The notes under the pieces were generated by a model. That model did no database searches. It saw nothing but the letters and a program-made list of their open reading frames with translations, and was not told the DNA's origin. The position numbers and the translations under genes are program-made. A DNA stretch of 30,004 nucleotides. It comes from a virus. Taxonomy: Duplodnaviria > Heunggongvirae > Uroviricota > Caudoviricetes. The stretch covers positions 1 through 30,004 of IMG/VR virus record IMGVR_UViG_2740892439_000007; one strand, given 5' to 3'. Positions within the stretch are counted from its first letter, which is position 1. Each line of letters starts with the position of its first letter. This document shows, piece by piece, positions 1 to 30,004 of the stretch.

Positions 1-140
1 TTGTGATCGTCATTGCTCTTCTGGTGATGGCGGTGTTGGTGGATTTTACGGGAAAGATGATGTCTGTCATTTCTGATGGCGTCCTCATTGGTTTGGCGAT
101 CTACTTCGCTTATCCGTTAGTTCGTAAAGCAAAGTGTTAA
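1..140 (+). CDS. 3' end of a CDS entering from upstream (frame 3, stop TAA 138-140); hydrophobic C-terminal peptide ...VLIGLAIYFAYPLVRKAKC
   Basis: Open frame from window edge to TAA at 138-140, followed by a strong hairpin; could alternatively be a 37-aa ORF from ATG 27. Confidence 0.35.
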   Translation, partial: VIVIALLVMAVLVDFTGKMMSVISDGVLIGLAIYFAYPLVRKAKC

Positions 141-142
141 TG

Positions 143-170
143 ACAAGGGCCATTTGGCCCTTGTGTTTCG
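143..170 (+). terminator. Hairpin terminator candidate (acaagggcc / ggcccttgt, loop attt)
   Basis: Perfect 9-bp inverted repeat directly after the stop codon; the downstream T-tract is weak (gtgtttcg). Confidence 0.5.
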
Positions 171-248
171 TTGACCGAAATAGAGAGTTTGCACCTTTAC
201 GTTTAGCTTGCTCCCCTTATATGCCACATCACAATAAAGCCAATAAGA

Positions 249-261
249 AAACAACTTGTTT
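249..261. promoter_or_regulatory. Operator-like palindrome AAACAA-C-TTGTTT (perfect) upstream of CDS 280-846
   Basis: 6-1-6 perfect inverted repeat 19 nt upstream of the ATG; member of a family recurring at least 12 times in the window. Confidence 0.6.
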
Positions 262-279
262 AAGCATTAAGGAAAACAC

Positions 280-846
280 ATGTGCGAGAAATGCAAAGCA
301 ATAGCTGATGAACAAAACGCCCTATTCGAAGAAATGGATGCTAATGAACTTGTCAAAATGTTAGCCATTCTTCGAGGAATAGAAGACGTTTCCATATTTG
401 AGAGACTGTTTACAATACTTAATTTTAATTCCACCTTTGAAGAGCCAACTCAGATTGTAGCTTTGGCACACCATTTCGGTGTTCATTACCTTGCTGAAAA
501 AGAGAGAGCTGATAAGTTGCAAGCGACTTTGGATATGGTGAGCGAGACTCAAGGAACTGATGACGGTAACAAAAGTGAGACGATTATTGCCAGCAAAGAT
601 CGTGAAATTGCCGGGCTTAAATCCTCTCTAACGATGTTGATGTCTGCAATTAACCTTATGTCTTCTAAAGCAGGTTATAAAATGCCATCACTAAACAGCG
701 ACGATCCGATGGCCGTTCGCCAGCTTTTAGGTGCAATGGCCGACCAGCTCGACGACACAAAGAGTCGCCTTGAAGACATGATGCGGGAGCTCACGCATCG
801 CCATGACTTGAATAAGCAGCCGCACAAAACGCAATACGCACTCTAA
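280..846 (+). CDS. Hypothetical protein (188 aa)
   Basis: ORF with ATG start and upstream aagga RBS; own operator upstream and intrinsic terminator downstream. Confidence 0.7.
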   Translation: MCEKCKAIADEQNALFEEMDANELVKMLAILRGIEDVSIFERLFTILNFNSTFEEPTQIVALAHHFGVHYLAEKERADKLQATLDMVSETQGTDDGNKSETIIASKDREIAGLKSSLTMLMSAINLMSSKAGYKMPSLNSDDPMAVRQLLGAMADQLDDTKSRLEDMMRELTHRHDLNKQPHKTQYAL

Positions 847-863
847 TACTGCACCAGTCGACA

Positions 864-885
864 GGGGGCGAAAGCCCCCATTTTT
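864..885 (+). terminator. Rho-independent terminator (gggggc gaaa gccccc + TTTTT)
   Basis: 6-bp GC stem, GAAA tetraloop, then T5 immediately after the stop of CDS 280-846. Confidence 0.75.
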
Positions 886-940
886 ACGCCTTAAATCTGC
901 TGTAACGCCTATGAATGCAGCTTTTATGCCTTTTCAAGTT

Positions 941-975
941 TGCGATAATTACACCAATCAGAAAACAAATTATTT
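941..975 (+). promoter_or_regulatory. Extended -10 promoter (TGCGATAAT, 941-949) followed by operator AAACAA-A-TTATTT (963-975)
   Basis: Cassette ttgcgataat(t/a)acaccaa...agaaaacaa is repeated almost verbatim at 13999, 15441 and 15929. Confidence 0.6.
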
Positions 976-987
976 AATGGTGTAATT

Positions 988-2673
988 ATGAATACAGCCC
1001 TTTCCATCAGCGACGATGCCAGCTCAAACACGGCTATCGACTATCGTCAGGAAATGAATGTCATCCACGAAATCGTGGCCGAGTGCGAGAAAGAGATCGC
1101 CTTCATGTATCAGGTACACGACTTCGTTTATGGCGACGAACGCCACAACATGATTAATCGCCTGCTGAGACTAAACCATCGACCAGATGAAGATCGCTCG
1201 CGTTTAAATCGAGGTTGGTTGGATAAAGTCGATCTGGAATGGGTGAAACAGAATATTTGGGCCGAGTACTGGAGGAAGGTCACGGACATGACTAACGTTT
1301 TGCTGATCATGCCAGCTTCCCGTCGAGATGAGTGGCGCGAGCAGTTTATAGAGGGCAAACAGGAAGTCATCAAAACTGACAGAACCGGCTACCAGATGAA
1401 GGTTAAAGAGTTCGTTGGTGTACCGGAGTTCAAAGCAGAAACGGTCATACCCACGATGCTTAATTTGCTGAATGACAGGCACAAATATCTCTCTGAGCGC
1501 GTGTATGGCTTGTTTAAGGCGCTGAGTCCTGCGCACAAGACAAATAAGACAAACGGTTTCAGCGAGCGTCTGATAATCGCTGACTGCATTTCTGATTTCT
1601 GGCGGGACAGCGTTAGCGTGAACTATCGCAAAGAGGACTACATCGACGATCTGCGTGTCTTGCTTCATTTCTTCGCGCACAAAGAATTTATTACCATCAA
1701 CCGCACTGCTGAGGTGCTATCAGCTGCGTATCGGGCAAACGACTGCCAGACCGGTGACTGGATGAACGTCGATGGAAATCTGATGCGCGTGAAGATGTTC
1801 AAGAACGGCAACGTTCACTTTGAAATACATCCTGACGTGGCCTGGAAGTTGAATGAGGTGCTGGCTTACAGTATGCCTGCTGCAATTCCCGCGCCATGCC
1901 GAACTGCGCCAAAAACACGGGCACCAAAGCAGTTCGGGTTAATCCAGAAGACGATCTCCGTGCCGGTTCGCACTGCGCTTCGTGACGGGCGATTGAGCAA
2001 AGACAAAGGCGTATGGTACTTCTCTGATTCAGCTCTCCAGAAGTCGCAGGTGGAAGAGCTTGAGCGCACACTGAGCTTCATTGGCGGCGTGCAGGAGAAA
2101 AAGCACTGGCAGTTCCCGTATGACATCGGCCATACGCTAAATACGATTGTGGCTACCGGTTTAATACCGGATACAAAATCACACCAGTTCTACCCTACCC
2201 CACGCTTGATTGCTGAGTACGTTGCCAGAGCCACTGAATTGAAGCCTGGTGAGAAGCTGCTGGAGCCTCAAGCCGGACGTGGGGATCTTCTGGCCTATAT
2301 TAACGCCGATCTGGAAGATGTTACCTGCATAGAAATCGCACCTCTCTTCGCTGATATCCTGCGTGGAAAAGGGTATACGAACACGATTTGCTGCGACTTC
2401 ATAAAGTGGTCTGAGGACAACGCAGGTTATCAGTTCGACAAAATCGTTATGAACCCGCCGTACTCGCTTGGTCGTCATAGAGAGCACACGCTGGCTGCGC
2501 TGGGGCATCTGAAAGTCGGCGGGCGTCTTGTAGCAGTATTGCCGGGCACTGCGCCAATACTGGACTGGATGACGATGGATAATTACGTTTATGCCAGAGG
2601 GAAGTCGTTTACCAACGAGTTTGAAGATACCGGGATCACAGTCAGCGTATACGTTTTCAAACGCGTTAAATGA
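988..2673 (+). CDS. SAM-dependent amino-methyltransferase (probably DNA N6-adenine or N4-cytosine) with a roughly 400-aa N-terminal domain of unknown function
   Basis: C-terminal region has an LEPQAGRGDLL motif-I-like SAM-binding segment followed by NPPY (motif IV); the N-terminal 400 aa match nothing I recognise. Confidence 0.7.
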   Translation: MNTALSISDDASSNTAIDYRQEMNVIHEIVAECEKEIAFMYQVHDFVYGDERHNMINRLLRLNHRPDEDRSRLNRGWLDKVDLEWVKQNIWAEYWRKVTDMTNVLLIMPASRRDEWREQFIEGKQEVIKTDRTGYQMKVKEFVGVPEFKAETVIPTMLNLLNDRHKYLSERVYGLFKALSPAHKTNKTNGFSERLIIADCISDFWRDSVSVNYRKEDYIDDLRVLLHFFAHKEFITINRTAEVLSAAYRANDCQTGDWMNVDGNLMRVKMFKNGNVHFEIHPDVAWKLNEVLAYSMPAAIPAPCRTAPKTRAPKQFGLIQKTISVPVRTALRDGRLSKDKGVWYFSDSALQKSQVEELERTLSFIGGVQEKKHWQFPYDIGHTLNTIVATGLIPDTKSHQFYPTPRLIAEYVARATELKPGEKLLEPQAGRGDLLAYINADLEDVTCIEIAPLFADILRGKGYTNTICCDFIKWSEDNAGYQFDKIVMNPPYSLGRHREHTLAALGHLKVGGRLVAVLPGTAPILDWMTMDNYVYARGKSFTNEFEDTGITVSVYVFKRVK

Positions 2674-2734
2674 TAGGTAAATACTTACTTAATTTGTGTA
2701 AGAATGTAGTAACTAAACGATAAGAGAAAAACAC

Positions 2735-3439
2735 ATGAACAACCTCCAGTTAGAGCATTTTAACGTCACAGGCCATTCTGATTTTCCTTTCAAGTTTACA
2801 TTGAAAGGTTATGCAGAGGATGCGGTAGGCCAGATTATTATTGATAAAGGCATCGTTAAGTTTGAGGGGAATTTTGATGAATCCGCGAAAACATTCATAG
2901 ACTTCGTTGCCAAACGTTGGAGCGAGCAATGGAAAGACATGGAAAAGCGCGCTAGTGAGTTTGATCGGTTCATGGATGCAATGGATACAGCAAAAGAGGC
3001 TCTTGCTGCCGGGACTCCGTTAGATCTTGAGTCACTTTTCAACGGCGAAGTGGCCTCTGCGATGTTCGCCACCATGTTCGCGGGTGAGTTCGTCCGCAGC
3101 GGTGCCAAAAACTACCTTGAGCTGGATTACAACGTCCCTGCAATTGGCGATTTCGTCGTTACCATCCAACGCAAAGAAGGTAAGACGCCAGGTGAACGCG
3201 TCGCAGAGCTTGAGGCCGTTGTGGATCAGCGTAACGGAGAGTGTGACCGTTTGATCAACGAGCTTCATGCACTTCGGGAAGAAAGAATATGTGCGGGTAG
3301 CAATACACGTAATGCAGCGGATATCTACTTCCAGTTAGTTGAGGAATGCCAGATTCCACCAGGTGGCTCTCTTGTCGATTACGTCAGACATTTAATGGCG
3401 GAAGTTAACTCCAGCCATAAAGATGGTGAGGTGCGCTGA
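2735..3439 (+). CDS. Hypothetical protein (234 aa)
   Basis: ORF with ATG preceded by gagaaaaacac leader similar to those of 280 and 3958; first gene of a coupled operon. Confidence 0.65.
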   Translation: MNNLQLEHFNVTGHSDFPFKFTLKGYAEDAVGQIIIDKGIVKFEGNFDESAKTFIDFVAKRWSEQWKDMEKRASEFDRFMDAMDTAKEALAAGTPLDLESLFNGEVASAMFATMFAGEFVRSGAKNYLELDYNVPAIGDFVVTIQRKEGKTPGERVAELEAVVDQRNGECDRLINELHALREERICAGSNTRNAADIYFQLVEECQIPPGGSLVDYVRHLMAEVNSSHKDGEVR

Positions 3440-3819
3440 TGTTTGGCATTGACGCACAGCGTATAGCCGCTTTTGCAAAAAGCCCTCTTGATAATCCCTT
3501 GTCTCGTAGTGAGCAAATGGAGCTGGCAAGGCTTTTTATTCACATTCAAAAACAGGCAGACGTTTTCAATAACATGCCTGATCAACCTATTCTGGATGGT
3601 CACATCCAGATGGTCATTAACAGTCATGAGAAAGGCTGGGCTGCAATCGTCCCCTGCACAATTACATACAAGTTGGCGAAAGAGGTTCAAGAGTTTCGAA
3701 AAGCCAGTGTCGAATCGGAGTCTACCAAAGCCGCAATAAACACTCTTATTCGCATGGGGTTCACATGGACCGGTGGAGCCTACTGGCAAGCACCTCACCC
3801 CATTTTATCCGGCAATTAG
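3439..3819 (+). CDS. Hypothetical protein (126 aa)
   Basis: ATGA start/stop overlap with the upstream gene (translational coupling). Confidence 0.6.
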   Translation: MFGIDAQRIAAFAKSPLDNPLSRSEQMELARLFIHIQKQADVFNNMPDQPILDGHIQMVINSHEKGWAAIVPCTITYKLAKEVQEFRKASVESESTKAAINTLIRMGFTWTGGAYWQAPHPILSGN

Positions 3820-3850
3820 ACGCTACAAATCCTTCGGCATGAATAAATAA

Positions 3851-3869
3851 AGGCCATAAGTTGTGGCCT
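3851..3869 (+). terminator. Hairpin (aggcca taagttg tggcct), weak terminator candidate
   Basis: 6-bp stem after the stop of CDS 3439-3819; T-rich tract only 8 nt further downstream. Confidence 0.35.
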
Positions 3870-3870
3870 T

Positions 3871-3883
3871 AAATAAATTGTTT
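3871..3883. promoter_or_regulatory. Operator-like palindrome AAATAA-A-TTGTTT (1 mismatch), within a 30-bp block also found at 10736
   Basis: aaattgttttctaccttttcttatttg here versus caatttgttttctaccttttgttgattg at 10738. Confidence 0.5.
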
Positions 3884-3957
3884 TCTACCTTTTCTTATTT
3901 GTGAAAATAAACCAGCACTTGGTAGTGCTTATGTAACAGCAAAGAAGAGAAAAACAC

Positions 3958-4200
3958 ATGAGTAACAAAATCGAAAACCCCGTAGTTCTCATTCACAAGC
4001 GTGAGAACCCCGACTCCTATGCGGTGGCGATCACCAATGGGAGTCACGATTATTACGATGGTCTGCTAATGGCCTCAGTGTCGCCTGATGAGGCAGACAA
4101 CTCTTTTGCCGTCTTCGCTATGGTTGGTTACTACATGGCTGCCGAAATTGAGAAGTTGCGGGCGCAGAGAGACGCATTAGCGGCGGAGAATGCAGCCTGA
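3958..4200 (+). CDS. Hypothetical protein (80 aa)
   Basis: ORF with ATG and gagaaaaacac leader. Confidence 0.55.
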   Translation: MSNKIENPVVLIHKRENPDSYAVAITNGSHDYYDGLLMASVSPDEADNSFAVFAMVGYYMAAEIEKLRAQRDALAAENAA

Positions 4201-4226
4201 AAGAATCTGAGCGAGCATTCGATGCG

Positions 4227-4412
4227 ATGTGTGCCGAGGAACACGGAGATAATTGGGTTAGCGAATTAACGGAGACTCCAGCCACCGATGCTTTTCTGGC
4301 TGAAGTACGTGCGCAGGGCGTGGAGATGTTTGCTGAGTGCGCATACACACTTGAACATCATGATCACGCAGTAGCTTTTGCCGCTGAGCTTCGTACAGGA
4401 AATAAACAGTGA
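4227..4412 (+). CDS. Hypothetical protein (61 aa)
   Basis: ORF with ATG start; stop overlaps the next gene start (GTGA). Confidence 0.45.
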   Translation: MCAEEHGDNWVSELTETPATDAFLAEVRAQGVEMFAECAYTLEHHDHAVAFAAELRTGNKQ

Positions 4413-5134
4413 ATGAGATTTACTACCTGACGTTACGTGAACGTTATTCACCAAAACCAGCGCCTAAATGCTCTGTTTGTGACGAGGAAATGTCAATACA
4501 GCGCATATCTGGAGCACATGTTGTTTATGCCTGTTCCGGTGAGGGTGATGACGGATATTTTAAGATAGGGCGTACTTTTGCAGACGAACATTATGAAAAA
4601 TCACGCGTAACAGTAGTTGATGATAGTGATCCCGATGTGATTGCACTGCTGGACGAACTGGATAAAAGACAGCAACACATCCGACGTCTTGAGCAGGAGA
4701 ACGTAGAGATGGCCCTAACGCTTGAGAAACTGCGTGTTGAGCTGGAGACCGTTAAACAGCGGGAAAAGGATCTGTTTATGGAAAATGTTCGACTTAAGTC
4801 AGGTATAGCAGGTCTGATACACCTCGGTATTCGATATGCGGATGTCGAAGTCATGAAAATAGCTGGTGATGCCCAGCTTTCTACTCCCTGTACTGACAGC
4901 ATCATAAACAGTATTGCATCAGGCGTTTTCACCAAAGAGGTCAGCATTATGAGAACAGTAGAAGTTCGCGCTGAAGATGTAACCCCAGGTGATGTGGTCA
5001 TAACATCTAAAGGCAAACGATGTGCGGTTAAATCTTTCTGGATGGAAGGTGACAAAGTGACTCTGTTCGGTACGGATGGTTCCGAAACGGATTATGACTA
5101 CGACGAATTACTTGTTGTTGAGAGAGCTATCTAA
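4409..5134 (+). CDS. Hypothetical protein (241 aa) with an N-terminal Cys cluster (CSVC...C) and a predicted coiled coil
   Basis: ORF from GTG overlapping the upstream stop; sequence features only, no family recognised. Confidence 0.6.
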   Translation: MNEIYYLTLRERYSPKPAPKCSVCDEEMSIQRISGAHVVYACSGEGDDGYFKIGRTFADEHYEKSRVTVVDDSDPDVIALLDELDKRQQHIRRLEQENVEMALTLEKLRVELETVKQREKDLFMENVRLKSGIAGLIHLGIRYADVEVMKIAGDAQLSTPCTDSIINSIASGVFTKEVSIMRTVEVRAEDVTPGDVVITSKGKRCAVKSFWMEGDKVTLFGTDGSETDYDYDELLVVERAI

Positions 5135-5829
5135 TGACCACCGTTAACAATAAGAAATGCTACCCAAGCGAGCAATATCTTAATGAGCTGATCACCAACA
5201 TAGAGTTTGCTGCAAGGACACCTGTTGAAGTCGTGAGAGCGATGGCAGCAGAGCTACAGAAGCGGCGCGAAGCTGATAGTGCAGAACCTGTAAGCCAAAC
5301 TTACAAGTTGCCAGTTAATACACCTTGCCAAGATGCGCCAGCCCATATCTGGCTGCAAACGGCTGGAGTATGGCCAGAAGATAGCGAGTTAAGCGAATTA
5401 ACGTGGTGCAGCCACAATCAGCACCATGATGACACGCTATATGTTCGAGCTGACCTTGTGAATGGCAACTATCCGGATATTCCGGATAGTTCGGTGCCAG
5501 CGCCAGGAAAGGGCGTCACCGGTGAACGTATCCGCATTAAGCCGCATGTTTATCGCGAACTGGTTAACCGCCTCCACGATACAGCGATCAAGTGTGCTGG
5601 CACCCAGCAATTACGAGAAAAAATTAGCCGTGTTTTGGGCGACGTTATTACGCCAGATCATCATAAACAAGCCGAGAAAAGTGACCTGGAAAGGTGTCAC
5701 CTTGAGGCGGCATTAAATATTAAGCCGGGACATACGCTTGGCATTATCGATGCTCTGTTGGTTCATAAGATGGCCAGGGCTTTATTGCCGCTGGTGGATG
5801 CTGGCGATACAAGCGAGGGTGAAGTATGA
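5134..5829 (+). CDS. Hypothetical protein (231 aa)
   Basis: TAATG overlap with the upstream gene. Confidence 0.6.
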   Translation: MTTVNNKKCYPSEQYLNELITNIEFAARTPVEVVRAMAAELQKRREADSAEPVSQTYKLPVNTPCQDAPAHIWLQTAGVWPEDSELSELTWCSHNQHHDDTLYVRADLVNGNYPDIPDSSVPAPGKGVTGERIRIKPHVYRELVNRLHDTAIKCAGTQQLREKISRVLGDVITPDHHKQAEKSDLERCHLEAALNIKPGHTLGIIDALLVHKMARALLPLVDAGDTSEGEV

Positions 5830-6188
5830 GAGTTGCAGATCACATCAAAAACCTTGAAAGAATTATCGAAAACGGTGAACTCTTAAGAGATCAGATGAGA
5901 CGCACGGCAGAAGTCAGAGAGGCGATAATTCGCAGTCAGGCTGGTAAATTAAAGCAATTGTCAGAGATTAACACGCTATACAAGAACAGACGTAACCGGG
6001 TGGCGCTGCGGCTTCAGAAAGCACGTAATGAAATTAAATTGGTGGAGGCAAAACTGAAAAAACAGATCCAGCGTTACGATCAGCAAGATGCTTTTTATGC
6101 CGCCATCAAGGCGGTTGCTAATGAAATAGGCATCTGGAAGTTGCTGGTGGAGGAAGCAAAGACGAAGTTAAATGCCAACGAAAGCTGA
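5826..6188 (+). CDS. Hypothetical basic coiled-coil protein (120 aa)
   Basis: ATGA overlap with the upstream gene; last gene of the coupled operon. Confidence 0.6.
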   Translation: MRVADHIKNLERIIENGELLRDQMRRTAEVREAIIRSQAGKLKQLSEINTLYKNRRNRVALRLQKARNEIKLVEAKLKKQIQRYDQQDAFYAAIKAVANEIGIWKLLVEEAKTKLNANES

Positions 6189-6261
6189 ACTACAGGTGCC
6201 CACCAGCATACAGAAAATGATTGTTTCCACATCAAGGAGATTTTAATGTTTCACTGAAACA

Positions 6262-6399
6262 TTAAGTAAGCCAGTGCATAATTCCATTTTTTACTGATCT
6301 TAAAAGCAAAATCAAAACGATGATGAGGATAATAGCCAGAATCTGGCTAATAACAGGCGCATCTAAAAATGCACTCAGGAACTGAAAAAAAGCGTTCAT
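6262..6399 (-). CDS. Small hydrophobic protein candidate (45 aa, MNAFFQFLSAFLDAPVISQILAIILIIVLILLLRSVKNGIMHWLT)
   Basis: ORF below the size cutoff of the supplied track; single predicted transmembrane segment; weak RBS. Confidence 0.3.
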   Translation of the reverse strand: MNAFFQFLSAFLDAPVISQILAIILIIVLILLLRSVKNGIMHWLT

Positions 6400-6441
6400 T
6401 CAGGTGGTTCCTTGTCAAATGTAAAGGTGCACTTGCTCACG

Positions 6442-6470
6442 TTGACGTAGAAACCCAACCCCTATATAGT
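6442..6470 (+). promoter_or_regulatory. Sigma-70-like promoter candidate TTGACG-N17-TATAGT
   Basis: Near-consensus -35 and -10 with 17-bp spacer; no convincing CDS downstream; iteron-like motifs and a hairpin (6555-6580) follow. Confidence 0.35.
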
Positions 6471-6516
6471 TGGATTCGGTGAATGAAAGTCGTTAACGTG
6501 AGCTTACGGCACATGT

Positions 6517-6541
6517 TTTCGGAAAAACATCAGGGAACGGC
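6517..6541. repeat. Iteron-like motifs (ttttcggaaaaacatc aggGAACGGC) related to the arrays at 13548 and 16514
   Basis: Shares the block GAAAAACATC-GGGAA with 16606-16625. Confidence 0.4.
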
Positions 6542-6896
6542 TAATTCCTTGATGCGGGTGGGGTCTGTAATGCAGACCCTATCTATTAACGTCATGATTG
6601 CATCTCAAATTTTCTCCTTATCTTCAATTAATCTACATTCATTTCATCTGTTAGCCACCACAATATGTAGAAAATGGCCCTCTTGCAAGTGCATAGCTTT
6701 GTGGATAACTCAGGAAGGAAAAAGTGGCTTTCGCGCACTTTAGACCGGACAAGGCGTTCGAAAAAGTCAATGGGAAGAAAAAATTTGTTAAAAATAACGT
6801 TTGTTTGAATTGTATATATTTATGCCTTTCAATAGTTAGCATCTTATTAACATCTTTTTTAAGAGATAGAGTTCAAAAATATATAGCTTCAACATA

Positions 6897-6916
6897 TACT
6901 GTATGTGTATACAGTA
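6897..6916. promoter_or_regulatory. LexA (SOS) box TACTGTATGTGTATACAGTA overlapping a TATACT -10
   Basis: Perfect CTGT-N8-ACAG dyad 17 nt upstream of the UmuD'-like start codon. Confidence 0.8.
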
Positions 6917-6932
6917 TTAAGAGGCGAGTATT

Positions 6933-7322
6933 ATGGGCTTCCCTTCTCCTGCGGCGGATTATGCTGAGAGCCGTATTTCTCTTGATCAGCAGATAATTAG
7001 ACATCCTTCAGCGACCTACTTCATGAGGGCAGCTGATAGTCATCATCGTGAGGGAATATTACAGGGTGCATTGCTGGTGGTCGATTCCTCACTTACCCCG
7101 GTTGATGGTTCTCTGCTTGTATGCGCTCTGGATGGGGAATATCGCGTAAAAAGATACCGGAAGTACCCACGTCAGCATCTGGAGGATTTAAGAACCGGTA
7201 AGAAGGAAGCATTGCCAAAGGATGACGATGGATGCACGGGCAGCAATGCCGTGTTTGGTGTGATCACTCACATTATCAACGACGCAAGAAGTGGCGAGTT
7301 TGATGATTGTCCCGTGATGTAG
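6933..7322 (+). CDS. UmuD'-like S24 peptidase-family protein, encoded without the N-terminal cleavable arm (HumD-like)
   Basis: Begins M-GFPSPAADY, i.e. at the equivalent of the UmuD Cys24/Gly25 cleavage site; Ser (ADSH) and Lys (RVKR) of the catalytic dyad are present; no upstream in-frame start is available. Confidence 0.8.
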   Translation: MGFPSPAADYAESRISLDQQIIRHPSATYFMRAADSHHREGILQGALLVVDSSLTPVDGSLLVCALDGEYRVKRYRKYPRQHLEDLRTGKKEALPKDDDGCTGSNAVFGVITHIINDARSGEFDDCPVM

Positions 7323-7334
7323 GAGAACTGATTA

Positions 7335-7358
7335 GGCGGTGCAATGCACCGCCTTTTT
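7335..7358 (+). terminator. Rho-independent terminator (ggcggtgc aat gcaccgcc + TTTTT)
   Basis: 8-bp GC stem plus T5, 13 nt after the UmuD'-like stop and ending 2 nt before the mrp stop codon. Confidence 0.75.
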
Positions 7359-7359
7359 A

Positions 7360-8460
7360 TCACACTGCGCGGAATGCGATTTCGCCAGGTATTACTTCAC
7401 CTTGCCAATACATTTGGGCAGCAACGCGATCTGCGAGGTCACGATAAATAGCCGTAAATTCGCTATCTGGACGACTAATAACGGTTGGTGTTCCGTTATC
7501 CAGATCTTCACGAAGAGAGATATGAAGTGGCATTTGGCCTAACAACTGCGTGTTGTATTTCTCGGCCAGTTTCTGTGCGCCACCGGTGCCAAAAATTGGC
7601 TCGTGATGACCGCAGTTACTGCAAATATGCACACTCATGTTTTCGACGATACCCAGTACCGGCACTTCGACTTTTTCGAACATCACAATGCCTTTCTTCG
7701 CATCGATCAGCGCGATGTCTTGCGGCGTAGTTACCACAACCGCACCAGTTACAGGAATGTTCTGCGCCAGCGTCAACTGAATATCACCAGTGCCCGGCGG
7801 CATATCGAGAACGAGATAGTCCAGATCAGGCCATAGAGTTTCCTGCAACATCTGCATCAGCGCCTTGCTGGCCATCGGTCCACGCCACACCATTGCATTG
7901 TCGTCGGTGACCAGATAACCAATAGAGTTGGTTGCCAGGCCATGAGACATGATAGGTGCCATGTGAGTACCGTCAGGTGAGGTTGGACGTTGGTTTTCCG
8001 CTCCCAGCATGGTTGGAATTGATGGACCATAGATATCGGCATCCAAAATACCAACTTTCGCACCTTCAGCAGCCAACGCCAGTGCCAGGTTCACCGCCGT
8101 GGAGGATTTACCCACGCCGCCCTTGCCTGAGCTGACGGCGATAATGTTCTTAACGCCATTAATGCCTGGTTGGTTTTTGACGCGCTTAAGCGTGGCAATG
8201 TTGTACGACAGCTTCCAGTCAATAGCCTTTGCGCCAGTGATACGGAGCAGATCACCACTACATTGCTCTTTCAGGTCTTCAAAAGGCTTATTCCACACGA
8301 AAGGCATGATTAGTTCGACATGCAGTGTGTCATCCATCAACGCAACATGGTGTAACGCTTTAAGCGTAGTCAGGTTGTGTTTCAGGGTTGGGTGCTGAAA
8401 ATTAGCCAGCGTACCGGCTACCATTGCTCTCAGGGCATCCGGCGATTTGGACTCGCTCAT
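7360..8460 (-). CDS. apbC: Fe-S cluster carrier ATPase ApbC/Mrp
   Basis: 366-aa product with P-loop SSGKGGVGKS and C-terminal CxxC; near-identical to E. coli Mrp as recalled. Confidence 0.95.
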   Translation of the reverse strand: MSESKSPDALRAMVAGTLANFQHPTLKHNLTTLKALHHVALMDDTLHVELIMPFVWNKPFEDLKEQCSGDLLRITGAKAIDWKLSYNIATLKRVKNQPGINGVKNIIAVSSGKGGVGKSSTAVNLALALAAEGAKVGILDADIYGPSIPTMLGAENQRPTSPDGTHMAPIMSHGLATNSIGYLVTDDNAMVWRGPMASKALMQMLQETLWPDLDYLVLDMPPGTGDIQLTLAQNIPVTGAVVVTTPQDIALIDAKKGIVMFEKVEVPVLGIVENMSVHICSNCGHHEPIFGTGGAQKLAEKYNTQLLGQMPLHISLREDLDNGTPTVISRPDSEFTAIYRDLADRVAAQMYWQGEVIPGEIAFRAV

Positions 8461-8617
8461 CCCGTCTCCTTTATTTTAATTTGCGCAATTGTCGCCTTGT
8501 AGTGTACTCCAGCTACGACATTTAATCATTTATGAGAAATGCTGTTATCACATGGCAGACATAAGGCCATTTTGTTACTATCAAGCCCCTTTTCACTACA
8601 AAGAAGTAATGCCTACT

Positions 8618-10651
8618 ATGACCCAAGTCGCGAAGAAAATTCTGGTGACGTGCGCGCTGCCGTACGCTAACGGCTCAATCCACCTCGGCCATATGCTGGA
8701 GCACATCCAGGCTGATGTCTGGGTTCGTTACCAGCGAATGCGCGGCCACGAGGTTAATTTCATCTGTGCCGACGATGCCCACGGTACGCCGATCATGCTG
8801 AAAGCACAGCAGCTTGGTATCACACCGGAGCAGATGATTGGCGAAATGAGTCAGGAACACCAGACTGATTTCGCAGGCTTTAACATCAGCTATGACAACT
8901 ATCACTCGACGCACAGCGAAGAGAACCGTCAGTTGTCTGAGCTTATCTATACTCGCCTGAAAGAGAACGGTTTTATTAAAAACCGCACTATCTCTCAGTT
9001 GTACGACCCGGAAAAAGGCATGTTCCTGCCGGATCGTTTTGTAAAAGGCACCTGCCCGAAATGTAAAGCGCCAGATCAATACGGCGATAACTGTGAAGTC
9101 TGCGGCGCGACCTACAGCCCGACTGAACTGATTGAGCCGAAATCGGTAGTTTCTGGCGCTACGCCGGTAATGCGTGATTCTGAACACTTCTTCTTTGATC
9201 TGCCCTCTTTCAGCGAAATGTTGCAGGCATGGACCCGCAGCGGCGCGTTGCAGGAGCAGGTGGCGAACAAAATGCAGGAATGGTTTGAATCCGGCCTGCA
9301 ACAGTGGGATATCTCCCGCGATGCGCCTTACTTCGGTTTTGAAATTCCGAACGCGCCGGGCAAATATTTCTACGTCTGGCTGGACGCGCCGATTGGCTAC
9401 ATGGGTTCCTTCAAGAATCTGTGCGACAAGCGCGGCGATACCACCAGCTTCGATGAATACTGGAAGAAAGACTCCACCGCCGAGCTGTACCACTTCATCG
9501 GTAAAGATATTGTTTACTTCCACAGCCTGTTCTGGCCTGCCATGCTGGAAGGCAGCAACTTCCGCAAGCCGACCAACCTGTTTGTTCACGGCTATGTGAC
9601 GGTGAACGGCGCGAAGATGTCCAAGTCTCGCGGCACCTTTATTAAAGCCAGCACCTGGCTGAATCATTTTGACGCCGACAGCCTGCGTTACTACTACGCT
9701 GCGAAACTCTCTTCGCGCATTGATGATATCGATCTCAACCTGGAGGATTTCGTTCAGCGCGTGAATGCCGATATCGTGAACAAAGTGGTTAACCTGGCCT
9801 CCCGTAATGCAGGCTTTATCAACAAGCGTTTTGACGGCGTGCTGGCAAGCGAACTGGCTGACCCGCAACTGTACAAAACCTTTACTGATGCCGCTGAAGT
9901 GATTGGCGAAGCATGGGAAAGCCGCGAATTTGGTAAAGCTATCCGTGAAATCATGGCATTGGCTGACCTGGCTAACCGCTATGTCGATGAACAGGCTCCG
10001 TGGGTGGTGGCGAAGCAGGAAGGACGCGATGCCGATCTGCAGGCGATTTGCTCTATGGGCATTAACCTGTTCCGCGTGCTGATGACGTACCTGAAGCCGG
10101 TACTGCCGAAACTGACTGAACGTGCAGAAGCATTCCTGAATACAGAACTGACCTGGGATGGTATCCAGCAACCGCTGCTGGGCCATAAAGTGAATCCGTT
10201 CAAGGCACTGTATAACCGTATCGATATGAAGCAGGTTGAAGCACTGGTGGAAGCATCTAAAGAAGAAGTGAAAGCAGCTGCCACGCCAGTAACTGGCCCG
10301 CTGGCAGATGATCCGATTCAGGAAACCATCACCTTTGATGACTTCGCCAAAGTTGACCTGCGCGTGGCGCTGATTGAAAACGCAGAGTTTGTAGAAGGTT
10401 CTGACAAACTGCTTCGCCTGACGCTGGATCTCGGTGGTGAAAAGCGTAATGTCTTCTCAGGCATCCGTTCCGCTTATCCAGATCCACAGGCACTGATTGG
10501 TCGTCACACCATTATGGTGGCTAACCTGGCACCACGTAAAATGCGCTTCGGTATCTCTGAAGGCATGGTGATGGCTGCTGGCCCTGGCGGGAAAGATATC
10601 TTCCTGTTAAGCCCGGATGTCGGTGCTAAACCTGGCCACCAGGTTAAGTAA
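8618..10651 (+). CDS. metG: Methionine--tRNA ligase
   Basis: [25 protein letters not shown] (HIGH motif), KMSKS, C-terminal tRNA-binding domain; near-identical to E. coli MetG as recalled; the track ORF start at 8489 is an upstream alternative codon. Confidence 0.97.
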
Positions 10652-10673
10652 TTAAGCAACCATTCTTCACAAT

Positions 10674-10697
10674 GCCCAGCAATACGCTGGGCATTTT
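10674..10697 (+). terminator. metG rho-independent terminator (gcccagc aatac gctgggc + TTTT)
   Basis: 7-bp stem and T-run 22 nt after the metG stop. Confidence 0.8.
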
Positions 10698-10735
10698 CAT
10701 ATAGACACAACCCCTTCTGACTTTAACAAACCCTA

Positions 10736-10799
10736 AAACAATTTGTTTTCTACCTTTTGTTGATTGAGATAATAAGCCACATAAGAAAACAAATTGTTT
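10736..10799 (+). promoter_or_regulatory. Promoter with two perfect operators (10736-10748 AAACAA-T-TTGTTT; 10787-10799 AAACAA-A-TTGTTT) flanking an extended -10 TGAGATAAT (10765-10773)
   Basis: Operator centres 51 bp apart, the same spacing as at 15412/15463. Confidence 0.65.
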
Positions 10800-10812
10800 C
10801 GGAGTGGTTGAA

Positions 10813-11112
10813 ATGTTGAACATTACCCAAGCCTACCAGGTGGCATTGATCAGTTCATCTCATACATCAGAGGAAGATGCTCGCCGATTCATGATCGCAA
10901 GCAATGAGCTGGATTGGGTTTCACAAATTGACGGCGGTTGTATTGTCCACGCCGGGTTACAGGATGATGTCTGGAAAGAGGACTTGCGTCGATATGGTAT
11001 ATCCGAAGGCGCAATTGCTAACATTCAGAAAGTACTTGATGTAGGCTTTGACTGTGTACATTTTGATTGTGGTGCGCCGATCGTTGAAGGGCTTGAGTGC
11101 TGGTGTTGGTAG
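10813..11112 (+). CDS. Hypothetical protein (about 100 aa)
   Basis: ATG at 10813 with GGAG 8 nt upstream; the track start at 10804 is an alternative codon. Confidence 0.6.
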   Translation: MLNITQAYQVALISSSHTSEEDARRFMIASNELDWVSQIDGGCIVHAGLQDDVWKEDLRRYGISEGAIANIQKVLDVGFDCVHFDCGAPIVEGLECWCW

Positions 11113-11282
11113 AGTGTATAAGCGGATCAATGAGTTACGGAAACAGTTAATAATGAGGAGCTTGTAATAAGCTGTATACCCTAGAAAAGCTAGACTAGGG
11201 AATAAAATGACGTGAAACTGGGCGGGACAGTAAATAATTCCGAATGATAATTGAACAAATAACCCCTTGCTCGGAGCTTGGA

Positions 11283-12482
11283 ATGACTGATACCGCTTTT
11301 TCAAAATCGTTACAAAAAGAAGTCGATCCTGAGCAGTACTTGGCGCTAAAGAATTTAGATGACAGCTCGGTTCATGCTATTGCCCGTGACGATATCATCT
11401 GCCCCATTTGCAAAGTTGGAGGTGGTTCGTTCGTTAGAGCCACTAGGAATGGTGGCTATCACAAGAAGGCGCATTTCAGATTTACCGGTGAAGATGGTCA
11501 AGGCCATCATCCATCATGTGATTTCTATGGAGATAGATTAACATCTGAGGTGAAGCAGCACCTTGTCTCATTCACAAAAGATCGAACAAAGTATTCGCAG
11601 GTAATACGAAAGCTGGTCTGTGCCGGCATACAGGAAGGGATATTTACTCAAGAAAAAATGTGGCAGATGAGGGAATGGTTCTTCAATAAGCGAAAGGATT
11701 CCACATTTGAAATATGGTTAGAAAGCGAGCATTTAGACTGGCTTTATTATATTAGTGGGTTACGTGATGCATATCTAGCATGGACAACTCCTGATATTCT
11801 ACCTTTCGCGCCCATTCAGGTTACTGTCCCTGGTTTTTCTTGGAGGCGTGCGATTGACAAAGAGGTGCTAAGAGTTCACATCAAGACTCTCCAGCAATTG
11901 CGTGAAATTTCAGTCTCACATAGTGACATTGCTGTAATCTTAGAACACATAAACAATAATCGTGACCGCACAATTCTCGATCCATCGCATTTGGAGGACG
12001 AGATAAGTAAGACCTATAAGCTTACTAGTTTTGTGATGGGCAATTACATTGAGTTTCAGACAAAAACGGTTAGCGACAGAGCATACGGGGAAGCTAAGTT
12101 TCTGGCATTTGCAGCACTTTTGTTGTTCGTGTCAGATTGGGACCTCAACATTGCTATTGGTAAGTTTTCTAAGATTGCCAGAGTGAAGGAGGTTGATGAC
12201 ATGCTGGCTGGTAATTTCATTGGTCTTAATCCTTACTTCCGATACGACCTGGCTAATGCAGTGAAGAGATTGCAGGATAACTGGCCGATTGAATACCAAG
12301 AGTTGGAGCATTGGAATGTTGAGAAATCCATGCGTGACGCATATGAAAAGTGGCGTGCGACAGAGCTGAATTCGCTCCACCCCTATTGCCAGACTTGTAT
12401 ATTGCCAAACATGAGAAAGAAGTCGCACAAGACGAGCAAGTCAGGCAGTGGATTAAGAACGGGGATGTTTGATTGTAATTAG
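11283..12482 (+). CDS. Hypothetical protein (about 399 aa) with an N-terminal Cys/His cluster (CPICK ... HHPSCDF)
   Basis: ATG at 11283 has GGAG 6 nt upstream, whereas the track start at 11244 has no RBS; no family recognised. Confidence 0.65.
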   Translation: MTDTAFSKSLQKEVDPEQYLALKNLDDSSVHAIARDDIICPICKVGGGSFVRATRNGGYHKKAHFRFTGEDGQGHHPSCDFYGDRLTSEVKQHLVSFTKDRTKYSQVIRKLVCAGIQEGIFTQEKMWQMREWFFNKRKDSTFEIWLESEHLDWLYYISGLRDAYLAWTTPDILPFAPIQVTVPGFSWRRAIDKEVLRVHIKTLQQLREISVSHSDIAVILEHINNNRDRTILDPSHLEDEISKTYKLTSFVMGNYIEFQTKTVSDRAYGEAKFLAFAALLLFVSDWDLNIAIGKFSKIARVKEVDDMLAGNFIGLNPYFRYDLANAVKRLQDNWPIEYQELEHWNVEKSMRDAYEKWRATELNSLHPYCQTCILPNMRKKSHKTSKSGSGLRTGMFDCN

Positions 12483-12616
12483 CTTAATCAATCAGTTGAT
12501 AATGGCGGTCACAATTTGATTCTTTTCTATAAGAACCCGTTGATCGCCACTACTCCCCTCCCATACCAGCAATCACATCATTAAATATCAATAGGTTAAC
12601 GTTGTTTATACCAATA

Positions 12617-13330
12617 AGAAAACAACTAAATAACAGATCAACGAAACATCAACGCTTTCTCCCGATTTGGTCTAAAAAATTGACGTTATCACACATCACT
12701 TCTTATACCCGTAATTCTACGCAGCAGATAGCGCCACAGCGTCCAAATTTCACCACAAACGACTCAACACACTACCAACAAAAACACACGCTCAAAATCG
12801 CTCCCGTTGCGTTACACAACCATATAAACAACTTATTTTCAGGCATAACAAAACAACTAAATAACACATATGACATTCCCCAAAACAACCAACCTCTTTA
12901 TGGCAGGCTACCGAAAAGACCCACCTCTTCTCCCCAGGCTACCGGACAACCAACCTAACTTTCACAGGCAATCCGAAAACATTCATACGCGCGATACCCA
13001 CGACACGCCATTCCCCAAACAGCGAAGAAACACCAGAATCACTGAAACCCCAACGAAGCCTGTTACCGCAAGGATTCTCTCAATCCCAAAAGACACGAAA
13101 CATAACAATCACGGGAAACGCCATTACCCAATACACGAATAACTACAAAAGCCCTTCACGCACTCCAGACAAACAACTCAAACACAATAACGAAAGCAAT
13201 CGCCCACCTGCCATTACTCCATACACGGAGAAGAACAATCACCAAAACGACGAGAACACCCCATAGAAGAACCACCGCAAAACGAACGAAACCATTTACA
13301 CCGACAGAGAGAACAACACACCCAATTCAC
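12617..13330 (+). other. About 0.7-kb noncoding tract with strong A+C strand bias (roughly 75 percent A+C on the plus strand) and internal repeats
   Basis: Hand counts on two 60-nt lines gave 75 and 77 percent A+C; track ORFs here are low-complexity P/T/N/Q/H-rich translations. Confidence 0.7.
12888..12981 (+). repeat. Three tandem ~30-bp direct repeats (CCACCTCTT...CCAGGCTACCG family)
   Basis: Units at about 12888-12920, 12921-12950, 12951-12981; same family as 15811-15900. Confidence 0.6.
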
Positions 13331-13466
13331 CAACAGAAATAGTCGCCGTATAGAACATTCTGGAAGGAGTGAGCATTAACGCCTATAGAGAGGTTGAGAC
13401 AGATAAACACGAAGAAAACACAACATGTATAGCGAAGAAGCCAGGTATGTATAAGTGGGGAGGGAA

Positions 13467-13488
13467 GGAGGGGTGTCGCCTCCTTTTT
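13467..13488 (+). terminator. Hairpin plus T5 terminator candidate at the end of the AC-rich/purine-rich noncoding tract
   Basis: ggagg ggtgtcg cctcc followed by TTTTT. Confidence 0.45.
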
Positions 13489-13547
13489 CGTATTTATTCA
13501 ACTCCTGATTTTATCCCCCGTAACACCCCTACGGTCAGCCTTCGGTC

Positions 13548-13700
13548 CATACAGGGAAAAGGCTGCATCCCGCTACAGAAACGGCTGGGTTGCCTTCGGG
13601 GAACGGCTGGAGGTTTTCAGGGAAACGGTCGAGTTGCCTGTGTGGATTTCGGGAAAAGGCTCGATGCCGGTTCAGGAACGGTGGCGTACCGGTATAGCGA
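13548..13700 (+). repeat. Iteron array: six direct repeats with core GG(G)AAA(C/A)GG at about 22-bp periodicity
   Basis: Cores at about 13564, 13587, 13608, 13630, 13661, 13685. Confidence 0.65.
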
Positions 13701-13998
13701 GAGGGAGAGTTGCGGCTACCCACCTGTAATGTGCGGGAAGAAGAGAGGCGCTCACGTGCAGGCGGACTAACTTACCGTTGGACTCCCTCTGAATGCCCAA
13801 CTACAGCGTAATTGTGCCAGAGAGTCAGCGGGTCACAATCGATTTCAGTAGGTTTTCGGGGAGAGGATTATTCTGCCCACCAGCCACTTTCGGCCACCAA
13901 ATCAGAATAATGTAAAAAGTGTACTCGGTACTGAACCTGAAAACTCACTGCCAAAACCACATTCACCGGAATAAAATCCTTTTTCGCCTGTGCGTTAT

Positions 13999-14033
13999 TG
14001 CGATAATAACACCAACAAGAAAACATGTTGTTT
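13999..14033 (+). promoter_or_regulatory. Extended -10 promoter TGCGATAAT (13999-14007) plus operator AAACAT-G-TTGTTT (14021-14033)
   Basis: ttgcgataataacaccaacaagaaaaca is identical to 15440-15467. Confidence 0.65.
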
Positions 14034-14045
14034 AAGGATTGATTT

Positions 14046-14375
14046 ATGTTTGCACATATCGACATCAACCAAATCAAGAAATTAACTCAAAAAGAGTTTG
14101 ATCAGTTTTATGAGTTAGAAGGTTGGTCTTCCACTCTGATCAATTCGCGGTGGGTGCTTGAGCTGATGACTCGTGATGACGCACCTGCTTTGATGATTTG
14201 CGACATGGGTGAAGATGCTGACTTTATGGATATGAGCGAATTTTGTGTGGACACATACAACCGCAGCCAGAAGTACTACTTCACATGCGATAGCGAAAAT
14301 GACGTGATTTCTAAGGTCTATCTTCACCTCGTCCAGCATTGGGACGTTCAGGAGTTTCTTGAGGTATTCGCGTAA
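14046..14375 (+). CDS. Hypothetical acidic protein (109 aa)
   Basis: ATG 13 nt after the operator; Asp/Glu-rich. Confidence 0.65.
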   Translation: MFAHIDINQIKKLTQKEFDQFYELEGWSSTLINSRWVLELMTRDDAPALMICDMGEDADFMDMSEFCVDTYNRSQKYYFTCDSENDVISKVYLHLVQHWDVQEFLEVFA

Positions 14376-14481
14376 TCCCAACCAAAGCCAGCATTGCTGG
14401 CTTAATTTCTCTATAGCCGCAGGGAAGAACCTACATATCGCTCATGCACCTGATCAATATGCTTTGTAGCCGTTTTCTTAC

Positions 14482-14517
14482 TGGTATCATTTACGCCATT
14501 GAGAAAACAAGTTGTTT
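14482..14517 (+). promoter_or_regulatory. Extended -10 TGGTATCAT (14482-14490) plus perfect operator AAACAA-G-TTGTTT (14505-14517)
   Basis: Same architecture as the other cassettes. Confidence 0.6.
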
Positions 14518-14528
14518 ACGGAGTTGTG

Positions 14529-14840
14529 ATGAAAAAATCATTGGTTCTTGGTCTGGACAAAGACCAGAAGAGAAAAGAGAAGCCTGCGCTGGTTGCTCAA
14601 TTAACTTTGCTGGACATCGTTGCCAATGGAACCTCTATTCGTCTGTTCCGTGAAACAGCGGTATCTTTCGATAAAAACACCTTTACTCGTTATGTAATGA
14701 ATGTTCGTCGCCAGCGTGGAAAAGGCTGGGTGGCATTTCAAAGAATGTGGCCGGAACATCAGCTCGAACTGGCTTTGATGGAAGTTAACCGCGTGGCCCA
14801 GCAAGAAATTCAGAGAGCATCAGTGATGGCAATAGCCTGA
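14529..14840 (+). CDS. Hypothetical protein (103 aa)
   Basis: ATG at 14529 with GGAG 5 nt upstream; the track start at 14499 lies inside the operator. Confidence 0.6.
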   Translation: MKKSLVLGLDKDQKRKEKPALVAQLTLLDIVANGTSIRLFRETAVSFDKNTFTRYVMNVRRQRGKGWVAFQRMWPEHQLELALMEVNRVAQQEIQRASVMAIA

Positions 14841-14874
14841 TAATGTGCAAGTGGTAATTAGTCGACAGTACGAC

Positions 14875-14903
14875 AGCCCCGCCATCCTTACGGGGCTTTT
14901 TTG
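14875..14903 (+). terminator. Rho-independent terminator (gccccg ... cggggc + TTTTTT)
   Basis: GC stem plus T6 after the stop of CDS 14529-14840. Confidence 0.75.
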
Positions 14904-14960
14904 TATTGTAAGTACTTACCTATGGCGATAGTATTACGACGCATTTACATGGAGGTAAAA

Positions 14961-15368
14961 ATGAGTTTGACCAAAGAAGATTTAGTATTTGACCTTTACT
15001 ACGCATCCAGCACTGACGAAGAAGGCAATAAACTGGCCCAGCTGACCGTTCAGTTCCGTGATGCATCGGCTGTTCCGCATGTGACTACCCAGCTGGCCCG
15101 CACAACTCTTAAGCGAGATCGCTCGAAGGTTTATGCCGTCGGCGAGCAATCCGTGAAAAATGGTTCAGACACTCTGCTGGCCGCCATTGAAGCCTATTAT
15201 CGAACAGACCCGAAGACCATTTTCGAAAACCTGATGGCCCAGGTTCAGGATATGATCGAGGGCAACCTTGGCGCCAACAATACCTGGGTTGGTTCTTACG
15301 GCATCACCATTGTGTCTGGCGGCTCTCTGGAAGAGTATCTGCCTGAGTCCGTCTACAACGTCCAGTAA
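14961..15368 (+). CDS. Hypothetical protein (135 aa)
   Basis: ATG at 14961 with GGAGG 5 nt upstream; the track N-terminal extension begins in the terminator T-tract; a 12-bp palindrome GTAAGTACTTAC sits upstream at 14909-14920. Confidence 0.65.
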   Translation: MSLTKEDLVFDLYYASSTDEEGNKLAQLTVQFRDASAVPHVTTQLARTTLKRDRSKVYAVGEQSVKNGSDTLLAAIEAYYRTDPKTIFENLMAQVQDMIEGNLGANNTWVGSYGITIVSGGSLEEYLPESVYNVQ

Positions 15369-15377
15369 ACCAGCCAA

Positions 15378-15400
15378 TGGCGCGTAACCCGCGCCATTTT
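15378..15400 (+). terminator. Rho-independent terminator (tggcgcg taacc cgcgcca + TTTT)
   Basis: 7-bp GC stem plus T4 after the stop at 15368. Confidence 0.75.
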
Positions 15401-15411
15401 CCCCAACCCGT

Positions 15412-15475
15412 AAACAAGTTGTTTTATGCCTATCCTACATTGCGATAATAACACCAACAAGAAAACAAGTTATTA
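15412..15475 (+). promoter_or_regulatory. Promoter with operators at 15412-15424 (perfect) and 15463-15475 (degenerate) flanking extended -10 TGCGATAAT (15441-15449)
   Basis: Operator centres 51 bp apart, as at 10736/10787. Confidence 0.65.
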
Positions 15476-15494
15476 ACGCAGTGAGGAAACGCAC

Positions 15495-15776
15495 ATGACC
15501 GATTTCACCATCTCCCCGAAAGAAGAAAACGTATGGCTGGAATCCTGGCTTGACCTGTCGCCGGCCGAGCAGAAAGAAATGGATCACGTCGAACCGGACG
15601 AACAAACCAGCTCCCGCTTCTTCCATTATCAGGATAGCGTTTATGACATTGCCGATTTCATGCGCGATGACCGCTTCCCGGAATGGCACGCCGGCTATCC
15701 ACTGAATGCCTTCGCTATGCTGATGATCCGCGTGACAGATTCAGGCGACGCCATCGACATCGGATTACTTCATTGA
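15495..15776 (+). CDS. Hypothetical small acidic protein (93 aa)
   Basis: ATG with gagga RBS; Asp/Glu-rich. Confidence 0.65.
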   Translation: MTDFTISPKEENVWLESWLDLSPAEQKEMDHVEPDEQTSSRFFHYQDSVYDIADFMRDDRFPEWHAGYPLNAFAMLMIRVTDSGDAIDIGLLH

Positions 15777-15810
15777 GAGGGGAGGGCCACCGATGCTGGT
15801 GGCCATCAAT

Positions 15811-15900
15811 TACCACCTGCTTTCCCGCAGGCTAAAAACACCCACCTCTTACCGCCAGGCTACCGAAGCACCCACCTGTTCCCGTCCGGCTACCGCAACT
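15811..15900 (+). repeat. Three exact-period 30-bp tandem direct repeats (cCCACCTnnTTnCCnnCaGGCTAcc...)
   Basis: Units at 15811-15840, 15841-15870, 15871-15900; related to 12888-12981. Confidence 0.65.
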
Positions 15901-15928
15901 TTCCACTTTGACGCCTTATTCGTACAAC

Positions 15929-15961
15929 GATAATTAATACCAACAAGAAAACAATTTGTTA
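15929..15961 (+). promoter_or_regulatory. -10 GATAAT (15929-15934) plus operator AAACAA-T-TTGTTA (15949-15961)
   Basis: Same cassette family. Confidence 0.55.
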
Positions 15962-15981
15962 TTTACGATAAGGAATTAATC

Positions 15982-16464
15982 ATGAATTTTATCGCTACTG
16001 TAAACGCACCCGCACATGGCAATATCGCTGTAACGTTCTCTGACATTGAAAAACGAGTACTTGGTGCATGGCGCGACAATGAGACGGTAGAACTGTCAGC
16101 ACAAGAAAAATGCATTATTGCACGCGACATCATTGGCAATCGTCGTTACTCGCGGGTATTTGAGAAAGCGTATGTGGTAAATTCTGGATTCGGAACGTTC
16201 GTCTTTCCGGTGCGCTCCGGGCGATTCTGCCAGTCCAAGCTGATTGAGTTCGCTACGCAGATTTCTGTCTGGATTAAAACTCAATCGTCGTTCAAATTTT
16301 CCGACGATGAAGCAGTATCGCAGGGGATGCGAATCGCCAACAATGCGATTAAATGCAAAAACATTACGTATACCGCTGGCGTTGACACATGGAAACTGTT
16401 TTGCGCTAACTTTATGCTGAATGTATACGCAAGCAACCGCATCCACATCCTTGATGGCGTGTAA
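15982..16464 (+). CDS. Hypothetical protein (160 aa)
   Basis: ATG 21 nt after the operator; terminator follows. Confidence 0.65.
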   Translation: MNFIATVNAPAHGNIAVTFSDIEKRVLGAWRDNETVELSAQEKCIIARDIIGNRRYSRVFEKAYVVNSGFGTFVFPVRSGRFCQSKLIEFATQISVWIKTQSSFKFSDDEAVSQGMRIANNAIKCKNITYTAGVDTWKLFCANFMLNVYASNRIHILDGV

Positions 16465-16471
16465 CTGAGAA

Positions 16472-16496
16472 GAGGGCCAGAAACGGCCCTTTCTCT
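16472..16496 (+). terminator. Terminator candidate (gggcc agaaac ggccc + TTTCTCT)
   Basis: Hairpin 8 nt after the stop of CDS 15982-16464. Confidence 0.55.
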
Positions 16497-16513
16497 ATAG
16501 CCACCAGCTGCCG

Positions 16514-16629
16514 CAGGGAAATTTTCAGAAACGGCGAGGAACGTATTCATGAGCCGACGGGAAACGGCCAGGATTTTTTCGGGAAACGGCTGCATTCGCC
16601 TTTATGTAGAAAAACATCGGGAAGCTGGT
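16514..16629 (+). repeat. Second iteron array (GGGAAACGGC-type, about five units, two of them exactly 22 bp apart at 16559 and 16581)
   Basis: Same core as the 13548-13700 array. Confidence 0.6.
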
Positions 16630-16717
16630 GGAATCCAACCAGCGGTTGTCGGACAGGTGAGCGGGGAAAATCATGATGACTTTCGTCGCCTGAGACATCC
16701 AGATTTCTTTCGTAGCG

Positions 16718-16735
16718 TAATCACATATGTGATTA
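16718..16735. promoter_or_regulatory. Perfect 18-bp palindrome TAATCACATATGTGATTA
   Basis: Exact dyad; a further TGTGATTATGTGA...TCAC repeat lies immediately downstream. Confidence 0.4.
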
Positions 16736-16878
16736 AGTGGTGTGATTATGTGAAAAATCACGCGCACATAATACGCGAGCGGATACGGAACAAAACAAAA
16801 TGCCGATCCGCGCCGACAAATAAACGCGGATCATAAAGCAAGACTAAAAGCCAATGATTAACCATACTCTATAGCGCA

Positions 16879-17085
16879 ATATAACGCGTTTTAAGCGCGT
16901 TAATGTGTTAAGTAATGGGTATGTACTGGTAAGGATATAAAAGCGCGTCTATGGCGTTATTTTGGCGCTTATTTTTATGTTGTTGGAGTGAGTTAAAGAC
17001 AATAAAAAACGCGCTAATGATGGCGCGTTATGGTGGGAGTATTGGAAACGAAAAAAGCGCCCATAGTGGGCGCTCGATTTTATTT
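16879..17085. repeat. Array of four related GC-core hairpins, each preceded by an A-run (about 16879, 16936, 17002, 17057)
   Basis: Inverted repeats taacgcg/cgcgtta, aacgcgc/gcgcgtt and gcgccca/tgggcgc are exact; the second unit is imperfect; the last is followed by a T-rich tract. Confidence 0.5.
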
Positions 17086-17150
17086 GTGTAAACTGATTTT
17101 AAATCCCATTTCTACAAACGCTTTTAACATTAAAAATATATCAGCGTCGT

Positions 17151-17309
17151 TCACGTCTGCTTTTTTCGCTCCTGGTCGCTCAATAAGTCAATTTTGCGCG
17201 TCGTTTCATCTATAAGCTCGACTGAGCGCCCAGCGTAACCAGCGATCCCAGCGATGCGATTAACAAAATATTCATTGCGCACGTTAACGCCAGCGATAAG
17301 AATAAACAT
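17151..17309 (-). CDS. Small protein candidate (52 aa, hydrophobic N-terminus MFILIAGV, charged C-terminus)
   Basis: ATG with AAGGAG 7 nt upstream; bracketed by two identical hairpins (gcgcccatagtgggcgc at 17057 and 17327); the track's longer N-terminus overlaps the upstream terminator. Confidence 0.3.
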   Translation of the reverse strand: MFILIAGVNVRNEYFVNRIAGIAGYAGRSVELIDETTRKIDLLSDQERKKQT

Positions 17310-17322
17310 GATTAAGCTCCTT

Positions 17323-17343
17323 AAAAGCGCCCATAGTGGGCGC
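17323..17343 (-). terminator. Rho-independent terminator for CDS 17357-18016 (gcgccca tag tgggcgc plus T-run on the minus strand)
   Basis: Hairpin 14 nt after the stop, followed by TTTT in minus-strand sense. Confidence 0.7.
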
Positions 17344-17356
17344 AAGATTCCATTAA

Positions 17357-18016
17357 TTACGCTTTGAAAGCATCAGCCAGATAGTTATAGAAATCATTTT
17401 TAATAAAGCGATATTGCTGCGTACCAGCTTTTGCGCTTCCCATTCCTTTGACTTTCTCAACAAGTCCAAGACGTTCGCAAAGATTGATCAACTGGTTGGC
17501 TTGAGTATAGCCAGCGTCCAATTTAATTTCGCACGCTTTTTTAGCTTCATTCATTAAATCGAAAACAGCGCCATTGGTGAACGTGTCGATCTCGTCGTTA
17601 ATCATATCGATTAAAGCGAATACACGAGATCCTGACATATCAGCGACGGAATAAACACATTTACCAGCTTTAATGGATTTAACCAGATAAACCAGTTTTT
17701 CCAGTGAATAACTATTAGTCATAGCATCACGGAAAAATACTTCTGGCGCTTGTTTACTTGCTTTAATCGCATAGTAGAAAACAGAGCATAATTTTTCGTC
17801 TTCTACTGCGTTTACGACGTTGTTGATGAAGTAAGCAAGTTTAGTGGTCGCAGCTTGCATATTTGCTTTGTCTGCTTTAGTGTGCGTACCATTTTTATAA
17901 TGTTCGTTATATGTTTGAGTTGCCAGATCTGCTTTTTCGCGCAGCTCGTCGGATACAATAGATGCAGCTTCAATGATGGACTTTTTAGAAATGATAATGT
18001 TAGCCATGATGGACAT
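17357..18016 (-). CDS. Hypothetical protein (219 aa), visibly AT-rich coding sequence
   Basis: Long ORF with its own terminator; AT-richness is a visual impression, not a count. Confidence 0.7.
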   Translation of the reverse strand: MSIMANIIISKKSIIEAASIVSDELREKADLATQTYNEHYKNGTHTKADKANMQAATTKLAYFINNVVNAVEDEKLCSVFYYAIKASKQAPEVFFRDAMTNSYSLEKLVYLVKSIKAGKCVYSVADMSGSRVFALIDMINDEIDTFTNGAVFDLMNEAKKACEIKLDAGYTQANQLINLCERLGLVEKVKGMGSAKAGTQQYRFIKNDFYNYLADAFKA

Positions 18017-18303
18017 CCTTACGAAAAATTAAAATGAATTTATTTTTTACTGTCGTTAGCCAGCTCGCTTTCGACGAGTTCAATTATCGATACGTGAAAA
18101 AGGATTGCAAGTATTTTTTTTAAATTTTTTTGCAGGGGTGAAAGTCCTAGAAATAAAAGCGAGATCGTCGAAGGTGTTCCCTAAATAAATAATCAATTCG
18201 GACTTTTAACCTTATATATTTATACAGAGTGGCATTGAATGAGTTTTAAATGAATGGCATGTAAAATAATAACCGGGCTTAGCCGGTTATTACCCTTATA
18301 GAT

Positions 18304-18828
18304 TTAAAATGGAAGGATTCGTTCAACCCAATCGAAGAAAACAAGTATTTTTCTGCCGTCTTCTAACTTAAGAGTGACCTGGCAAGCATCAACGCCTCTT
18401 GACACCCCTTCAATTTCACGACCGTCTGCCATGTAGACCCTTATAGATTGGTCGTTTTGATAAGCCTTGCGACATATCGCAAAAAAGTCACGGCGTGATG
18501 GCTGATTGTCAACATAGTCTGGATGTATTGTTAGCCTACCTTTGAACTCGCGAGCAATGCCATCGATTACACCTGATTCAATTGTGCTAATGCGCTCAAG
18601 TGGGAGTCTTATACGATTTTCTTTATCATATGGAAGCGGGCATAAATCTAGCTTATTGCGGGAAGGCATTGTCCCCTGAACGTACATGCAAAACACCTGA
18701 CCGTCTTCAAGCGTGACTCTTACAGGAATGTTGTTCTTCCGCCAGAACATAAGTATGTTTTCAGCATGTTCGTAGTCTCGCGGCCAGACTTCAGCCGGTA
18801 TGCCGTAGGTGATGTCCGATGTTCTCAT
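18304..18828 (-). CDS. Tandem Rof (YaeO)-like domain protein (174 aa)
   Basis: Two internal repeats each resembling E. coli Rof as recalled (DY...LEDG ... ExRxRLxxIS/T): VRVTLEDGQVF...ENRIRLPLERISTI and IRVYMADGREI...VTLKLEDGRKILVFFDWVERI. Confidence 0.55.
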   Translation of the reverse strand: MRTSDITYGIPAEVWPRDYEHAENILMFWRKNNIPVRVTLEDGQVFCMYVQGTMPSRNKLDLCPLPYDKENRIRLPLERISTIESGVIDGIAREFKGRLTIHPDYVDNQPSRRDFFAICRKAYQNDQSIRVYMADGREIEGVSRGVDACQVTLKLEDGRKILVFFDWVERILPF

Positions 18829-19418
18829 TCTGATACTCTTAGAGGTGTTTTCAGCAACCCAAATTTAAATTCTTTGTTACCAACGACAAAGAAGGGAACC
18901 TCAACATAGATTTTTTTATCGACGGATTTAGAGTTCGCTGTTTTCTGTATGTCACGAACGATACGTTTTGAGGCATTTTCATCGATAAACAATACCTTTC
19001 CACTTGTATTCCCTTCAGCCTTGGCGTAAGTAACGATAGGCTCTTCATCGCCAACCCTAATGTTTACTTGGCAACCTGTTGTAGCCATTTCATCACAGTA
19101 AAGTGTGCCGTCTTGAACTTCCAAAACAATTCCAGATGGCTTCATGGCTTCGTCAGAGCTTACATTAACGTTTTCTGGTACAGCGGTCCCGTTAATTTGC
19201 AACCGTAATCTTTCTTTTCCTGCATTAAGTATTGTTTCTTCTGCGTTATCTGAGAATCTGAACCAGACTGGTTGAATCAGACCTCGTGATTCGTATTTTA
19301 GTACGTCTTCAGAAGTATACATGCTGTACGTTTTTTGCATGTCGGAGACGATATCTGACAACGCATTTGCGGAAAATGACGAGAGGTATATACAAGCAAG
19401 AAGTAACGAACGTTTCAT
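18825..19418 (-). CDS. Secreted or periplasmic protein with N-terminal signal peptide (197 aa)
   Basis: MKRSLLLACIYLSSFSANA-LSD has a classic n-h-c signal peptide with AxA site; 4-bp ATGA overlap with the downstream Rof-like gene. Confidence 0.7.
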   Translation of the reverse strand: MKRSLLLACIYLSSFSANALSDIVSDMQKTYSMYTSEDVLKYESRGLIQPVWFRFSDNAEETILNAGKERLRLQINGTAVPENVNVSSDEAMKPSGIVLEVQDGTLYCDEMATTGCQVNIRVGDEEPIVTYAKAEGNTSGKVLFIDENASKRIVRDIQKTANSKSVDKKIYVEVPFFVVGNKEFKFGLLKTPLRVSE

Positions 19419-19510
19419 TTTTATACAGCGATTATTGCAAAGTAGAATTATAAATATCCAATAGTCTCAAACGATAAGTTTTCAACTGTAAATAGCAGAC
19501 GTGTTTCTCT

Positions 19511-19543
19511 AAAAGCTGTGCGGCAAAGGCGTTGTTGCCGCAC
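19511..19543 (-). terminator. Rho-independent terminator for CDS 19599-19877 (gtgcggcaa ... ttgccgcac plus T-run on the minus strand)
   Basis: 9-bp stem; AAAA on the plus strand at 19511-19514 gives TTTT after the hairpin in minus-strand sense. Confidence 0.7.
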
Positions 19544-19598
19544 TCTGTCTATTAGCTCTTCAAGTCTGGCAATTCTGAAATTGACTAAGAATCCAATA

Positions 19599-19877
19599 TT
19601 ACGGCAGTTTGCTTAGAATTTGCTCTAAATCTTCCTTTGTCATATTAGAGTTCTCATAGATGCGCATGATTTTCTCACGAGCCTTAGCAGAGACTCCAAC
19701 GGCAGATGAAACTTTGTCAAATTCAGCCATTGTCATCGCTTCCAGAATGGTATTGATAACTTCAGCCTTAGACATTTTGATGTTTTTTTCTTTTAGTTTC
19801 ATTTGAAACTTTCCAAGTTTGTCATTGGCCTTATCGGACAATGCCACCTGACAATAAGTTGTTTTCTTTTCGCTCAT
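19599..19877 (-). CDS. Hypothetical small protein (92 aa)
   Basis: Only 2 nt separate its start from the helicase stop codon. Confidence 0.6.
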   Translation of the reverse strand: MSEKKTTYCQVALSDKANDKLGKFQMKLKEKNIKMSKAEVINTILEAMTMAEFDKVSSAVGVSAKAREKIMRIYENSNMTKEDLEQILSKLP

Positions 19878-19879
19878 AA

Positions 19880-21438
19880 CTAATCTCGTTTCAGAACTCC
19901 AAAATCGAATGCGCCATCAATAGGCAATACACCTTCTGCAAAGCCAGGTGTGGTGTCGATGATGTGTTTTCGCTCATAAGAGTGAGACAACAGGTATTTG
20001 TTGCTAATGTCAATGAAATCAGTGATAAAACACACGTTTGCCTGATTCTTCTTGGCTCGTAAGCCACGACCGACACGCTGCCTCATTTCAACTTCTGCTT
20101 TCCCACCACCAGCCAGAATGACCGCACCAACGCTTGGCACATCAACACCGACATCCAGAATAGTCGAGCCTATTAAAACATCTATTTCGCCAGACGCTAA
20201 ACTGTTCAGCTTTGCTTGCCTTGTCGCCTGGTTTGATTCCCCATAGATGAAGTCAACTCTAAGGCCGGACTCCTTCATCATCTCCATCAGGATTTGCCCG
20301 TGGCGTTTAAGACGAACCAGAGTCATGCAATTGAGAGAATGTTGCTTATAGAGCAATGCTTCGCGCACAATGGCCTCGTTACGTCCCAAATTATACACGA
20401 TCCCCAACTGATAAGCCTTTTGGTAGGCTGTGCTCATACCTACTCTAAAATTGAGGTGTTTGTTGGCAAGTTCGGCTTGATTCTGGCCTCGTCTGGCTTG
20501 TAGGCAACTTTATGATAAAGGAAGTATGGTTTTGCCAGAATGCCTCTATCAATCAGGTACTTTTCCGTGACTTTTATTTCAATTCGCCCGGCCACTGCCA
20601 TCAGGCGCATGTTGGCTTCCGTCGAATCCTTCATGAACGGCGTGGCTGTAAGCGCCAGACGATAGTCTGCGTTCACACATAATCTGGCGATGTCATAGAA
20701 ATTAGAGCCTGAAGACTCATGCGCCTCTTCCAGAATAAGAAGAGAGACACTTGAAAGGAAGCGTTTCACCAACTCCCGACGTTTGAGGTGGTAGCTTTTC
20801 TTATCTGGTGTTGCATCGCGTGGTGGTTCTTCGAGGAAACTTGCAAGAGTTTGAACTGTAGCGACGTTGATATGTCGTGATACCTGGAACTCACCCGAGC
20901 CAATTACTCCAACCTTTTGGTCCTTTAACCACGGTTCGCCATTTTCGGCGCGGTAGTCGATGGATCTCTGGAAGTTTTCGGCCATTTGAAACATCAGAAC
21001 AGAGCGGGTTGTTAAAAATAATGTCATTCGACCGATACGTGCAGCTGCTTTGCAGGCAACGTTAGATTTCCCGCCACCAGTAGCGATCTGCGCAATCATC
21101 ATTCCCTCTCGAACCAGTGTTTCTACTGTCTGATCTTGGTACGCATAATCAGGGTTGTATGGAAATGGGTTAACCGCCGGATTTGGTTTACCCAGCGCCG
21201 GGGCTTTGTCTTTGCGGATATGAACACATTTGATGCCCGCCTTGTTCAAATTAGCCGCCACGGGCTTGGCAAAGCCAGCAGGGAACGAGTTTTTGCTCCA
21301 GTTGAACATTGTGCTTGTGCCCTTCCAGTCGCCAGCCTCGACTTCGTAGCTCAACATTTGCTGCACCAGTTGCTTTACCTTGTCATCTGCGCCAGAAATA
21401 AGCGCATTTACTGCGTTAGATACAATCCGAACAGTCAT
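19880..21438 (-). pseudogene. SF2 DExH-type helicase interrupted by a -1 frameshift (N-terminal part 20440-21438, C-terminal part 19880-20437)
   Basis: Motifs I (ATGGGKS), II (LILEEAHE) and III (LTATP) lie in the upstream ORF and motif VI (QRVGRGLR) in the downstream ORF; the frames change at a T4 run (plus-strand AAAA near 20447). Confidence 0.75.
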
Positions 21439-21520
21439 AAACCTCTTTCCTTAGTGCCTTTTGTATGTTATTTGGCTATTATAATAAGTAAGTGATTACT
21501 TAGTGGATTGTAGCAATAAA

Positions 21521-22201
21521 ATGGACGTAAAAATCACGATTTTGCAGGTTGATGTTGCCAACCTTCGCCCGAATACCTGGAACACCAATTCGGTTGGTGC
21601 GCAGAATTTCGAAAAACTGAAAGGTTCTATCGAAAAATTGGGCTTTTTTAAGCCAATTTTGGCTCGTGAGCTTGAAGATGGATTTTTTGAAATCCTCGGC
21701 GGCGAACATCGCTGGCGTGCTGCTATTGAGCAAGGAATTTCAACGGTTCCTGTGCTTTCTGTGGGCAAAATTAGCGATGTCGTGGCAAAACAGATGTCAC
21801 TGGTGGACAACGAGCGATACGGTGAAGACGACCAAATCGCATTGCAACGCTTCATTGAAGAAATTCAGTCAGAACTTGACTATCAACTGTCTGAAATCGC
21901 CCCGTATGACGACGAAATCTCGATGGTTTTAGCAAAAGAGGCGGCAATCGACCTTGAAGCACTGGAGGCGTTGTCTCGTGGCGGTGACGAGCCTGTCGAT
22001 ACCGACAAACGAGAGAAAACCGAACGTGTCGGTGCGGAACATCAGACCATGCGCTTCAAAGTAACCTTCGATGCGTCAGATCGCGTTGCAGAAACCATAA
22101 AAAACATCATCAAAGACCAGGCAATTAATACTGGCAATGAAATGGAAAACGCTGGTGAGGCTCTGGTGTGGCTGGTCGACTACTACAAGGAGCGTATGTA
22201 A
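21521..22201 (+). CDS. ParB-like nuclease (ParB/Srx N-terminal) domain protein 1
   Basis: FFEILGGEHRWRAA box; acidic C-terminal half; the track start at 21503 is GTG, first ATG is at 21521. Confidence 0.7.
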   Translation: MDVKITILQVDVANLRPNTWNTNSVGAQNFEKLKGSIEKLGFFKPILARELEDGFFEILGGEHRWRAAIEQGISTVPVLSVGKISDVVAKQMSLVDNERYGEDDQIALQRFIEEIQSELDYQLSEIAPYDDEISMVLAKEAAIDLEALEALSRGGDEPVDTDKREKTERVGAEHQTMRFKVTFDASDRVAETIKNIIKDQAINTGNEMENAGEALVWLVDYYKERM

Positions 22202-22869
22202 TGACCAAAAAGTTTGAAATCGTATATCGCGACCCGGCAGATCTTATTCCCTATGAGATGAATGCCAAAAAGCATGATGAACAGCAGATCCGAGATCTGG
22301 CCGCAGCCATTAAAAAGCGCGGATTTGACCAGCCAATTACGGTCGATAAGAACGACGTAATTATTACTGGCCACGGCCGCCGTGAGGCTGCAATTTTTGC
22401 TGGACTTGAGCGCGTACCGGTTATTGTTCGCGATGATCTCAGTGATGACGAGGTTCGTGCGAAGCGTCTTGAAGATAACCGACTTGCCAGCATTGATTAC
22501 GATGCAATTAAGCTACAAAAAGAGCTTGAGTCGCTTGTTCTGGACGATATCGAGGTTTTCGGCTTTGAAGAGCGTGAGTTGAATGTTCTCGTTGGCAGTA
22601 TGACAGAAGAAATGGACACCGACTCGCTAGTTATCGATCTTGGCGAAGAAACTAAACGACAGAAGGATGAACACACCGAGATCAGTCGTGAAGTTGCAGC
22701 GGAAGAAGTACGTGTTGTCGACGTATTGGGCTTTAAAACGCTCCCTGCTGGCTCTGCCATTGTTGTTGGTGATTTGCTTGCCCATATGGAAGAAATGACG
22801 GGAGAAAGCGGGGTAGACGCATTTGTGGCATATGCGGAGAAGATCTCTTCCGGGGAGATGGCTGCATGA
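22201..22869 (+). CDS. ParB-like nuclease domain protein 2
   Basis: PYEMNAKKH and IITGHGRREAA motifs; TAATG overlap with the upstream gene and AGGAG RBS. Confidence 0.7.
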   Translation: MTKKFEIVYRDPADLIPYEMNAKKHDEQQIRDLAAAIKKRGFDQPITVDKNDVIITGHGRREAAIFAGLERVPVIVRDDLSDDEVRAKRLEDNRLASIDYDAIKLQKELESLVLDDIEVFGFEERELNVLVGSMTEEMDTDSLVIDLGEETKRQKDEHTEISREVAAEEVRVVDVLGFKTLPAGSAIVVGDLLAHMEEMTGESGVDAFVAYAEKISSGEMAA

Positions 22870-23530
22870 GCAAATACATCATCAACGTATCGTTTCAGAC
22901 ACGCGTAAATAAAACCACGCGCACGTTGGAAATCGCTGAGTCGTTCGGGCTTGGCCTGGACGAAAAAGAGTGGACGCTTTACGACAATCTGGAGCTGGAA
23001 GTGAAGCAGGGCGATGTGGTGTACATCACCGGCCAATCCGGTTCCGGCAAATCCGTTGTGCTGCGCGAGTTGCAACGACAGATGAAGGATGAAGGGCTGT
23101 CTGTAGCTCCATCGATGATTTTACCTTCGATAATGAGGTTAACGTCATCGATCAGTTGGGCAAAACGACCAGCGATGCGCTTGGGTTGTTATCTATGGCA
23201 GGTCTGAACGATGCATATCTGTTTGTTCGCAAGCCTTCTGAAATGTCAGACGGTCAGAAATATCGTCTCAAGATTGCCAAACTGATTGAGTCAGGCGCTA
23301 AAGTGTGGGCTGCTGACGAGTTCGGTGCTGTTCTAGACCGTGTAACCGCTCAGGTTGTGGCATCTAACCTCCAGCGTGCCGCTCGAAAGGTTGGTGCGAC
23401 GGTAATGGTGGCGACGACTCACGAAGACCTGAAGAACGCGCTGCGCCCGGATATGCAGATCACCAAGCACTACAAAGAACGCGCGAAGGTGGAATATCAC
23501 AATGGTAGTCATGATGAGGTTCATTTATGA
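22866..23530 (+). pseudogene. ABC-type P-loop ATPase interrupted by a -1 frameshift
   Basis: Walker A (GQSGSGKS) lies in frame 1; signature-like MSDGQK, Walker B (VWAADEF) and H-loop (TTHED) lie in frame 2; the frames switch near GGG at 23094-23096. Confidence 0.7.
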
Positions 23531-24417
23531 CGGACATCATCATTAAACGCTACCGCCCTGAAGAGTTTCCGCGTCATCTGGACTTTCTGGAGCGAATGAC
23601 TGTCACAAAGGGAACTGTAGAGGACTGGCACGCTCTTAAGTCGCTTCACTACAAAACAGACGGCAAACCTTTCGCGCCAACTTACTATCGCTGCGAACTT
23701 GATGACCGTCTGGTGGGCGTCGTGGTTATGGCTTACCCGAAACTACTGTTGGCACCTCGCCACCGCATGTTTCCTAAGTTGAAACCAACCACTAATACCA
23801 CCGTGGCTAACCAGTACTGGGGTCGGTACGTGAATAACAACTTTGCGGTGATCAGTCGCTCAGTTGTGGATACTCAGTATCGTGGCGTAGGCGTCTCTTA
23901 TCGAATGATTAACCTGGTTAGCAGGATGCATGACCGGCCAATCATTGAGATCCAGTCCTCGATGAGTAAATACAATCCCTTCGCCATGAAAGCAGGGTTT
24001 AAGTTCATCCGCCCTGAGCGACCGAAGAGCTATGAAAGTGCACTGCGTGTATTCCAGCGCCATTTCCGTTCCGACCCGGGTGATAACGAGGCGATCGTCA
24101 AAGAGTTGTTCGCAATGAGCGAGTCTCGTCGTCGCCGTGCACTGCGTGATCTGGTGGCGGACTACCACAAGAACAGTTCCCTGGCAAAAGCTGGGCGGAA
24201 TCGTGGCACGACGATTCAGAACATTGCCGACAGTCTGGTGGACGAGGCCAGCATTGTGAAGCTGCTCAAGGACATTCACAACCTGAGCTTTACGTCTCCG
24301 TTGTATGGTGTGTATCGAAACCCTGACTTTGGTCGTCGACTGCCTGACACGCTGCCACTGCTGGCATTCGACAAACAACCTTTGGATAAACCGTTAGAAA
24401 TTGCTTTACCGGCATAA
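23527..24417 (+). CDS. GNAT-fold acyltransferase-like protein (296 aa) with a C-terminal extension of unknown function
   Basis: Motif-A-like VISRSVVDTQYRGVGVSYRMINLV; ATGA overlap with the upstream gene. Confidence 0.55.
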   Translation: MTDIIIKRYRPEEFPRHLDFLERMTVTKGTVEDWHALKSLHYKTDGKPFAPTYYRCELDDRLVGVVVMAYPKLLLAPRHRMFPKLKPTTNTTVANQYWGRYVNNNFAVISRSVVDTQYRGVGVSYRMINLVSRMHDRPIIEIQSSMSKYNPFAMKAGFKFIRPERPKSYESALRVFQRHFRSDPGDNEAIVKELFAMSESRRRRALRDLVADYHKNSSLAKAGRNRGTTIQNIADSLVDEASIVKLLKDIHNLSFTSPLYGVYRNPDFGRRLPDTLPLLAFDKQPLDKPLEIALPA

Positions 24418-24426
24418 GGATTTGCC

Positions 24427-24693
24427 ATGACGTTAACCGATAAACAAAAGGACATTATCAAAACGCTCAATCTCGGTTATGAGCGAGGTCATTTACTTGA
24501 TCTGGACGAATTGCTTGAAGTTTTGCCGTACAAGACAACCAAGCAAAGTATCCAGTTCTCAATTCGCGCTCTGATAAAAAAGGGGCTGGTGGAGAAAGGG
24601 CATACGCGCCAACGCAGTGACAATCGCTATCACCGCCGAACTCTTGGGTTAACCACTTTAGGTCGAGCCAAAGCGAAGTTACTGGTGATGTAA
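24427..24693 (+). CDS. Small basic protein, putative winged-helix DNA-binding regulator (88 aa)
   Basis: aagga RBS; basic C-terminus; last gene before the late-operon control region. Confidence 0.55.
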   Translation: MTLTDKQKDIIKTLNLGYERGHLLDLDELLEVLPYKTTKQSIQFSIRALIKKGLVEKGHTRQRSDNRYHRRTLGLTTLGRAKAKLLVM

Positions 24694-24720
24694 TCGGTCT
24701 GGGAGCTTATTTAAAGACCT

Positions 24721-24769
24721 GCTTCTGTATATATAAATAATAAGTAACTTATTAAATATATACGGAAGC
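24721..24769. promoter_or_regulatory. 49-bp AT-rich imperfect palindrome (gcttctgtatatat ... atatatacggaagc)
   Basis: 14-bp outer arms with one mismatch and an inner dyad (aataagt a acttatt). Confidence 0.5.
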
Positions 24770-24811
24770 AGGCTTAATAAGACATGCCCAGACCTAATTA
24801 AACACCCCAGA

Positions 24812-24849
24812 AAACAAGTTGGTTAGCAGATGCAGTAAACAAGTTGTTT
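24812..24849 (+). promoter_or_regulatory. Two operators (24812-24824, one mismatch; 24837-24849, perfect) with centres 25 bp apart, upstream of the late operon
   Basis: Same AAACAA-G-TTGTTT family, but different spacing from the early cassettes and no extended -10 between them. Confidence 0.6.
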
Positions 24850-24850
24850 T

Positions 24851-24880
24851 AGAGCGCATGGACGCGCTCTGTGTGTTTTA
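24851..24880 (+). terminator. Hairpin (agagcgc atggac gcgctct) plus T-rich tract immediately upstream of TerS
   Basis: 7-bp stem followed by gtgtgtttta; the TerS RBS overlaps the T-rich tail. Confidence 0.5.
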
Positions 24881-24889
24881 GAGGGATCT

Positions 24890-25522
24890 ATGACGGTCGA
24901 AAAAGACGAGGTAAAAACTCGCCTGACACCAGCGGAGTGGGCCGAAGCTGAAGCCAAATGGACGTCAGGCGAATATACACTCTCAAAGCTGGAGGAAGAG
25001 TACGGCATTCGTCGTGAAACACTCTCCAGACATTTCAAAAAGCGAGGATTAGAGAAAGGCGCGGACTCTGTTGGGAAGATGGTTCGTGAGTCTCTTAAAT
25101 CTGACGCAGAGCTTCGCGCTAAAGCCCGTGCGGAAAAGATAGAAGAACGTCGTACACGTTATGACGGCTGGGCGTATGCGTTGGGGCAGATGGTGATGGT
25201 CGAAGTCACTACGGCCAAACGTGAGAGTAAGCCTTTAGGGGCGATTGAGGATTCTCTCAAGAGCTTACAGAGAGCCAGTAATACCCTTGCAAAATGCTTT
25301 GAAGTTTCGTCCAAAGCATTGGGCATGGATCATGCGGAAAATGACGAGGAAGAAATTCCGAACCTGGTATTTGGTGAGCTTACACCTTCCCAGGTGGCGA
25401 AATTACGTCAGGAAGACGACGAGCCTGAAATCATCGATGACGAATTGCTTGAGACGTTGGAAGAAGAAGCTCTAAGCGAATTTGATGCGACAGATGATGG
25501 AAGTGAAGGGGAGGACGAATAA
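24890..25522 (+). CDS. Terminase small subunit candidate (210 aa)
   Basis: Position directly upstream of TerL; acidic C-terminal tail; stop overlaps the TerL start. Confidence 0.6.
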   Translation: MTVEKDEVKTRLTPAEWAEAEAKWTSGEYTLSKLEEEYGIRRETLSRHFKKRGLEKGADSVGKMVRESLKSDAELRAKARAEKIEERRTRYDGWAYALGQMVMVEVTTAKRESKPLGAIEDSLKSLQRASNTLAKCFEVSSKALGMDHAENDEEEIPNLVFGELTPSQVAKLRQEDDEPEIIDDELLETLEEEALSEFDATDDGSEGEDE

Positions 25523-26777
25523 TGGCAATCCCGTCCTCGCTCAGTCTTGTGCAACTGCATTCTGGACAGATGAAAGTCTTCCAGTCTCCGCATCGATTTA
25601 AAGTTGTTTGTGCTGGTCGACGCTGGGGAAAATCCCGGTTGTCGATCTCCACTATTATTCGTGCGGCGGCAAAGGAAAAAAAGCAAAGGGTCTGGTATGT
25701 CGCTCCTACTTACCAGATGGCTCGCCAGATTTTGTGGGACGATCTACAGGAAGTTCTGCCTCGTAAGTGGGTTAGGAAAAAGAACGACACCACGATGACA
25801 ATCGTGTTGAAGAACGGTTCGGAGATCGCCCTCAAAGGTGCTGATAAGCCTGACACTCTGCGCGGCGTAGCGTTGCATTTTGTAGTGCTTGATGAATTTC
25901 AGGATATGAAGCTGACACCTGGTACAAGGTGTTACGACCTACTCTTTCATCGACACGCGGCGGTGCACTGATCATTGGTACGCCAAAAGGCTTCTCGGAA
26001 TTTCACAAACTGTGGACTATAGGCCAGAACGTAGAGTTGCAAAGAAAGGGACAGTGGAAGAGCTGGCAGTTTGTAACTGCCGATTCTCCGTTTGTACCTA
26101 CGGCGGAAATTGAAGCTGCTAAGAACGATATGGACCCCAAATCGTTCGCTCAGGAGTACCTGGCCAGCTTTGAGAACATGTCCGGGCGCGTTTACTACCC
26201 GTTCGATCGTAACGTGCATGTAAAACCGCTTCAGTTCAACCCTCGGTTGCCTATATGGGTAGGGCAGGACTTCAACATTGACCCGATGTCTTCAGTAATT
26301 TTGCAACCTCAGCCAAATGGTGAGCTATGGGCAATTGATGAATTGGTGCTCTTTTCCTCTAACACGGCAGAAGTTTGTGATGAGCTTGAGAGACGCTTCT
26401 GGCGCTGGAAATCACAGGTAACGGTATTTCCAGATCCGGCAGGTGCTTATCGCCAACATGCTCGTGGGGAGTCTGACGTAGACATATTCAAAGAGAAGGG
26501 ATTCTTACGTGTCGATTATTCGAAAAAGCACCCGCCAATTGCGGATCGTGTTAATGCTGTTAACCGAATGCTGATGTCCGCATCTGGAGATATCCGGCTG
26601 TATATCGATCCGAAGTGCAAGCATTTGATTGATTCACTGGAAAAAGTTATCTACAAGCCTGGAACACGAGATATGGATAAGACAGGTGGCATTGAGCATA
26701 GTGCAGACGCATTGGGCTATCCAGTACATCGTAGGTATCCAGTCAAAAACCGTGTTATTCTTGGTGGTTCTCGATAG
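25522..26777 (+). pseudogene. Terminase large subunit interrupted by a -1 frameshift
   Basis: Walker A (VVCAGRRWGKS) and Walker B (HFVVLDEF) in the first ORF; the second ORF's frame is open from 25896 and encodes the nuclease half. Confidence 0.8.
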
Positions 26778-26803
26778 GTAAGTAATTATCTAAGGTTATT
26801 CAA

Positions 26804-28377
26804 ATGGAATTGAACGACAAACAAATTAAGGATCTGGTGGCGCGACGCCACCCGGAATACGAAAAGAAAAAAGAACATTGGGACTTCCTCGCCAGCACTT
26901 ACGCTGGCGGGCGTGGTTGGTTTACAGACAATATCTTTCGTTACTTTAAAGAGGGAGATCAGGAGTTTAAGGAGCGTGTTGAGCGTGCCTATCGCTTCAA
27001 CCACACTCGTGAGGTGGTAAACCTCATCAACAAATATCTCTTTAAAGAAGACATTAATAGAAATATCGAAGAGGCACCAGAGCAGATCCGCAATTTCTGG
27101 AAACGTGCGACTCGCCAGAATGCCTCTATTGACTCATTTATGGCCGCCATTGATTTGCAATCGTCAATCTACGGCCGTATCTGGGTTGTTGTTGATAGCA
27201 CAATGAGTGGTGATGTTGAGTCAGTAGCTGACGAGAAAAAGAAAGATGCTCGTGCCTACGCCTACTGGATTTCACCTCAGCAAATGCTGGATGTGGCATG
27301 GGACGACGACGGGAATATGTTATGGGCGTTAATTGTGGAAGTCGCTCGCGATGACGCAGATCCTTTTACTTCTACAGGTCAGGAATACCAACGTTATCGT
27401 CTGTGGACACAAAACGAGTGGTATCTGTTCCGTGAGGAAGTGAAGAAGGGGGCTGGTGGAGCAGGTCGTCGTCAGGCAAAAGTTATTTTAGAGGACAGCG
27501 GCGCGCATAATCTCGGCGTAGTTCCTGTGTTTCCTGTTGATTGTATTGGAGAAAGTGAATCACCGTATTTCAGCCCATCGTTGATCGATGATATCGCTTA
27601 TCTTGATCGTGCGGTTGCAAACTATCTGTCAAACCTTGATGCCATTATTCAGGATCAGACATTTAGCCAGTTGGCTATACCGGTACAGTCGCTTTTACCT
27701 GGTGATGAAAACCACACTAAAGTGCTTGAAATGGGCACAAAGCGAGTCTTCACCTACGATTCTGAAGGTGGAAACCAGCCGTTTTATCTGTCACCAGACC
27801 CGAAACAAGCTCAGATGATCATCACTACGATTAAGACGGTGATTAACGAAATCTACCATTCAGTTGGTGTAGCTGGTGAGCGAACGAAGCAGGACAACGC
27901 ACAGGGAATCGATAATTCATCTGGTGCCGCAAAAATGTATGACTTCCAGCGTGTAAATAGCTTGCTTGTCACAAAAGCAGAGCGTCTGGAAAGGCTGAAC
28001 GCCAAATCATGCTACTGGTTGCGAAATGGATGGGGGTAGATCTGGACGAAGACCACTCTTTAATTGCGTATCCAGAAAGTTTCGATATTCGTGGCCTTAC
28101 AGATGAATTTTCTGTTGCCGAGAAACTGTCATTACTTCAGGCACCGGACTCTGTACGTCGTCACCAGATGGAAATGCTTATTGAGAAGATTTTCCCGAAC
28201 ATTACTGAGGCGATGAAAAAGGAATTTGATAAAGATCTCTTGAATTTTCCTCCAAAAAATGATCTAAATACCCTTGAAAATAAGTCAGTACTTACTTATG
28301 ATCGTGGTGCAGCCCAAGAAAGCGGGCAAGATCAACCCCGAGGGAATGGGGACTCATCTACTCAAGAGAACGAGTGA
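26804..28377 (+). pseudogene. Portal protein (T7 gp8-like head-tail connector family) interrupted by a -1 frameshift
   Basis: GESESPYFSPSLIDDIAYLDRAVAN resembles the T7 gp8 segment GESYGRSYIEEYLGDLRSLE as recalled; the frames switch near AAA at about 28003. Confidence 0.65.
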
Positions 28378-28398
28378 TAAGTAACAAAAGGAATTTTT

Positions 28399-29286
28399 AT
28401 GAATCTGTGGCAAATGCTTTTGGCCCGTCGTGGTCTGATGGATGTCGCTGAAGCGCATGAGCGTGGAGGCGCTGGCGGTGTAGCTGCTGATAATGAGCAG
28501 AGTACACAAGATCCTGACAAACAGGGTGAACAAAAAGAGCAGCCGAAGGGCGATGACGAATACGCTGGCATGACTCAGGAAGAGTTACTGGCCGAACTTC
28601 GTAAAACCAAGAAAGCTGGTGCTGAACTGCTGAAGGAGAACATGAAGCGCAAAGAGAAAGAGCGCACATTGGCCGATCAGCTTGCTCAGTACGGTGATAT
28701 CGATCCGGCTCGTGCTCGCCAGCTTTTAGAAGCTGAACAGGCCGCAGAAAACGCACGTCGTGAGGCGGAGCAAGCTGAACTGGAGCGTCGTGGTGAGTTC
28801 GATGCTGTTAAAAAACAGATGATCGAAGCACACCAGGCAGAGCTGGCACAGCGTGACGAACGTTATGCAGCACTGGAAAGTGAAAACGCATCACTGAAAT
28901 CTCAATTAGTCGAGATGACCGTGGGCGCTTCCTTCAGTAACTCTCTCTTCCTACGTGACAAAGTTCTGATGACCCCGGCAAAAGCCCGCGTGATCTACGG
29001 TTCTCATTTTGAAGTGGGTGAAGACGGTAGCGTAGTGGGTTATGACAAACCGGCAGGTCACAAAGAACGAGCTGTTCTGGTTGACGGTGAAGGTAAGCCG
29101 TTGCCGTTTGAATCCGCGATTGAACGCATTGTGCGGGCAGATCCGGAAGCTGACGCATTGATGCGTAGCGAAGCCAAGCAGGGTGTAGGCTCACATTCCA
29201 AATCGACCTACACAATATCCCGACCGAAGAACAAGTCGACTATGGATAAGTTGGCCTCCGGTCTGGGGAAAATTGGACTTAAGTAA
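28399..29286 (+). CDS. Scaffolding protein candidate (295 aa)
   Basis: Position between portal and capsid; acidic, Ala/Glu-rich coiled-coil-like composition. Confidence 0.55.
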   Translation: MNLWQMLLARRGLMDVAEAHERGGAGGVAADNEQSTQDPDKQGEQKEQPKGDDEYAGMTQEELLAELRKTKKAGAELLKENMKRKEKERTLADQLAQYGDIDPARARQLLEAEQAAENARREAEQAELERRGEFDAVKKQMIEAHQAELAQRDERYAALESENASLKSQLVEMTVGASFSNSLFLRDKVLMTPAKARVIYGSHFEVGEDGSVVGYDKPAGHKERAVLVDGEGKPLPFESAIERIVRADPEADALMRSEAKQGVGSHSKSTYTISRPKNKSTMDKLASGLGKIGLK

Positions 29287-29311
29287 CATCTAAATCAAAG
29301 GGAATTGATAG

Positions 29312-30004
29312 ATGCCATTACTGCGTGAAGAAGCTGAAAAGCTGTCTAACAACGAACTCGAACAGGGTGTGATCGAAACCATCATTGATCGCGATGACCT
29401 GTTTGCCATCCTGCCTTTCATGAAGATCAATTCGAAGGCATATCTTTATAACCGCGAAAAAACCCTGAGCGAAGCTACTTTCATTGATGTGAACGACACC
29501 ATCACCGAAGGTGCAGCAACCTTCGAAGAGAAAGTTGCGAAGCTGCGCATTCTGGCTGGCGACGTTGACGTCGACAAATTCCTGGCTACCACTATGGCTG
29601 ATACCAACAACCAGCTGGCTATCCAGGTTCGTCAGAAAGTCAAAGGTCTGGCTCGTGCCTTCCGTCGCAATCTGATTGTTGGCGACTCCACCACTAACAA
29701 CAAAGCCTTCGACGGTATTCCGAAGCTGATGCATGACGATCAGAAGATCGACATCTCCGGCGCATCCATGACTTTCTCTATGTTCGACGAACTGGTCGAC
29801 GCAGTTAAAGATCTGGGCGCAGACTGCATCATGATGCGTTCTGAGCATCTTCGCGCATATCGTGCGCTGCTGCGAACTGTAAACGTAGGCCCGTCCGAAA
29901 TCATGATGGAAAACTTCGGTCGACCAATGCTGTGCCATAACGGCGTTCCGTTTATCGTAAACGACTTCATTCCGGTTGCGGACTCCACCAAAGCGGATAT
30001 CTAC
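29312..30004 (+). CDS. Major capsid protein candidate, 3'-truncated by the window edge
   Basis: Open frame of 231 codons with aggga RBS, missing from the supplied track because it has no stop in the window; the minus-strand track ORFs here are antisense. Confidence 0.6.
   Translation, partial: MPLLREEAEKLSNNELEQGVIETIIDRDDLFAILPFMKINSKAYLYNREKTLSEATFIDVNDTITEGAATFEEKVAKLRILAGDVDVDKFLATTMADTNNQLAIQVRQKVKGLARAFRRNLIVGDSTTNNKAFDGIPKLMHDDQKIDISGASMTFSMFDELVDAVKDLGADCIMMRSEHLRAYRALLRTVNVGPSEIMMENFGRPMLCHNGVPFIVNDFIPVADSTKADIY

Follow-up and report, generated by a model that had tools for sequence, protein, structure and literature searches.

Two conserved, helically phased direct-repeat arrays in SSU5/pHCM2-like phage-plasmids as putative protein-bound sites distinct from the plasmid origin

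Two arrays of GGGAAACGGC-type direct repeats, here called B and C, are real and conserved across the SSU5/pHCM2 phage-plasmid family, and in both of them an asymmetric motif of about 14-18 bp (TTTCGGGAAACGGCTGG) is repeated in a single orientation and in phase with the DNA helix. We assume, with a probability of about 0.8, that they are protein-bound DNA arrays other than the plasmid origin and, judging from the sequence, they form a genuine cis element of these phage-plasmids, one that is strongly conserved and had not been annotated before. The window, meaning the whole stretch of 30,004 nucleotides that was analysed (positions 1 to 30,004 of IMG/VR record IMGVR_UViG_2740892439_000007), was identified by megablast as an SSU5/pHCM2-like phage-plasmid; its identity with Escherichia phage Cyrano and PhiR41_1 is about 95%, and more distant matches are to Klebsiella, Salmonella (pHCM2, SSU5), Enterobacter and Citrobacter elements. 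Over 601 bp surrounding array B, the identity is 99.5% with the E. coli plasmid pECAZ155_2, a complete 113-kb relative which was reconstructed whole and used as reference for genome-wide scans.

Array B (13548-13688, plus strand) consists of six iteron-like units with the consensus yTTTCrGGGAAAMGGCTGG in the 22-nt frames 13548-13569, 13570-13591, 13592-13613, 13614-13635, 13645-13666 and 13667-13688. The plus-strand core G[GA]AA[AC]GG is found at 13556, 13578, 13600, 13622, 13653 and 13675, which corresponds to spacings of 22, 22, 22, 31 and 22 bp. These six cores lie within 120 bp, and the biggest cluster on either strand comprised at most three across 300 shuffles of the window; the pattern GGRAAMGGY gave 8 matches with 1.6 expected. 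The six repeats about 22 bp apart that the initial annotation had reported at 13548-13700 are thus confirmed. Using a 22-nt weight matrix made from the units of eight diverse relatives, the units of array B score 14.2-23.0 bits. Array C (16520-16596, plus strand) contains three strong units (16520-16541, 16553-16574 and 16575-16596), whose cores at 16528, 16561 and 16583 are spaced by 33 and 22 bp and score 18.9, 20.7 and 22.4 bits. A fourth plus-strand core in this region, at 16480, is formed by the loop and the 3' arm of a terminator hairpin and stays at background level with 9.6 bits, and the motif copies near 16517 and 16620 are degenerate. From the earlier count of about five units at 16514-16629, the array itself and its 22-bp pair therefore remain, but the number has to be reduced to three strong units, the rest being background or degenerate.

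The two related units that had also been suggested at 6517-6541 (locus A) were not recovered, as there is only a single match (core 6534) with a background-level score of 10.1 bits and the partner CGGAAAAACA does not match the motif. About 20 background sites in the 113-kb relative score like locus A and the 16480 copy, and array-like conservation was not found at 6517-6541, so that locus A was discarded as an array. The sites of pECAZ155_2 with at least 14 bits are solely those of arrays B and C and one intragenic site between them (window position 14719), all on one strand and inside one 3.1-kb segment. In the window, the isolated strong copy CCAGCGTGGAAAAGGCTGGGTG (14711-14732, plus strand, 17.7 bits) is located between the arrays inside the small gene 14499-14840, and four relatives (L001-L004) show core matches at the equivalent place; as this copy lies in coding sequence, its conservation may reflect the protein. 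The scores of arrays B and C are above those of the background sites, which argues that both arrays are real.

Further evidence comes from the conservation of the arrays among relatives, which included Salmonella Typhi pHCM2, plasmids of Klebsiella, Enterobacter and Citrobacter, contigs of Kluyvera and Buttiauxella and 76 further IMG/VR loci retrieved via the neighbouring gene for a 160-aa protein (p160). Both arrays are kept with their orientation and spacing in about 90 elements from Escherichia, Salmonella, Klebsiella, Enterobacter, Citrobacter, Kluyvera and Buttiauxella, with spacings of 22, 22 and 22 bp, plus 31 and 22 bp where present, in array B and of 33/34 and 22 bp in array C. Motif sites on the strand of the p160 gene outnumber those on the opposite strand by 635 to 11, and most of the 11 originate from loci stored in reverse. 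Array C was found in every relative examined, and its unit TTTTCGGGAAACGGC is the best-conserved site family-wide and nearly invariant in six clades; the most persistent motif unit among the relatives is TTTTCGGGAAACGGCCAG. In the alignments the invariant columns fall on the motif cores and the spacers drift, which is reflected by majority-base fractions of 0.85 in cores versus 0.73 in spacers for array B (p=5e-6) and of 0.97 versus 0.81 for array C (p=4e-4). About 10 bp are conserved per 22-bp unit, fewer than in classical iterons. Close relatives (L001, L036) differ through clean deletions of 22 or 44 bp, hence of one or two units, as known from iteron arrays. The recurrence of the repeats in essentially all relatives also speaks against the objection, raised together with the original proposal, that they might be absent from related elements.

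The motif is still present in relatives in which p219, the protein encoded next to array C, is only 52-63% identical: four units per array, spaced by 10-12 and 24-26 bp, are found in L211 and two or three in L212, and in L213 the arrays are decayed to one good unit at each locus. Array B together with an adjacent A+C-rich tract is absent from some lineages (L208 and others), and this loss in combination with the decay in L213 indicates that the arrays are not strictly essential. The distance between array B and array C ranges from 1.5 to 4.5 kb among relatives.

In window orientation, the gene order around the arrays is as follows. The plus strand contains accessory and early genes, among them an apbC-metG pair of host origin; small genes form a block at 14046-16464, and a short minus-strand block (16860-21438) contains small ORFs, p219, an FljA-like gene, p197, p92 and a DEAD/DEAH helicase, which is named UvsW in the Cyrano record. 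The late operon starts at 21503 and encodes two ParB_N-domain proteins, an ABC-type ATPase, terS, terL and the portal. The element additionally encodes RNase HI, a DnaB-like helicase, primase and DnaE, and its dnaB-like/primase/dnaE replication gene module is positioned about 45 kb from the arrays. In the window, frameshifts split the helicase (19880-21438), ABC-ATPase (22866-23530), terL (25522-26777) and portal (26804-28377) genes into two ORFs each, unlike the intact copies of close relatives, which suggests either indel errors in the assembly or an element in decay. The divergent apbC(mrp)-metG pair (7360-10651) is arranged as in the E. coli chromosome and is apparently a host fragment captured by the element; the apbC homologue of Cyrano is reported to be expressed during lysogeny (PMC9928086). 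A perfect LexA (SOS) box, TACTGTATGTGTATACAGTA, is located at 6897-6916 directly upstream of a gene for an UmuD-like S24 peptidase (6933-7322).

To judge whether the arrays act as DNA or as RNA, the spacings are informative. Across the relatives, 140 of 161 distinct adjacent spacings deviate by no more than 2 bp from a multiple of 10.5 bp, and 96 of the 161 pairs are exactly 22 bp apart, with the restriction that the pairs are not independent. Spacings of nearly integral helical turns are expected for binding to the same face of B-DNA and are not required by RNA binding, and together with the single direction of the units they bear out the same-face periodicity described in the initial annotation. 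On the RNA side, RNAalifold detected no covariation in array B across 13 diverse regions (covariation term +0.24), the folding energy of the array could not be distinguished from shuffled sequences on either strand (z = -0.70 and +0.53), Rfam gave zero matches at the gathering threshold and none of relevance at E up to 5, and ARAGORN gave none. A structured RNA, a sponge RNA of the CsrB/Rsm type and a tRNA were rejected on these grounds. From the phased spacings, in combination with the missing RNA structure and covariation, double-stranded DNA is the most probable form in which the arrays act. A coding repeat within the ORF 13369-13770 was rejected as well, because 22 is not a multiple of 3 and unit deletions break this ORF in relatives; PGAP annotates no gene at array B and the arrays are intergenic.

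A special case of the RNA reading is that the transcribed arrays provide linear binding sites, in the manner of a sponge or of a regulatory leader, to an RNA-binding protein such as the FljA-like one. A full-length FljA-like gene (Flag1_repress, Pfam E=5e-81; 18304-18828, minus strand) is located 1.7 kb from the arrays, and every copy of the motif lies on the sense strand of the flanking transcription. The namesake in Salmonella, FljA, binds the leader of the fliC mRNA; hosts of the genus Klebsiella lack flagella, which counts against such an RNA site. It is in line with an RNA site that FljA blocks the translation of fliC mRNA (PMC2652032) and that the array C unit TGAGCCGACGGGAAACGGCC (16550-16572) shares the 12 consecutive bases TGAGCCGACGGG, then GAAAC, with the E. 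coli fliC leader, where the matching 5' untranslated sequence is TGAGCCGACGGGTGGAAACCC (L204, 246-266). However, this 12-nt match is limited to the E. coli clade, was noticed post hoc and may be due to chance. L213 is the sole lineage without the FljA-like gene and has decayed arrays, and more distant lineages keep both; on the other hand, single perfect sites persist without the gene, and the FljA-like alleles are 26-100% identical whereas the motif is constant. Near-identical backbones carry divergent alleles (59-100% identity, some 75-79%), which suggests diversifying selection or cassette exchange. Furthermore, a hairpin terminator precedes each array, conserved structure is missing and the spacings track the helical repeat of DNA, and we therefore regard an RNA-level role as improbable. 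The FljA-like gene is conserved even in elements of the non-flagellated Klebsiella, and its product has a weak Hfq-like match (E=0.0012).

As 22-bp phased direct repeats in a phage-plasmid are reminiscent of initiator iterons, the initial annotation had considered a plasmid origin. In pECAZ155_2 the arrays and the RepB-family initiator gene repA (92992-94206) are separated by about 33 kb. A DnaA box and five repeats containing GATC precede repA, and at least 14 copies of an unrelated iteron, TATGCTRYCAGCGGT, surround the gene on either side, which is the oriR-repA-incA layout of P1/RepFIB-like replicons. Copies of GGGAAACGG were not found at this origin. Since the RepA origin lies elsewhere and has its own repeat, the arrays are not RepA iterons, and it is extremely unlikely that they represent the iterons of the plasmid-prophage origin or an incA-type copy-control locus. 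The genes adjoining the arrays contain no Rep domain and no recognisable initiator, and a convincing DnaA box or a long DNA-unwinding element was not found beside either array: the AT-rich patch next to array B comprises about 30 bp (13489-13516), and a DnaA-like 9-mer next to an array has two mismatches and is not conserved in other clades. In the 113-kb relative, the cumulative skews of GC and AT are monotonic and uninformative. As the arrays are not the known replication origin of the plasmid, they mark a second DNA site, which is probably protein-bound.

A role in partition had been proposed because of the two ParB-like proteins (21503-22201 and 22168-22869). Both match only the N-terminal domain of ParB (ParB_N), score 43 bits against a cut-off of 58 for TIGR00180 (NCBIfam ParB) and are aligned by PADLOC to the N-terminal part of phage methyltransferases, which does not support this proposal. 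A canonical type Ia ParB/parS system was rejected for the same reason, and also because the array motif is asymmetric. A second possibility is that the arrays are the partition site of a ParA-like system, whose operon is located at 12345-13013 of pECAZ155_2, outside the window, and encodes a 222-aa ParA and a 117-aa partner. Type Ib/II centromeres are arrays of direct repeats, sometimes two of them flanking the operon as in pB171 parC1/parC2. No repeats were seen beside the ParA-like operon, where a type Ib/II centromere would be expected, and a scan of the 113-kb genome for other strong arrays yielded only the RepA iterons besides B and C; insulation from transcription would suit such a site as well. 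Against this, the arrays are about 45 kb away from parA, known small centromere-binding proteins use repeats of 4-12 bp and not a 22-bp phasing, and a palindrome upstream of parA with 18 dispersed copies is an equally good candidate for centromere or operator. In addition, L213 with its decayed arrays is still met as 110-kb contigs in 18 samples. Therefore, we consider a centromere unlikely.

Binding of the small terminase had been put forward too, and periodic repeats can indeed wrap a TerS ring. The terminase and portal of the element are of the headful type (Terminase_6N, SPP1_portal), and the R sites of lambda cosB contain GGAAACG. However, pac sites are normally located in or beside terS, and here the arrays lie 8-11 kb upstream of the terS candidate (24890-25522), there are two arrays and not one, and neither a Nu1-like nor any other recognisable domain was detected in the TerS candidate. 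A search of the literature for the physical genome ends and origins of SSU5-like phages found no published data, nor did we find a paper that combines SSU5 or pHCM2 with iterons. A function as pac site is thus very unlikely, and the ParB-like proteins and TerS are the least likely binders of the arrays.

The immediate surroundings of the arrays are conserved as well. Array B closes a 1.56-kb non-coding region (12483-14045), which contains an A+C-rich, G/T-poor tract of about 900 nt (12525-13424, plus strand; A 39%, C 30%, G 13%, T 17%) with 78% column identity over the E. coli, Salmonella, Klebsiella and Enterobacter elements. The tract includes a 31-nt unit in three copies (12880-12971), GCCATTACYC..ACACGGAGAAGAAC in three to four copies and ATAAGAAAACAACTAAATAACA in two copies, and six or seven out of ten or eleven indels are frameshifting. 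It opens with a promoter/leader module common to the neighbouring genes and is probably an untranslated transcript terminating at a hairpin at 13462; this RNA would be unstructured and C-rich and is possibly a target of Rho or Hfq or prone to R-loop formation. The terminator-like hairpin (13462-13489, plus strand) is located about 60 bp upstream of array B, is followed by the AT-rich patch and then by the invariant CCCCCGTAAC, and is the only helix with compensatory changes in the alignment of 13 sequences (pairs 25/47, 35/42 and 36/41). Tract and array B travel together: both are kept, at a distance of 0.9 kb from p160, in L080 and L084 and both are lost in L208. The minimal conserved module consists of the tract, array B, p160 and array C.

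The p160 gene (phrog_1641; 15982-16464, plus strand) is the sole gene that is always present between the arrays. No fold match was found for its product despite a confident structure model, and its fold appears to be novel. The gene ends 8 bp before its terminator hairpin (16472-16495, plus strand), which consists of GGGCC-AGAAAC-GGCCC followed by TTTCTCT, lies directly upstream of array C and has compensatory changes to GGGGC...GCCCC in relatives. An inverted pair, CCACCAGC ... GCTGGTGG, flanks array C (16501-16508 and 16624-16631), and its upstream member is conserved across clades. The 11-mer TGCCCACCAGC, which contains the reverse complement of Chi, occurs in two non-coding regions (6197-6207 and 13874-13884), and a consistent pattern of Chi sites next to the arrays (16501, 16624 and 13877) was not found. 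Between array C and the p219 operon, GC-rich hairpins resembling terminators are clustered on the minus strand (16760-17340), and GCGCCCACTATGGGCGC is present twice among them (17055-17075 and about 17319-17335).

Each array begins a few tens of bases past a hairpin in a long non-coding gap. Array C is located between convergent transcription units in the window, and array B likewise in pHCM2 and Citrobacter. This arrangement, in which two arrays of the same orientation just behind terminators bracket a hypervariable cassette (1.5-4.5 kb) of small genes, each with its own promoter, would also fit a purely architectural or regulatory function: a phage protein, p219 or another one, could coat the arrays and silence the variable cassette by acting as roadblock or insulator or by looping, without any role in replication. 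The promoter of p219 is separate and lacks the global operator described below, which is compatible with this idea. On the other side, the arrays overlap no promoter and keep a distance of at least 300 bp from the nearest one, bacteria offer no established precedent for insulator arrays of this type, and the promoters of the family already possess another, highly enriched operator. We consider an exclusively architectural role only slightly less probable than the replication role proposed below.

This other operator is part of a shared promoter module, in which a GATAAT -10 element is followed by the palindrome AAACAA-N(1-2)-TTGTTT, usually 20-60 bp upstream of start codons. Twelve copies are present in the window with 0.2 expected (249, 963, 3871, 10736, 10787, 12826, 14021, 14505, 15412, 15949, 24812 and 24837), and the 18 copies in pECAZ155_2 include sites upstream of the parA-like, dnaB-like and terS genes. 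By its distribution the palindrome is evidently the general operator of the family and distinct from the arrays; it resembles an operator for a global repressor of the P1-C1 style, or else a dispersed centromere like that of N15.

Returning to the protein-bound arrays, we assume that several copies of one sequence-specific protein would line up on them along a single face of the helix. The best candidate for this protein would be p219 (phrog_1513; 17357-18016, minus strand), which is family-specific and combines a helical bundle at its N-terminus with a winged helix at its C-terminus; the recognition helix is invariant, and the p219 gene always adjoins array C and has its own sigma-70 promoter (about 18095-18125). 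Comparison of p219 with PDB sequences and BFVD found nothing past a generic winged helix. The FljA-like protein is the weaker alternative candidate.

Concerning the function of such a complex, the order array B - p160 - array C would copy the plan 'iterons, rep gene, control iterons' of the P1, F and RepFIB replicons. The locus could accordingly be a second, phage-specific replication locus, either a lytic-cycle origin or a control site, which might be switched on when the A+C-rich tract is transcribed, under operator control, up to array B. Our reason for this reading is that the array-gene-array plan mimics iteron replicons and that the family has no known lytic origin; we put it forward tentatively, as the most likely single function although with the odds against it. 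A more specific version is speculative and has little probability: tract, hairpin, AT patch and both arrays would form an undescribed lytic origin specific for SSU5/pHCM2-like elements, transcription-activated or primed by an R-loop, which would be organised by p219 and possibly p160 and in which RNase HI and the UvsW-like helicase would process the hybrid.

Phage-plasmids of the SSU5/pHCM2 type carry resistance genes and are found widely among clinical Escherichia, Salmonella (including Typhi), Klebsiella and Enterobacter. The only mapped cis-acting site in the family is the RepA replicon typed as IncFIB, and no lytic origin, centromere or pac site has been mapped. The arrays, the A+C-rich tract and the winged-helix gene now provide a concrete target of 3-4 kb, which could help to explain how plasmid replication gives way to lytic replication in these elements or how an accessory cassette is insulated. 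If the arrays are merely regulator sites, the result would be ordinary, yet it annotates more than 2 kb of conserved 'empty' DNA.

A comparison with known systems shows partial similarities in each case. In type III partition (TubR-tubC) the repeats of tubC are 12 bp long, unlike the arrays described here; a TubZ-like GTPase is missing, and the match of p219 is confined to the generic winged-helix fold. P4 ori/crr and pB171 parC1/parC2 share with arrays B and C the presence of two separated arrays of one short motif that act or could act together, but counterparts of the P4 alpha primase-helicase and of the pB171 ParB were not detected beside the arrays, and motif length and spacing differ.

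A scan of IMG/VR for three motif units at 22-bp phase returned SSU5-like contigs and unrelated 22-bp arrays, the clearest of which (in the uncultured lambdoid phages L131, L181 and L142) are located inside replication-initiator genes for proteins of 330-374 aa and are followed by GATC repeats. In detail, L131 (3160-3270), L181 (about 10730-10870) and L142 (about 4880-4990) contain five 22-bp iterons, AATGGRAACGGC-N6-GCCG, with an internal palindrome and then ACAGATCA repeats. These lambdoid origins have the same 22-bp phase with four to five units and share the GGAAACGGC core, with the restriction that they were found via the motif search itself. In contrast to the intergenic arrays B and C, their units are full-length palindromic 22-mers inside the initiator gene. 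A homologue of this initiator was not found in the SSU5-like genome, where the weak tblastn matches are the arrays themselves. A lambdoid-type origin was thus rejected for arrays B and C, as an O-like homologue is absent and the arrays are intergenic; despite the common core, the lambdoid in-gene arrays are an unrelated system, and the three examples illustrate what 22-bp arrays of this motif class usually are in phages.

A further comparison is with theta iteron replicons such as P1 oriR-repA-incA, F ori2-repE-incC and RepFIB. The differences are that a Rep_3/RepB-type initiator between or beside the arrays and a convincing DnaA box are missing, so that a cognate initiator gene does not accompany the repeats, that conservation within each unit is limited to about 10 of the 22 bp, and that a complete P1-like replicon with other iterons is located elsewhere in the element. 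An R-loop-primed lytic origin, as considered above, would combine features of iteron origins with RNA priming of the T4/ColE1 type. In common with theta iteron replicons, the arrays consist of tandem direct repeats in the 17-22 bp range, four to six in one orientation at a phase of about 22 bp, with copy number varying by whole units and an AT-rich patch next to one array, and they follow the same two-array plan, here 1.5-4.5 kb apart around a small conserved gene.

Follow-up and report, generated by a model that had tools for sequence, protein, structure and literature searches.

The five small genes at 13999-16496 of the window (the whole 30,004-nucleotide stretch of DNA analysed here) probably form a hyperplastic accessory-gene array of an SSU5-type phage-plasmid, in which each cassette carries its own promoter, belongs to one of two element-wide regulatory circuits and is exchanged by recombination within conserved regulatory blocks. 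We assign this full explanation a probability of about 0.62.

A probable accessory-gene array in SSU5-type phage-plasmids

The window is part of an SSU5-type phage-plasmid, a member of the family that includes pHCM2, pMT1 and Cyrano. Among database records, 726 of plasmids and 13 of phages contain the array region; its genes are conserved in more than 700 SSU5-type phage-plasmids of Enterobacteriaceae, and 699 of the 726 plasmid records are non-mobilizable. The five genes have the coordinates and lengths that the original prediction gave them, and each product matches one PHROG family over its full length (E values 1e-56 to 1e-97).

14046-14375, + strand: g1, 109 aa, pI 4.27, net charge -13, 19% Asp+Glu; PHROG 7645
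14529-14840, + strand: g2, 103 aa, pI 10.5; PHROG 5125
14961-15368, + strand: g3, 135 aa, pI 4.59, net charge -7; PHROG 2473
15495-15776, + strand: g4, 93 aa, pI 4.22, net charge -14, 21.5% Asp+Glu; PHROG 1845
15982-16464, + strand: g5, 160 aa, pI 9.16; PHROG 1641

Homologues of g1 fall into only 10 clusters, all from SSU5-type elements. The most constant member of the array is g2, present in 63 of 64 loci, and g5 is kept even in Yersinia pestis pMT1. The g3 allele of the window is of Klebsiella type, being 100% identical to that of pKp_SB612_3 and 36% identical to the E. coli-type allele. The g4 product falls within a wider family of phage proteins of approximately 90-100 aa; it carries a wrong 'ABC transporter' label in databases. 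The helicase, terL and portal genes of the window's element contain frameshifts, so the element may be defective, or these may be assembly errors.

Two palindromes and a series of hairpins punctuate the array

A module of approximately 35 nt, TGcGATAAT-aACACCAAcAAG-AAAACAAgTTGTTT, is common to g1, g2, g4 (which has a second, upstream copy) and g5. Within it lies the palindrome AAACA-N3-TGTTT, here termed O1, situated between the extended -10 element and the Shine-Dalgarno sequence (SD). The 20-mer of this module containing O1 finds 8 matches in the window against 0.05 expected. The promoter module of g3 differs from the O1 type and is equally conserved: TTGTAA-17-TAGTAT overlaps the palindrome GTAAGTACTTAC, termed O2, which in its form GTAAGYRCTTAC spans the -35 element and the spacer.

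13999-14045, + strand: g1 promoter/leader module, kept in relatives; predicted extended -10 TGCGATAAT (13999-14007), O1 AAACATGTTGTTT (14021-14033), SD AAGGA (14034-14038)
14482-14528, + strand: g2 promoter/leader module; predicted extended -10 TGGTATCAT (14482-14490), perfect O1 AAACAAGTTGTTT (14505-14517), SD GGAG (14520-14523)
14906-14934, + strand: predicted g3 promoter; TTGTAA (14906-14911), 17 nt, TAGTAT (14929-14934), O2 GTAAGTACTTAC (14908-14919)
15411-15423, strand not assigned: upstream O1 copy of g4, AAACAAGTTGTTT, centred at about -38 relative to the g4 -10 and followed by a conserved TGCCTATCC block
15441-15494, + strand: g4 promoter/leader module; predicted TGCGATAAT (15441-15449), O1 AAACAAGTTATTA (15463-15475), SD GAGG (15483-15486)
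15908-15981, + strand: g5 promoter/leader module; predicted TTGACG (15908-15913) and GATAAT (15929-15934) or TAATTA (15931-15936), O1 AAACAATTTGTTA (15949-15961), SD AAGGA (15970-15974)
24812-24849, + strand: two O1 sites upstream of terS (24890-25522)
249-261, 963-975, 3872-3886 (- strand), 10737-10751 (- strand) and 10787-10799: further O1 sites in the window

These conserved modules stand before all five genes, in agreement with the original prediction that each has its own promoter/operator, the promoters being predicted from their conservation. A generic sigma-70 scan did not call the array promoters (1 site against 7.7 expected). O1 is kept at orthologous promoters of E. coli, Klebsiella, Salmonella, Citrobacter and Yersinia relatives, and the g2 copy is perfect (0 mismatches) in E. 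coli, Klebsiella and Salmonella relatives alike. The related element Cyrano has 18 O1 sites, all 18 of them intergenic, compared with 0.2 in shuffled sequences; they precede terS, parA, the helicase gene, cobT, RNR-beta, tciA and the array genes. O2 lies upstream of every g3 homologue and occurs at 12 sites in Cyrano against 3.75 in shuffles, with a perfect copy in the CYRAN_45/46 intergenic region, beside a putative HTH repressor gene; we infer that a CYRAN_45-type HTH repressor is a candidate O2 regulator. For both O1 and O2, a single operator-like sequence recurs at many promoters genome-wide, as in a dispersed-operator regulon.

Three intrinsic terminators had been predicted among the five genes. 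Stable hairpins do stand behind g1, g2, g3 and g5, but only that of g2 is a textbook terminator; the hairpin behind g4 coincides with the right boundary of g4/C cassettes in relatives.

14385-14403, + strand: hairpin after g1, -12.4 kcal/mol, z -3.05 (about -3.1), weak U tract
14875-14903, + strand: canonical intrinsic terminator after g2, AGCCCCG...CGGGGCT followed by T6, -21.5 kcal/mol, z -5.8
15376-15398, + strand: hairpin after g3, -14.4 kcal/mol, z -5.6, U4 tail
15785-15804, + strand: hairpin after g4, GGCCACC...GGTGGCC without a U tract, z -1.3, not significant on folding
16467-16495, + strand: hairpin after g5, at the end of the array, -17.7 kcal/mol, z -4.25

Cassettes are exchanged within the regulatory blocks

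The predicted layout of exchangeable promoter/operator-gene-hairpin units is borne out by a cassette map of 10 annotated loci and by an architecture count over 64 loci, which yielded 33 architectures. The window is itself a recombinant, 96-100% E. coli-type except for approximately 14900-15830 (the g3-g4 block), which is 93-100% Klebsiella-type. The left joint of this mosaic lies inside the g2 terminator (14875-14903)/O2 block. The right joint, at approximately 15870-15878, lies in a CCCACCT repeat, which is a further conserved repeat and not a promoter/O1 module.

15835-15907, + strand: two repeats with 31-nt spacing in the g4-g5 spacer, CCCACCTnTT..GGCTACCG

Among the relatives, replacement of g4 by cassette C, or the reverse, is bounded by the upstream O1 and TGCCTTATC on one side and by the post-gene hairpin on the other; insertion of cassettes C and D together has its joint at TGCCTTATC, and insertion of cassette A has its crossover within O1, with g1 now fused to a g2-type promoter. 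Joints from four independent comparisons fall within O1, the upstream O1 with TGCCTTATC, the hairpin behind the gene or the terminator/O2 block. At the level of sequence, these comparisons show that cassettes have been exchanged by recombination inside conserved regulatory blocks. The cassettes are exchangeable because these blocks (hairpin, upstream O1 with TGCCTTATC, O1 and O2) represent portable homology, and recombination within them has inserted, deleted or replaced ORFs and brought promoters and ORFs into new combinations. The array does not look like a set of integron gene cassettes: no integrase is annotated in or adjoining it in any relative examined, and the repeats that were found are promoter/operator modules.

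Regulation of the cassettes

We propose that each cassette would act as an autonomous unit, consisting of a predicted extended -10 promoter, a leader of approximately 30 nt, an ORF and, in four of the five, a hairpin. The cassettes would not, however, be independent regulatory islands, as each may be plugged into one of two element-wide circuits: the first through O1 at g1, g2, g4 and g5, located between the -10 and the SD and sometimes accompanied by an inverted copy near -38, and the second through O2 at g3. Since elsewhere in the element O1 stands before genes for replication, partition, nucleotide metabolism and terminase, and a perfect O2 lies beside the putative HTH repressor gene, element-encoded regulators presumably bind both. 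Most likely, these regulators acting on O1 and O2 keep the cassettes low in the plasmid-prophage state, and the cassettes would be released together with lytic or establishment genes.

A gene near the array encodes a weak candidate for the O1-binding factor.

18304-18828, - strand: FljA-family regulator gene; Pfam Flag1_repress PF03614, E 5.4e-81, residues 5-171 of 174

The product belongs to the FljA family and is 33.7% identical to annotated Salmonella FljA. That it recognises O1, acting at least partly on the mRNA leader and blocking translation as FljA does on fliC, is possible but doubtful; this proposal concerns the identity of the regulator and is compatible with our preferred explanation of the array. 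Besides the Flag1_repress match (E 5e-81), it draws on the retention of the gene beside the array in 835 plasmids, its expression in the Cyrano lysogen (log2 7-8 outside LB) and the report that Salmonella FljA prevents translation of fliC mRNA (PMC2652032). In the sense leader of all array genes O1 immediately precedes the SD, and the fliC leader has CCAATAA and CAAGTTGT as in O1, at a similar distance to its SD, whereas the fljB leader lacks them. However, a chance 8-mer match occurs in 3.8% of shuffled leaders, and the matching 8-mer covers the inner O1 positions that vary among sites, with the invariant arms AAACA and TGTTT matched at only 3/5 and 3/5 positions in fliC. The palindromic symmetry and the inverted -38 copies point instead to a DNA-binding dimer, and one distant relative has no O1 copies other than those at -38. 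The O1 core is also unchanged where the FljA-like protein is just 26-35% identical, and the regulator's own promoter has no O1. A weak Hfq-like match at the C-terminus (E 1e-3, below the Pfam cut-off) favours the proposal, but hhalign against Hfq was insignificant (probability 3.7%) and aligned the N-terminal region, not the Pfam-flagged C-terminus.

Instead of serving a repressor, O1 may be the site of an activator or a component of the promoter; it precedes both terS and parA, the latter expressed in lysogens. Two O1 copies stand before terS, a late gene, and at several O1 promoters the -10 hexamer, set at a constant distance from O1, is a poor match to sigma-70 (TAATTA, ATTAAA, TTTAAA); class II activators typically bind at about -38, the position of the upstream copies. 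Still, at most sites the best -10 candidate stands upstream of O1 and O1 overlaps the expected start, which is the position of a repressor, and no candidate activator emerged. We consider it unlikely that O1 is a positive element (whether bound by an activator or belonging to a promoter type of the element's own) that switches on a set of genes, the cassettes and the packaging operon among them, in lytic growth.

Morons of lambdoid prophages are autonomous promoter-gene-terminator insertions defined by their expression from the repressed prophage. The cassettes, originally predicted to be early genes, might be lysogenic-conversion genes of this kind, transcribed from the resident plasmid-prophage for the benefit of host or element (for example, under stress or in intracellular life) and not lytic or early genes; this we judge to be rather improbable. 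Their autonomous layout, with promoters predicted as above, and their presence/absence polymorphism fit the definition. The homologues CYRAN_105, 106, 107, 110 and 111 in the LF82/Cyrano lysogen are near background in LB, at log2 2.3-5.1 (PMC9928086 S1 Table), and reach log2 5.4-7.8 inside macrophages by RNA-seq, without induction of Cyrano, a rise that also fits moron-like prophage expression. The authors of that study (PMC9928086) classed CYRAN_109, a small gene within the Cyrano array, as a moron. On the other hand, all five homologues stayed below the cut-off set for morons in LB, the macrophage rise is seen for many other element genes too, and the cassettes have O1 in common with replication genes and packaging genes that stay silent in the lysogen. 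The low readings in LB fit cassettes that are kept low in the plasmid-prophage state, but they are weak evidence for control through O1, because most element genes are silent in lysogens anyway.

A more far-reaching scenario, to which we give still less credence, joins several of these elements. SSU5-type elements would run on O1 and O2 codes, with the FljA-family protein, possibly bearing Sm-like domains, as the O1 regulator acting on the first 20 nt of leaders (as DNA and/or RNA); Salmonella FljA would be its domesticated descendant, comparable to Hin and the phage invertases, and the O1-wired acidic cassettes would form a stock of novel proteins for anti-defence or host takeover, swapped via their operators. 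If true, the Salmonella phase-variation repressor FljA descends from a phage-plasmid regulator.

Array products

The products had been described as mostly acidic, which applies to g1, g3 and g4 (pI 4.2-4.6), three of the five, but not to g2 (pI 10.5) and g5 (pI 9.2), which are basic; the genes at 14046 and 15495 do encode Asp/Glu-rich proteins, as had been noted (19% and 21.5%). Most alternative cassettes in relatives are acidic too (pI 4.1-5.2), and across divergent members of the g4 family seven acidic positions are conserved, the median pI being 4.6 with 75% below pI 5. Bulk net charge per residue, calculated from sequence, is -0.12 for g1 and -0.15 for g4, compared with about -0.2 or more negative for Ocr. 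Very acidic proteins make up 3 of 7 array proteins versus 8 of 61 other small proteins of the same element, which is not a significant enrichment (p = 0.078).

Searches of Pfam and NCBIfam with all five proteins gave no match at E <= 1; PADLOC returned no match for the five, and the PDB sequence search no meaningful one. A multicystatin-like assignment of g1, from a single-sequence PDB match, was discarded when the match vanished with a profile search, which found nothing among PDB sequences. A confident structure model of g4 has a beta-rich fold that matches only uncharacterised phage proteins, and this modelled fold bears no likeness to Ocr/ArdA-type mimics. In a published screen with AntiDefenseFinder, Rad was the sole finding among 1227 SSU5-type elements, and it occurred in a minority of them.

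The DNA-mimic role originally deduced from acidity, in which the acidic products, especially g1 and g4, would be Ocr/ArdA-like proteins made at entry against type I restriction-modification or BREX, found no support and is very unlikely: the strong acidity of g1 and g4, the acidity and seven acidic positions kept in the g4 family, the mostly acidic alternative cassettes and a variable array, as is usual for counter-defence loci, speak for it, but Pfam, NCBIfam and the PDB, which would include ArdA or Ocr, gave no match, nor did PADLOC, the charge density is modest and below that of Ocr, the enrichment is not significant and AntiDefenseFinder yields almost nothing in SSU5-type elements. An anti-defence role of the products is no more than plausible. 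They are small, mostly acidic proteins of phage-restricted families and would most plausibly be accessory proteins directed at the host, serving in anti-defence, in host takeover or in exclusion.

Comparison with known systems

Like Ocr (T7 gp0.3) and ArdA, array proteins are small, acidic and encoded where an incoming element would express first, but they show no sequence or fold similarity to them, are lower in charge density and, in the modelled member, are beta-rich. The neighbouring regulator shares its Pfam family with FljA, and the known target of FljA, the fliC leader, has a portion of the O1 core immediately before its SD; the neighbour is, however, 34% identical, lies in a phage-plasmid helicase operon with no flagellin gene or hin nearby, and has O1 as a putative target. 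Leading regions of conjugative plasmids reportedly contain anti-defence islands with single-strand Frpo promoters. These islands resemble the array in their clustered, small, often acidic and rapidly exchanged genes thought to act at entry, whereas the array has promoters of double-strand type with operators and resides in a non-conjugative phage-plasmid (699 of 726 non-mobilizable).

As in morons, array units are self-contained and present or absent between otherwise similar genomes, but in LB lysogens the expression of their homologues is close to background, and the operators at their promoters are those of lytic-type genes. The phage-plasmid P1 has dispersed C1 operators, an asymmetric 17-mer bound by C1, which places many operons, those of accessory genes included, under one regulator. 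The array shares with it an operator sequence scattered over a phage-plasmid genome at many separate operons, and differs in having two kinds of palindrome, with candidate regulators only and no sequence relationship.

T4-type promoter-early stem-loop (PeSL) cassettes (Arbiol et al. 2010, PMC2839356; Comeau et al. 2014, PMC4122927) are small non-essential ORFs in hyperplastic regions, flanked by a repeated stem-loop and sigma-70-like promoter, and recombination between the repeats inserts, deletes and replaces ORFs. PeSL cassettes belong to a lytic myovirus, whereas the array belongs to a temperate siphovirus-like phage-plasmid, and its repeats hold two kinds of palindromic operator-like sites that also occur at core genes genome-wide. 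The small variable ORFs of the array are likewise flanked by a repeated hairpin and promoter/O1 module, and its junctions likewise fall within repeated regulatory sequences, the right joint of the window lying instead in the CCCACCT repeat.

Genomic setting of the array

The five small genes under study (g1–g5; array 13999–16496) lie in a 2.7-kb region sharing 99.7% identity with E. coli plasmid pECAZ155_2 and 94% with Escherichia phage Cyrano. Relatives of this region comprise 13 phage records, Salmonella phage SSU5 among them, and 726 plasmid records from Klebsiella, Escherichia, Yersinia, Enterobacter, Salmonella, Citrobacter and Cronobacter, 699 of which are typed as non-mobilizable. Because the relatives are such plasmids and phages, we take the window to be part of an SSU5-type phage-plasmid. 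Elements of this type are very common in clinical Enterobacteriaceae and include pHCM2 of Salmonella Typhi, pMT1 of Yersinia pestis and those of many Klebsiella and E. coli isolates; to our knowledge, their regulation is essentially undescribed.

The array has as neighbours genes for a HumD/UmuD-like S24 protein, ApbC/MinD and MetRS, and the window also holds ParB genes, terminase and portal genes and a UvsW-like helicase operon with a FljA-family regulator at its end. The S24 protein (6933–7322, 'LexA-like S24 peptidase') was rejected as a repressor, as an NCBIfam equivalog match (E 8e-66) identifies it as a HumD/UmuD-type translesion polymerase subunit. Relative to Cyrano, frameshifts split the UvsW-like helicase (~20470), large terminase (~25910) and portal (~27975) genes, reflecting either a defective element or indel errors in the assembly; g1–g5 are intact.

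Directly 5' of the array is an ORF-free stretch of ~850 nt (12500–13360) with an A+C content of 70–78% on the + strand and only 7–16% G, followed on its 3' side by a strong terminator-like hairpin (13462–13489, + strand) and then a G-rich block. This A+C-rich pattern is kept in every relative examined, the distant pKSB1_7G.2 included, and in pECAZ155_2 an IS3 is inserted within the stretch. It could insulate the array by loading Rho, as a rut-like site, or be a long RNA that lacks structure; it had no Rfam match, and Rfam and tRNA scans of the whole window gave no match either. Repeat units GGGAAAAGGCT.. and GGGAAACGG (families D6, D8 and D10) flank the array on both sides (13540–13700 and 16553–16589). 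The motif TCTCTATAGC occurs four times inside 3.5 kb (13382–13391 on the − strand, 14408–14417, 16492–16501 and 16866–16875), a number reached in only 1 of 100 shuffles, and two copies lie directly 3' of the g1 and g5 hairpins, followed by GCAGGGAA.

The five genes and their products

The original prediction described five ORFs of 109, 103, 135, 93 and 160 aa, and these lengths are exactly as claimed.

Genes of the array, with calculated properties of their products
14046–14375: g1, 109 aa, pI 4.27, net charge −13
14529–14840: g2, 103 aa, pI 10.5, net charge +8
14961–15368: g3, 135 aa, pI 4.59, net charge −7
15495–15776: g4, 93 aa, pI 4.22, net charge −14
15982–16464: g5, 160 aa, pI 9.2, net charge +5

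Since each product matches, along its whole length, a PHROG family of 'unknown function' (E 1e-56 to 1e-97) and is conserved across genera, we regard all five as real genes. Their description as mostly acidic holds, on calculated pI, for g1, g3 and g4 (3/5) and fails for g2 and g5, which are basic. As for the predicted terminators, significantly stable hairpins follow g1, g2, g3 and g5, but a long U tract is found at g2 only, and the stability of the hairpin 3' of g4 was not significant.

Public annotation lists g1, g2, g3 and g5 as 'hypothetical' and g4 as a legacy 'ABC transporter', a label that nothing supports and that has no Pfam match behind it. Pfam, NCBIfam and PDB sequence searches with all five products found no family or relative, PADLOC returned only a chance-level ZorA match for g3 (E 0.023), and an accession search for the five proteins yielded nothing relevant. 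A single-sequence match of g1 to potato multicystatin (E 1e-4) vanished with a family profile and was taken to be spurious.

Close homologues of g1, g3 and g4 are confined to SSU5-type elements. For g4, an exhaustive profile search recovered a wider family of 152 representatives from metagenomes and phages (~90–100 aa, 25–40% identical), which keeps its acidity (median pI 4.6, seven acidic columns); one member lies near a DUF5983 gene on a phage-like contig dense in small unknown genes. A g4 model built from close homologues alone (pLDDT 74) had no fold match. Adding the distant relatives to the alignment gave a model with pLDDT 88 and pTM 0.71, predicted to fold into a long beta-hairpin at the N-terminus, then a pair of short helices and a sheet at the C-terminus, for which a fold search returned no informative match.

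Two putative operators shared across the element

The 5' regions of g1, g2, g4 and g5 have a block in common, whose 20-mer CAACAAGAAAACAWGTTRTT has eight matches in the window against 0.05 expected. Aligning the window's modules with those of nine relatives, 42 distinct ones in all, gave the consensus cTTTt..GCcTtttc...tTGcGATAAT-tAcACCAAcA-AGAAAACAAgTTGTTTA-(SD). From its conservation, the module would consist of an extended −10 element (TGnGATAAT or TGnTATCAT), a start expected 6–8 nt further on, a palindrome (O1) and a Shine-Dalgarno (SD) sequence, with O1 at about +7 to +20 and the SD 1–10 nt 3' of it. A generic sigma-70 scan of the window did not report these predicted promoters. A second, inverted O1 centred at about −38 and followed by TGCCTTATC is present at g4, at the DUF5983 gene at 10804 and at the C cassette of relatives; in pKSB1_7G.2 the array promoters carry the upstream (~−38) copy only.

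O1 extends well beyond the array. Across the 108 kb of Cyrano, AAACAANTTGTTT with at most one mismatch occurs at 18 sites, against 0.2 in shuffles, and none of the 18 falls inside a gene. The genes that they precede are terS (with two copies), parA, a DnaB-type helicase gene, cobT, RNR-beta, tciA, several unknown genes and the array genes. A literature search for the O1 string returned only unrelated primers. O1 may act at the level of DNA, of RNA or of both, and as a negative or a positive element. The window has the same arrangement before terS:
24812–24849: O1 pair before terS

A different block precedes g3, TTGTAA-17-TAGTAT, in which the palindrome GTAAGTACTTAC (O2) spans the −35 element and spacer; it is kept 5' of every g3 homologue, distant ones included. 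The gap separating CYRAN_45 from CYRAN_46 in Cyrano holds a perfect O2 (GGTAAGTGCTTACC), and CYRAN_45 encodes an HTH protein regarded as the putative master repressor by the authors of the LF82 lysogen study (PMC9928086). Eleven more copies with one mismatch were found, against 3.75 in shuffles, most of them between genes and with extended flanks ATAG...CTAT. Copies of the form (ATAG)GTAAGnnCTTAC(CTAT) are located in Cyrano at 22452, 45267, 57450, 67887, 77440, 79655 and 84624, and in the window as follows:
2677–2688: O2 copy
21488–21499: O2 copy
28284–28295: O2 copy
Most of the extra copies occupy short spacers that separate co-directional genes, in some cases with a start codon following only ~15 nt further on, and O2 could be either a DNA operator or an RNA hairpin with an 8-bp stem.

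Given that O1 and O2 are genome-wide signals, the five cassettes appear to be wired into two element-wide circuits and not to have a private operator apiece. Concrete, testable operator sequences are now available, O1 as AAACA-N3-TGTTT and O2 as GTAAGYRCTTAC, with a list of the promoters that they mark.

Expression in a lysogen

RNA-seq of the Cyrano lysogen LF82 (PMC9928086) places the g1–g5 homologues at log2(FPKM+5) values of 2.3–5.1 in LB overnight culture, near the floor of this scale (2.32) and under the authors' moron cut-off, and at 5.4–7.8 inside macrophages, a condition in which the authors saw no induction of Cyrano. The FljA-like gene rises from 4.2 to 7–8 in these data. Other O1-linked genes are low (terS, helicase, cobT, CYRAN_58 and RNR-beta), and parA is expressed. 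The pattern agrees with somewhat leaky repression in the prophage and falls short of showing that the genes are early, as originally predicted.

A candidate regulator for O1

The sole annotated regulator near the array is a 174-aa protein of the FljA family:
18304–18828, − strand: FljA-family protein (Pfam PF03614, E 5e-81)
It is found in 835 plasmids and is 34% identical to Salmonella FljA, which is reported to block translation of fliC mRNA (PMC2652032). The fliC leaders, a known FljA target, carry an O1-like sequence just 5' of the SD (CCAATAA...CAAGTTGT), which the fljB leader lacks, raising the possibility that the FljA-family protein binds O1. We consider this doubtful. The 8-mer in common arises in 3.8% of shuffled leaders and corresponds to inner positions that vary among O1 sites, and the invariant arms match poorly in fliC; moreover, the symmetry of the palindrome and the copies at −38 speak for a dimer that binds DNA. 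The O1 core also stays constant where the FljA-like protein is only 26–35% identical, which left a test of regulator/operator co-variation non-discriminating, and a co-occurrence test in viral contigs returned SSU5-type loci alone. Two segments of the protein, FWRKNNIPVRVTLEDGQVF and SIRVYMADGREIEGVSRGVD, resemble the Sm1 motif of Hfq, and there is a Pfam Hfq match below cut-off (E 1e-3); hhalign did not confirm this hint (probability 3.7%), so that an Hfq-like domain has weak support. The g2 product, which is basic, always present and preceded by a perfect O1, was set aside as the O1 binder on the weak evidence that it goes undetected in a relative still having O1-like sites.

Anti-defence and DNA mimicry

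The proposal that the products are DNA-mimic, anti-restriction proteins is left unsupported, because the protein searches, an acidity test and a published survey give it no backing. Beyond the absence of family matches and of an informative g4 fold match, the array of Cyrano shows no significant excess of very acidic proteins (3/7 against 8/61 among other small proteins of the element, p = 0.078), and a preprint applying AntiDefenseFinder to 1227 SSU5-type contigs detected Rad alone, in 16–22% of Escherichia and Shigella elements. It is a reasonable but tentative guess that the products serve in host takeover or anti-defence; that the products are specifically DNA mimics is improbable. About a dozen conserved, uncharacterised and mostly acidic families fill defined slots of the array, and this small set would be a sensible choice for screens of anti-defence or of host interaction.

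Cassette exchange at regulatory joints

Annotated relatives share a constant backbone in which some slots vary, [B/A/g1] g2 g3 [C/D/g4] [E/F/G/H] g5, where A–H are alternative cassettes and g3 has two alleles only 36–43% identical. In Y. pestis pMT1 (L019 3432–5059), IS1541 truncates the array and g4 and g5 alone are left; both retain their O1 promoters and adjoin the FljA-like regulator gene. We surveyed 63 IMG/VR loci and the window with ORFs filtered by SD sequence, replacing a naive ORF survey of the 64 loci that over-called spurious basic ORFs. The filtered survey, which still has a few doubtful ORFs of 45–58 aa that are probably not genes, resolved 33 array architectures, and the variable families are nearly all acidic (pI 4.1–5.2).

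Occurrence of cassette families among the 64 loci
g2: 63
g3: 61
A: 42
g4: 35
C: 31
g1: 30
B: 23

The window itself is a recombinant. From 13800 to ~14900 it is of the E. coli type (96–100% identity), from ~14900 to 15830 (g3 and g4) it is 93–100% identical to the Klebsiella type against 34–87% to the E. coli type, and past ~15840 it returns to the E. coli type. The left joint lies in a block common to all types, formed by the 3' half of the g2 terminator and the left half of O2; the right joint lies in the second CCCACCT repeat of the g4–g5 spacer. Direct repeat pairs of this kind, spaced by 31 nt (CCCACCTnTT..CCAGGCTACCG), are present at 12883–12956, 5' of the array, and at 15835–15907, in that spacer, and look iteron-like.

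Further joints are seen in relatives. Replacement of g4 by C, or the reverse, extends from the upstream O1 with TGCCTTATC to the post-gene hairpin, and the extra C and D cassettes of Cyrano are joined at TGCCTTATC, which lies before both the C and g4 promoters. The O104:H4 plasmid has an extra A cassette with a g1-type promoter up to O1, and its g1 has a g2-type promoter up to O1; because the promoters are swapped up to this point, the crossover is placed inside O1. The 33 architectures, the mosaic window and these joints uphold the original prediction of modular, exchangeable, operator-controlled cassettes. Integron cassettes were rejected, as no integrase is annotated in or beside the array in the relatives examined and the repeats found correspond to modules of promoter and operator.

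The best-supported account is a hyperplastic array resembling the promoter-early stem-loop (PeSL) cassettes of T4-type phages, in which the regulatory blocks would have a dual role, linking genes to two circuits that act across the whole phage-plasmid and providing the joints for recombination. The logic of exchange at regulatory joints is the same as in PeSL cassettes (PMC2839356); unlike these, the array sits in a temperate phage-plasmid and its promoters bear operators. With operator sequences as the joints of accessory-gene exchange, the PeSL principle, described in lytic phages of the T4 type, would apply to a temperate phage-plasmid as well.

Follow-up and report, generated by a model that had tools for sequence, protein, structure and literature searches.

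Paired arrays of about 30-bp tandem units in the early region of an SSU5/pHCM2-type phage-plasmid: candidate DNA sites for a regulator

What role is played by two sets of short direct repeats, located a few kilobases apart in the same orientation, one immediately 5' of a small gene's promoter and the other within an untranslated tract of unusual composition? The question is raised by a window of 30,004 nucleotides (the whole stretch of viral DNA analysed here), which contains the beginning of the packaging and head genes and an early region whose small genes each have a promoter to themselves. Around the repeats, about 4 kb of the window is 94–97% identical to the Escherichia phages Cyrano, CMS-2020a and PhiR41_1, about 87% identical to Klebsiella phage-plasmids and, over partial coverage only, 74.5% identical to Salmonella phage SSU5. 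Positions 11244–13400 match 366 plasmid records, the best match being to the E. coli plasmid NZ_CP020118.1 (111 kb, replicon typed IncFIB) with 99.7% identity. Judged by these matches, the window is a portion of an E. coli phage-plasmid of the SSU5/pHCM2 type, with a size of about 110 kb. Phage-plasmids of this type occur commonly in E. coli, Klebsiella, Salmonella and Enterobacter, some of them with resistance genes, and the way in which they change over between maintenance as a plasmid and lytic growth is all but uncharacterised. Three genes that are intact in relatives (those for a DEAD-box helicase, an ABC-type ATPase and the large terminase) are each present as two ORFs in the window; the split genes are located at 19880–21438 (minus strand), 22866–23530 (plus strand) and 25522–26777 (plus strand). 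Many single-base gaps also separate the window from NZ_CP020118, and together with the split ORFs these point either to sequencing errors or to a decaying element.

A repeat search of the window reveals six in-register copies of one unit, starting at positions 12888, 12919, 12949, 15812, 15840 and 15870, all on the plus strand and arranged as two sets of three tandem units. Set A (12888–12975) is made up of units A1 (12888–12914), A2 (12919–12945) and A3 (12949–12975), with core units at 12888–12910, 12919–12941 and 12949–12971. Set B (15812–15896) is made up of B1 (15812–15836), B2 (15840–15866) and B3 (15870–15896), with core units at 15812–15834, 15840–15862 and 15870–15892. Of the six, B1 (in box 1, with one additional base) and A3 (which contains GGCAATCC) are degenerate. 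In B3, CCGGC replaces CAGGC, and B2 is near-invariant among relatives. The start-to-start spacing is 31 and 30 bp in set A and 28 and 30 bp in set B. For residues 15813–15893, Tandem Repeats Finder reports a period of 30 with 2.8 copies, 75% matches and 7% indels, and for the last two units of set B 85% matches with no indels. A preliminary description of this DNA had given set B an exact 30-bp period, placed it between two cassettes and noted a related triplet upstream in the A+C-rich tract. Both triplets are real and correctly placed, set A being found in the 5' part of the tract and set B being flanked by the ORFs 15495–15776 and 15982–16464, but the period is inexact, at 28–31 bp. The same description was right in setting aside a CRISPR array; the units abut head to tail with a period of 28–31 bp and without spacers, and the 4–5 linker bases between them are conserved in orthologues.

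The arrays stand out clearly from their genome. The degenerate pattern of the unit has four sites in the window versus 0.09 expected, and a position weight matrix trained on family members also finds four, where any one of five shuffled sequences gave at most one at the lowest threshold and none at higher thresholds. In the complete 111-kb NZ_CP020118, the weight matrix finds two clusters only, at 8.1 and 12.1 kb and on the same strand. Local alignment of set A with set B gives a score of 56, versus 15.2 ± 2.5 for 2000 shuffles (z = 16.6), by which measure the two sets are clearly paralogous; no similarity between them was found beyond the units.

Each unit is asymmetric and bipartite, with a box 1, ACC(C/A)ACCTCTT, followed by five freely varying bases and a box 2, CAGGCTACCG. 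The distance between the boxes is constant, with a five-base spacer that differs among units and orthologues, and the linkers between units vary in length by at most three bases. When unique sequences are compared (49 for set B, 59 for set A), only the five-base spacer and part of the linkers vary. Box 2 of B1 and the whole of B2 together form a stretch of about 43 almost invariant bases with variable flanks, and this near-continuous conservation of B2, a point against the DNA-level reading favoured below, exceeds the need of a simple two-box DNA site. Like set B as a whole (C 43%, G 15%), the units are C-rich and G-poor. Box 2 of A2 and of B2 contains a Dcm site (CCWGG). In one Klebsiella assembly (UWYA01000002, our L245), the units at about 2470–2520 and 5860–5880 read CCGCTACC or CCGGCTACC versus CCAGGCTACC in relatives; our guess is that this reflects a systematic base-calling error at Dcm sites in a long-read assembly.

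Scanning IMG/VR yielded 114 stretches with the pattern, nearly all from contigs of about 100–110 kb or their fragments. Where a stretch holds both clusters, these are on the same strand, 1.47–4.05 kb apart. Relatives from Salmonella, Klebsiella, Kluyvera and metagenomes have both arrays, oriented alike, and SSU5, Klebsiella pJN2-26 and the divergent contig L055 keep both; a contig scan with a loose pattern, of which most matches are due to chance, also gave two Kluyvera plasmid contigs. Arrays contain two to four units among relatives, and the unit spacing is 28–32 bp across all of them. In a distant lineage (L244, L316–L353), in which the 160-amino acid protein encoded next to set B is 51% identical, the set A position contains three units with a period of 29 (ACACC-N13-CAGGCA) and the set B position two diverged units. 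Box 1 is ACACCACTC in both of these arrays, and such an identical change in both is expected if a lineage-specific factor is shared by them.

Lack of conservation of the units in any related element had been set beforehand as a refutation test, and the units turned out to be clearly conserved across relatives. A1, A2 and B2 are among the most conserved noncoding stretches, in lineages whose flanks no longer align, and within the set A locus few 20-nt windows are as well conserved as A1 and A2. These observations bear on the possibility that the arrays are functionless leftovers of replication slippage or of a segmental duplication long ago. The paralogy of the arrays (z = 16.6), the variable number of units (two to four) and the degenerate state of the terminal units B1 and A3 would be expected of such leftovers. 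Against this, A1, A2 and B2 are highly conserved where flanks fail to align, the architecture persists at 51% protein identity, and the variation is restricted to the five-base spacer and part of the linkers. The earlier suggestion that these are remnants of a duplicated region is thus supported as far as origin is concerned but not with respect to decay: the units are near-invariant, the flanks diverge and the similarity stops at the units. In the alignments, a functionless remnant is contradicted by the pattern of conservation, and we consider it very improbable.

The surroundings of set B are constant on one side only. Upstream, a hairpin without a T-run (15785–15804, plus strand; stem GGCCACC and GGTGGCC, loop GATGCT) is located 3' of the ORF 15495–15776, and its stem is kept in relatives via compensatory changes (GGCCATCA/TGATGGCC). 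In other relatives, this upstream neighbour is a strong intrinsic terminator (L055) or an opposite-strand gene (SSU5). The hairpin contains a Chi site at 15795–15802, as it does in the distant lineage, and in SSU5- and Klebsiella-type relatives the third set B unit carries a Chi on the opposite strand; the 111-kb plasmid has 29 copies of Chi (GCTGGTGG) and the 30-kb window 12, where 0.75 would be expected. Downstream, set B ends 12 bp before the −35-like TTGACG (15908–15913) of a predicted sigma-70-like promoter (15908–15934, plus strand, with GATAAT at 15929–15934), identified from the sequence only. Next come a leader of the cassette type, which includes the palindrome AAACAATTTGTT, then a ribosome-binding site and, at 15982, the start codon of the 160-amino acid gene (15982–16464, plus strand, phrog_1641). 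The promoter is conserved in all lineages, the gene is located 3' of set B in every relative, and promoter and gene together directly follow set B in all 49 unique sequences. The 160-amino acid protein belongs to a family found in SSU5-like elements only; it has no match in Pfam, NCBIfam or PADLOC and none to a solved fold. In the transcriptome of the LF82/Cyrano lysogen, the gene (CYRAN_111) is moderately expressed (PMC9928086, S1 Table). No conserved promoter was predicted upstream of set B among relatives. Between lineages, the spacing of B2 from the promoter shifts by about 6 bp, with a larger shift in the distant lineage, which argues against a strictly face-dependent activator.

Set A has a different setting. 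A 412-amino acid ORF (11244–12482, phrog_12525) precedes a 1.3-kb stretch that is unannotated by RefSeq in the closest plasmid and is the largest gene-free conserved region here. It contains a putative promoter P1 (12680–12709, plus strand; TTGACG at 12680, an 18-nt spacer and TATACC at 12704), conserved in five of the five lineages read, and P2 (12807–12838, plus strand), a variant of the cassette-type promoter/operator (TTGCGTTACAC...AAACAACTTATTT). Set A is located about 180 nt 3' of P1 and 50 nt 3' of P2, and there is no conserved promoter 3' of set A among relatives; of the two arrays, set B holds a fixed position by a promoter and set A does not. At the predicted transcription start of P1 begins a gene-free A+C-rich tract of 635 nt (12716–13350, plus strand; A 40%, C 33%, G 12%, T 14%), with set A in its 5' part. 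This tract holds the most A+C-rich 300-nt window of the plasmid (0.757 versus 0.499 ± 0.039, 6.6 standard deviations above the mean) and is the only one of its kind in the closest complete plasmid. Its composition is kept in SSU5 and Klebsiella, its sequence is not. A coding repeat was rejected, since the unit lengths (31, 29 and 28) break the frame and the tract has no three-base periodicity and stops in every frame. A second repeat of the tract, GCCATTACCCAATACACGGAGAAGAAC, is present at 13007, 13120 and 13210, with six copies in SSU5 (L003, 2400–2800). Its core ACCCAATAC also occurs in the 5' leader of E. coli fliC (GGGTGGAAACCCAATACG, sequence verified), and a fljA-like gene (18304–18828, minus strand), coding for a full-length FljA homologue (PF03614, E = 5e-81), is present in all these elements. 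FljA is a repressor that binds fliC mRNA; as the chance of a random 9-mer match is about 0.2, the likeness to the fliC leader is only a lead.

The position of set A, 3' of promoters and in a strand-asymmetric tract, suits a role at the RNA level just as naturally as one at the DNA level. The units could act as unstructured RNA, so that early transcripts would offer single-stranded sites to an RNA-binding factor of the phage or the host; a complex for antitermination or against Rho might load there, for example, or a long A+C-rich RNA started at P1 might titrate a protein. We regard this as rather unlikely, although worth keeping in mind. In its favour, set A lies 3' of P1 and P2 at the 5' end of 635 nt of untranslated, C-rich and G-poor sequence, the units match the tract in this composition, and their orientation with respect to early transcription is constant in every relative. 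A C-rich, G-poor composition is typical of Rho loading sites, and that of the tract is what a very strong one would look like. Box 1 of B2 (CCUCUUAC) moreover resembles the 3' end of 16S rRNA and lambda boxA, CGCUCUUA. Set B, however, is located upstream of the conserved promoter of its gene and, in L055, behind a strong terminator, so that no consistent transcript carries it. A hairpin equivalent to boxB is absent, and the loss of CUCUU in the distant lineage makes a boxA-like role for host NusB/NusE fail. Furthermore, CYRAN_103, the ORF called over the set A region in LF82/Cyrano, has a log2(FPKM+5) of 2.32 in LB, equivalent to no reads, and is low in all conditions, also when neighbouring cassettes rise (PMC9928086, S1 Table); the region is thus silent in lysogens, under conditions short of full lytic induction.

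Folding of the arrays gave z-scores from −0.94 to +0.55 on both strands when compared to shuffles, by which a structured RNA was rejected. In Rfam 15, the window has no match at gathering thresholds, and the arrays have none up to an E-value of 5.

Downstream of each array is a second type of repeat. About six GGGAAA(A/C)GG motifs with a spacing of around 22 nt are located at 13552–13690 (plus strand), 666 nt 3' of set A, and another GGGAAACGG array at 16520–16640 (plus strand), about 750 nt 3' of set B. In every lineage, including SSU5, Klebsiella and the distant lineage, a unit array is accompanied by a G-rich array some 670–790 nt further downstream. The ORFs over the G-rich arrays (13369–13770 and 16549–16836) translate into implausible proteins. 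By analogy, these arrays look either iteron-like or like the GGA-rich RNAs of the CsrB type; RNAalifold applied to the downstream G-rich region gave a positive, penalising covariation term, and we claim no conserved structure there. A bolder proposal would unite the unit arrays, the A+C-rich tract and the two GGGAAACGG arrays in one undescribed control locus. In it, a long unstructured A+C-rich early RNA with three 30-nt motifs and GCCAUUACCCAAUAC repeats would capture or load a specific protein, such as a host protein that binds RNA, or a factor acting in antitermination or against Rho, and set B would be the same handle placed before the next transcription unit. We think it improbable that the locus works in this manner.

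The presence of two repeat clusters, each accompanied by an iteron-like array, also brings DNA maintenance into consideration. The arrays could form a bipartite lytic origin like P4 ori/crr, a dispersed centromere like those of N15 or pSM19035, terminase sites or the boundaries of terminal repeats. They are direct repeats in two clusters a few kilobases apart, each with a GGGAAACGG array of about 22-nt spacing, and the 1.3-kb locus is, as mentioned, the largest gene-free conserved region and has a unique composition. The parA-like gene lacks an adjoining repeat array, and the lytic origin, centromere and virion ends of SSU5-like elements are not described in the searchable literature. On the other hand, the RepA iterons of the plasmid are different (CTCTCTATAGTGGATA, with 21-bp spacing) and about 30 kb away, the par-like genes are about 40 kb and the terminase genes about 9 kb off, we noticed neither DnaA boxes nor an AT-rich unwinding element at the arrays, and the locus shows no GC skew switch. 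A maintenance function is, in our estimation, doubtful.

Two more specific identities of this kind were rejected. The arrays are not the RepA iterons of the IncFIB-pHCM2/IncpKPHS1 type; repA is located at 84.7–85.7 kb of NZ_CP020118, the weight matrix finds no unit near it, and the known iterons sit 48–218 bp from repA (PMC6735626). Neither are they a plasmid centromere beside partition genes, the parA-like gene being at 53 kb of the plasmid with no unit and no other repeat array there. The sequence CTCTATAGC, found after cassette terminator hairpins at 14404–14417, 16488–16501 and 16862–16875 and inverted at 13383, has a core in common with the RepA iterons.

Each small early gene is preceded by a conserved promoter/leader (TGCGATAAT...ACCAACAAGAAAACAAGTTGTTTAAGGA) with the palindrome AAACAAGTTGTTT, which is likely an operator. 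These elements are located at 245, 10783, 12606, 12812, 14007, 14491, 15398, 15449 and 15935. Mosaic breakpoints with respect to the closest plasmid fall at such elements (14025 and 15416), which suggests that the cassette promoters may double as cassette-exchange junctions. The arrays are not recombination hot spots, as the breakpoints are not located at them, and the recombination signal proposed in the preliminary description found no support.

Of the roles considered, the one we favour, at somewhat less than even confidence, is that the arrays are helically phased DNA sites for a putative phage-encoded regulator that would control early genes. A regulator-binding role had been among the first suggestions, and it is retained as the favoured reading, although a search of the neighbourhood for a candidate binding factor speaks against it, none of the neighbouring proteins having a recognisable DNA-binding domain. 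The boxes at a fixed distance, the free spacer between them, the period of about three turns, the three copies and the concerted change of box 1 point to a sequence-specific factor common to both arrays. Three observations make duplex DNA the favoured target: the constant partner of set B is the promoter 3' of it and not any upstream transcript, the RNA has no predicted structure, and in lysogens the region of set A is silent. The unit spacing is close to whole helical turns: a period of 28–31 bp is about three of these, and would place bound proteins on roughly one face of the DNA, where they might bind cooperatively. Both arrays would then be occupied by the same sequence-specific factor, which is most likely a DNA-binding protein with its gene on the phage-plasmid itself. 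From set B it would control the adjoining promoter of the 160-amino acid gene, and from set A, in the leader of the A+C-rich transcription unit, it would block or modulate transcription from P1 and P2. The factor may also bridge the arrays, which are 1.5–4 kb apart in the same orientation, thereby looping the variable early-gene cassettes, as is known for lambda OL/OR.

Nowhere else in the genome is this strongly conserved motif found; the two arrays bracket the variable early cassettes and adjoin a compositionally unique tract. This uniqueness and position offer a concrete way into the early control circuit, with the arrays serving as a probe for the factor and as sites to mutate. A factor that acts on RNA, or a lytic origin at this locus, would make the finding more unusual; for now, we describe an uncharacterised cis element of conventional appearance.

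Several further candidates were tried and rejected. ARN runs are no commoner than the composition predicts, unlike in an Hfq (ARN)n sponge, and a purine/pyrimidine alignment with the region of the 160-amino acid gene scores below shuffles, so the arrays are not a transition-hypermutated copy of it. No reverse-complement unit is present anywhere in the plasmid, which excludes an antisense target as in P4 immunity, and a diversity-generating retroelement was rejected because no reverse transcriptase is seen in the plasmid annotation. The box spacing is, we reason, unsuitable for a sigma-54 or other alternative promoter. The ops/JUMPStart element of RfaH, GGCGGTAGnnTG, is located on the non-template strand of long operon leaders; the reverse complement of box 2, CGGTAGCCTG, matches at most 10 of 12 ops positions, lacks the leading GG and is on the strand opposite to early transcription.

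Comparison with known systems shows partial likenesses to several. With ToxIN, set B shares short tandem repeats directly before a gene of about 160–170 codons. ToxI repeats measure 36 nt, and those of set B differ in having no predicted structure; moreover, the 160-amino acid protein has no ToxN/AbiQ signature (Pfam, PADLOC) or fold match, so a type III toxin-antitoxin system was rejected. The ToxIN layout was also rejected, because the conserved promoter is predicted 3' of set B, before the gene, and none is predicted upstream of set B. Like lambda nut and rrn boxA, there are two sites per early region, oriented along transcription, one of which starts a C-rich, Rho-prone untranslated stretch, and B2 has CUCUUAC in common with lambda boxA. 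However, the boxA consensus is (C/U)GCUCUU(U)A, whereas the units read ACCUCUU(A/C/U) without the invariant G, and CUCUU is lost in the distant lineage; there is no boxB hairpin, there are three copies instead of one, and set B is upstream of its promoter. These units were therefore rejected as nut or rrn boxA sites. Plasmid and phage iterons, including P4 ori/crr, are likewise asymmetric direct repeats in two separate clusters, with a copy number that varies among relatives, but the period of our arrays is about 30 bp versus about 22 bp, no initiator gene adjoins them, and the plasmid's own RepA iterons are different and 30 kb off.

In the OmpR sites F1-F2-F3 at ompF and in lambda OL/OR, as in set B, three adjacent direct sites are located just 5' of a promoter. 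As in lambda, a second triplet is present a few kilobases away in the same genome, and the spacing is close to an integral number of helical turns. OmpR units measure about 20 bp and the lambda operators are 17-bp palindromes, with OL and OR looping over 2.4 kb; our units differ in being 30-bp, asymmetric and bipartite, set A is located in a leader predicted to be transcribed and not at a promoter, and looping is here a conjecture. Our search of the literature gave no description of these arrays, and they look like an uncharacterised member of a familiar class, the tandem, phased binding-site arrays of phage control regions.

Follow-up and report, generated by a model that had tools for sequence, protein, structure and literature searches.

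The two identical palindromes that bracket a small open reading frame in the window (the whole stretch of DNA that was analysed, 30,004 nucleotides) are, judged from the sequence, most likely hairpin-type transcription terminators that close a leftward operon. The best explanation for the locus as a whole, and probably the correct one, is that the palindromes act as Rho-independent terminators of the leftward unit and that, as repeats, they make a variable gene slot. Escherichia phage Cyrano, an SSU5-like phage-plasmid, shares 96.5% identity with the window, which is also related to SSU5. The region is present on 461 PLSDB plasmids, including those of Y. pestis (pMT1-sized, 95-137 kb) and pHCM2 of S. 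Typhi. Among complete E. coli genomes, 237 of 5426 carry it with the 17-bp palindrome, always on a plasmid of ~100-120 kb; the palindrome occupies a median of one place per E. coli genome and no place on E. coli chromosomes. SSU5-like phage-plasmids are common in Enterobacteriaceae, and resistance genes have been reported on some of them. The hairpins sit in a gap of ~900 bp between convergent genes, the leftward block on one side and the rightward gene for a 160-aa protein on the other, and the region contains the following features:

17357-18016, minus strand: gene for a 219-aa protein (phrog_1513, function unknown), first gene of the leftward unit
17327-17343, minus strand: hairpin T1, GCGCCCA-CUA-UGGGCGC, followed by U4 only and then the Shine-Dalgarno sequence; fold -14.8 kcal/mol
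17317-17322, minus strand: predicted Shine-Dalgarno sequence AAGGAG, read from the sequence and placed 7 nt ahead of the small gene's ATG at 17309-17307
17080-17309, minus strand: small gene of family A (phrog_1585, PHROG match 1.3e-38; 76 aa in Cyrano)
17044-17075, minus strand: hairpin T2, the GCGCCCATAGTGGGCGC palindrome lengthened to 9 bp, then UUUUUUCGUUUCC; fold -15.5 kcal/mol, z -3.6, from the terminator scan
17003-17029, minus strand: hairpin T3, AACGCGC-loop-GCGCGUU and U6; fold -10.2 kcal/mol, z -4.6
16941-16970, minus strand: hairpin T4, AAGCGC / GCGCUU with an 18-nt loop; fold -6.2 kcal/mol, z -1.6, weak here
16912-16926: 15-nt block, GTACATACCCATTAC on the minus strand, between T4 and T5, nearly invariant in 72 distinct sequences
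16883-16901, minus strand: hairpin T5, AACGCG-N7-CGCGUU, without a U-tract; fold -8.1 kcal/mol, z -1.4, weak and lineage-specific
16804-16833, minus strand: hairpin T6, GAUCCGCG-N12-CGCGGAUC, then GGCAUUUUGUUUUG; fold -18.8 kcal/mol, z -3.4, from the terminator scan
16467-16495, plus strand: terminator of the convergent 160-aa gene; fold -17.7 kcal/mol, z -4.3, one conserved GAAACGG repeat in its loop
15982-16464, plus strand: convergent 160-aa gene (phrog_1641 in PHROG)

The sequence-only reading had placed two identical 17-bp palindromes at 17057 and 17327, and both are indeed exact matches. The sequence GCGCCCATAGTGGGCGC occurs exactly twice in the 30 kb (17057-17073 and 17327-17343), where 0.05 occurrences were expected; none of 100 shuffled sequences matched this count, and further copies with up to three mismatches were absent from the 30 kb. 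Identity between the two copies stretches to 21 nt (AAAAGCGCCCATAGTGGGCGC, 17053-17073 and 17323-17343), and together with their flank they are 88% identical over 32 nt. The four hairpins with GC cores and A-runs that had been described all exist, but they are of unequal strength (-15.5, -10.2, -6.2, and -8.1 kcal/mol for T2 to T5). The A-runs of the plus strand are the T-runs 3′ of the hairpins on the minus strand. The hairpin of T2 proper (17056-17074) carries a U6 tail on the minus strand, and the stem-loop of T3 itself spans 17008-17029. Across 27 diverse sequences, the stem was paired in 100% for T2 and in 96% for T3, and 84% and 70% of the cells were paired for T4 and T5, respectively. 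In the SSU5 clade, T4 is a better hairpin of 7 bp (AAACGCG-N9-CGCGUUU), and the terminator-like form of T6 on the minus strand is limited to the E. coli clade. In the same 27 sequences the covariation score was not above that of shuffles, because the stems are invariant.

When the minus strand is read, each palindrome hairpin comes after a stop codon and before a T-run, which is the form of an intrinsic terminator: the stop codon of the 219-aa gene lies 13 nt upstream of T1, and T2 follows 6 nt past the stop of the full-length small gene. No conserved T-run was found on the plus-strand side of the hairpins. Between 16000 and 18400, nine terminator-like sites were counted against 2.7 ± 1.7 expected, whereas the rest of the window holds them at chance density (18 versus 15.4, and 14 versus 11.8). 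The polarity is also evident from variants, since a U.G wobble and a G.U variant (in relative L098; pair 6-25) pair only on the transcribed strand. The tail of the hairpin differs with its position. The last, or only, palindrome copy is followed by five to seven Ts in 72 of 74 distinct relatives, the two exceptions having one C before six Ts, whereas the copy ahead of a cassette is followed by one to four Ts and then by AAGGA(G) and ATG (64 distinct relatives). Accordingly, the U-tract in the window is complete at T2 and T3 (U6) and only partial at T1. A cascade of terminators insulating rightward from leftward genes had been proposed from the sequence, and among the proposals it is the one that the sequence favours; the terminator form is confined to the minus strand, which argues that the hairpins end the leftward block (the 219-aa gene and the small gene).

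T2 is thus read as the main intrinsic terminator and, at the same time, as the right junction of the cassette, and T3 as a second terminator in tandem: T2, with its U6, and its diverged sister T3 would halt leftward transcription, and the weaker relics T4 to T6 would come after. T1 would act as a leaky terminator (or attenuator) and mark the left junction of the cassette. From T1 to the ATG of the small gene there are only 17 nt, and its U-tract would mostly have been given up to the ribosome-binding site of that gene, so that termination at T1 is probably only partial. No σ70-like promoter was found from the 219-aa gene to the small ORF, nor any promoter-like site from 16400 to 18080, and the sole promoter-like site in 16000-18400 lies upstream of the 219-aa gene. 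The promoterless small gene may therefore be served by read-through from this upstream promoter. In published RNA-seq data of strain LF82, CYRAN_113 and CYRAN_112 were both at background, or floor, level in LB; in macrophages at 6 h, they reached 5.67/5.49 and 4.87/4.35 log2, respectively (PMC9928086 S1 Table). The two go up together in macrophages, with CYRAN_112 at about half of CYRAN_113, and these gene-level values are compatible with cotranscription plus attenuation (PMC9928086 S1 Table).

Between the palindromes, the predicted ORF of 52 aa (17151-17309, minus strand) is present as had been noted, with AAGGAG at 17322-17317 and the ATG 7 nt on, and the junction TTTTAAGGAGC was found again in relatives. 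Alignment with Cyrano, PhiR41_1, and SSU5, together with a list of indels, revealed a one-base deletion in the T-run at 17161-17166 (six Ts here, seven in relatives) which breaks the frame. On this alignment, the 52-aa ORF is what a frameshift has left of the 76-aa gene, and it represents family A in the slot. For family A, 81 homologues were found, most of them 73-79 aa long, along with frameshift variants (A6 and A8) that recur, and the ORF was at least 73 aa long in all of the 82 other loci examined. Compared with its relatives, the window contains five single-base homopolymer deletions, two of which (17160 and 20475) disrupt conserved ORFs, the latter splitting the helicase. The homopolymer loss in the small gene probably reflects an error in sequencing, or else a mutation that arose very recently. 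In annotation, the 52-aa ORF is better entered as a 76-aa gene with a frameshift, and the window has further homopolymer frameshifts. Programmed frameshifting at the A7 run was considered and rejected, because the A-run is missing from subtype A2 and from the “NDIERSDIG” variants of family A.

The variability of the slot becomes apparent when relatives are compared. What had been called a small cassette in the sequence-only reading is borne out and can be specified as a variable slot which, in relatives, holds no, one, or two small genes between the palindromes. A gap of ~660 bp contains no gene and one palindrome; 855-960 bp, one gene and two palindromes; ~1125 bp, two genes and the two outer palindromes; and ~1170 bp, two genes and three palindromes (L024 and L026). 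Wherever every gene is bracketed, the number of palindromes is the number of genes plus one. Most loci with two genes (B+A), however, lack a palindrome between them; hairpins do not delimit each gene as a unit of its own, which counts against the best explanation. The occupants belong either to family A (~76 aa, with subtypes A1 and A2) or to family B (~67 aa), which has a relative, “C”, of 38% identity. Every backbone clade shows several configurations of the slot, and in viral contigs every match carrying its small genes lies at this one locus. Breakpoints of the mosaic fall at the hairpins. As far as T1, L038 and L003 have the same sequence; within the slot they are unrelated, and from T2 onward they are identical again. 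L024 equals the window plus one additional unit of ORF and palindrome, and the divergence between the window and L048 starts inside the loop of T3, i.e., at a mosaic breakpoint. L144 contains hairpin units of 44 bp in tandem, so the hairpin duplicates locally.

It is because the same 17-21 bp are repeated that the slot would be variable: recombination or replication slippage between the copies, either within a genome or between co-infecting relatives, may delete, add, or swap a unit consisting of ribosome-binding site, small ORF, and hairpin. Swaps could also occur via the flanking coding homology alone. A pairwise scan for the largest step in identity placed most breakpoints elsewhere in the gap, around T6, and not at T1 or T2; these two do not stand out in the histogram, as most of its signal comes from the indel-rich stretch near T6.

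The 17-bp stem is identical even where the flanking proteins are only 30-61% identical and the bracketed ORF 38%. Its layout is 7-N3-7, with arms that are invariant in 138 of 140 copies and a central triplet that is free. In scattered lineages, the loop of T1 and T2 is inverted (CTA to TAG or vice versa) while the arms stay perfect, and the T3 loop shows exact reverse complements as well (ATTGTT and AACAAT; ATCATT and AATGAT). Conservation of the 17 bp is far beyond what a generic terminator needs, which suggests an additional, sequence-specific role. It is rather unlikely that this role is that of a recognition site, e.g., for the 219-aa protein, which would govern read-through or promote hairpin-to-hairpin exchange. 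If this were the case, the locus would be a dedicated site of protein-assisted cassette exchange in SSU5-like phage-plasmids, including pMT1 of Y. pestis and pHCM2 of S. Typhi. The C-terminal ~80 residues of the 219-aa protein model as a winged-helix-like domain; sequences in the PDB gave no match to the protein. When its distant relatives were sought, a profile search mostly returned the same loci, and clade-specific queries were used instead.

The same conservation could mean that the palindrome serves mainly as double-stranded DNA to which a dimeric DNA-binding protein attaches (as operator, roadblock, or recombination site), its terminator look being secondary or one of two functions, and the adjacent 219-aa protein, with its modelled winged-helix-like C-terminus, is one candidate binder. 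Invariant arms around a free centre are found in many operators, the palindrome is unchanged across lineages in which all surroundings have diverged, and an unrelated phage contig has the same 17-mer and a sister palindrome around a -10 box. About 10 viral contigs carry the exact 17-mer without the neighbouring genes, in unrelated contexts and, by the author's estimate, at about the number expected by chance. A protein-binding site, however, explains neither the one-sided T-run on the transcribed strand in every copy, the length of which follows position (last versus ahead of a cassette), nor the wobble variants that pair only as RNA of that strand. Moreover, the sites follow stop codons rather than lying at promoters, and neither a copy nor a near-copy is located at the operon promoter or elsewhere in the 30 kb. 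This reading therefore has only a small chance of being right. The presence of identical hairpins at both ends of a unit of ~250-300 bp, the polymorphism for its presence with exactly one hairpin kept at the empty site, and the differing gene families between the same ends are also what a mobile element of a hairpin-recognising recombinase or transposase would leave (an integron-like cassette or an IS200/IS605-type relic). Such an element is very improbable, given that the hairpin-bounded unit was never found outside this slot, with zero places on E. coli chromosomes, that 17 bp are far below the size of attC, that annotations and Pfam revealed no adjacent integrase or Y1 transposase, and that the ends are identical and in direct orientation, unlike the left and right ends of IS200/IS605.

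An origin with hairpin sites, next to iterons and a helicase gene, had also been envisaged for the region, and nothing in support of this was found for the hairpins themselves, which would be sites for single-strand initiation or cruciforms. To their left (16470-16880), there are GAAACGG repeats that are conserved in distant relatives, a TAATCACATATGTGATTA palindrome, and a DnaA-box-like TTTTTCACA, with repeats located at 16470-16600; the helicase gene is ~2.5 kb from the array, and the recurrent loop inversions would fit hairpins that are extruded or template-switched at the DNA level. The tails, however, are terminator-like and strand-specific, no gene for a replication initiator was found in the window (nor was the published repA of Cyrano located there), and the array tolerates cassettes of 250-500 bp inserted between its hairpins, which would not be expected within an origin; hence, there is little reason to believe in this role. 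The least probable of the readings, and a most unlikely one, is that the small ORF encodes a toxic membrane peptide (type I toxin or holin-like) insulated by the hairpins. The ORF is short, has a strong ribosome-binding site, and starts with the hydrophobic MFILIAGV, from which a membrane peptide had been suggested. Against that suggestion stands the native length of the protein, 73-79 aa with only eight hydrophobic residues at its start, the 52-aa form being the product of the one-base homopolymer deletion. An AF2 model of the family A protein (β-α-β-β-α-α-β, pLDDT 71) depicts, with moderate confidence, a small soluble α/β protein, and the eight residues would, with the same confidence, form a β-strand of this domain. 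In addition, a promoter for an antisense RNA was not found and frameshifted copies are frequent in databases. Searches of Pfam, NCBIfam, and PADLOC with the small proteins gave no match, and PHROGs returned families of unknown function only. Foldseek of the family A model against the PDB yielded weak ferredoxin-like matches, none with E ≤ 0.001. The label “MIT family metal ion transporter” of phrog_6145/SSU5_119 has no detectable domain behind it.

As for other RNAs, no tRNA or tmRNA gene was found, no Rfam family reached its gathering score in the window, and hits within 16300-18400 were at chance level only (best E 0.19, far short of the gathering score). A conserved structured sRNA across 16744-17079 was considered and dropped: the single-sequence z-score was good on both strands and covariation was weak, the covariation term from RNAalifold of 27 diverse sequences being just -1.05, and the long-range pairs that it proposed were implausible.

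If the palindromes are terminators that delimit a variable slot, this slot may serve as a typing marker for SSU5-like elements and would constitute a natural, transcriptionally insulated site for the insertion of cargo. The stem that is frozen over deep divergence and the recurrent exact loop inversions could each provide material for studying how hairpins drive mutation in natural populations. Template-switch (quasi-palindrome) mutations likewise flip the loops of hairpins and make their arms alike, in work for which the substrates were inverted repeats in rRNA, miRNA, and yeast coding sequences (PMC8794818; PMC8604942); here, it is a terminator pair of a phage-plasmid, and the mechanism is suggested by analogy.

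Several known systems resemble the locus in part. Type I toxins consist of fewer than 60 aa, mostly a transmembrane helix, and are accompanied by an antisense RNA, in contrast to 73-79 aa, an α/β model, and no antisense promoter here. REP/BIME sequences are dispersed, whereas the 17-bp palindrome is not and has zero chromosomal places in E. coli. In integron cassettes, attC is an imperfect palindrome of ~57-141 bp with core sites, as opposed to 17 bp with a perfect 7-bp stem and a 3-nt loop, and no integrase is among the neighbouring genes. Intrinsic terminators share the GC-rich stem of 7-9 bp, the short loop, and the 3′ U-tract right after a stop codon, and fail-safe terminators likewise occur several in series between convergent genes. 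Normally, however, terminators drift over a divergence at which the stem is frozen here; in addition, one copy has exchanged its U-tract for a ribosome-binding site, and the copies also serve as cassette boundaries. Morons, reportedly treated by Juhala and colleagues in 2000, are similar in that a small accessory gene, present in some relatives only, is followed by a terminator. They have been discussed for phages (PMC2839356), and are expressed from the prophage by a promoter of their own. At this locus, by contrast, no promoter was found for the small gene, and expression of its Cyrano orthologue, CYRAN_112, does not exceed background when the lysogen is grown in LB (PMC9928086 S1 Table); conserved flanking repeats are foreign to the moron concept.

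The closest analogue is the promoter-early stem-loop (PeSL) cassettes of T4-like phages (Arbiol et al, 2010, PMC2839356; Comeau et al, 2014, PMC4122927), minus the promoter. In both cases, small genes of no known function lie between short conserved regulatory repeats that contain a terminator stem-loop, and the flanked gene is inserted, deleted, or replaced among relatives, the empty site keeping a single repeat. [quoted passage not shown] In contrast to PeSL, the repeat described here lacks a σ70 promoter, measures 17-21 bp instead of ~100 bp, is confined to one locus (two copies in 30 kb) instead of dozens of sites in hyperplastic regions, and is carried by a temperate phage-plasmid. The slot would extend to temperate phage-plasmids an idea that comes from virulent T4-like phages, namely, that regulatory repeats can act as linkers in recombination.

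By its sequence, the window belongs to an SSU5-like phage-plasmid. Positions 16400-18100 shared 96.5% identity with Escherichia phage Cyrano (pLF82), 95-97% with other E. coli elements and ~80% with Klebsiella phages and Salmonella phage SSU5. The region was present on 461 PLSDB plasmids from Escherichia, Klebsiella, Yersinia pestis (pMT1-sized, 95-137 kb), Salmonella (including pHCM2 of S. Typhi CT18), Enterobacter and Citrobacter. It was also found in 237 of 5426 complete E. coli genomes, every time on a plasmid of ~100-120 kb and in none of the 5426 on the chromosome. Within it, the palindromes and the small ORF occupy the ~900-bp gap separating two convergent genes.

Genes and hairpins of the gap (energies are those of folds as minus-strand RNA)
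15982-16464, plus strand, 160-aa gene (phrog_1641)
16804-16833, minus strand, hairpin T6 (beyond the four first named), -18.8 kcal/mol
16883-16901, minus strand, hairpin T5, -8.1 kcal/mol
16941-16970, minus strand, hairpin T4, -6.2 kcal/mol
17008-17029, minus strand, hairpin T3, -10.2 kcal/mol
17056-17074, minus strand, hairpin T2, -15.5 kcal/mol
17327-17343, minus strand, hairpin T1, -14.8 kcal/mol
17357-18016, minus strand, 219-aa gene (phrog_1513)

Upstream of the 219-aa gene, a 174-aa protein (18304-18828, minus strand) matched Pfam Flag1_repress (FljA, repressor of phase-1 flagellin; 5e-81), and its residues 123-165 gave weak Hfq/LSM-like matches. Carried by a phage-plasmid, an FljA-like post-transcriptional repressor could alter host flagellin expression.

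The two identical 17-bp palindromes of the sequence-only reading were indeed exact copies of GCGCCCATAGTGGGCGC, at 17057 and 17327; 0.05 copies were expected by chance, and no further one was found in 30 kb with up to three mismatches allowed. The two copies share 21 identical nt and are 88% identical across 32 nt. Its four hairpins were likewise all recovered (T2 to T5). In 16000-18400, terminator-like sites were three times as many as expected (9 versus 2.7 ± 1.7); in the remainder of the window their density was that of chance. The plus-strand A-runs correspond to U-tracts 3′ of the hairpins in minus-strand RNA, the sense orientation for both the 219-aa and the small gene; a conserved plus-strand T-run after the hairpins was not found. 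T1 starts 13 nt past the stop of the 219-aa gene, and T2 starts 6 nt past that of the full-length small gene. Among relatives (83 loci gathered via the 219-aa protein, giving 74 distinct intergenic sequences), the last or only palindrome copy was followed by a tail of 5-7 T in 72 of 74, mostly as TTTTTTCGTTTCC, and in the remaining two by a single C and then six T. The copy preceding a small gene carried 1-4 T only, then AAGGAG and the start codon. Two rare variants, a U.G wobble in locus L098 (first hairpin) and a G.U that closes T2, pair solely as RNA of the transcribed strand. No sigma-70-like promoter was detected between the 219-aa gene and the small ORF, the sole promoter-like site of 16000-18400 lying upstream of the 219-aa gene. 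The form of the hairpins, their location after stop codons, the position of the U-tracts and the lack of an internal promoter thus point to a leftward unit with tandem intrinsic terminators. This unit would end at T2, T3 and weaker relics, while T1 would act as a weakened and probably leaky terminator, the promoterless small gene being transcribed by read-through. Of the readings proposed earlier, the sequence favours the terminator cascade. In gene-level RNA-seq of E. coli LF82 (PMC9928086, S1 Table), the Cyrano orthologues of the 219-aa gene (CYRAN_113) and the small gene (CYRAN_112) did not rise above the detection floor in LB. In macrophages both were up at 6 h, CYRAN_112 reaching roughly half the value of CYRAN_113. 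These data are compatible with the leftward unit proposed above but not decisive.

The space between T1 and T2, here called the slot, varied among relatives, in which the convergent-gene gap fell into discrete size classes and the occupants into two protein families.

Gap classes and slot occupants
~660 bp, no small gene, one palindrome
855-960 bp, one small gene, two palindromes
~1125 bp, two small genes, palindromes at both outer ends
~1170 bp, two small genes, three palindromes (loci L024, L026)
Family A, phrog_1585, 73-79 aa, subtypes A1 and A2 with ~46-51% mutual identity
Family B, phrog_6145, 67 aa, including form C, 38% identical, from a deeper clade

Several configurations occurred within each backbone clade, as set by the 219-aa protein, which indicates that the slot changed repeatedly. 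Locus L038 was near-identical to SSU5 as far as T1 and identical to it from T2 on, with unrelated sequence in the slot between them. Compared with locus L048, the window was 97-100% identical across the second half of the cassette, T2 and the left arm of T3, and divergence began within the T3 loop. L024 corresponds to the window plus one additional unit of ORF and palindrome. These cases fit cassette breakpoints at the hairpins and suggest recombination at the slot. When the largest identity step per pair was scanned systematically, T1 and T2 were not singled out; an indel-rich stretch near T6 dominated, so the assignment of breakpoints to hairpins rests on the individual cases. The hairpin also duplicates by itself, as three exact copies with a 44-bp period in L144 and as two copies 30 nt apart in several loci. 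In SSU5-clade loci, GCGTTTTAGCGCG units lie in tandem in the T5 region (three copies in L052, ~3860-3900), which indicates that this weak region, too, expands and contracts by slippage.

Neither family was assigned a function by any library searched (PHROGs, Pfam, NCBIfam, PADLOC). Both SSU5 and PHROGs label the 67-aa family B protein (SSU5_119, 6123-6326 of locus L003; phrog_6145) "MIT family metal ion transporter (CorA)". The protein is short and helical and had no match in Pfam, NCBIfam or PADLOC, and the label looks like a propagated annotation artefact. The 52-aa ORF of the window was confirmed at 17151-17309 (minus strand), with AAGGAG 7 nt before its ATG, and is by alignment the family A gene minus one base: the T-run at 17161-17166 has six T, versus seven in Cyrano and phage PhiR41_1, and restoring the seventh opens the frame to a TAA at 17080-17082 (76 aa). 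All 82 other loci examined carried a full-length gene (≥73 aa). Truncated database versions of both the A6 type (...ERKKQT*) and the A8 type (...ERKKSRRE*) occurred on several backgrounds, which marks the A7/T7 homopolymer as a recurrent site of error or mutation. A programmed frameshift at the A-run is unlikely, other family A subtypes having no such run. A 9-bp repeat encoding IAG (17225-17255) also differs in copy number among relatives, whose products are 70-79 aa. The suggestion of a membrane peptide was not borne out: in an AlphaFold2 model of the full-length protein built from 23 homologues (pLDDT 71; beta-alpha-beta-beta-alpha-alpha-beta), the hydrophobic N-terminus is predicted to be the first strand and no membrane anchor. 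Structure matches were weak and ferredoxin-like only, none with E ≤ 0.001. A type I toxin locus was also rejected as a reading of the small gene.

The missing base was one of five single-base homopolymer deletions in the window. Those at 13404, 16609, 17160 and 20475 were seen versus both Cyrano and PhiR41_1, and that at 14896 was six T versus seven in Cyrano and a 2-nt gap versus PhiR41_1. The deletion at 20475 splits a 519-aa DEAD/ResIII helicase, one gene in both relatives, into two ORFs.

The split helicase
20440-21438, minus strand, ORF of the N-terminal domains
19880-20437, minus strand, Helicase_C ORF

Together, the deletions suggest sequencing error or error-prone assembly, or else a decaying element.

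Left of the array, non-coding positions 16470-16800 are highly conserved and contain four GAAACGG repeats (~16481, 16529, 16561, 16582), one of them in the loop of the terminator of the 160-aa gene, a perfect 18-bp palindrome TAATCACATATGTGATTA (16720-16737) with TGTGATTATGTG beside it, and a DnaA-box-like TTTTTCACA. A fifth repeat, GGAAACGA, adjoins T2 at 17044. The repeats are kept in relatives with flanking proteins just 30-60% identical, and the stretch may be a protein-binding array or origin. Between T4 and T5, the plus-strand 15-nt block GTAATGGGTATGTAC (16912-16926) was nearly invariant amid variable flanks in 72 distinct sequences, with neither a promoter nor an Rfam match. An origin, which the sequence-only reading had also considered, a regulatory site or an RNA could underlie this conserved DNA (repeats, TAATCACATATGTGATTA and block).

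The palindrome itself was exceptionally constant. The arms GCGCCCA/TGGGCGC were found in 138 of 140 copies, and the same 17-mer was kept in clades whose 219-aa proteins are 48-61%, 160-aa proteins 30-33% and bracketed ORFs 38% identical. Over such divergence, an ordinary terminator is expected to drift by compensatory changes. Most genomes had CTA as the T1/T2 loop; 15 of 138 copies, from both palindrome positions and from different clades, had TAG, its exact reverse complement. T3 loops of relatives formed the inversion pairs ATTGTT/AACAAT and ATCATT/AATGAT. Template switching at short inverted repeats has just this signature, a loop exactly inverted between perfect arms, and it also homogenises the arms (PMC8794818, PMC8604942). 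By analogy, template switching would explain the perfect pairing, but not the constancy of sequence between lineages. The latter is possibly due to strong selection on a near-optimal terminator, or to frequent between-lineage recombination at the hairpins. Recognition by a protein is possible as well, since operators typically have such a 7-N3-7 layout, its centre being free; however, additional sites were not found at any promoter, and the strand-specific U-tracts point to a primary role at the RNA level.

The palindromes were accordingly filed, on sequence grounds, as putative intrinsic terminators doubling as cassette linkers. Three other classes were rejected: a moron (the slot gene has no promoter of its own and is not expressed in the lysogen), an integron cassette (the repeat measures 17 bp, and an integrase is absent) and a REP element (the palindrome is not dispersed). 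The same 17-mer also lies directly upstream of AGGAG and ATG in two unrelated viral contigs, L169 (520-600) and L094. Before it stands a sister palindrome, CTGCCCATAGTGGGCAG, which takes up exactly the 17 nt of spacer from GTGACA to TATGCTATAAT; by sequence, this is a PeSL-like promoter/stem-loop arrangement in another phage. In PeSL cassettes of T4-like phages, repeats of a conserved promoter and stem-loop flank small genes of unknown function, one repeat stays at the empty site, repeat-repeat recombination inserts or excises the gene, and one published crossover mapped inside a stem-loop loop (PMC2839356, PMC4122927). Unlike these, the slot repeats are without a promoter, the defining feature of PeSL, and the palindrome is restricted to a single locus of a temperate phage-plasmid. 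Both systems have a stem-loop, a junction of SD and ATG, and genes that are present in some relatives and absent from others; the PeSL cassette is the closest described system to the palindrome-bounded slot.

Follow-up and report, generated by a model that had tools for sequence, protein, structure and literature searches.

An AT-rich accessory and regulatory region with a FljA-family gene in a phage-plasmid of the SSU5/pHCM2/pLF82 type

The flagellin repressors of the FljA family are the closest described counterparts of the protein at the centre of this locus. FljA blocks the translation of fliC mRNA by acting on the 5' leader of the message (PMC2652032). Its described forms, FljA of the Salmonella fljBA operon and the fljA/flkB products of E. 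coli and the linear plasmid pBSSB1, have an alternative flagellin gene (fljB, flkA, or flnA) as operon partner. The slots for morons, or lysogenic-conversion genes, in prophages offer another comparison, as do the superinfection-exclusion lipoproteins Cor and Llp. The third comparison is with the SSU5 supergroup of phage-plasmids, which includes SSU5, pHCM2, pLF82/Cyrano, pKpn, and pMT1. SSU5-type phage-plasmids are common in clinical Enterobacteriaceae and carry a flagellin-repressor homologue that is expressed during carriage and has no flagellin gene nearby.

The stretch of DNA analysed here (hereafter the window; 30,004 nucleotides) is, from its sequence matches, part of an E. coli phage-plasmid of the SSU5/pHCM2/pLF82 type, and its plasmid status is that of its relatives, 30 kb being known here. 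The first-pass annotation had singled out an AT-rich minus-strand block at 17357-19877 and taken the element for a prophage flanked by host sequence. The block is not surrounded by host sequence; apbC and metG, which lie near it, are paralogues carried on the plasmid, with about 90% identity to their chromosomal counterparts. Nor does an integrated prophage fit, since the 267 E. coli matches lie without exception on plasmids (~100-128 kb) and none on a chromosome, which points to an extrachromosomal phage-plasmid. A query of 16800-20500 matched 245 E. coli plasmids, with pEC881_2 as the top match (98.3%), and also the phages Cyrano and SSU5 and their Klebsiella relatives. In the region of the block, Cyrano and CMS-2020a share 93-96% identity with the window, SSU5 and the Klebsiella elements about 78-81%. 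The window is collinear with the supergroup member pEC881_2 over 1187-29974 (91-99% per aligned block), but it departs from the supergroup in the early region (3910-6887 and 11111-12485), and its helicase, ABC ATPase, terminase, and portal frames are broken by single-base deletions. A search of the whole window against Rfam, at gathering thresholds, and for tRNAs gave no match.

We read the block as a conserved accessory and regulatory region of this phage-plasmid, AT-rich by ancestry and made up of three minus-strand units, and put the probability of this reading at roughly 70%. The AT-richness, which had been judged by eye, holds up on counting: the block has 39.35% GC against 47.14% in the rest of the window (46.5% for the window as a whole). 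In a sliding-window check it is the minimum among all windows of 2521 nt (mean 46.4%, sd 2.6%), and the 0.3% of windows that are equally low each overlap it. Compared with the 31 genes outside (GC 47.7 ± 3.0%, GC3 50.2 ± 6.1%), p216 (17357-18007, minus strand) has 38.6% GC (z -3.0) and a GC3 of 35.9%, p197 (18825-19418, minus strand) 40.1% (z -2.5) and 35.9%, and p92 (19599-19877, minus strand) 37.6% (z -3.3) and 41.9%. These are the lowest GC values among 35 genes, and only the FljA-like gene between p216 and p197 (18304-18828, minus strand) is mildly low (45.0%, z -0.9, GC3 42.9%). The block genes differ from the outside genes with p = 5e-4 for GC and 8e-5 for GC3 (Mann-Whitney), and the two intergenic regions of the block have 33% and 36% GC.

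The first-pass annotation had further explained this composition by recently acquired cargo genes. For one part of the block, the slot occupied by p197, exchangeability stands; for the block as a whole recent acquisition does not, as it is syntenic across genera and its dS resembles that of the backbone. The order p216, FljA-like gene, slot, p92, and helicase is kept in SSU5 of Salmonella, pJN2-26 of Klebsiella, and the E. coli elements. The block is AT-rich relative to its flanks in the relatives as well (44.2 vs 51.4%, 43.1 vs 49.8%, 38.2 vs 46.2%, and 37.8 vs 45.0% GC). Between lineages, p216 and the FljA-like gene show a partly saturated dS of about 1.0-1.5 against 1.4-1.9 for parB, and a dN/dS of 0.06-0.11, that is, strong purifying selection. 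The synteny across genera, the shared AT-richness, and the saturated, backbone-like dS together imply that the block is ancestral and not recent. Relatives lacking it were to serve as a check; p216, the FljA-like gene, and p92 were present and syntenic in all relatives examined, and of the roughly 245 E. coli relatives, 237 have p216 with its intergenic region. Recent acquisition is thus largely refuted for these three genes, and the AT-richness is a maintained property, of p216 above all, rather than the trace of a recent import. The finding is in this sense an ordinary one, a block conserved within a well-sampled phage-plasmid family; the AT-richness by itself misled, and it is the relatives that reveal an ancient composition, whose maintenance is clearest in p216.

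The block has the early genes on one side and the helicase-parB module on the other. Rather than a single cassette, it is predicted to form three transcription units on the minus strand, with a hairpin at the end of each. The first would be the tail of the helicase operon, p92, whose homologue is expressed in the plasmid (lysogenic) state. The second would be a two-gene operon of p197 and the FljA-like gene, with p197 in a slot that exchanges envelope-protein cargo. The third would consist of p216 and a small gene (17151-17309, minus strand) behind a highly conserved promoter/operator region, and the p216 homologue is silent in lysogens. The span 18304-19418, earlier given as one gene, consists of two genes which overlap by ATGA at 18825-18828 and are thereby translationally coupled. 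Likewise, the start of p216, earlier placed at 18016, is most likely 18007, where an AAGGA Shine-Dalgarno precedes the ATG and which agrees with the 216 aa annotated in relatives.

Terminators had been proposed at both ends of the block. Stable hairpins are indeed found there, but they have U4 tails and were not called as terminators on the minus strand; because the minus-strand U tracts of both are short and were not called by the scan, the division into units remains a prediction. The hairpin after the p216 stop (17327-17343, minus strand; -13.2 kcal/mol, z = -1.8, U4 tail) is directly followed by the AAGGAG ribosome-binding site and ATG of the co-oriented small gene. The minus-strand block is closed by a bidirectional terminator hairpin at 17055-17075, which the scan called on both strands (-15.5 kcal/mol, U6, z = -3.9). 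These two hairpins are twins within a 32-nt direct repeat (88% identical, repeat family D2). The hairpin after p92, at the end of the helicase-p92 unit (19518-19543, minus strand; -16.0 kcal/mol, z = -3.7), has the minus-strand tail AGCUUUUAG and was called by the scan on the plus strand only. A further terminator hairpin after the FljA-like stop (18263-18296, minus strand; -15.5 kcal/mol, z = -3.6, then UUUU) had been overlooked; it is invariant in the alignment of the relatives and divides the FljA-like gene from p216. The operon of p197 and the FljA-like gene has a promoter-like site at 19431-19460 (minus strand; TGGATA, 18 nt, TG-AATAAT), known from the promoter scan, and the promoter-like sites of the region are fewer than expected from shuffled sequence (6 against 10.2).

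The product of the FljA-like gene, 174 aa long, matches the PF03614 model (Flag1_repress) with 270.9 bits against a cut-off of 24 bits (E 5.4e-81), its residues 5-171 covering positions 1-170 of 170, and matches phrog_1444 with E 2e-98. With the flagellin-linked proteins of Salmonella, E. coli, and pBSSB1 it shares a full-length family match, the length of 174 aa, and the motifs DI(T/S)YG..AE.WPR(D/E)Y, P(S/T)R(R/K)DFF.IC, and DWV.RI. Both kinds are found on mobile elements, and by analogy the action expected for both is post-transcriptional, on an mRNA leader. The differences are as plain. Aligned over 171 aa, the protein has just 35% identity (E 6e-32) with the phase-1 flagellin repressor of the linear plasmid p11-5006.1, whose gene adjoins a flagellin gene. 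It does not lie downstream of a flagellin; in place of the alternative flagellin its upstream operon partner is p197, and in the family it is either coupled to an exported protein or alone. A tblastn search with a flagellin detected no such gene, either in the window or across 84 related loci, 808 kb altogether. Moreover, it is a core gene of the phage-plasmid family, which also occurs in the non-flagellate Klebsiella and Y. pestis.

Two tandem Hfq/Sm-like domains are predicted for this protein, the model showing a tandem Hfq fold in which an N-terminal helix is followed by a five-stranded bent sheet. Hfq itself is a monomer of 60-70 residues which forms a hexamer, in contrast to the two Sm-like domains per chain predicted here. 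The matches to the Hfq (PF17209, 18.9 bits, cut-off 27) and LSM (PF01423, 14.5 bits, cut-off 23.4) models were below threshold, the alignment of the FljA family with a single Hfq sequence by hhalign was not significant (probability 1.7%), and the FljA profile retrieved nothing informative from the PDB sequences. From homology and the predicted fold, the protein is most likely an RNA-binding translational repressor. It would bind the 5' leader of an mRNA and block translation, as Salmonella FljA does with the fliC mRNA, and in motile hosts the target would probably be the host flagellin message. The E. coli K-12 fliC promoter and leader gave a best match of 13 nt to the window and pEC881_2 (E 0.12, chance level); the fliC leader thus has no counterpart in the window, which does not contain the fliC of the host, and no specific target is indicated here. 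In the searchable literature, we found no experiments on FljA-like proteins of phage-plasmids and no relevant paper linking FljA to phage-plasmids, SSU5, pHCM2, or the Sm-like fold. Near-identical copies of the block can already be found in public records, which use the labels 'transcriptional regulator' and 'repressor of phase-1 flagellin'.

A possible, though doubtful, explanation is that the FljA-like gene serves lysogenic conversion and nothing else: it would shut off the translation of host flagellin, render the carriers non-motile, and have no role in regulating the element itself. The benefit could be a shield against flagellum-dependent phages, the avoidance of TLR5, or the saving of energy. 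The full-length family match, the homology to a flagellin-adjacent fljA, and the known block of fliC translation by FljA proteins (PMC2652032) speak for it. So does the expression of the homologue in Cyrano, a relative without p197 from which all expression data come: it is transcribed in the plasmid state, with values in log2(FPKM+5) of 4.2 rising to 7-8, and its level within macrophages exceeds that of an overnight culture in LB about 15-fold (PMC9928086, S1 table). The gene is present on 831 plasmids, and most of the carrier genera (Escherichia, Salmonella, Enterobacter, Citrobacter, and Cronobacter) have flagella, in favour of the conversion reading. Yet 341 of the 831 plasmids are from Klebsiella and 62 are of the Yersinia pestis pMT1 type, both hosts being non-motile. 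The gene is full length or nearly so in both, and a comparison of two Klebsiella copies shows 10 synonymous changes against a single non-synonymous one (Sd 10, Nd 1), a sign of purifying selection. The identity of only 35% to the flagellin-linked FljA also tells against pure conversion, and no paper linking phage-plasmids and motility was found in the literature searched. Because the gene is intact and under purifying selection in the non-flagellate Klebsiella, the FljA-like protein would need another target, in addition to flagellin or instead of it. If it does silence host flagellin, carriage would alter the motility, the H-antigen expression, and the innate immune recognition of the host.

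One candidate for such a target lies next to the gene. The neighbouring p216 is almost confined to SSU5-type phage-plasmids and is one of the most AT-rich genes of the window. Its predicted structure has a helical bundle at the N-terminus and a winged-helix-like domain at the C-terminus, and DNA binding is predicted for it; the search found no informative structural relative. Its homologue in Cyrano is silent (2.3-2.8 in log2(FPKM+5)) and reaches 5.6 only once the structural genes rise (PMC9928086, S1 table). A sigma-70-like promoter (18083-18110, minus strand; TTGCAA, 16 nt, GATAAT), located by the promoter scan, has a -10 element that is invariant across genera in an alignment of seven elements. 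Upstream of it is a conserved island (18111-18262, minus strand) with blocks invariant across the elements of E. coli, Salmonella, and Klebsiella: ATTTATTTAGGGAACACCTTCGA (18168-18190), TAAATATATAAGG (18209-18221), and TTATTTCTAGGA, which are probably operator sites. The 23-nt island motif retrieved 76 related loci, and AAATNTATAAGG occurs 5 times against 0.53 expected. The mRNA leader of p216 (18008-18082, minus strand), with a 5' hairpin at about 18052-18075, an A/U-rich stretch, and the Shine-Dalgarno, is by contrast hypervariable and is exchanged together with the FljA-like allele.

The leader and the FljA-like protein could therefore be conceived as a matched pair of target and repressor, in which the protein made in the plasmid state keeps p216 off in an allele-specific, immunity-like manner. 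We consider this unlikely, although there are observations in its favour. The stretch in which the E. coli alleles A and B diverge is bounded exactly by the start codons of p216 and of the FljA-like gene. Divergence is greatest in the leader, at 30-40%, and in the FljA-like coding sequence, at up to 44%, and the p216 coding sequence is nearly identical. The clusters of FljA-like proteins and of leaders pair almost one to one (42 of 44 complete modules), and p216 clusters combine with several leaders. In partial Mantel tests the FljA-like protein and the leader remain associated when p216 and the island are controlled (r = 0.63, p = 5e-4, p-values which overstate independence as the sequences are related), and leader and p216 do not (r = -0.03). 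The mRNA of the p216 homologue is near zero in lysogens that express the FljA-like homologue, and a comparison of allele A with allele B gives a dN/dS of 0.29, where other pairs give about 0.1. In the consensus, the small hairpin of the leader has 7 pairs, and compensatory changes are seen in 2 of these, but it is weak (-4.4 kcal/mol), and the leader is unlike that of fliC. Physical linkage accounts for much of the association: because crossovers are confined to the conserved flanks (the p216 coding sequence and the 5' end of the FljA-like gene), a divergent leader will accompany a divergent gene even if the two are functionally unrelated. The partners are swapped together with the conserved island that separates them, and the pairing is broken in three of the 44 modules.

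The same observations admit a broader conjecture, which we hold at long odds. The FljA family would originally have been a regulator of phage-plasmids, a translational repressor with two Sm/Hfq-like domains that acts on the p216 leader in the plasmid state and forms one specificity module with it, both evolving and recombining jointly. The flagellin repressor of phase variation in Salmonella would be a domesticated offshoot, or the repression of flagellin a second activity, directed at the host. On the same conjecture p216 would be a winged-helix protein of the lytic programme and the FljA-like protein with the leader a post-transcriptional, immunity-like switch. The retention of the gene in Klebsiella and the alleles travelling with the p216 leader are in any case a handle on what Sm-fold proteins of the FljA type recognise.

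It is improbable that the AT-richness has no biological meaning and merely reflects the amino-acid composition of, or drift in, a few short genes. The bias rests on four genes, of which the FljA-like one is less than 1 sd from the window mean, and p216 and p92 are low in GC1 and GC2 too and rich in Lys, Asn, and Ile. However, the third codon positions are equally biased (GC3 36% vs 50%), and the GC3 of p216 stays at 36-42% in three lineages, despite a dS of at least 1, where that of its neighbours is 45-67%; the block, as stated, is also the GC minimum of the window. H-NS-silenced DNA would be AT-rich, transcriptionally silent, and bound by H-NS; here p216 and the region of 33% GC upstream of it are AT-rich, and the homologue of p216 is silent in Cyrano lysogens.

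That the whole block consists of recent foreign morons, insulated by terminators in a prophage and bearing the base composition of their donor, is very improbable: the low GC, the hairpin at each end, the variable slot with its exported proteins, and the p92 homologue, counted among the lysogeny-expressed morons of Cyrano, are outweighed by the AT-rich, syntenic block in Salmonella, Klebsiella, and E. coli relatives, its dS as saturated as that of the backbone under strong purifying selection, the prevalence of p216 and the FljA-like gene on plasmids, the lack of chromosomal copies among the E. coli matches, the p216 homologue which, unlike a moron, is silent in lysogens, and the plasmid nature of the element.

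Within the ancestral block, only the p197 slot is variable cargo. The gene (phrog_18942, E 3e-117) encodes an exported protein whose signal peptide, as read from the sequence, would be cleaved after ANA and before L, near residue 19-20. We dropped an earlier reading as a lipoprotein: with the LLAC motif no more than 8 residues away from the N-terminus, cleavage of a Sec signal peptide behind ANA is likelier. The protein had no Pfam match and no PDB relative in the sequence search. Among the 245 relatives from E. coli, 81 have p197; it co-occurs with both FljA-like alleles, and each allele is also found without it. Its homologues (n=15) are mostly on contigs of phage-plasmid size where these are complete, and some are on fragments; those on Salmonella and Klebsiella contigs of this size are 47-64% identical. 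A very recent transfer of p197, considered for its 99.5% identity on plasmids whose p216 region scored 92%, was also set aside: the backbone is 97-100% identical, and the 92% is due to the divergent leader and not to the backbone.

In Cyrano, PhiR41_1, SSU5, and pJN2-26, the place of p197, between the FljA-like gene and p92, is taken by 1-4 other genes on either strand, mostly for lipoproteins or proteins with a signal peptide, and the slot lipoprotein of Cyrano is expressed in lysogens. The slot resembles those of prophage morons in that it swaps AT-rich genes with their own promoter-like sites and hairpins, but the genes bordering it are core and not cargo. Its cargo shows no homology to Cor, Llp, or defence models (the PADLOC models matched none of the block proteins, and an NCBIfam search gave no match), and we know of no exclusion phenotype for it.

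On the far side of the slot, p92 (phrog_1466, E 1e-45) starts 2 nt past the helicase stop codon as the last gene of the helicase operon. Family searches gave weak, repressor-like matches, and the PDB sequences were uninformative; p92 is possibly a small DNA-binding regulator, and a ribbon-helix-helix fold is an idea from reading its sequence. It is 54-61% identical in amino acids to the homologues in SSU5 and pJN2-26, and the Cyrano homologue CYRAN_117 is 12-fold over background in lysogens (6.3-9.9 in log2(FPKM+5); PMC9928086, S1 table).

At the other end, the small gene (phrog_1585, E 6.5e-23) is annotated in SSU5 as a 'CorA metal transporter', a name which we dropped as the Pfam and PHROG searches give it no support. 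Its homologue CYRAN_112 is silent in Cyrano lysogens. A 1-nt deletion at 17160 leaves the product with 52 aa in the window, where pEC881_2 has 76 aa.

The minus-strand block at 17357-19877 is for the most part not recent cargo. It is old and conserved within a known phage-plasmid family, apart from one cargo slot whose contents are exchanged, and all its features lie within already known kinds of system. A query covering the block (16800-20500) matched in 245 complete E. coli genomes, and all 267 places were on plasmids of about 100-128 kb, with none on chromosomes. The best E. coli match was pEC881_2 (98.3%), with which the window is collinear from 1187 to 29974, the genes running from early genes to helicase and parB and then to terminase, portal and capsid. 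Phage matches to the same query were Escherichia CMS-2020a, Cyrano (pLF82), Salmonella SSU5 and Klebsiella phage-plasmids. Hence, rather than a prophage within host DNA, as the first-pass annotation had it, the window is an SSU5-type phage-plasmid. What had been taken for host sequence nearby is plasmid-borne as well. The element has its own apbC (mrp) and metG pair (7360-10651); copies at least 95% identical to it sit on plasmids (223 plasmid places in total), and the chromosomal pair in all 5426 E. coli genomes is only about 90% identical to it. The phage-plasmid metG is a diverged second methionyl-tRNA synthetase.

The AT-richness of the block, proposed at first by eye, is real and statistically clear. 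Counted GC is 39.35% in 17357-19877 against 47.14% in the remainder of the window, the minimum among all 2521-nt windows (mean 46.4%, sd 2.6%), and in the sliding profile GC dips to 35-43% between about 17250 and 20000, so GC does differ from that of the flanking genes. Compared with the 31 other genes of the window (GC 47.7 ± 3.0%, GC3 50.2 ± 6.1%), p216 (GC 38.6%, GC3 35.9%), p197 (GC 40.1%, GC3 35.9%) and p92 (GC 37.6%, GC3 41.9%) are the three lowest in GC, and the FljA-like gene is only mildly low (GC 45.0%, GC3 42.9%). The block genes differ from the others in both measures (Mann-Whitney, p = 5e-4 for GC and p = 8e-5 for GC3), and as GC3 is low the bias reaches synonymous sites, beyond amino-acid content. 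The GC3 of p216 stays at 36-42% across three lineages in which that of its neighbours spans 45% to 67%; this steadiness argues for a maintained constraint and against a fading donor signature. H-NS-type silencing of p216 is a reasonable, if hypothetical, candidate cause of the kept AT-richness.

Recent acquisition, which the composition had first suggested, does not describe the block as a whole. Relatives were compared for absence of the block, and the order small gene, p216, FljA-like gene, slot, p92 and helicase was kept in all eight elements listed, namely pMTY12368, Cyrano, SSU5, pEC881_2, PhiR41_1, Klebsiella pJN2-26, plasmid A of strain D9 and the Esc24 plasmid. The equivalent block is lower in GC than its flanks in all four relatives measured: SSU5 (44.2% vs 51.4%), pJN2-26 (43.1% vs 49.8%), Cyrano (38.2% vs 46.2%) and PhiR41_1 (37.8% vs 45.0%). 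Between the E. coli type and SSU5 or pJN2-26, dS is 1.0-1.35 for p216 (dN/dS 0.06-0.10) and 1.4-1.5 for the FljA-like gene (dN/dS about 0.10). These values are similar to that of parB, the backbone yardstick (1.4-1.9); thus the block genes have diverged together with the backbone. In addition, p216 and its upstream region are found in 237 E. coli plasmids.

The part of the cargo claim that holds concerns the slot between the FljA-like gene and p92. The slot contains p197 in the window, as it does in a further 80 E. coli plasmids; Cyrano has a lipoprotein gene on the plus strand and one for a 199-aa protein, PhiR41_1 has four genes, and SSU5 and pJN2-26 have one lipoprotein each; 7 of the 10 slot cargo products have a lipobox or signal peptide. 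p197 occurs with either FljA-like allele, and either allele is also found without it. It has 15 homologues only, of which those on complete contigs are on contigs of phage-plasmid size, and identity falls to 47-64% for some of the Salmonella and Klebsiella ones. Judged from these homologues, p197 probably circulates inside the phage-plasmid family and is no fresh arrival from outside.

The gene models required two corrections. The stretch 18304-19418, read earlier as a single gene, comprises two genes with an ATGA overlap, the FljA-like gene (18304-18828) and p197 (18825-19418), and p216 most likely starts at 18007 and not 18016, with an AAGGA ribosome-binding site ahead and 216 aa as in the annotation of relatives. 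On the minus strand, p92 (19599-19877) begins 2 nt past the stop codon of the helicase (19880-21438) and is followed by a hairpin at 19518-19543. A promoter-like site (19460-19431) then precedes p197, the FljA-like gene and a third hairpin (18263-18296), which is kept in all relatives between the FljA-like gene and p216. The region from the FljA-like hairpin to p216 (296 nt, 33% GC) holds invariant motifs, a predicted promoter (TTGCAA, 16 nt, GATAAT) and a 75-nt leader. Then follow p216 (17357-18007), a hairpin (17327-17343), the small gene (17151-17309) and a terminator (17055-17075). Both structures named earlier as insulating terminators are real and stable hairpins (-13.2 kcal/mol for 17327-17343, -16.0 kcal/mol for 19518-19543), but each has only four U's on the minus strand and was not called there by the terminator scan. 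The former lies directly 5' of the ribosome-binding site and ATG of the co-oriented small gene, and its near-identical twin at 17055-17075 is the real bidirectional terminator. The small gene lies between the copies of a 32-nt direct repeat (17053-17084 and 17323-17354), both of which hold the GCGCCCATAGTGGGCGC hairpin. In relatives one or two small genes (231 nt, 204 nt or both) occupy this repeat-flanked site, which suggests gain and loss of small genes through recombination between the hairpin repeats. Another repeated element is AAATNTATAAGG, with 5 occurrences at no more than one mismatch against 0.53 expected (18210-18221, 18294-18305, 18439-18450 and 19766-19777, minus; 24754-24765, plus). 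The four minus-strand sites all lie within the block, and the two perfect matches are unchanged from genus to genus; the motif may be a putative operator for some regulator.

The FljA-like protein is matched end to end by PF03614, repressor of phase-1 flagellin (E 5.4e-81), and is 35% identical over 171 residues to the product of an fljA lying directly downstream of a flagellin gene on a Salmonella linear plasmid. FljA-type proteins block translation of the fliC mRNA (PMC2652032 and work cited there). The AlphaFold2 model (pLDDT 79, pTM 0.78) consists of two repeats of a helix and five strands, and residues 123-165 have sub-threshold Pfam matches to both Hfq and LSM. A sequence search for a solved structure found none, and a literature search found no description of a tandem Sm-type fold for FljA. 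Family match and modelled fold together support RNA binding as the probable mode of action. Classical fljA adjoins a flagellin gene, whereas the gene here has no such neighbour; a search of the window and 84 related loci, together 808 kb, found no flagellin gene. The protein is encoded on 831 PLSDB plasmids, and 822 of these copies cover at least 80% of it. Among the 831 plasmids, 341 come from Klebsiella and 62 (pMT1-type) from Yersinia, hosts that are non-motile, and two Klebsiella copies differ by 10 synonymous changes and 1 non-synonymous change. Intact copies in non-motile hosts and this substitution pattern indicate that repression of host flagellin is not the sole selected function. As the best-supported mechanism, an FljA homologue with a tandem Sm fold, produced in the plasmid state, would bind RNA and repress translation; in motile hosts its target would likely be the host flagellin mRNA, and carriage in Klebsiella would imply at least one further target. 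The two alleles within E. coli (18304-18828 vs 4506-5027 of locus L007) have a dN/dS of 0.29, about three times that of other pairs, which hints at faster protein change between alleles sharing one host. The FljA-like gene of SSU5, SSU5_121 (L003 6350-6796), is annotated as 148 aa from an internal Met, and in this form is without the N-terminal DITYGIPAEVWPRDY motif conserved in other family members.

No Pfam or NCBIfam family matched p216. In a set of 1.84 billion proteins its own family is limited to 24 representative clusters, and between genera the protein is 83-87% identical. The structural model (pLDDT 84) combines a long bundle of helices with a winged-helix-like domain at the C-terminus, and p216 is predicted to be a DNA-binding protein. 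D9 plasmid A, the Esc24 plasmid and PhiR41_1 are 65-87% identical to the window over 17900-18700, against 97-100% in the backbone; the window carries allele A, and D9 plasmid A is one bearer of allele B. The start codons of p216 and of the FljA-like gene mark the two limits of this divergence, which is greatest in the leader (18008-18082; 30-40%) and in the coding sequence of the FljA-like gene (up to 44%); the motif island (18111-18262) is more conserved and the p216 coding sequence almost identical. Through an invariant 23-nt motif 76 more loci were fetched, and 44 complete modules were extracted. FljA-like and leader clusters pair nearly one to one (42 of 44 modules), and the correlation holds with p216 and the island controlled (partial Mantel, r = 0.63, p = 5e-4); p216 clusters occur with several different leaders (leader vs p216, r = -0.03). 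That the FljA-like protein and the p216 leader form a cognate repressor-target pair would fit this pairing, which linkage predicts equally well, crossovers being possible only in the conserved flanks; the pair reading is rather unlikely. A small hairpin at the leader 5' end has two compensatory pairs and weak energy.

Expression values for Cyrano in E. coli LF82 were taken from the S1 table of PMC9928086, as log2(FPKM+5). From overnight LB, CYRAN_114 (FljA-like) rises from 4.2 to 7-8 in fresh medium and macrophages, CYRAN_117 (p92) from 6.3-7.2 to 8.6-9.9 later, and CYRAN_115 (slot lipoprotein) from about 5 up to 9.4 later; CYRAN_117 was classed as a moron, 12-fold above background (PMC9928086). 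CYRAN_113 (p216) stays at the floor in overnight LB (2.3-2.8) and reaches 5.6 only at 6 h in macrophages, and CYRAN_112 (small gene) goes from a floor of 2.3 to 4.4-4.9 in macrophages (PMC9928086). The late increase of CYRAN_113 coincides with that of capsid genes. Hence, some genes of the block are expressed in the carried state and others belong to the lytic programme.

Other observations concern the remainder of the window. Compared with pEC881_2 there are single-base deletions at 20476, 23107, 25910 and 27992 (also 16609 and 17160), all in short homopolymer runs (2-7 nt). The genes for the helicase, an ABC ATPase, the large terminase and the portal are each broken by them into two ORFs, and one deletion shortens the small gene (17151). 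With four essential genes broken within 8 kb, an error of sequencing or assembly seems likelier than decay, a genuinely defective element being the less favoured possibility. A 412-aa ORF (11244-12482), whose sole match was a chance-level PADLOC one, lies inside a segment (11111-12485) missing from pEC881_2. Downstream, about 750 nt of the plus strand within 12600-13400 are rich in A and C (40% A, 32% C, 12% G, 16% T); neither a convincing ORF nor tandem repeats nor an Rfam match was found there, and past it, at about 13455-13490, is a GGAGG..CCTCC hairpin that has a T5 run. pEC881_2, PhiR41_1 and Klebsiella pJN2-26 all keep the tract, with no annotation on it, and SSU5 has a weaker form; the tract might give a C-rich, G-poor untranslated RNA acting as a putative site of Rho loading or as an A-rich decoy for a protein of the Sm type.

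Follow-up and report, generated by a model that had tools for sequence, protein, structure and literature searches.

One-base deletions that split the helicase, ABC ATPase, terminase and portal genes of an E. coli SSU5-like phage-plasmid sequence are probably sequencing or assembly errors

The window analysed here, a stretch of 30,004 nucleotides (positions 1 to 30,004 of IMG/VR virus record IMGVR_UViG_2740892439_000007), carries seven private one-base deletions, each of which frameshifts a gene, and these are probably the product of systematic error in sequencing or assembly. This reading is favoured because the deletions are uniform in kind, extend beyond the replication and packaging modules and are called differently in different assemblies, because the same sites recur in the draft genome of E. 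coli IS29, and because no other sign of decay accompanies them. The original prediction had left two alternatives side by side; that of systematic single-base deletion error is strengthened, while that of a decaying, defective prophage is disfavoured. The DEAD/DEAH-box helicase, the ABC-type ATPase, the terminase large subunit (TerL) and the portal protein are most likely intact in the real molecule.

Sequence similarity identifies positions 1-30004 as part of an E. coli phage-plasmid of the SSU5/pHCM2 type, the same kind of element as those of the Enterobacteriaceae described by Pfeifer et al. 2021 (PMC7969092). Nucleotide identity to the close E. coli relatives p13P484A-3 (NZ_CP019283.1), NZ_OZ501614.1 and the phages CMS-2020a, PhiR41_1 and Cyrano is 96-99.7%; it is 99.0-99.7% for E. 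coli plasmids, 96.6-98.7% for E. coli SSU5-like phages over 99% of positions 19500-29300, and 83% for SSU5 itself. Matches to SSU5-like E. coli plasmids are found in the left part of the window as well. Phage and plasmid modules stand in the same gene order as in the SSU5 group, with the helicase, two ParB_N genes, the ABC ATPase, TerL, the portal gene, a DUF6651 gene, the capsid gene and a metG and apbC cargo in full synteny. The sole difference from these relatives lies in the seven one-base deletions, the relatives' copies of the genes concerned being intact. A real IS3 insertion is present in the tape-measure gene of the close relative NZ_OZ501614.1. No RNA genes were found in the window by Rfam or tRNA scanning. 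The cargo genes are:

Positions 7360-8460, minus strand: apbC, plasmid-borne cargo
Positions 8618-10651: metG, plasmid-borne cargo

The original prediction spoke of host genes, but a host flank is lacking from the window: metG and apbC are plasmid cargo, and in 260 complete E. coli genomes all 439 matching places were located on plasmids and none on the chromosome. An integrated prophage with a host flank is ruled out by these plasmid matches throughout the window, and that framing was wrong, since the plasmids of its relatives show an SSU5-like phage-plasmid of this kind to be extrachromosomal. That metG and apbC are cargo and not host genes affects the reading of the element.

The four split genes of the replication and packaging modules, and the sites at which alignment places the missing base, are as follows:

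Positions 19880-21438, minus strand: DEAD/DEAH-box helicase, 1559 bp here versus 1560 bp (519 aa) in relatives
Positions 20475/20476: base missing from the helicase gene, plus strand GTTCGG^CTTGAT here, GTTCGGCCTTGAT in relatives
Positions 22866-23530, plus strand: ABC-type ATPase, 665 bp here versus 666 bp (221 aa) in relatives
Positions 23106/23107: base missing from the ABC ATPase gene, CTGTAG^CTCCAT here, CTGTAGCCTCCAT in relatives (GTCTCC in one)
Positions 25522-26777, plus strand: TerL, 1256 bp here versus 1257 bp (418 aa) in relatives
Positions 25910/25911: G missing from the TerL gene, TATGAA^GCTGAC here, TATGAAGGCTGAC in relatives
Positions 26804-28377, plus strand: portal protein, 1574 bp here versus 1575 bp (524 aa) in relatives
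Positions 27992-27994: G missing from the portal gene, TGGAAA^GGCTGA here, TGGAAAGGGCTGA in relatives

The ORF list, Pfam and tblastn bear out the prediction that each of these genes is split over two frames with its downstream part in the -1 frame. The helicase falls into ORFs of 332 aa (20440-21438) and 185 aa (19880-20437) with DEAD/ResIII and Helicase_C domains; the ABC ATPase into 22866-23207 and a frame-2 continuation to 23530, matching the N- and C-terminal parts of ABC_tran; TerL into 25522-25971 and 25929-26777, with Terminase_6N/3 and Terminase_6C; and the portal into 26804-28039 (411 aa) and 28009-28377 (122 aa). The corresponding tblastn frame switches are from -2 to -1, 3 to 2, 1 to 3 and 2 to 1, and a two-frame alignment of the halves with the closest relative's intact homologues gives 93-100% identity. 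Comparison with homologous phages, which had been proposed as a check, found the window exactly one base short in each of the four genes, and one base added per gene at the alignment-supported site gives products of 519, 221, 418 and 524 aa, none with an internal stop.

In the helicase the alignment resolves the deletion as GGCCTT>GGCTT on the plus strand (AAGGCC>AAGCC on the coding strand), in the ABC ATPase as TAGCCTCC>TAGCTCC, in TerL as AAGGCT>AAGCT and in the portal as AAAGGGCT>AAAGGCT. The helicase base is present in 23 of 23 independent relatives and in 19 of 19 IMG/VR contigs, its deletion being common only to a Logan contig of SRR1599274 among the sequences compared. The ABC ATPase site is intact in 17/17 relatives and 23/23 IMG/VR contigs, and here too the Logan contig has the deletion. 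For TerL the site is intact in all 24 relatives, and tblastn found the gene intact in 99 loci. The portal was intact in 100 loci by tblastn and at its site in all 37 independent relatives, while the deletion is common to the Logan contig and IS29; a variable-gap pattern search of IMG/VR counted 26 of 27 contigs as intact, the exception being IS29.

Most of these sites differ from the runs first named as the places of repair. The alignment moves the helicase site from a TTTT near 20447, the ABC ATPase site from a GGG near 23095 and the portal site from an AAA near 28003, whereas the CC or GG near 25915 named for TerL was close. A base added at the run originally named (ABC ATPase, TerL and portal were tried) likewise reopens the ORF; restoration of an ORF is therefore unable by itself to place a deletion.

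The geometry of the split genes, with a downstream part in the -1 frame and short overlaps, is also that of programmed -1 ribosomal frameshifting or transcriptional slippage, by which full-length proteins would be made from the split genes. This reading has next to no probability and was discarded, since no X XXY YYZ slippery heptamer lies at any junction and between 83 and 100 loci per gene encode the homologue in a single frame, the two-frame layout being absent from essentially all relatives. The seven genes hit are, moreover, of unrelated function.

The remaining three deletions lie in the left part of the window:

Positions 4195/4196: fifth private deletion, GCAGCCCTG>GCAGCCTG, frameshift in a 151-aa hypothetical gene (3958-4413)
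Positions 12365/12366: sixth private deletion, GAGCCTGA>GAGCTGA, frameshift over the final ~35 codons of a hypothetical gene of 396 aa (start 11283)
Positions 17160-17166: seventh private deletion, T7>T6, frameshift in a 76-aa gene on the minus strand (17083-17309)

Contrary to what had been supposed, the left-flank genes are thus not all intact, although the long metG, apbC and DUF4942 genes are. The sites are intact in 6/6, 8/8 and 16/16 relatives, respectively, and the deletion at 17160 is also found in the Logan contig. A look-up of the frameshifted product of the gene hit at 12365, made with the Logan contig in view, found no record of it. Two marker proteins taken to be private proved common. 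With three of seven deletions outside it, the damage is not confined to the predicted region of replication and packaging genes, and the presence of four within its 8.5 kb does not amount to significant clustering (binomial p = 0.11); clustering in these modules was rejected on both grounds. Since three left-flank genes are also broken, there is nothing peculiar to the replication and packaging modules.

Compared with 7 to 59 relatives, the private indels of the window are these seven, all one-base deletions in runs of 2-7 nt, and the same comparison revealed no private insertions or multi-base indels, so that the bias is wholly in one direction. With IS29 and the Logan contig set aside, every relative in the comparison, up to 37 per site, is intact at the seven sites. 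Six of the deletions are losses of a G from AGG(G)CY, T7>T6 being the remaining one. In each of the six G/C deletions a G-run is followed by C and then by Y, a class which makes up 15.8% of G/C runs of at least 2. The enrichment has a post-hoc p of ~1.5e-5, the motif having been defined after the data were seen, and only 6 of 379 sites of the class are affected. Natural slippage favours long runs. The G/C runs hit here are only 2-3 nt, which counts against it.

The Logan assembly of SRR1599274 permits a comparison of two assemblies. Contig SRR1599274_162 has 0 mismatches to the window over 13,201 bp, which suggests that both derive from the same plasmid or isolate, and still two G-run lengths differ, at 25072 and 25910. 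At the latter the Logan contig has GG and TerL is intact at 418 aa. The former served as a control site:

Positions 25070-25073: run of GGG intact here and in 21 relatives, shortened to GG in the Logan assembly

The change of GGG to GG at 25072 splits, in the Logan assembly, a 210-aa DNA-binding gene in the position of the small terminase (24890-25522) that is intact in the window. A further private deletion of the Logan contig, GAAGGCTGAC>GAAGCTGAC, lies in the tape-measure gene, so that one 10-mer, GAAGGCTGAC, has been struck at two loci, in TerL in the window and in the tape-measure gene in the Logan contig. The retrieved Logan stretch covers five of the window's deletions, of which four recur and that in TerL does not, and has two extra deletions of its own. 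The private deletions of the same type in the Logan contig suggest that the window and the Logan assembly may be built on the same or a similar set of reads. If the two sets of reads came from different technologies, the common deletions would argue for real ones. No mention of SRR1599274 or of E. coli IS29 was found in the literature.

Over 14 kb the IS29 draft, which differs from the window at 113 of 4,710 positions, has two private indels and no more, and these coincide exactly with the deletions of the window in TerL and portal. That so different a sequence is hit at the very same places fits an error determined by the site. Exact look-up of the 185-aa helicase and 122-aa portal fragments returned many contigs, nearly all of which carry the intact allele and are artefacts of contig ends or scaffold Ns, and left only SRR1599274 (helicase and portal) and IS29 (portal) as true carriers. 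Exact searches for the portal and TerL deletion alleles in IMG/VR found IS29 only, and the portal allele had no match in an exact search of genome and metagenome contigs.

One may alternatively read the deletions as genuine pseudogenisation, in which a defective, plasmid-only derivative has lost three small genes as well as the helicase, ABC ATPase, TerL and portal by real one-base deletions, some of the alleles (TerL, portal) being shared with IS29 by descent or recombination. Where decay is real, the lesions are of several sorts, with stop codons and larger deletions beside IS insertions. The frameshifts are indeed present in the deposited sequence, most recur in the retrieved Logan stretch, and the IS29 draft carrying the TerL and portal alleles was deposited independently. 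As deposited, the window resembles defective or hybrid phage-plasmids and cryptic prophages in having interrupted packaging and replication genes; defective phage-plasmids are known to exist (PMC12977533), and the IS3 insertion in NZ_OZ501614.1 is an instance of true damage to a close relative. Unlike that case, every lesion in the window is a one-base deletion, in one narrow context, and the assemblies disagree on the genes hit in spite of 0 SNPs between them. Nonsense mutations, IS elements and larger deletions are all absent, the frames stay open 3' of each deletion and the repaired ORFs are without stops. The striking of one 10-mer at two loci, and the intact state of the closest relative (99.7% identical) and of more than 100 others, speak in the same direction, and the helicase and the genes of the partition region would be expected to be under selection even in a plasmid-only element. 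We therefore consider decay unlikely.

The enrichment of the AGG(G)CY class, the identical sites in the divergent IS29 plasmid and the difference in allele between two assemblies of the same plasmid could also reflect a motif-directed biological loss of G at AAGG(G)CTGA-like sites, by a mutational hotspot, nuclease- or methylase-linked repair or culture heterogeneity, with alleles varying by sub-clone and lineage. Were this so, packaging and replication genes would be knocked out repeatedly in lineages independent of each other, those of IS29 and of the window's plasmid, leading to domestication to a plasmid-only lifestyle. It is highly improbable, since so few sites of the motif class are affected, no complete high-quality relative compared carries any such allele, and a technical artefact accounts for the same facts more simply. 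Nor are we aware of any process by which -1 deletions would arise at a motif of this kind.

Under the preferred reading of sequencing or assembly error, the window would be part of an unremarkable SSU5-like phage-plasmid of E. coli, taken from a draft assembly, and its split genes would stem from single-base undercalls in short runs, arising in the sequencing chemistry or at the consensus step. Some contexts may give a deletion in a large share of reads, and the consensus could then tip either way with assembler and run. A close parallel is found in the 'high-frequency indel' (HFI) errors of the Ion Torrent PGM reported by Bragg et al. 2013 (PMC3623719). Most of these errors are single-base; the strand-asymmetric ones consist chiefly of C/G deletions, and 82% of such deletions lie in runs of 2-3. 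With a frequency of roughly one per 1-2 kb of reference, HFI errors result in frameshifts in assemblies. They are inconsistent between runs, with 82-87% of sites run-unique, yet common beyond chance. The window's deletions are likewise single-base, deletion-dominated, in C/G runs of 2-3 nt and one per few kb, vary between assemblies yet recur beyond chance, and frameshift genes. In contrast to the errors of Bragg et al., the coincidence of sites between window and IS29 is stronger, and the AGG(G)CY context is not described there. The comparisons themselves show that the deletions are there, of what kind they are, how they are spread and that the assemblies disagree; we infer the read-level cause and the platform, which may be a flow-based chemistry, e.g. 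Ion Torrent or 454. Both IS29 deletions coincide with those of the window, which is above the run-unique expectation of Bragg et al. and weighs against an error.

An annotator who trusted the sequence as it stands would call it a defective phage-plasmid without helicase, terminase and portal, and surveys of phage-plasmid 'decay' or inducibility would miscount it. The main value of the observation is in quality control, since recognising the combined signature (single G bases lost from AGG(G)CY, assemblies of one sample at variance, a further draft hit as well) guards against false pseudogene calls. Two further sequences, the draft of IS29 and the Logan contig of SRR1599274, would by this signature bear errors of the same class. 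A split helicase is also seen in two other drafts, one of them with private one-base deletions in other contexts.

The helicase, ABC ATPase, TerL and portal genes are truly split in the deposited sequence, and the ORF list gives for each of them a pair of ORFs that adjoin or overlap each other:

20440-21438 / 19880-20437, - strand, helicase ORF pair
22866-23207 / 23156-23530, ABC ATPase ORF pair
25522-25971 / 25929-26777, TerL ORF pair
26804-28039 / 28009-28377, portal ORF pair

In Pfam searches one helicase half carried DEAD/ResIII and the other Helicase_C, complementary parts of a single protein, while the ABC ATPase halves were the N-terminal and C-terminal ends of ABC_tran and the TerL halves contained Terminase_6N/Terminase_3 and Terminase_6C. 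The Pfam search of the portal halves gave no match; by alignment they match annotated portal proteins. With intact homologues as tblastn queries a single frame switch per gene was observed, to the -1 frame in all four. The ORF pairs, Pfam halves and frame switches thereby bear out the original prediction that four genes are split with the downstream part in the -1 frame.

Each of these genes is one uninterrupted ORF in every annotated relative (1560, 666, 1257 and 1575 bp, respectively), and the window is one base shorter in each. Alignment to relatives places the missing bases as follows (+ strand):

20475/6, helicase deletion, GGCCTT > GGCTT
23106/7, ABC ATPase deletion, TAGCCTCC > TAGCTCC
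25910/1, TerL deletion, AAGGCT > AAGCT
27992-4, portal deletion, AAAGGGCT > AAAGGCT

Inserting a base at these sites yields 519, 221, 418 and 524 aa without a stop. The runs originally named for the missing bases were 10-30 nt off for three of the four genes. Since a base added at those runs also reopens the ORF in the ABC ATPase, TerL and portal, the sequence alone is unable to place the sites.

A census against relatives (a panel of 7 at first, later up to 59) showed that the private variants of the window are seven one-base deletions, and the same panel revealed no private insertions or longer indels. The view that the deletions are a trait of the replication and packaging region is not sustained, since three more break other genes:

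4195, deletion, GCAGCCCTG > GCAGCCTG, frameshifts a 151-aa gene
12365, deletion, GAGCCTGA > GAGCTGA, frameshifts a 396-aa gene
17160, deletion, T7 > T6, frameshifts a 76-aa gene

The region 19880-28377, which makes up 28% of the window, holds 4/7 deletions, a clustering that is not significant (p = 0.11); the helicase, ABC ATPase, TerL and portal genes are simply among the longest targets.

All six G/C events lose one G from a G-run of 2-3 nt followed by C and a pyrimidine, when read in G-strand orientation (CAGGGCT, CAGGCT, AAGGCC, GAGGCT, AAGGCT and AAGGGCT). Among G/C runs of at least 2 nt, 15.8% belong to this class, and the probability of six of six falling in it is ~1.5e-5, a post hoc value since the motif was defined after seeing the data. 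The deletions touch only 6 of the 379 sites of the class. Natural slippage acts poorly on short runs. A biological deletion process directed by this motif is considered highly improbable.

Exact look-up of the truncated products matched only the Logan assembly of SRR1599274 (contig 162, 59,632 bp; L009). Over 13,201 bp this contig has 0 mismatches to the window, and two G-run lengths differ. The Logan contig has GG at 25910, leaving TerL intact there (418 aa), and at 25072 (L009 8269) it has GG versus GGG in the window, which splits a 210-aa gene upstream of TerL that is unbroken in the window. Past the window's right end (L009 20594), the Logan tape-measure gene has its own one-base G deletion, GAAGGCTGAC > GAAGCTGAC, and GAAGGCTGAC is a 10-mer common to this deletion and the window's TerL site. 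That two assemblies with zero SNPs have different genes broken by like deletions points to an ambiguous run-length signal in the reads. The sequence identity, together with the Logan contig's own deletions of like type, suggests a shared or similar read set behind both.

Independent relatives are intact at every site: 6/6 at 4195, 8/8 at 12365, 16/16 at 17160, 23/23 at 20475, 17/17 at 23106, 24/24 at 25910 and 37/37 at 27992. Counted over every fetched locus, 99 have TerL in a single frame and 100 the portal. IMG/VR contigs with identical flanks are intact in 19/19 cases for the helicase, 23/23 for the ABC ATPase and 26/27 for the portal, the exception being E. coli IS29. The portal deletion allele was not found in genome and metagenome collections, and the affected genes are free of stop codons, IS elements and larger deletions.

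The IS29 draft (GCA_000529975.1, contig CBWH010000055.1 = IMGVR_UViG_2617271087_000005), an unrelated draft, carries a plasmid with differences at 113/4,710 positions. Its private indels number exactly two in 14 kb, and both are the same deletions that the window has in TerL and the portal:

CBWH010000055.1 646 and 2728, IS29 deletions in TerL and portal

Site-determined error would explain this coincidence. Shared descent of the two alleles would require them to be old, which fits poorly with the fully open downstream frames and with the intact NZ_OZ501614.1, the closest complete relative, at 99.7% identity. The IS29 phage-plasmid is probably mis-annotated with split terminase and portal genes. 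The helicase is likewise split in a further draft-derived SSU5-like contig (IMGVR_UViG_2617270940_000005), to which two one-base deletions at 2557 and 8394 (T5>T4 and GG>G) are private; the window is therefore not the only draft sequence of this family with frameshift errors.

Between the alternatives first offered, a decaying prophage and systematic single-base deletion errors, the latter is favoured because the assemblies disagree, the context of G loss is uniform and relatives are intact. The split genes thus probably reflect such errors, made when an ordinary SSU5-like phage-plasmid was sequenced or assembled as a draft; genuine pseudogenisation is unlikely. Programmed frameshifting is effectively excluded. 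The window's deletions match the Ion Torrent 'high-frequency indel' error class of Bragg et al. (PMC3623719). Such errors are mostly single-base, occur at ~1 per 1-2 kb of reference and lead to frameshifts in assemblies; among the strand-asymmetric ones C/G deletions dominate, with 82% in runs of 2-3 (PMC3623719). Their sites are mostly run-specific, yet common to runs above chance (PMC3623719); that both IS29 sites coincide with the window's is stronger than this mostly run-specific behaviour. The split genes are of low biological interest and useful as a quality flag.

A prophage with host flanks was rejected, as the whole window matches SSU5-like phages and plasmids; SSU5 is a reference phage-plasmid (PMC7969092). 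The stretch 19500-29300 shows 96.6-98.7% identity to the E. coli SSU5-like phages CMS-2020a, PhiR41_1 and Cyrano and ~80-83% to Klebsiella SSU5-like phages and Salmonella phage SSU5. It matches 797 plasmids in PLSDB, and 439/439 matching places in 260 complete E. coli genomes are plasmid. The left 19.5 kb, metG and apbC included, matches the same replicons, so these two, probably what was meant by host genes beside the prophage, are plasmid-borne.

Several minor observations were made. At 35530-41366 of NZ_OZ501614.1 the tape-measure gene is disrupted by an IS3-family transposase, a genuinely inactivating lesion in this family that contrasts with the one-base deletions. The phage-plasmid's apbC (mrp) and metG at 7360-10651, both full-length, duplicate a chromosomal E. 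coli locus. On a 203-kb contig of another public draft (GCA_030198605.1), the metG side of plasmid type runs on into chromosomal neighbours, a fimbrial operon and rcnB, which could stem from chimeric assembly or from recombination via metG/apbC homology. About 1.5 kb at ~12500-14000 has no annotated CDS in relatives, many indel differences among them and no Rfam match, and its A-over-T skew is strong (0.27) at 13001-14000; this stretch may be non-coding, with a part in regulation or replication. Just downstream of a small ORF annotated 'ABC transporter' in relatives, a tandem array at 15813-15895 (30-bp units, 2.8 copies, 75-85% match, consensus CCACCTCTTACCGCCAGGCTAC...) may be iteron-like. 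The block 21503-24417 is conserved: a pair of adjoining genes with ParB_N domains is grouped with the ABC-type ATPase and a gene for 296 aa, the last annotated in some records as an ATPase fused to an acyl-CoA N-acyltransferase. In the Klebsiella relative pJN2-26, an additional gene of 183 aa is inserted after the ABC gene.

Follow-up and report, generated by a model that had tools for sequence, protein, structure and literature searches.

The five genes at positions 21521–24693 of the viral DNA analyzed here (a stretch of 30,004 nucleotides, hereinafter the window), which belongs to an SSU5-like phage-plasmid of E. coli, constitute a conserved, uncharacterized operon of SSU5-type phage-plasmids. 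Judging from sequence comparison, two of these genes, encoding an ABC-type ATPase and a GNAT-fold acyltransferase-like protein, are the split form of one evolutionary unit that in most relatives is a single polypeptide with the COG2401 architecture. We tentatively propose, at somewhat less than even odds, that the operon encodes an ATP-driven acyltransferase that is assisted by ParB and modifies phage DNA, or a DNA-bound target, between replication and packaging. The narrower version of this proposal, in which an ATP-dependent, ParB-activated GNAT acylates bases of the viral DNA as replication gives way to packaging and would represent a previously unrecognized kind of enzyme, is more doubtful.

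The operon consists of five tightly coupled plus-strand genes located upstream of the genes for a TerS-like protein and the terminase large subunit (TerL), with the following features in this part of the window:

19880–21438, minus strand: divergent DEAD/DEAH (UvsW-like) helicase, split by a 1-nt deletion at about 20476
21521–22201, plus strand: ParB1, 226 aa, with a ParB/Srx N-domain
22201–22869, plus strand: ParB2, 222 aa, a paralogue of ParB1
22866–23530, plus strand: ABC-type ATPase, nucleotide-binding domain only, 221 aa once repaired
23527–24417, plus strand: GNAT-fold acyltransferase-like protein, 296 aa
24427–24693, plus strand: small, basic, MarR-like winged-HTH (wHTH) protein, 88 aa
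24718–24772, no strand assigned: AT-rich palindrome with GC clamps, CCTGCTTCyGTATATAT...ATATATACrGAAGCAGG
24850–24871, plus strand: terminator-like hairpin, then a T-rich tail, in the stretch separating the TerS-like gene from the module
24890–25522, plus strand: TerS-like DNA-binding protein (phrog_867), the right neighbor of the module
25522–26777, plus strand: TerL, split by a 1-nt deletion at about 25911

The initial annotation regarded the five genes as a single coupled unit, and the junctions bear this out: the ParB1 stop and the ParB2 start overlap as TAATG, the ATPase gene has an ATGA overlap at both ends, and 9 nt separate the GNAT gene from that of the 88-aa protein. The operon was also placed directly upstream of the terminase; it is indeed upstream but not contiguous, being separated from the TerS-like gene by a 196-nt spacer that contains the palindrome and the hairpin. 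The window contains no tRNA or Rfam features, and a sigma-70 promoter scan of the spacer between the helicase and ParB1 genes yielded no convincing candidate.

The gene set and order recur in distant relatives at 41–45% protein identity, all five genes are present in at least 82 of the 86 loci compared, and the region matches 793 plasmid records in PLSDB. In all SSU5-like relatives the module adjoins the TerS-like and TerL genes, and it is found as well on a 3.27-Mb contig that is probably an integrated prophage; in a scan of viral contigs, the best 80 matches listed included only close relatives (80% identity or more). The helicase is the conserved left neighbor, with the same divergent gene in L003, L004, L086, and L087, which also encode orthologues of the wHTH protein. 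Failure of these genes to co-occur elsewhere had been named as the outcome that would undo the module; since they co-occur widely, the module withstands this test. Synteny within the SSU5-like phages may reflect simple vertical inheritance. The earlier view that the module is not assignable to a known system likewise stands: the literature searched contained no paper characterizing the module or the fused COG2401 ATPase, and nothing about the module was found in searches on the SSU5 ParB or the thaumarchaeal-provirus acetyltransferase.

A profile of the GNAT family matched 919 representatives; the distant ones are for the most part proteins of 440–560 aa with an N-terminal ABC nucleotide-binding domain (NBD). 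These fused proteins are recovered by the family profile with E = 1e-27 to 1e-15 and show the ABC NBD followed by the GNAT domain, the order that characterizes COG2401. The window ATPase and the N-terminal half of the fused proteins are orthologous and have the motifs FGLGxDE, GxSGSGKS, SDGQKYR, and DEF in common, and the motifs of both halves are common to split and fused proteins. Thus, the set of two ParBs, an ABC-type ATPase, and a GNAT was correctly itemized in the initial annotation, but counting the ATPase and the GNAT as separate components understated their relationship. The COG2401-type ABC ATPase-acetyltransferase (MK0520-like, so labeled in JGI and GenBank annotation) possesses the same domain pair and motif set, the window ATPase corresponding to its N-terminal half and the GNAT protein to its C-terminal half; in the window, however, the halves are separate, translationally coupled genes, with two ParB paralogues before them and the wHTH protein after them.

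The fused form is encoded in about 550 genomes, mostly in tailed proviruses of TACK archaea, where it is usually beside TerL. In a set of 80 mostly archaeal loci that have the fused gene within a tailed provirus, 48 contain TerL, in 29 cases directly upstream, and this TerL is homologous to the SSU5-like TerL and belongs to the same clade. The fused gene is followed directly by a ParB_N gene in L143, L161, L154, and L147, the two reading frames overlapping in the first two of these loci; in L143, L154, and L161 the order ABC-GNAT, ParB, small ORF, TerL mirrors that of the window. Most of the relatives have no ParB neighbor, and hence ParB is not obligatory. The ABC-GNAT unit is also linked to DNA synthesis: a phage-like contig that carries PrimPol, RecA, and an exonuclease encodes a 1260-aa polypeptide combining family-B DNA polymerase (PolB), ABC, and GNAT domains, another contig has the order PolB, 224-aa ORF, ABC-GNAT, RuvC-like gene, and yet another the order DnaB, DHH exonuclease, ABC-GNAT. 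Within the stretches covered around the replication-module and PolB-fused genes, no terminase homologue was detected.

With respect to the individual components, the GNAT-fold protein (net charge +16) contains the beta4-alpha3 motif A of the superfamily (Q/R-x-x-G-x-G/A), conserved as Y-R-G-x-G, which upholds the fold assignment. What had been described as a 120-aa C-terminal extension is mainly a basic helical insertion of ~90 aa (about residues 165–255) between beta6 and beta7, with beta7 (259–264) following it. Foldseek searches with the GNAT model gave phage Mu Mom as the top match in both PDB and the viral BFVD, within a nearly flat range of fold similarity in which Mom (E 1e-4) is close to many amine acetyltransferases. 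Homology to Mom at the sequence level, which for a Mom-family member would extend to the catalytic residues R111 and S124, was not detected, the likeness being confined to the fold: hhalign of the GNAT family against Mom gave a probability of 0.2%, and the family profile had no meaningful match among PDB sequences. Mom has a GNAT fold and modifies adenine in DNA by glycylation or carbamoylmethylation, for which it uses Gly-tRNA (PMC13219725). Like Mom, the window protein comes from a phage and has a GNAT fold whose later part contains a helical insertion; in contrast to Mom, which uses charged tRNA (PMC13219725) and acts alone, without an ATPase or ParB partner, the window protein retains the acyl-CoA-type motif A.

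The ATPase displays the Walker A (GQSGSGKS), signature ((M)SDGQ), Walker B (VWAADE), and H-loop (TTHE) motifs of the ABC superfamily, to which its many NBD matches and an ABC_tran score of 28.9 bits on the N-terminal half also assign it, although the NBD is interrupted in the window. The domain resembles transporter-type NBDs more than the SMC/Rad50 class; no gene for a membrane protein is present in the operon or its flanks, and the fused relatives indicate that the partner of the ATPase is the GNAT protein rather than a permease.

Both ParB-like proteins exceed the Pfam ParB_N (PF02195) gathering cut-off of 26.3 bits (49.9 bits for ParB1 and 35.2 bits for ParB2), which confirms them as members of the ParB/Srx superfamily. 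In ParB1, an acidic linker joins the ParB/Srx N-domain to a small C-terminal domain that, by alignment, is common to both paralogues; the two proteins are strongly acidic (net charge -18 and -22, respectively), and no HTH family was detected in either with Pfam. At the positions that would correspond to the ParB CTPase switch, defined by the GERRxRA arginine patch and the ENxxR box through which CTP is bound and hydrolyzed, one arginine is nearly invariant and the asparagine invariant among 10 aligned orthologues, the corresponding motifs being GGEHRWRAA and DNER in ParB1, and GHGRREAA and EDNR in ParB2. ParB1 (phrog_723) matches the N-domains of Spo0J, ParB, Noc, and PadC in PDB. The closest relative of ParB2 (phrog_930) is the homologous ParB module of phage ParB-methyltransferase fusions, as seen in its matches to phrog_498, 'DNA methyltransferase' (E = 1e-31, residues 3–155), and to PADLOC MTase_II (2.8e-17). 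Homologue searches with ParB1 or the ATPase returned only near-identical SSU5-like sequences, and the ParB structure predicted from a shallow alignment had a pLDDT of 61.9. ParB-like proteins devoid of a DNA-binding domain activate phage thymine dioxygenases (PMC13229309), and fusions of ParB with methyltransferases and acetyltransferases are known (PMC12704722). These systems share with the window the combination of a ParB/Srx N-domain, without a clear DNA-binding domain, and a DNA-modifying enzyme, a role that the window partner is here predicted to have; they differ in that this partner is an ABC-ATPase/GNAT pair and that there are two ParB paralogues, not one.

The 88-aa protein (phrog_900; net charge +9) is always encoded directly after the GNAT gene in SSU5-like relatives. 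Its designation as a small wHTH protein rests on profile matches to MarR structures that are weak (E = 0.012–0.3) and cover the helix-wing region, together with weak Sta1/Lrs14 matches; it has no Pfam match, and we keep the name with this qualification. The palindrome beyond it may serve as an operator or regulatory site; three copies of it occur on the related plasmid p09EL50.

We hypothesize that the five gene products form one machine, with the ABC-type ATPase and the GNAT, as an acyl-CoA-dependent transferase, making up the catalytic core. The ABC domains would dimerize and, driven by ATP, engage double-stranded phage DNA, allowing the basic GNAT subunit to place an acyl group on a DNA base or a DNA-bound target; were this to take place on freshly replicated DNA, during packaging or just ahead of it, the progeny genomes would be protected. 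The acidic, HTH-less ParB/Srx paralogues, probably heterodimerizing via their common C-terminal domain, could be nucleotide-switched activators or loaders, by analogy with the ParB parts of phage ParB-methyltransferases and with the ParB proteins that activate phage thymine dioxygenases, and the wHTH protein could be a regulator or could recognize a site, possibly the repeated palindrome nearby. The genomic patterns that point toward DNA modification are the Rosetta-stone fusion, the links to DNA synthesis and to packaging, the independent association with ParB, the ParB precedents, and membership in the core gene set. Conversely, the fold similarity of the GNAT is nearly flat, no sequence relation to Mom is seen, and nucleic acids are far less common acceptors for GNATs than proteins and small molecules. 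Also counting against DNA modification are the strong acidity of the ParBs, which have no detectable DNA-binding domain, the lack of a ParB neighbor in most relatives, the transporter-type NBD, and possible vertical inheritance; the literature searched offers no direct evidence of DNA modification in SSU5-like phages.

If the core does acylate DNA, it would constitute a second GNAT route to DNA hypermodification beside Mom, mechanistically different in being energized by an ABC ATPase and aided by ParB-fold partners, and would widen the newly recognized non-segregation roles of the ParB fold. Such a route would be common to enterobacterial phage-plasmids, including the pHCM2/SSU5-type plasmids of clinical Klebsiella, E. 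coli, Salmonella, and Yersinia, to other phages, and to tailed proviruses of TACK archaea. The module belongs to the core of ~110-kb phage-plasmids that, as the PLSDB records show, are very common in clinical Enterobacteriaceae, and its fused relatives serve as a marker of a large group of archaeal proviruses; given this wide distribution, a single experiment could permit the annotation of thousands of 'hypothetical' genes.

Of the three roles suggested initially, DNA modification and a packaging-linked function are both still live. The latter, in the form of a packaging accessory without DNA chemistry that assists the terminase in recognizing or processing concatemer ends or the packaging site, is unlikely; in this scheme the ParB-like proteins would act as a nuclease or loader, the ABC ATPase would clamp DNA, the wHTH protein would bind the pac site, and the GNAT would either acetylate a packaging protein or have a structural role. 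The constant proximity to the TerS-like and TerL genes in SSU5-like relatives, the adjacency of the fused gene to a homologous TerL in archaeal proviruses, and the mirrored gene order in three of these are all in its favor, as is the observation that the GenBank records of SSU5 and Cyrano end inside the palindrome beside the module. This reading does not explain, however, the presence of the fused protein in replication modules or in fusion with PolB, where the stretch covered showed no terminase homologue; moreover, a dedicated TerS-like gene is already present (its orthologue in L086 shows a weak CENP-B_N match), the terminator-like hairpin intervenes between the module and the terminase genes, and the conserved acyl-CoA motif argues for genuine catalysis.

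The third suggested role, defense, found no support: the GNAT protein has no match in PADLOC, the matches of the ATPase are mostly short and centered on the P-loop, and the ParBs match only the N-terminal ParB regions of methyltransferases. An acetyltransferase of proteins or small molecules serving host takeover or anti-defense, with the ABC ATPase and the ParBs as regulators, is improbable, somewhat more so than a packaging accessory; its targets might be nucleoid or chromatin proteins, a defense effector or signaling molecule, or polyamines. The module belongs to the core syntenic gene set rather than to the variable morons, and both the PolB fusion and the ParB and TerL coupling suggest a link with DNA; the blank PADLOC result for the GNAT also weighs against this role.

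The window copy was earlier suspected of being inactive, given its frameshifted ATPase. In the sequence as it stands the frameshift is genuine: one nucleotide is deleted at about 23106/7, so that the gene reads as two ORFs (22866–23207 and 23156–23530). Nevertheless, only the window copy, one of 86 loci, has this deletion; in the other 85 the ATPase gene is intact in 82 and partial in three. The window contains five 1-nt deletions in total (at 4197, 20476, 23107, 25911, and 27994), which besides the ATPase disrupt the helicase, TerL, the portal, and one further stretch; all are in 2–3-nt G/C runs, against a background identity of about 99%, and none is shared with any other locus compared. The uniqueness of the ATPase deletion, along with the four further deletions of the same kind, suggests that the frameshift is probably a sequencing or assembly error rather than decay. 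A decaying, non-functional remnant, to which frameshifts in the ATPase, helicase, TerL, and portal genes might seem to testify, is accordingly a poor prospect, given that a prophage is unlikely to lose four essential genes by one type of lesion only. Programmed frameshifting was rejected because the shift is not found in any relative.

An RNA or tRNA acetyltransferase that tunes translation for a phage-plasmid bearing tRNA genes and metG is very unlikely. It would follow the logic of TmcA, in which an ATPase is joined to a GNAT that forms ac4C (PMC13219725); TmcA ranks 5th and 7th in the Foldseek search against PDB, and relatives of the window plasmid encode tRNAs and metG. The likeness to TmcA/NAT10, a P-loop ATPase coupled to a GNAT, is one of analogy: the ATPase is helicase-like there and of the ABC class here, TmcA is one chain whose tRNA-binding tail has no counterpart in the module, and TmcA/NAT10 acetylates cytidine N4 in RNA, whereas the ParB, TerL, and PolB associations of the module are centered on DNA. 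The window, moreover, is without tRNA genes.

The ParBs share with canonical ParABS proteins the ParB/Srx N-terminal fold and partly conserved GxxRxxA and (D/E)N motifs, but their TIGR00180 scores (43.2 and 43.1 bits) are below the 58.45 cut-off, and they have no adjacent ParA, no HTH, and no parS; the only ParA-type gene on p09EL50, a ParA/MipZ-type ATPase with a small partner gene, is ~78 kb away. Thus, although the element is maintained as a plasmid and databases label the product a 'ParB/RepB/Spo0J family partition protein', a centromere-binding plasmid-partition system is highly implausible, all the more so as the module also occurs on the 3.27-Mb contig and near archaeal proviral TerL genes. 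The current partition and ABC-transporter labels of the module genes in databases are probably wrong.

The ORF list and the sequence agree on the five genes, and on the TAATG, ATGA, ATGA and 9-nt junctions between them, that the initial annotation had described, and the five products belong to five separate PHROGs phage families (phrog_723, 930, 293, 886 and 900). The features of the module and of the spacer that follows it are:

21521-22201, + strand: ParB1 (ORF list and sequence; passes Pfam ParB_N; own PHROGs family)
22201-22869, + strand: ParB2 (TAATG junction with ParB1; passes Pfam ParB_N; own PHROGs family)
22866-23530, + strand: ABC ATPase (ATGA overlap at both ends; both halves match Pfam ABC_tran)
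23527-24417, + strand: GNAT-like gene (ORF list and sequence)
24427-24693, + strand: 88-aa wHTH-like gene, after a 9-nt gap
24718-24772, within the spacer: palindrome of ~55 bp, AT-rich with GC-rich clamps (CCTGCTTCyGTATATAT...ATATATACrGAAGCAGG)
24850-24871, within the spacer: terminator-like hairpin, a GC-rich stem then a T-rich tail, 19 nt 5' of the TerS-like start codon

The 5' neighbor of the module is a divergently transcribed DEAD/DEAH helicase gene; on the 3' side, a 196-nt spacer is followed by a TerS-like gene (phrog_867), TerL and the portal gene. The terminase genes do lie downstream, as had been stated, but not directly so, given the intervening palindrome and hairpin. With these two elements in the spacer, the module is probably transcribed on its own and not as the opening part of the terminase operon. 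The hairpin could end or dampen transcription that runs from the module into the packaging genes; possible roles of the palindrome are operator, late-promoter element and transcription stop. Three copies of the palindrome, all intergenic, are present on the related plasmid p09EL50 (including 44656-44716 and 91397-91451, in stretches L094 and L095), and the GenBank records of SSU5 and Cyrano end within the module-adjacent copy.

Over 21400-24950 the sequence shares 99% identity with E. coli plasmids of ~110 kb, p09EL50 (NC_018651) being one, and with the Escherichia phages CMS-2020a, PhiR41_1 and Cyrano; identity falls to 80-85% against Salmonella phage SSU5 and Klebsiella phage-plasmids. Matches were found in 260 of 5426 E. 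coli genomes, every one plasmid-borne, and a longer query retrieved 793 PLSDB plasmids (Klebsiella, Escherichia, Enterobacter, Yersinia, Salmonella and others). These matches identify the window as a piece of an SSU5/pHCM2-type phage-plasmid. Its cellular-type cargo includes apbC (Fe-S cluster carrier; 7360-8460, - strand) and metG (methionyl-tRNA synthetase; 8489-10651, + strand). On p09EL50, 48176-51204 (L094 10177-13205) holds a 367-aa thymidylate-synthase homolog, matched by the Pfam model in two stretches, which adjoins DHFR and a MazG/PRA-PH-like pyrophosphohydrolase, with the ribonucleotide reductase genes nrdAB next.

A check for co-occurrence elsewhere, as the initial annotation had advised, found the order helicase (opposite strand), ParB, ParB, ABC, GNAT, small protein, TerS-like, TerL and portal retained in four distant SSU5-like relatives with GNAT proteins 41-45% identical, small genes being occasionally interposed between module genes. 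One of these relatives lies within a 3.27-Mb contig and another within an Ectothiorhodospira genome; L087, also among them, encodes anti-defense genes (Acb2/Tad1 hairpin, Sequestin) at 1-410, a few kb from the module.

Within this conserved operon, the ABC ATPase and the GNAT-like protein constitute a single evolutionary unit. A GNAT-family profile searched against 1.84 billion representative proteins yielded 919 matches, most of which, beyond close stand-alone proteins, are 440-560 aa long; residues ~200-480 form the GNAT-like region, and an ABC NBD precedes it (Pfam). An alignment of 30 such fusions shows the motifs of the two window proteins in both the ABC half (N-terminal FGLGxDE, Walker A, SDGQKYR, DEF) and the GNAT half (HYK, RVVxxPxYRGxGxG, YNPFxxKAG, YxxxxNP), and JGI and GenBank label split and fused forms alike with the COG2401 name, [quoted passage not shown]. 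Since domain order, motifs and label are shared, the two window genes are a split member of the fused family, for which our literature search found no characterizing publication. Among the fused proteins P0285 and P0274, one has a Hint/LAGLIDADG intein in the ABC domain, and a thaumarchaeal one ends in a TFIIB repeat.

The unit repeatedly adjoins TerL, DNA-replication and ParB-like genes in unrelated bacterial and archaeal viruses. A scan of one genome per species placed the fused family at 548 loci. The best 80 of these, nearly all in MAGs of Nitrososphaeria, Caldarchaeales and Bathyarchaeia, are tailed proviruses, judging from their neighboring ORFs, which were clustered and Pfam-annotated. 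HK97-type capsid and gp10-like genes occur among these neighbors. A Terminase_6-type TerL with detectable homology to that of SSU5-like phages (phmmer 1e-14 to 1e-7) is present in 48 of the 80; in 29 it is the gene directly upstream of the fused one, on the same strand. With an HMM built from the window-type ParBs, ParB_N genes were detected directly 3' of the fused gene in four loci (L143, L161, L154, L147), with overlapping reading frames in L143 and L161; in L143, L154 and L161 a small ORF and then TerL follow, mirroring the order in the window. In bacterial-virus contigs, the fused gene resides within replication modules. PolB, ABC and GNAT form a single 1260-aa protein (P0323; L088/L089 7001-10783; also P0294 and P0421), in P0323 on a phage-like contig with PrimPol, RecA, a 5'-3' exonuclease and an SbcC-like gene; other contigs have the orders PolB, 224-aa ORF, ABC-GNAT, RuvC-like gene and, in an SPbeta-like context, DnaB, DHH exonuclease, ABC-GNAT.

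The GNAT-like protein, which has no match in Pfam, NCBIfam or PADLOC, has 341 homologs, about 290-310 aa in length, in which many residues are invariant, among them the Y-R-G-x-G of motif A; its acyl-CoA-type motif is intact and its net charge is +16. What had been taken for a 120-aa C-terminal extension is, in the structure model, mainly a basic, helical stretch inserted between strands beta6 and beta7. Residues 175-209 of Mom, the DNA-adenine-modifying enzyme of phage Mu (231 residues), form an essential HTH-like insertion (PMC13219725), a late insertion at the same position, as read from the topology description in that paper.

We infer that the ABC-GNAT unit acts on viral DNA between replication and packaging, and our preferred reading is that it would acylate a DNA base, with the ParB pair activating or loading it and the wHTH protein in a regulatory role. 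The main rival is a packaging accessory that performs no DNA chemistry; acetylation of a protein or small molecule, or of RNA, is less likely.

Also less likely is a dead remnant, as implied by the suggestion that the frameshifted ATPase inactivates this copy. Alignment to two close relatives locates the break to a one-base deletion at about 23106/7, and the same type of lesion affects the helicase (about 20476), TerL (about 25911), the portal (about 27994) and a fifth site at about 4197, each removing one base from a 2-3-nt C or G run. Of 86 loci compared, 82 have the full-length ATPase in a single frame and three have a partial one; only the window has it split, and the same is true of TerL. 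RefSeq relatives encode intact ATPase, helicase and TerL of 221, 519 and 418 aa. The frameshift is thus most likely an assembly error, and certainly not a feature of the module; the five deletions suggest that the source record was affected by systematic error in sequencing or assembly. A conserved programmed frameshift was rejected, the split being confined to the window.

The role proposed for the ParB pair has precedents in recent work: phage ParB-like proteins lacking a DNA-binding domain activate thymine dioxygenases (PMC13229309), and fusions of ParB folds are frequent, with methyltransferases in phages and with an acetyltransferase in bacteria (PMC12704722). The N-domains of ParB1 (motifs GGEHRWRAA, DNER) and ParB2 (GHGRREAA, EDNR) match structures of CTP-binding ParB, Spo0J, Noc and PadC; both proteins are very acidic, and they have in common an acidic linker and a small C-terminal domain. 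Outside ParB-annotated families, ParB2 best matches the ParB modules carried by phage DNA methyltransferases (phrog_498, 1e-31; PADLOC MTase_II, 3e-17). The module is real and widespread but has no assigned function; it fits best among the ParB-assisted viral systems for nucleic-acid modification, as a variant whose chemistry is predicted. Plasmid partition is unlikely, because no HTH domain was detected in either ParB, TIGR00180 scores below its cut-off, no ParA gene is adjacent, and p09EL50 encodes, away from the module, a ParA/MipZ-type ATPase followed by a small partner gene, a pair that is probably the real partition cassette and is unrelated to the module. This cassette and a nearby DUF1778 and GNAT pair, a TacA/TacT-type toxin-antitoxin likewise unrelated to the module, occupy p09EL50 93206-94233 and 94552-95350 (L095).

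Follow-up and report, generated by a model that had tools for sequence, protein, structure and literature searches.

Late gene expression in lambda is controlled by the pR'-qut-tR'-Q arrangement, and the N15 version of it comprises the promoter p52, two terminators and a Q analogue, together with dispersed Sop centromere repeats. In N15, inverted repeats are reportedly dispersed, and the first late open reading frame is preceded by a late promoter and by terminators. Short operator sites that recur throughout a replicon are known from the C1 operators of P1 (more than 14 dispersed sites) and from the KorB OB sites of RK2, where the 13-bp palindrome TTTAGCSGCTAAA is found at 12 places; the late genes of P1 are reached only indirectly, via Lpa. 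Repeated intergenic palindromes that act on transcripts are represented by the early RNase III sites of T7 and by the enterobacterial REP and ERIC elements. Packaging sites of the cos type typically lie just 5' of terS and have twofold symmetry.

Resistance genes are among the cargo of SSU5-like phage-plasmids, which are common in clinical strains of E. coli, Klebsiella, Salmonella, Enterobacter and Yersinia (pMT1, pHCM2). In the literature that could be searched, we found no description of gene regulation or of a packaging site in SSU5-like elements, and no paper on the genome ends, repressor, operators or late control of SSU5. A heteroresistance preprint and an mBio paper on phage-plasmids are silent on the spacer upstream of terS that is the subject here.

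The spacer between the 88-aa gene and terS

The window, by which we mean the whole stretch of 30,004 nucleotides that was analyzed, is 99% identical to SSU5-like plasmids of E. coli and to Cyrano, and about 80% identical to Salmonella phage SSU5; judged by this identity, the source element is an SSU5-like phage-plasmid. The terS gene is the first of a packaging, head and tail block of about 22 kb. Its homologue in Cyrano is annotated as terminase small subunit, and the TerL gene (Terminase_6N in Pfam) comes next. The spacer between terS and an upstream gene for a predicted winged-helix protein of 88 amino acids is 196 bp long. The features of the locus are as follows.

24427..24693, plus strand: 88-aa gene, predicted minimal winged helix-turn-helix with MarR-like fold (AlphaFold, Foldseek, synteny)
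24697..24793, no strand: extended imperfect palindrome (GGTCTGGGAG ... CCCAGACC), one of three dispersed family-specific copies (folding)
24718..24772, no strand: palindrome core with GC clamps (CCTGCTTC / GAAGCAGG) and AT-rich centre (lineage comparison)
24808..24824, plus strand: operator-type site 1 (CAGA-AAACAAGTTGGTT), from motif scan, missing in Klebsiella-type relatives
24833..24849, plus strand: operator-type site 2 (CAGT-AAACAAGTTGTTT), perfect 13-bp palindrome core, kept in all close lineages
24851..24870, plus strand: leader RNA hairpin, 7-bp GC-rich stem, loop AUGGAC (fold of -13.0 kcal/mol, covariation)
24871..24879, plus strand: U-rich tail GUGUGUUUU, 6 U in 9 nt, only in E. coli, Salmonella and K. 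pneumoniae-type lineages
24880..24892, plus strand: Shine-Dalgarno sequence AGAGGG (24880-85) and terS ATG (24890), with a second GGA at 24884-86
24890..25522, plus strand: TerS-like DNA-binding protein of 210 aa (phrog_867 match, E = 7e-100)

A preliminary description of this DNA had proposed a regulatory spacer adjoining the first packaging gene, made up of a palindrome, two operators and a hairpin. All of these elements are where it had placed them, and folding, shuffles and lineage comparison agree that they are non-random and conserved, as is the spacer as a regulatory region. Searching the whole window against Rfam 15 at the gathering threshold gave 0 matches; a permissive search gave only chance matches of miRNA-precursor models to the long hairpin, all below threshold.

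For the 88-aa product, a sequence search against PDB gave a marginal match only (E = 0.21), and the fold was therefore identified by fold search. In Foldseek, the AlphaFold model (pLDDT 81.7) found MarR/MepR/ZitR-type structures in PDB (TM 0.69-0.76, E 2e-4 to 1e-3). According to this model, the product is a winged-helix DNA-binding protein. It matches phrog_900 (unknown function), had no match in Pfam, and has homologues in SSU5-like elements only. The position of its gene directly 5' of the spacer is kept in all relatives, and the same gene order recurs in relatives with TerS proteins that are just 50-62% identical.

We conclude that the spacer is a real composite control region, and that its interpretation as lambda-type late control is partly supported. 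With a probability of roughly 0.5, it is a set of three independently conserved SSU5-type elements (palindrome, operator-type sites and leader hairpin) and not a dedicated lambda-like late switch.

The leader hairpin and late transcription

The hairpin stem, AGAGCGC (24851-57) paired with GCGCTCT (24864-70), encloses the loop ATGGAC and is followed by the tail GTGTGTTTT (24871-79). With 7-8 pairs (5 GC) and a loop of 6 nt, the stem-loop has a folding energy of -13.0 kcal/mol. For the 40-nt stretch around it, the z-score of -3.45 belongs to a longer alternative pairing. An extended pairing that would sequester the Shine-Dalgarno sequence (-15.2 kcal/mol, largely G-U) was judged to be an artefact of the folding model.

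Stem pairing is conserved despite sequence divergence. In close relatives, 98% of the cells in the stem alignment are paired, with one compensatory GC-to-AU change. MAFFT put the stems of the deep lineages out of register, and their pairs were therefore tabulated from individual folds. Stem variants across lineages include GAGCGC/GCGCUC, GAGCAY/GUGCUC, CGGCGC/GCGCCG and GGCGUC/GAUGCC, with further compensatory double changes in lineages L137 and L133 and with fold energies between -10 and -14 kcal/mol. The loop GGA (24860-62 here) is present in 8/8 lineages, a second GGA lies in the Shine-Dalgarno sequence 24 nt 3' of it, and UAGAGGGA(U/A)CUAUG is invariant in every lineage with the hairpin. 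The conserved stem, the loop GGA and the downstream GGA point to an RNA-binding factor that would control translation or the fate of the mRNA.

The U-rich tail is conserved to 95-100% within lineages of the E. coli, Salmonella and K. pneumoniae types, most of which have 5-6 U (3 in L027). L137, with 3 U, and L133/L138, with 2 U, have lost the tail and keep the hairpin by covariation. As these deeper relatives retain stem and GGA loop without the tail, termination is not the conserved function of the hairpin, whereas the conservation of the tail in the present lineage makes some termination or attenuation plausible here. Of the earlier claim of a hairpin terminator abutting the TerS ribosome binding site, the hairpin and its U-rich tail are confirmed in this element, where termination is a possibility. 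We suggest that the hairpin is a conserved leader element of the terS mRNA, and that in the present lineage the U-rich tail may also make it an attenuator or an intrinsic terminator of the leaky kind.

Lambda- or N15-type control, with a late promoter, the hairpin as intrinsic terminator and an antiterminator, possibly the 88-aa protein, to override it, had been the original interpretation, and we consider it rather unlikely. The hairpin with its U-rich tail is the best terminator-like match within 23500-26000, it lies in the obligatory terS leader, and a predicted winged-helix protein is encoded immediately upstream; N15, with its dispersed inverted repeats, late promoter and terminators, reportedly offers a parallel. 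Against it, no sigma-70 promoter was seen between palindrome and hairpin, and the scan gave 0 promoter-like sites in 23500-26000. Because a strict sigma-70 scan had also missed the early cassettes, which have extended -10 elements, we additionally scored -10 hexamers by their offset from the operator-type motif, and found no -10-like hexamer upstream of either terS site. The position of the canonical GATAAT is occupied by CCTAAT in the E. coli and Klebsiella types, and the Salmonella type has no similar sequence there. Of the 26 ORFs of the window that were scanned with Pfam, none belonged to an antiterminator family, Q-like or other. The tail itself is limited to some lineages, and in its proximal half G and U take turns (GUGUG), a suboptimal sequence for a terminator. 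In the published LF82 expression data, the order in macrophage samples was 88-aa gene > terS > terL, which is compatible with attenuation, and in lysogens CYRAN_119-123 and CYRAN_1-4 were all at background, in both cases with low gene-level counts (PMC9928086 supplement). In our own reading, the late block is probably transcribed from upstream, or from a promoter that depends on an activator and lacks a sigma-70 consensus.

Instead of a terminator, the hairpin could be the binding site of a translational regulator, with a CsrA dimer bridging two sites in the manner of the glgC leader, or with an FljA-like protein in its place. We regard this as possible but doubtful. The window does encode an FljA homologue (PF03614, E = 5e-81). 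The loop GGA is retained in all 8 lineages despite compensatory substitutions at four stem positions, and it is spaced by tens of nucleotides from the GGA (24884-86) of the invariant UAGAGGGA, as expected of a CsrA two-site target, although a GGA in a Shine-Dalgarno sequence is to be expected anyway. Loop and closing pair of the Salmonella type (CAAGGAUG) equal the core of the SELEX consensus RUACARGGAUGU (PMC7652899); the AUGGAC loop of the E. coli type fits it less well. CsrA sites selected by SELEX mostly have no more than 4 stem pairs (PMC7652899), but the hairpin, with its 7-8 GC-rich pairs, exceeds typical CsrA sites in stability and is not the weak short stem expected of a CsrA-type operator. 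The absence of the U tail from deep relatives suits a regulator site, whereas its strong conservation within the present lineage does not, and suggests an additional or different role here. In ColE7, an SOS-induced lysis gene is known to be under repression by CsrA (PMC2896534), which also speaks for such a role.

The operator-type motif and the palindrome

The two sites before terS, CAGAAAACAAGTTGGTT at 24808-24824 and CAGTAAACAAGTTGTTT at 24833-24849, belong to a motif family with the 13-bp core AAACAAnTTGTTT, itself palindromic (AAACAA-n-TTGTTT), and the family form AGA-AAACAAnTTGTTT. Allowing up to 2 mismatches, the core has 27 strand-matches in the window versus 1.7 expected (16-fold), a count equalled by 0/100 shuffles. 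The complete plasmid has about 20 intergenic sites, located 12-36 bp 5' of start codons of early, replication and partition genes (including DnaB, nrdB, CobT-like and ParA-like genes). Some sites lie within operons (nrdA-nrdB, hyp-DnaB), and none was found inside the structural block. The extended consensus is kept, including the asymmetric AGA extension, and in about 6/14 sites a -10-like hexamer, in many cases TGnGATAAT, precedes the motif by 12-14 nt. This enrichment, and the recurrence at about 20 gene starts, substantiate the earlier view of an operator-like family common to early genes.

Pairs of sites spaced by 51 bp had been described at early genes and are real (10736/10787 and 15412/15463), with the distal copies 51 bp upstream in inverted orientation. 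The spacing at terS is 25 bp from start to start, as had also been noted, but the different regulatory logic deduced from it gives way to a lineage-specific tandem duplication. Site 2 is present in all close lineages, and Klebsiella-type relatives, where site 1 is missing, have a single site before terS. Both sites are footprinted by conservation; the intervening 9 bp are only 33-67% identical across lineages. Site 2 abuts the leader hairpin. A variant operator, AAACAGGATGTTT, occurs in L139.

We propose that the AGA-AAACAAnTTGTTT sites are putative operators of one dimeric DNA-binding protein acting on about 20 promoters, with a regulon that would span early, replication, nucleotide-metabolism and partition genes. 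As terS has one or two copies of the motif, the late block would be wired directly into this regulon. Position and family of the sites are observed; from them we infer repression, in which the bound protein would block initiation or read-through. The 88-aa winged-helix protein, a 117-aa RHH-like protein encoded after ParA and a CYRAN_45-type HTH protein can be named as candidate binders. The region of the putative prophage repressor gene lacks the 13-bp motif and has a different palindrome. The motif is not simply the operator of a lysogeny repressor, since the motif-bearing ParA-like operon is nevertheless expressed in lysogeny (PMC9928086).

It is unlikely, in our view, that AGAAAACAAnTTGTTT is instead a phage-specific promoter core or activator site for lytic genes, in which case terS would have two tandem promoters and the hairpin would lie in the 5' UTR. 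The nearly fixed short distance of the motif from start codons (12-36 nt), even inside operons, the conserved asymmetric AGA extension, and the lack of a recognizable sigma-70 -10 element at a fixed offset in more than half of the sites would fit. In L133/L138, a strong terminator lies immediately 5' of the motif, so that the start of terS transcription has to fall in a stretch of about 45 bp with little besides the motif in it. On the other hand, a perfectly palindromic core that occurs in both orientations and flanks -10 elements is typical of operators of dimeric proteins. Several sites have a good extended -10 element (TGcGATAAT) 13 nt upstream, and in the related records inspected, the annotation names neither a phage RNA polymerase nor a sigma factor.

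The palindrome is larger than first thought. A 49-bp AT-rich palindrome had been described; it is present, but beyond the core (24718-24772), with outer arms CCTGCTTCyGTATATAT / ATATATACrGAAGCAGG and inner arms TAATAAGT-a-ACTTATTA, the symmetry reaches 24697-24793 via GGTCTGGG...CCCAGACC, for a full length of about 97 bp. For a 67-nt RNA that includes the core, the folding energy is -30.5 kcal/mol (z = -9.7), and for a 107-nt RNA with the palindrome it is -50.6 kcal/mol (z = -10.8); in both cases 0/200 shuffles folded as well.

Three copies of the palindrome are found in the complete plasmid NZ_CP010144, all of one polarity: 5' of terS (24762-24816), in the gap between an adenine methyltransferase gene and a 76-aa ORF (54182-54236), and beside the DnaB-helicase operon (106670-106724). 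These three contexts are seen again in 119 stretches of viral contigs, the SSU5 and Cyrano records also have internal copies, and the palindrome occurs in 800 PLSDB plasmids. Matches to a single arm in 5 viral contigs were discarded as chance matches and not palindromes. With three copies per replicon in three conserved contexts, the palindrome is not specific to the late operon, and its assignment as a late-operon feature has to be given up. In several contigs, homology between relatives stops exactly at the palindrome, and in many genomes one copy sits between divergent genes.

Across lineages, the palindrome core is 88-96% identical, versus 71-88% for the adjacent 88-aa coding sequence. Among its 38 distinct variants, a change in one arm goes without a compensating change in the opposite arm, and copies inside one genome have lineage-specific changes in common. 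In the terS copy, neither direction shows a U tract, which together with the uncompensated arm changes argues against a simple RNA-hairpin role of this copy. Deeper relatives have unrelated large hairpins at the same position, which in L133 and L138 are hairpins with canonical U tracts (U8-type terminators). The L138-type element is found as a single copy in 30 Klebsiella plasmids; the L136-type palindrome had no match in PLSDB. Of the two roles suggested earlier, protein-binding site or bidirectional terminator, one of terminator type is supported for this position by the comparison with deep relatives, two lineages of which have U tracts there; the terS copy itself has no such tract. LexA was considered because each arm begins with a half box, CTGTATATAT, and rejected because the ACAG partner is about 47 bp away; IHF was rejected because no match to WATCAANNNNTTR was seen by eye in the AT-rich centre. 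We take the palindrome to be a boundary repeat of about 97 bp at operon or module junctions, which here would end the ParB-ABC-296aa-88aa gene cluster and most likely is a hairpin at which transcripts end or are processed, or else a site that a protein binds in a sequence-specific manner.

That the terS-proximal palindrome is a cos- or pac-like recognition or cleavage site for packaging, with the adjacent motifs as cosB-like sites for terminase binding, is very unlikely, even though position and twofold symmetry are typical of cos, some palindrome is present at this place in all relatives examined, and the linear record of the virion-derived SSU5 begins inside it. The first base of the SSU5 GenBank record is equivalent to 24755 and the last to 24754, at the boundary between inner and outer right arm, 134 bp 5' of terS. 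The Cyrano record starts at 24756, but it is a re-annotated plasmid, and its start was probably copied from SSU5 and is not independent support. The SSU5 record neither duplicates nor loses bases compared with the plasmid forms, and it breaks where the sequence turns into the reverse complement of the arm already read; an assembly break point at the inverted repeat is likely, and accounts for the record start equally well. A cos site should be unique, but NZ_CP010144 has three near-identical copies, with internal copies also in SSU5 and Cyrano, and a cut at each of the three would break the chromosome into pieces. The presence of the 13-bp motif at about 20 gene starts is at odds with a terminase-specific site. 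The nearest characterized TerL relatives (T5-, T7- and Jersey-like, 25-28% identity) do not favor a cos mode, and the literature search returned no paper on SSU5 genome ends. In the LF82 virome reads ERR8973296, coverage of Cyrano is low.

Taken further, the three conserved elements could reflect an undescribed two-layer control of SSU5-type phage-plasmids, which are found among about 800 sequenced plasmids of enterobacteria. A regulon of about 20 AGAAAACAAnTTGTTT sites would tie replication, partition and the virion operon to one protein, the three-copy 97-bp palindrome would be a recognized boundary, origin or packaging element, and CsrA or an FljA-like protein would gate the terS leader via the GGA loop. 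As a whole this is improbable; if true, virion production would be coupled to host physiology via translation of the packaging genes. The candidate global operator and its regulon provide sequences for probing the silence of these elements in the plasmid state. The three-copy palindrome is a mark of module junctions and contains the genome end of SSU5 as deposited, and the covarying GGA-loop hairpin before terS gives a handle on the gating of virion production. The case also shows that sequence alone can be misleading when such a region is interpreted after the lambda model.

Comparison with described systems

As in lambda, a terminator-like hairpin separates the first packaging gene from the region upstream of it, and as in N15, a large inverted repeat from a dispersed multi-copy set lies just 5' of the late region of a plasmid-prophage. 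Unlike in either system, there is no recognizable constitutive sigma-70 late promoter, Q-binding or pause element, and no Q homologue by Pfam among the window ORFs scanned. The hairpin loses its U tail in deeper relatives, and the late leader has the same operator-type site as the early genes. A link to a partition protein, as with the Sop repeats of N15, would be hypothetical for the palindrome.

The leader resembles glgC-type leaders in its 6-nt loop and in the distance of 24 nt between loop GGA and Shine-Dalgarno GGA, and its Salmonella-type loop equals the CARGGAUG consensus core of CsrA sites. The likeness is one of sequence, and it differs from the glgC type by a much more stable stem and, here, by the terminator-like U-rich tail. 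With lambda cosN/cosB, the palindrome shares its location immediately 5' of terS, its twofold symmetry and an SSU5 record that ends inside it. It is unlike cos in its three copies per genome and in flanking repeats that are not locus-specific.

The palindrome is similar to T7 RNase III sites and to REP and ERIC elements in that several related long hairpins lie between co-directional gene groups and that copies within a genome appear to be homogenized; its duplex length of 25-40 bp would suit RNase III. In contrast to these elements, it has only three copies at fixed syntenic positions, one of them between divergent genes in many genomes, and no Rfam match. Its primary sequence is better conserved than the neighboring genes, and its arms lack compensatory changes.

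Like P1 C1 and RK2 KorB operators, the motif is one short site at about 20 promoters of a replicon of about 110 kb, is promoter-proximal or paired around promoters, and putatively controls replication, nucleotide-metabolism and partition genes. The core, a palindrome of 13 bp, leaves its central base free, as do the KorB sites. The motif sequence is unrelated to either, and its binder is here a list of candidates. Unlike in P1, the motif is also found directly before the terminase and structural operon.

Setting of the spacer and identity of the element

The spacer ahead of terS is a genuine, strongly conserved control region, and the three elements that a preliminary description had recognized in it (palindrome, two operators, hairpin) are all present where it had placed them. 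The layout is as follows:

24427-24693, 88-aa ORF, adjoining the spacer on its upstream side
24694-24889, spacer of 196 bp, separating the 88-aa ORF from terS
24697-24793, extended palindrome
24808-24849, two operator-type sites
24851-24870, leader hairpin
24890-25522, terS, TerS-like DNA-binding protein of 210 aa (phrog_867, E = 7e-100)
3' of terS, TerL (Terminase_6N/6C), then portal

On the 5' side, genes for two ParB-N-domain proteins, an ABC ATPase and a 296-aa protein run co-directionally, and this upstream gene order is kept even where TerS identity is only 50-62%. Around the spacer, the sequence shares 99-100% identity with many E. coli plasmids, 'Escherichia phage CMS-2020a' and Cyrano (pLF82), and ~80% with Salmonella phage SSU5, Klebsiella phage-plasmids, pHCM2 and Yersinia pMT1, so the window belongs to an SSU5-type phage-plasmid. 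The window aligns, at ~97% identity, to the reverse complement of NZ_CP010144, a complete near-identical plasmid of 114,159 bp. Relative to this plasmid there are 1-bp deletions at 20476, 23107, 25911 and 27994, in GG/CC runs, each yielding two ORFs (DEAD/UvsW-like helicase, ABC ATPase, TerL at 25522-25971 and 25929-26777, and portal); they reflect either sequencing errors or a decaying element. Host-like apbC/mrp (-) and metG (+, methionyl-tRNA synthetase) occupy window 7360-10651 according to the annotation of a 98%-identical plasmid, and an ORF with S24 peptidase only lies at 6933-7322.

Operator-type sites

The two operators form a 17-nt direct repeat (CAGAAAACAAGTTGGTT at 24808-24824, CAGTAAACAAGTTGTTT at 24833-24849) with a 13-bp core, AAACAA-n-TTGTTT, that is itself palindromic. 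If up to two mismatches are tolerated, the window holds 27 strand-matches to this core versus 1.7 expected, and the pairs spaced by 51 bp that had been reported earlier (10736/10787 and 15412/15463) are real. In NZ_CP010144, ~20 sites with at most one mismatch are nearly all intergenic, 12-36 bp upstream of the start codons of main-orientation genes, among them genes for DnaB-like helicase, nrdB, CobT-like, intein-containing and TerB-like proteins, ParA-like ATPase and several hypotheticals. The motif scan of this plasmid found no core site within the ~22-kb structural block.

When the sites are aligned in gene direction, they have the asymmetric extension AGA-AAACAAnTTGTTT in common, with the SD and start codon usually 10-35 nt beyond. 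A -10-like hexamer, often extended (TGnGATAAT), is found 12-14 nt upstream at ~6 of 14 sites, an offset by which the site either overlaps the start point or falls at about +10 to +25. Such a start-proximal position is the classical one for a repressor operator. The second copy, where present, is inverted and sits 51 bp farther upstream, near -35; in many cases the terminator of the gene before comes ahead of it.

The two terS copies run in the same direction at a spacing of 25 bp; each is footprinted, and the intervening 9 bp are only 33-67% identical. This spacing had been taken to suggest a different regulatory logic for late genes. Klebsiella pneumoniae-type sequences, however, have one copy, with a fusion exactly like the one that deletion or duplication across the repeats would give, and the deeper relatives L137 and L133 have one canonical copy, so that the 25-bp spacing is a lineage-specific tandem duplication and not a conserved regulatory design. 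Hexamers scored by offset included no usable -10 at either terS copy: the canonical GATAAT position reads CCTAAT in E. coli and Klebsiella types and nothing comparable in the Salmonella type. A promoter scan detected no sigma-70-type promoter in 23500-26000, and Pfam no antiterminator-type family among 26 window ORFs. In gene-level RNA-seq of LF82 (Cyrano), the ParB-to-88-aa cluster, terS, terL, portal and the next gene (CYRAN_1-4) are at background in lysogeny. Macrophage samples show a gradient (log2 6.5 for the 88-aa gene, 4.9-5.6 for terS, 4.1 for terL) that is compatible with read-through and attenuation, at low counts.

Several proteins were considered as binding partners. For the 88-aa protein, the predicted structure (pLDDT 81.7) shows a winged-helix fold like that of MarR (TM 0.69-0.76 to MepR, MarR and ZitR); in LF82 lysogens its gene stays at background. 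The control region of the putative prophage repressor (CYRAN_45 type; NZ_CP010144 88041-88330) carries another palindrome, GGTAAGcaCTTACC, and lacks the AAACAAnTTGTTT motif; the element thus has at least two separate operator systems. The palindrome of this region, CGGTAAGCACTTACCAG, is accompanied by further GGTAAG/CTTACC half-sites (38041-38330 of the plasmid stretch L012, where an HTH gene lies beside the integrase). In the ParA-like operon (NZ_CP010144 107656-108731; 7656-8683, upstream to 8731, in the plasmid stretch L013) the 13-bp motif precedes the start by 36 bp, and this motif-bearing operon is expressed in LF82 lysogeny (PMC9928086). Its second gene encodes a protein of 117 aa, possibly a global regulator and centromere-binding protein, whose N-terminal motif resembles a ribbon-helix-helix. 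Together, these features make a KorB- or omega-like scheme, with a partition protein as global regulator, conceivable.

Operator variants precede terS in deeper relatives, AAACAGGATGTTT in L139 (about 620-700) and, with the same half-sites at different spacing, AAACAATATA-N11-TATATTGTTT in L140 (620-700); they could help to find the cognate protein through co-variation.

The terS leader hairpin

The hairpin (stem AGAGCGC/GCGCTCT, loop ATGGAC, -13.0 kcal/mol) is followed by GTGTGTTTT, the SD AGAGGG and ATG. Among close lineages the stem is paired in 98% of cells, with one compensatory G-C to A-U change. Including deeper lineages there are four stem versions (GAGCGC/GCGCUC, GAGCAY/GUGCUC, CGGCGC/GCGCCG, GGCGUC/GAUGCC), with double changes at 4 of 6 positions, and every loop contains GGA (AUGGAC, AAGGAU, AAGGAA, AUGGAU, AGGAA). 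Downstream, UAGAGGGA(U/A)CUAUG is invariant. Stem covariation and the GGA loop indicate that this RNA structure, in the obligatory leader of terS, is under selection. No Rfam family matched.

The hairpin had been described as a terminator, and in this lineage it may indeed terminate or attenuate: the U-rich tail is 95-100% conserved in E. coli, Salmonella and K. pneumoniae types, most of which have 5-6 U in 9 (3 in the contig L027). In L137 and L133/L138 the tail is lost, with only 2-3 U, the latter lineage having a canonical terminator upstream of the operator instead. Conserved across lineages are the stem, the GGA loop and, 24 nt from it, an SD that contains GGA.

This is the architecture of glgC-type CsrA targets, with GGA in loop and SD; CsrA has the SELEX consensus RUACARGGAUGU, with GGA in a 6-nt loop and a second site at the SD (PMC7652899), whose core is matched by the Salmonella-type terS loop, CAAGGAUG. 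We nevertheless consider a CsrA target of this type doubtful, because typical CsrA sites are considerably less stable than the terS stem.

A 174-aa ORF at window 18304-18828 (-) matches FljA, 'repressor of phase-1 flagellin' (PF03614, E = 5e-81). FljA is an RNA-binding translational repressor; the FljA-like protein may act on host fliC or on a phage mRNA, the GGA-loop terS leader being one candidate. The hairpin is flanked by an exact direct repeat of 10 bp, TGTTTTAGAG (window 24845-24854 and 24874-24883). Were the 29 bp between the repeats absent, terS would show the ordinary operator-SD-ATG order of early genes, which suggests that the hairpin arose through local duplication or insertion.

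The palindrome

The palindrome exists but is imperfect and larger than the 49 bp first assigned to it, with a core at 24718-24772 and an extended form, GGTCTGGG...CCCAGACC, at 24697-24793. Folded as RNA, it gives -30.5 and -50.6 kcal/mol (z = -9.7 and -10.8). In a plasmid search with the spacer, some records matched the palindrome alone. It matches 800 plasmid records, each SSU5-like record at several places, typically 4, which amount to two or more sites because a palindrome matches both strands. It is not a late-operon feature, since each genome has three copies in three contexts. NZ_CP010144 has exactly three, all of one polarity:

24762-24816, upstream of terS
54182-54236, between an adenine methyltransferase gene and a 76-aa ORF
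106670-106724, between a hyp-DnaB-helicase-primase operon and a divergent 255-aa gene, 1.3 kb from the ParA-like ATPase

The internal methyltransferase-context copy is also present in SSU5 (78.3 kb) and Cyrano (78.1 kb), and among 119 viral-contig stretches with a palindrome arm the true palindromes all fall in the three contexts. Homology to NZ_CP010144 ends exactly at the palindrome in a dozen viral contigs, and in other contigs the 255-aa gene is absent precisely from the palindrome edge; the palindrome thus behaves as a recombination or module junction. The DnaB-context copy (L013 6670-6724) is such an end point in contigs L015, L033, L034, L074, L098 and others. A separate 14-bp perfect palindrome, TAAAATCGATTTTA, lies downstream of the methyltransferase-context copy, just ahead of the 76-aa ORF (Cyrano 78203-78233; 4120-4150 of its stretch L010).

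In the 38 distinct variants, the GC clamps and adjacent TATATA are nearly invariant. Between lineages, identity is 88-96% in the core, 71-88% in the 88-aa coding sequence and 38-86% in the flanking spacer. Arm changes (CCTGCaTC, CCTGCgTC, GAAaCAGG) are not compensated in the opposite arm, which, with the high core identity, favours recognition of the sequence itself and not of hairpin shape alone. Copies within one genome have lineage-specific inner sequence in common (L027/L072; L064/L093), pointing to homogenization or to co-evolution with a common factor. The left arm of all three copies contains TATAAATA in gene direction (window 24732-24739), identical to the T4 late-promoter consensus, probably a coincidence of AT-rich sequence.

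Deeper relatives have unrelated large hairpins directly 3' of the 87-90-aa gene:

L136, hairpin of 46 nt
L142, inverted repeat of ~85 nt
L134/L135, AT-rich inverted repeat of ~110 nt
L133 and L138, hairpin then U8-type tracts, as in a textbook intrinsic terminator

Thirty (30) Klebsiella plasmids each carry the L138-type element once. In the window lineage, read in gene direction, CUGUUUUAU comes after the methyltransferase copy, UCUUUUAAAA after the DnaB copy and CUUAAUAAG after the terS copy, where other lineages have other non-U sequence. The hairpins of deeper relatives and these downstream sequences make it plausible that this position serves as a boundary or in termination. The terS copy itself, for which a bidirectional terminator had been one earlier suggestion, does not have the form of a canonical terminator whichever way it is read.

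A packaging (cos-like) role of the terS-proximal copy appears quite improbable. The virion-derived SSU5 GenBank record starts at the equivalent of 24755 and ends at 24754, in the right half of the palindrome, resembling a cos site just upstream of terS; the Cyrano record starts at the equivalent of 24756 but, as a re-annotated plasmid, is not independent evidence. A literature search found no publication on the SSU5 ends. Compared with plasmid forms, however, the SSU5 record has no bases duplicated and none lost, and it breaks exactly where the sequence begins to run back through the preceding arm as its reverse complement, likely an assembly break point. Moreover, the genome holds two more copies.

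The logic of the spacer differs in three respects from the lambda-type late control that had been proposed for it: the palindrome is a genome-wide boundary repeat, the operators place terS in the regulon of early, replication and partition genes, and the hairpin is an RNA element of the leader in which the terminator tail is not what is conserved. For this widespread group we found no description in the literature of the combination, the ~20-site regulon or the three-copy palindrome; the individual elements are all of known kinds.
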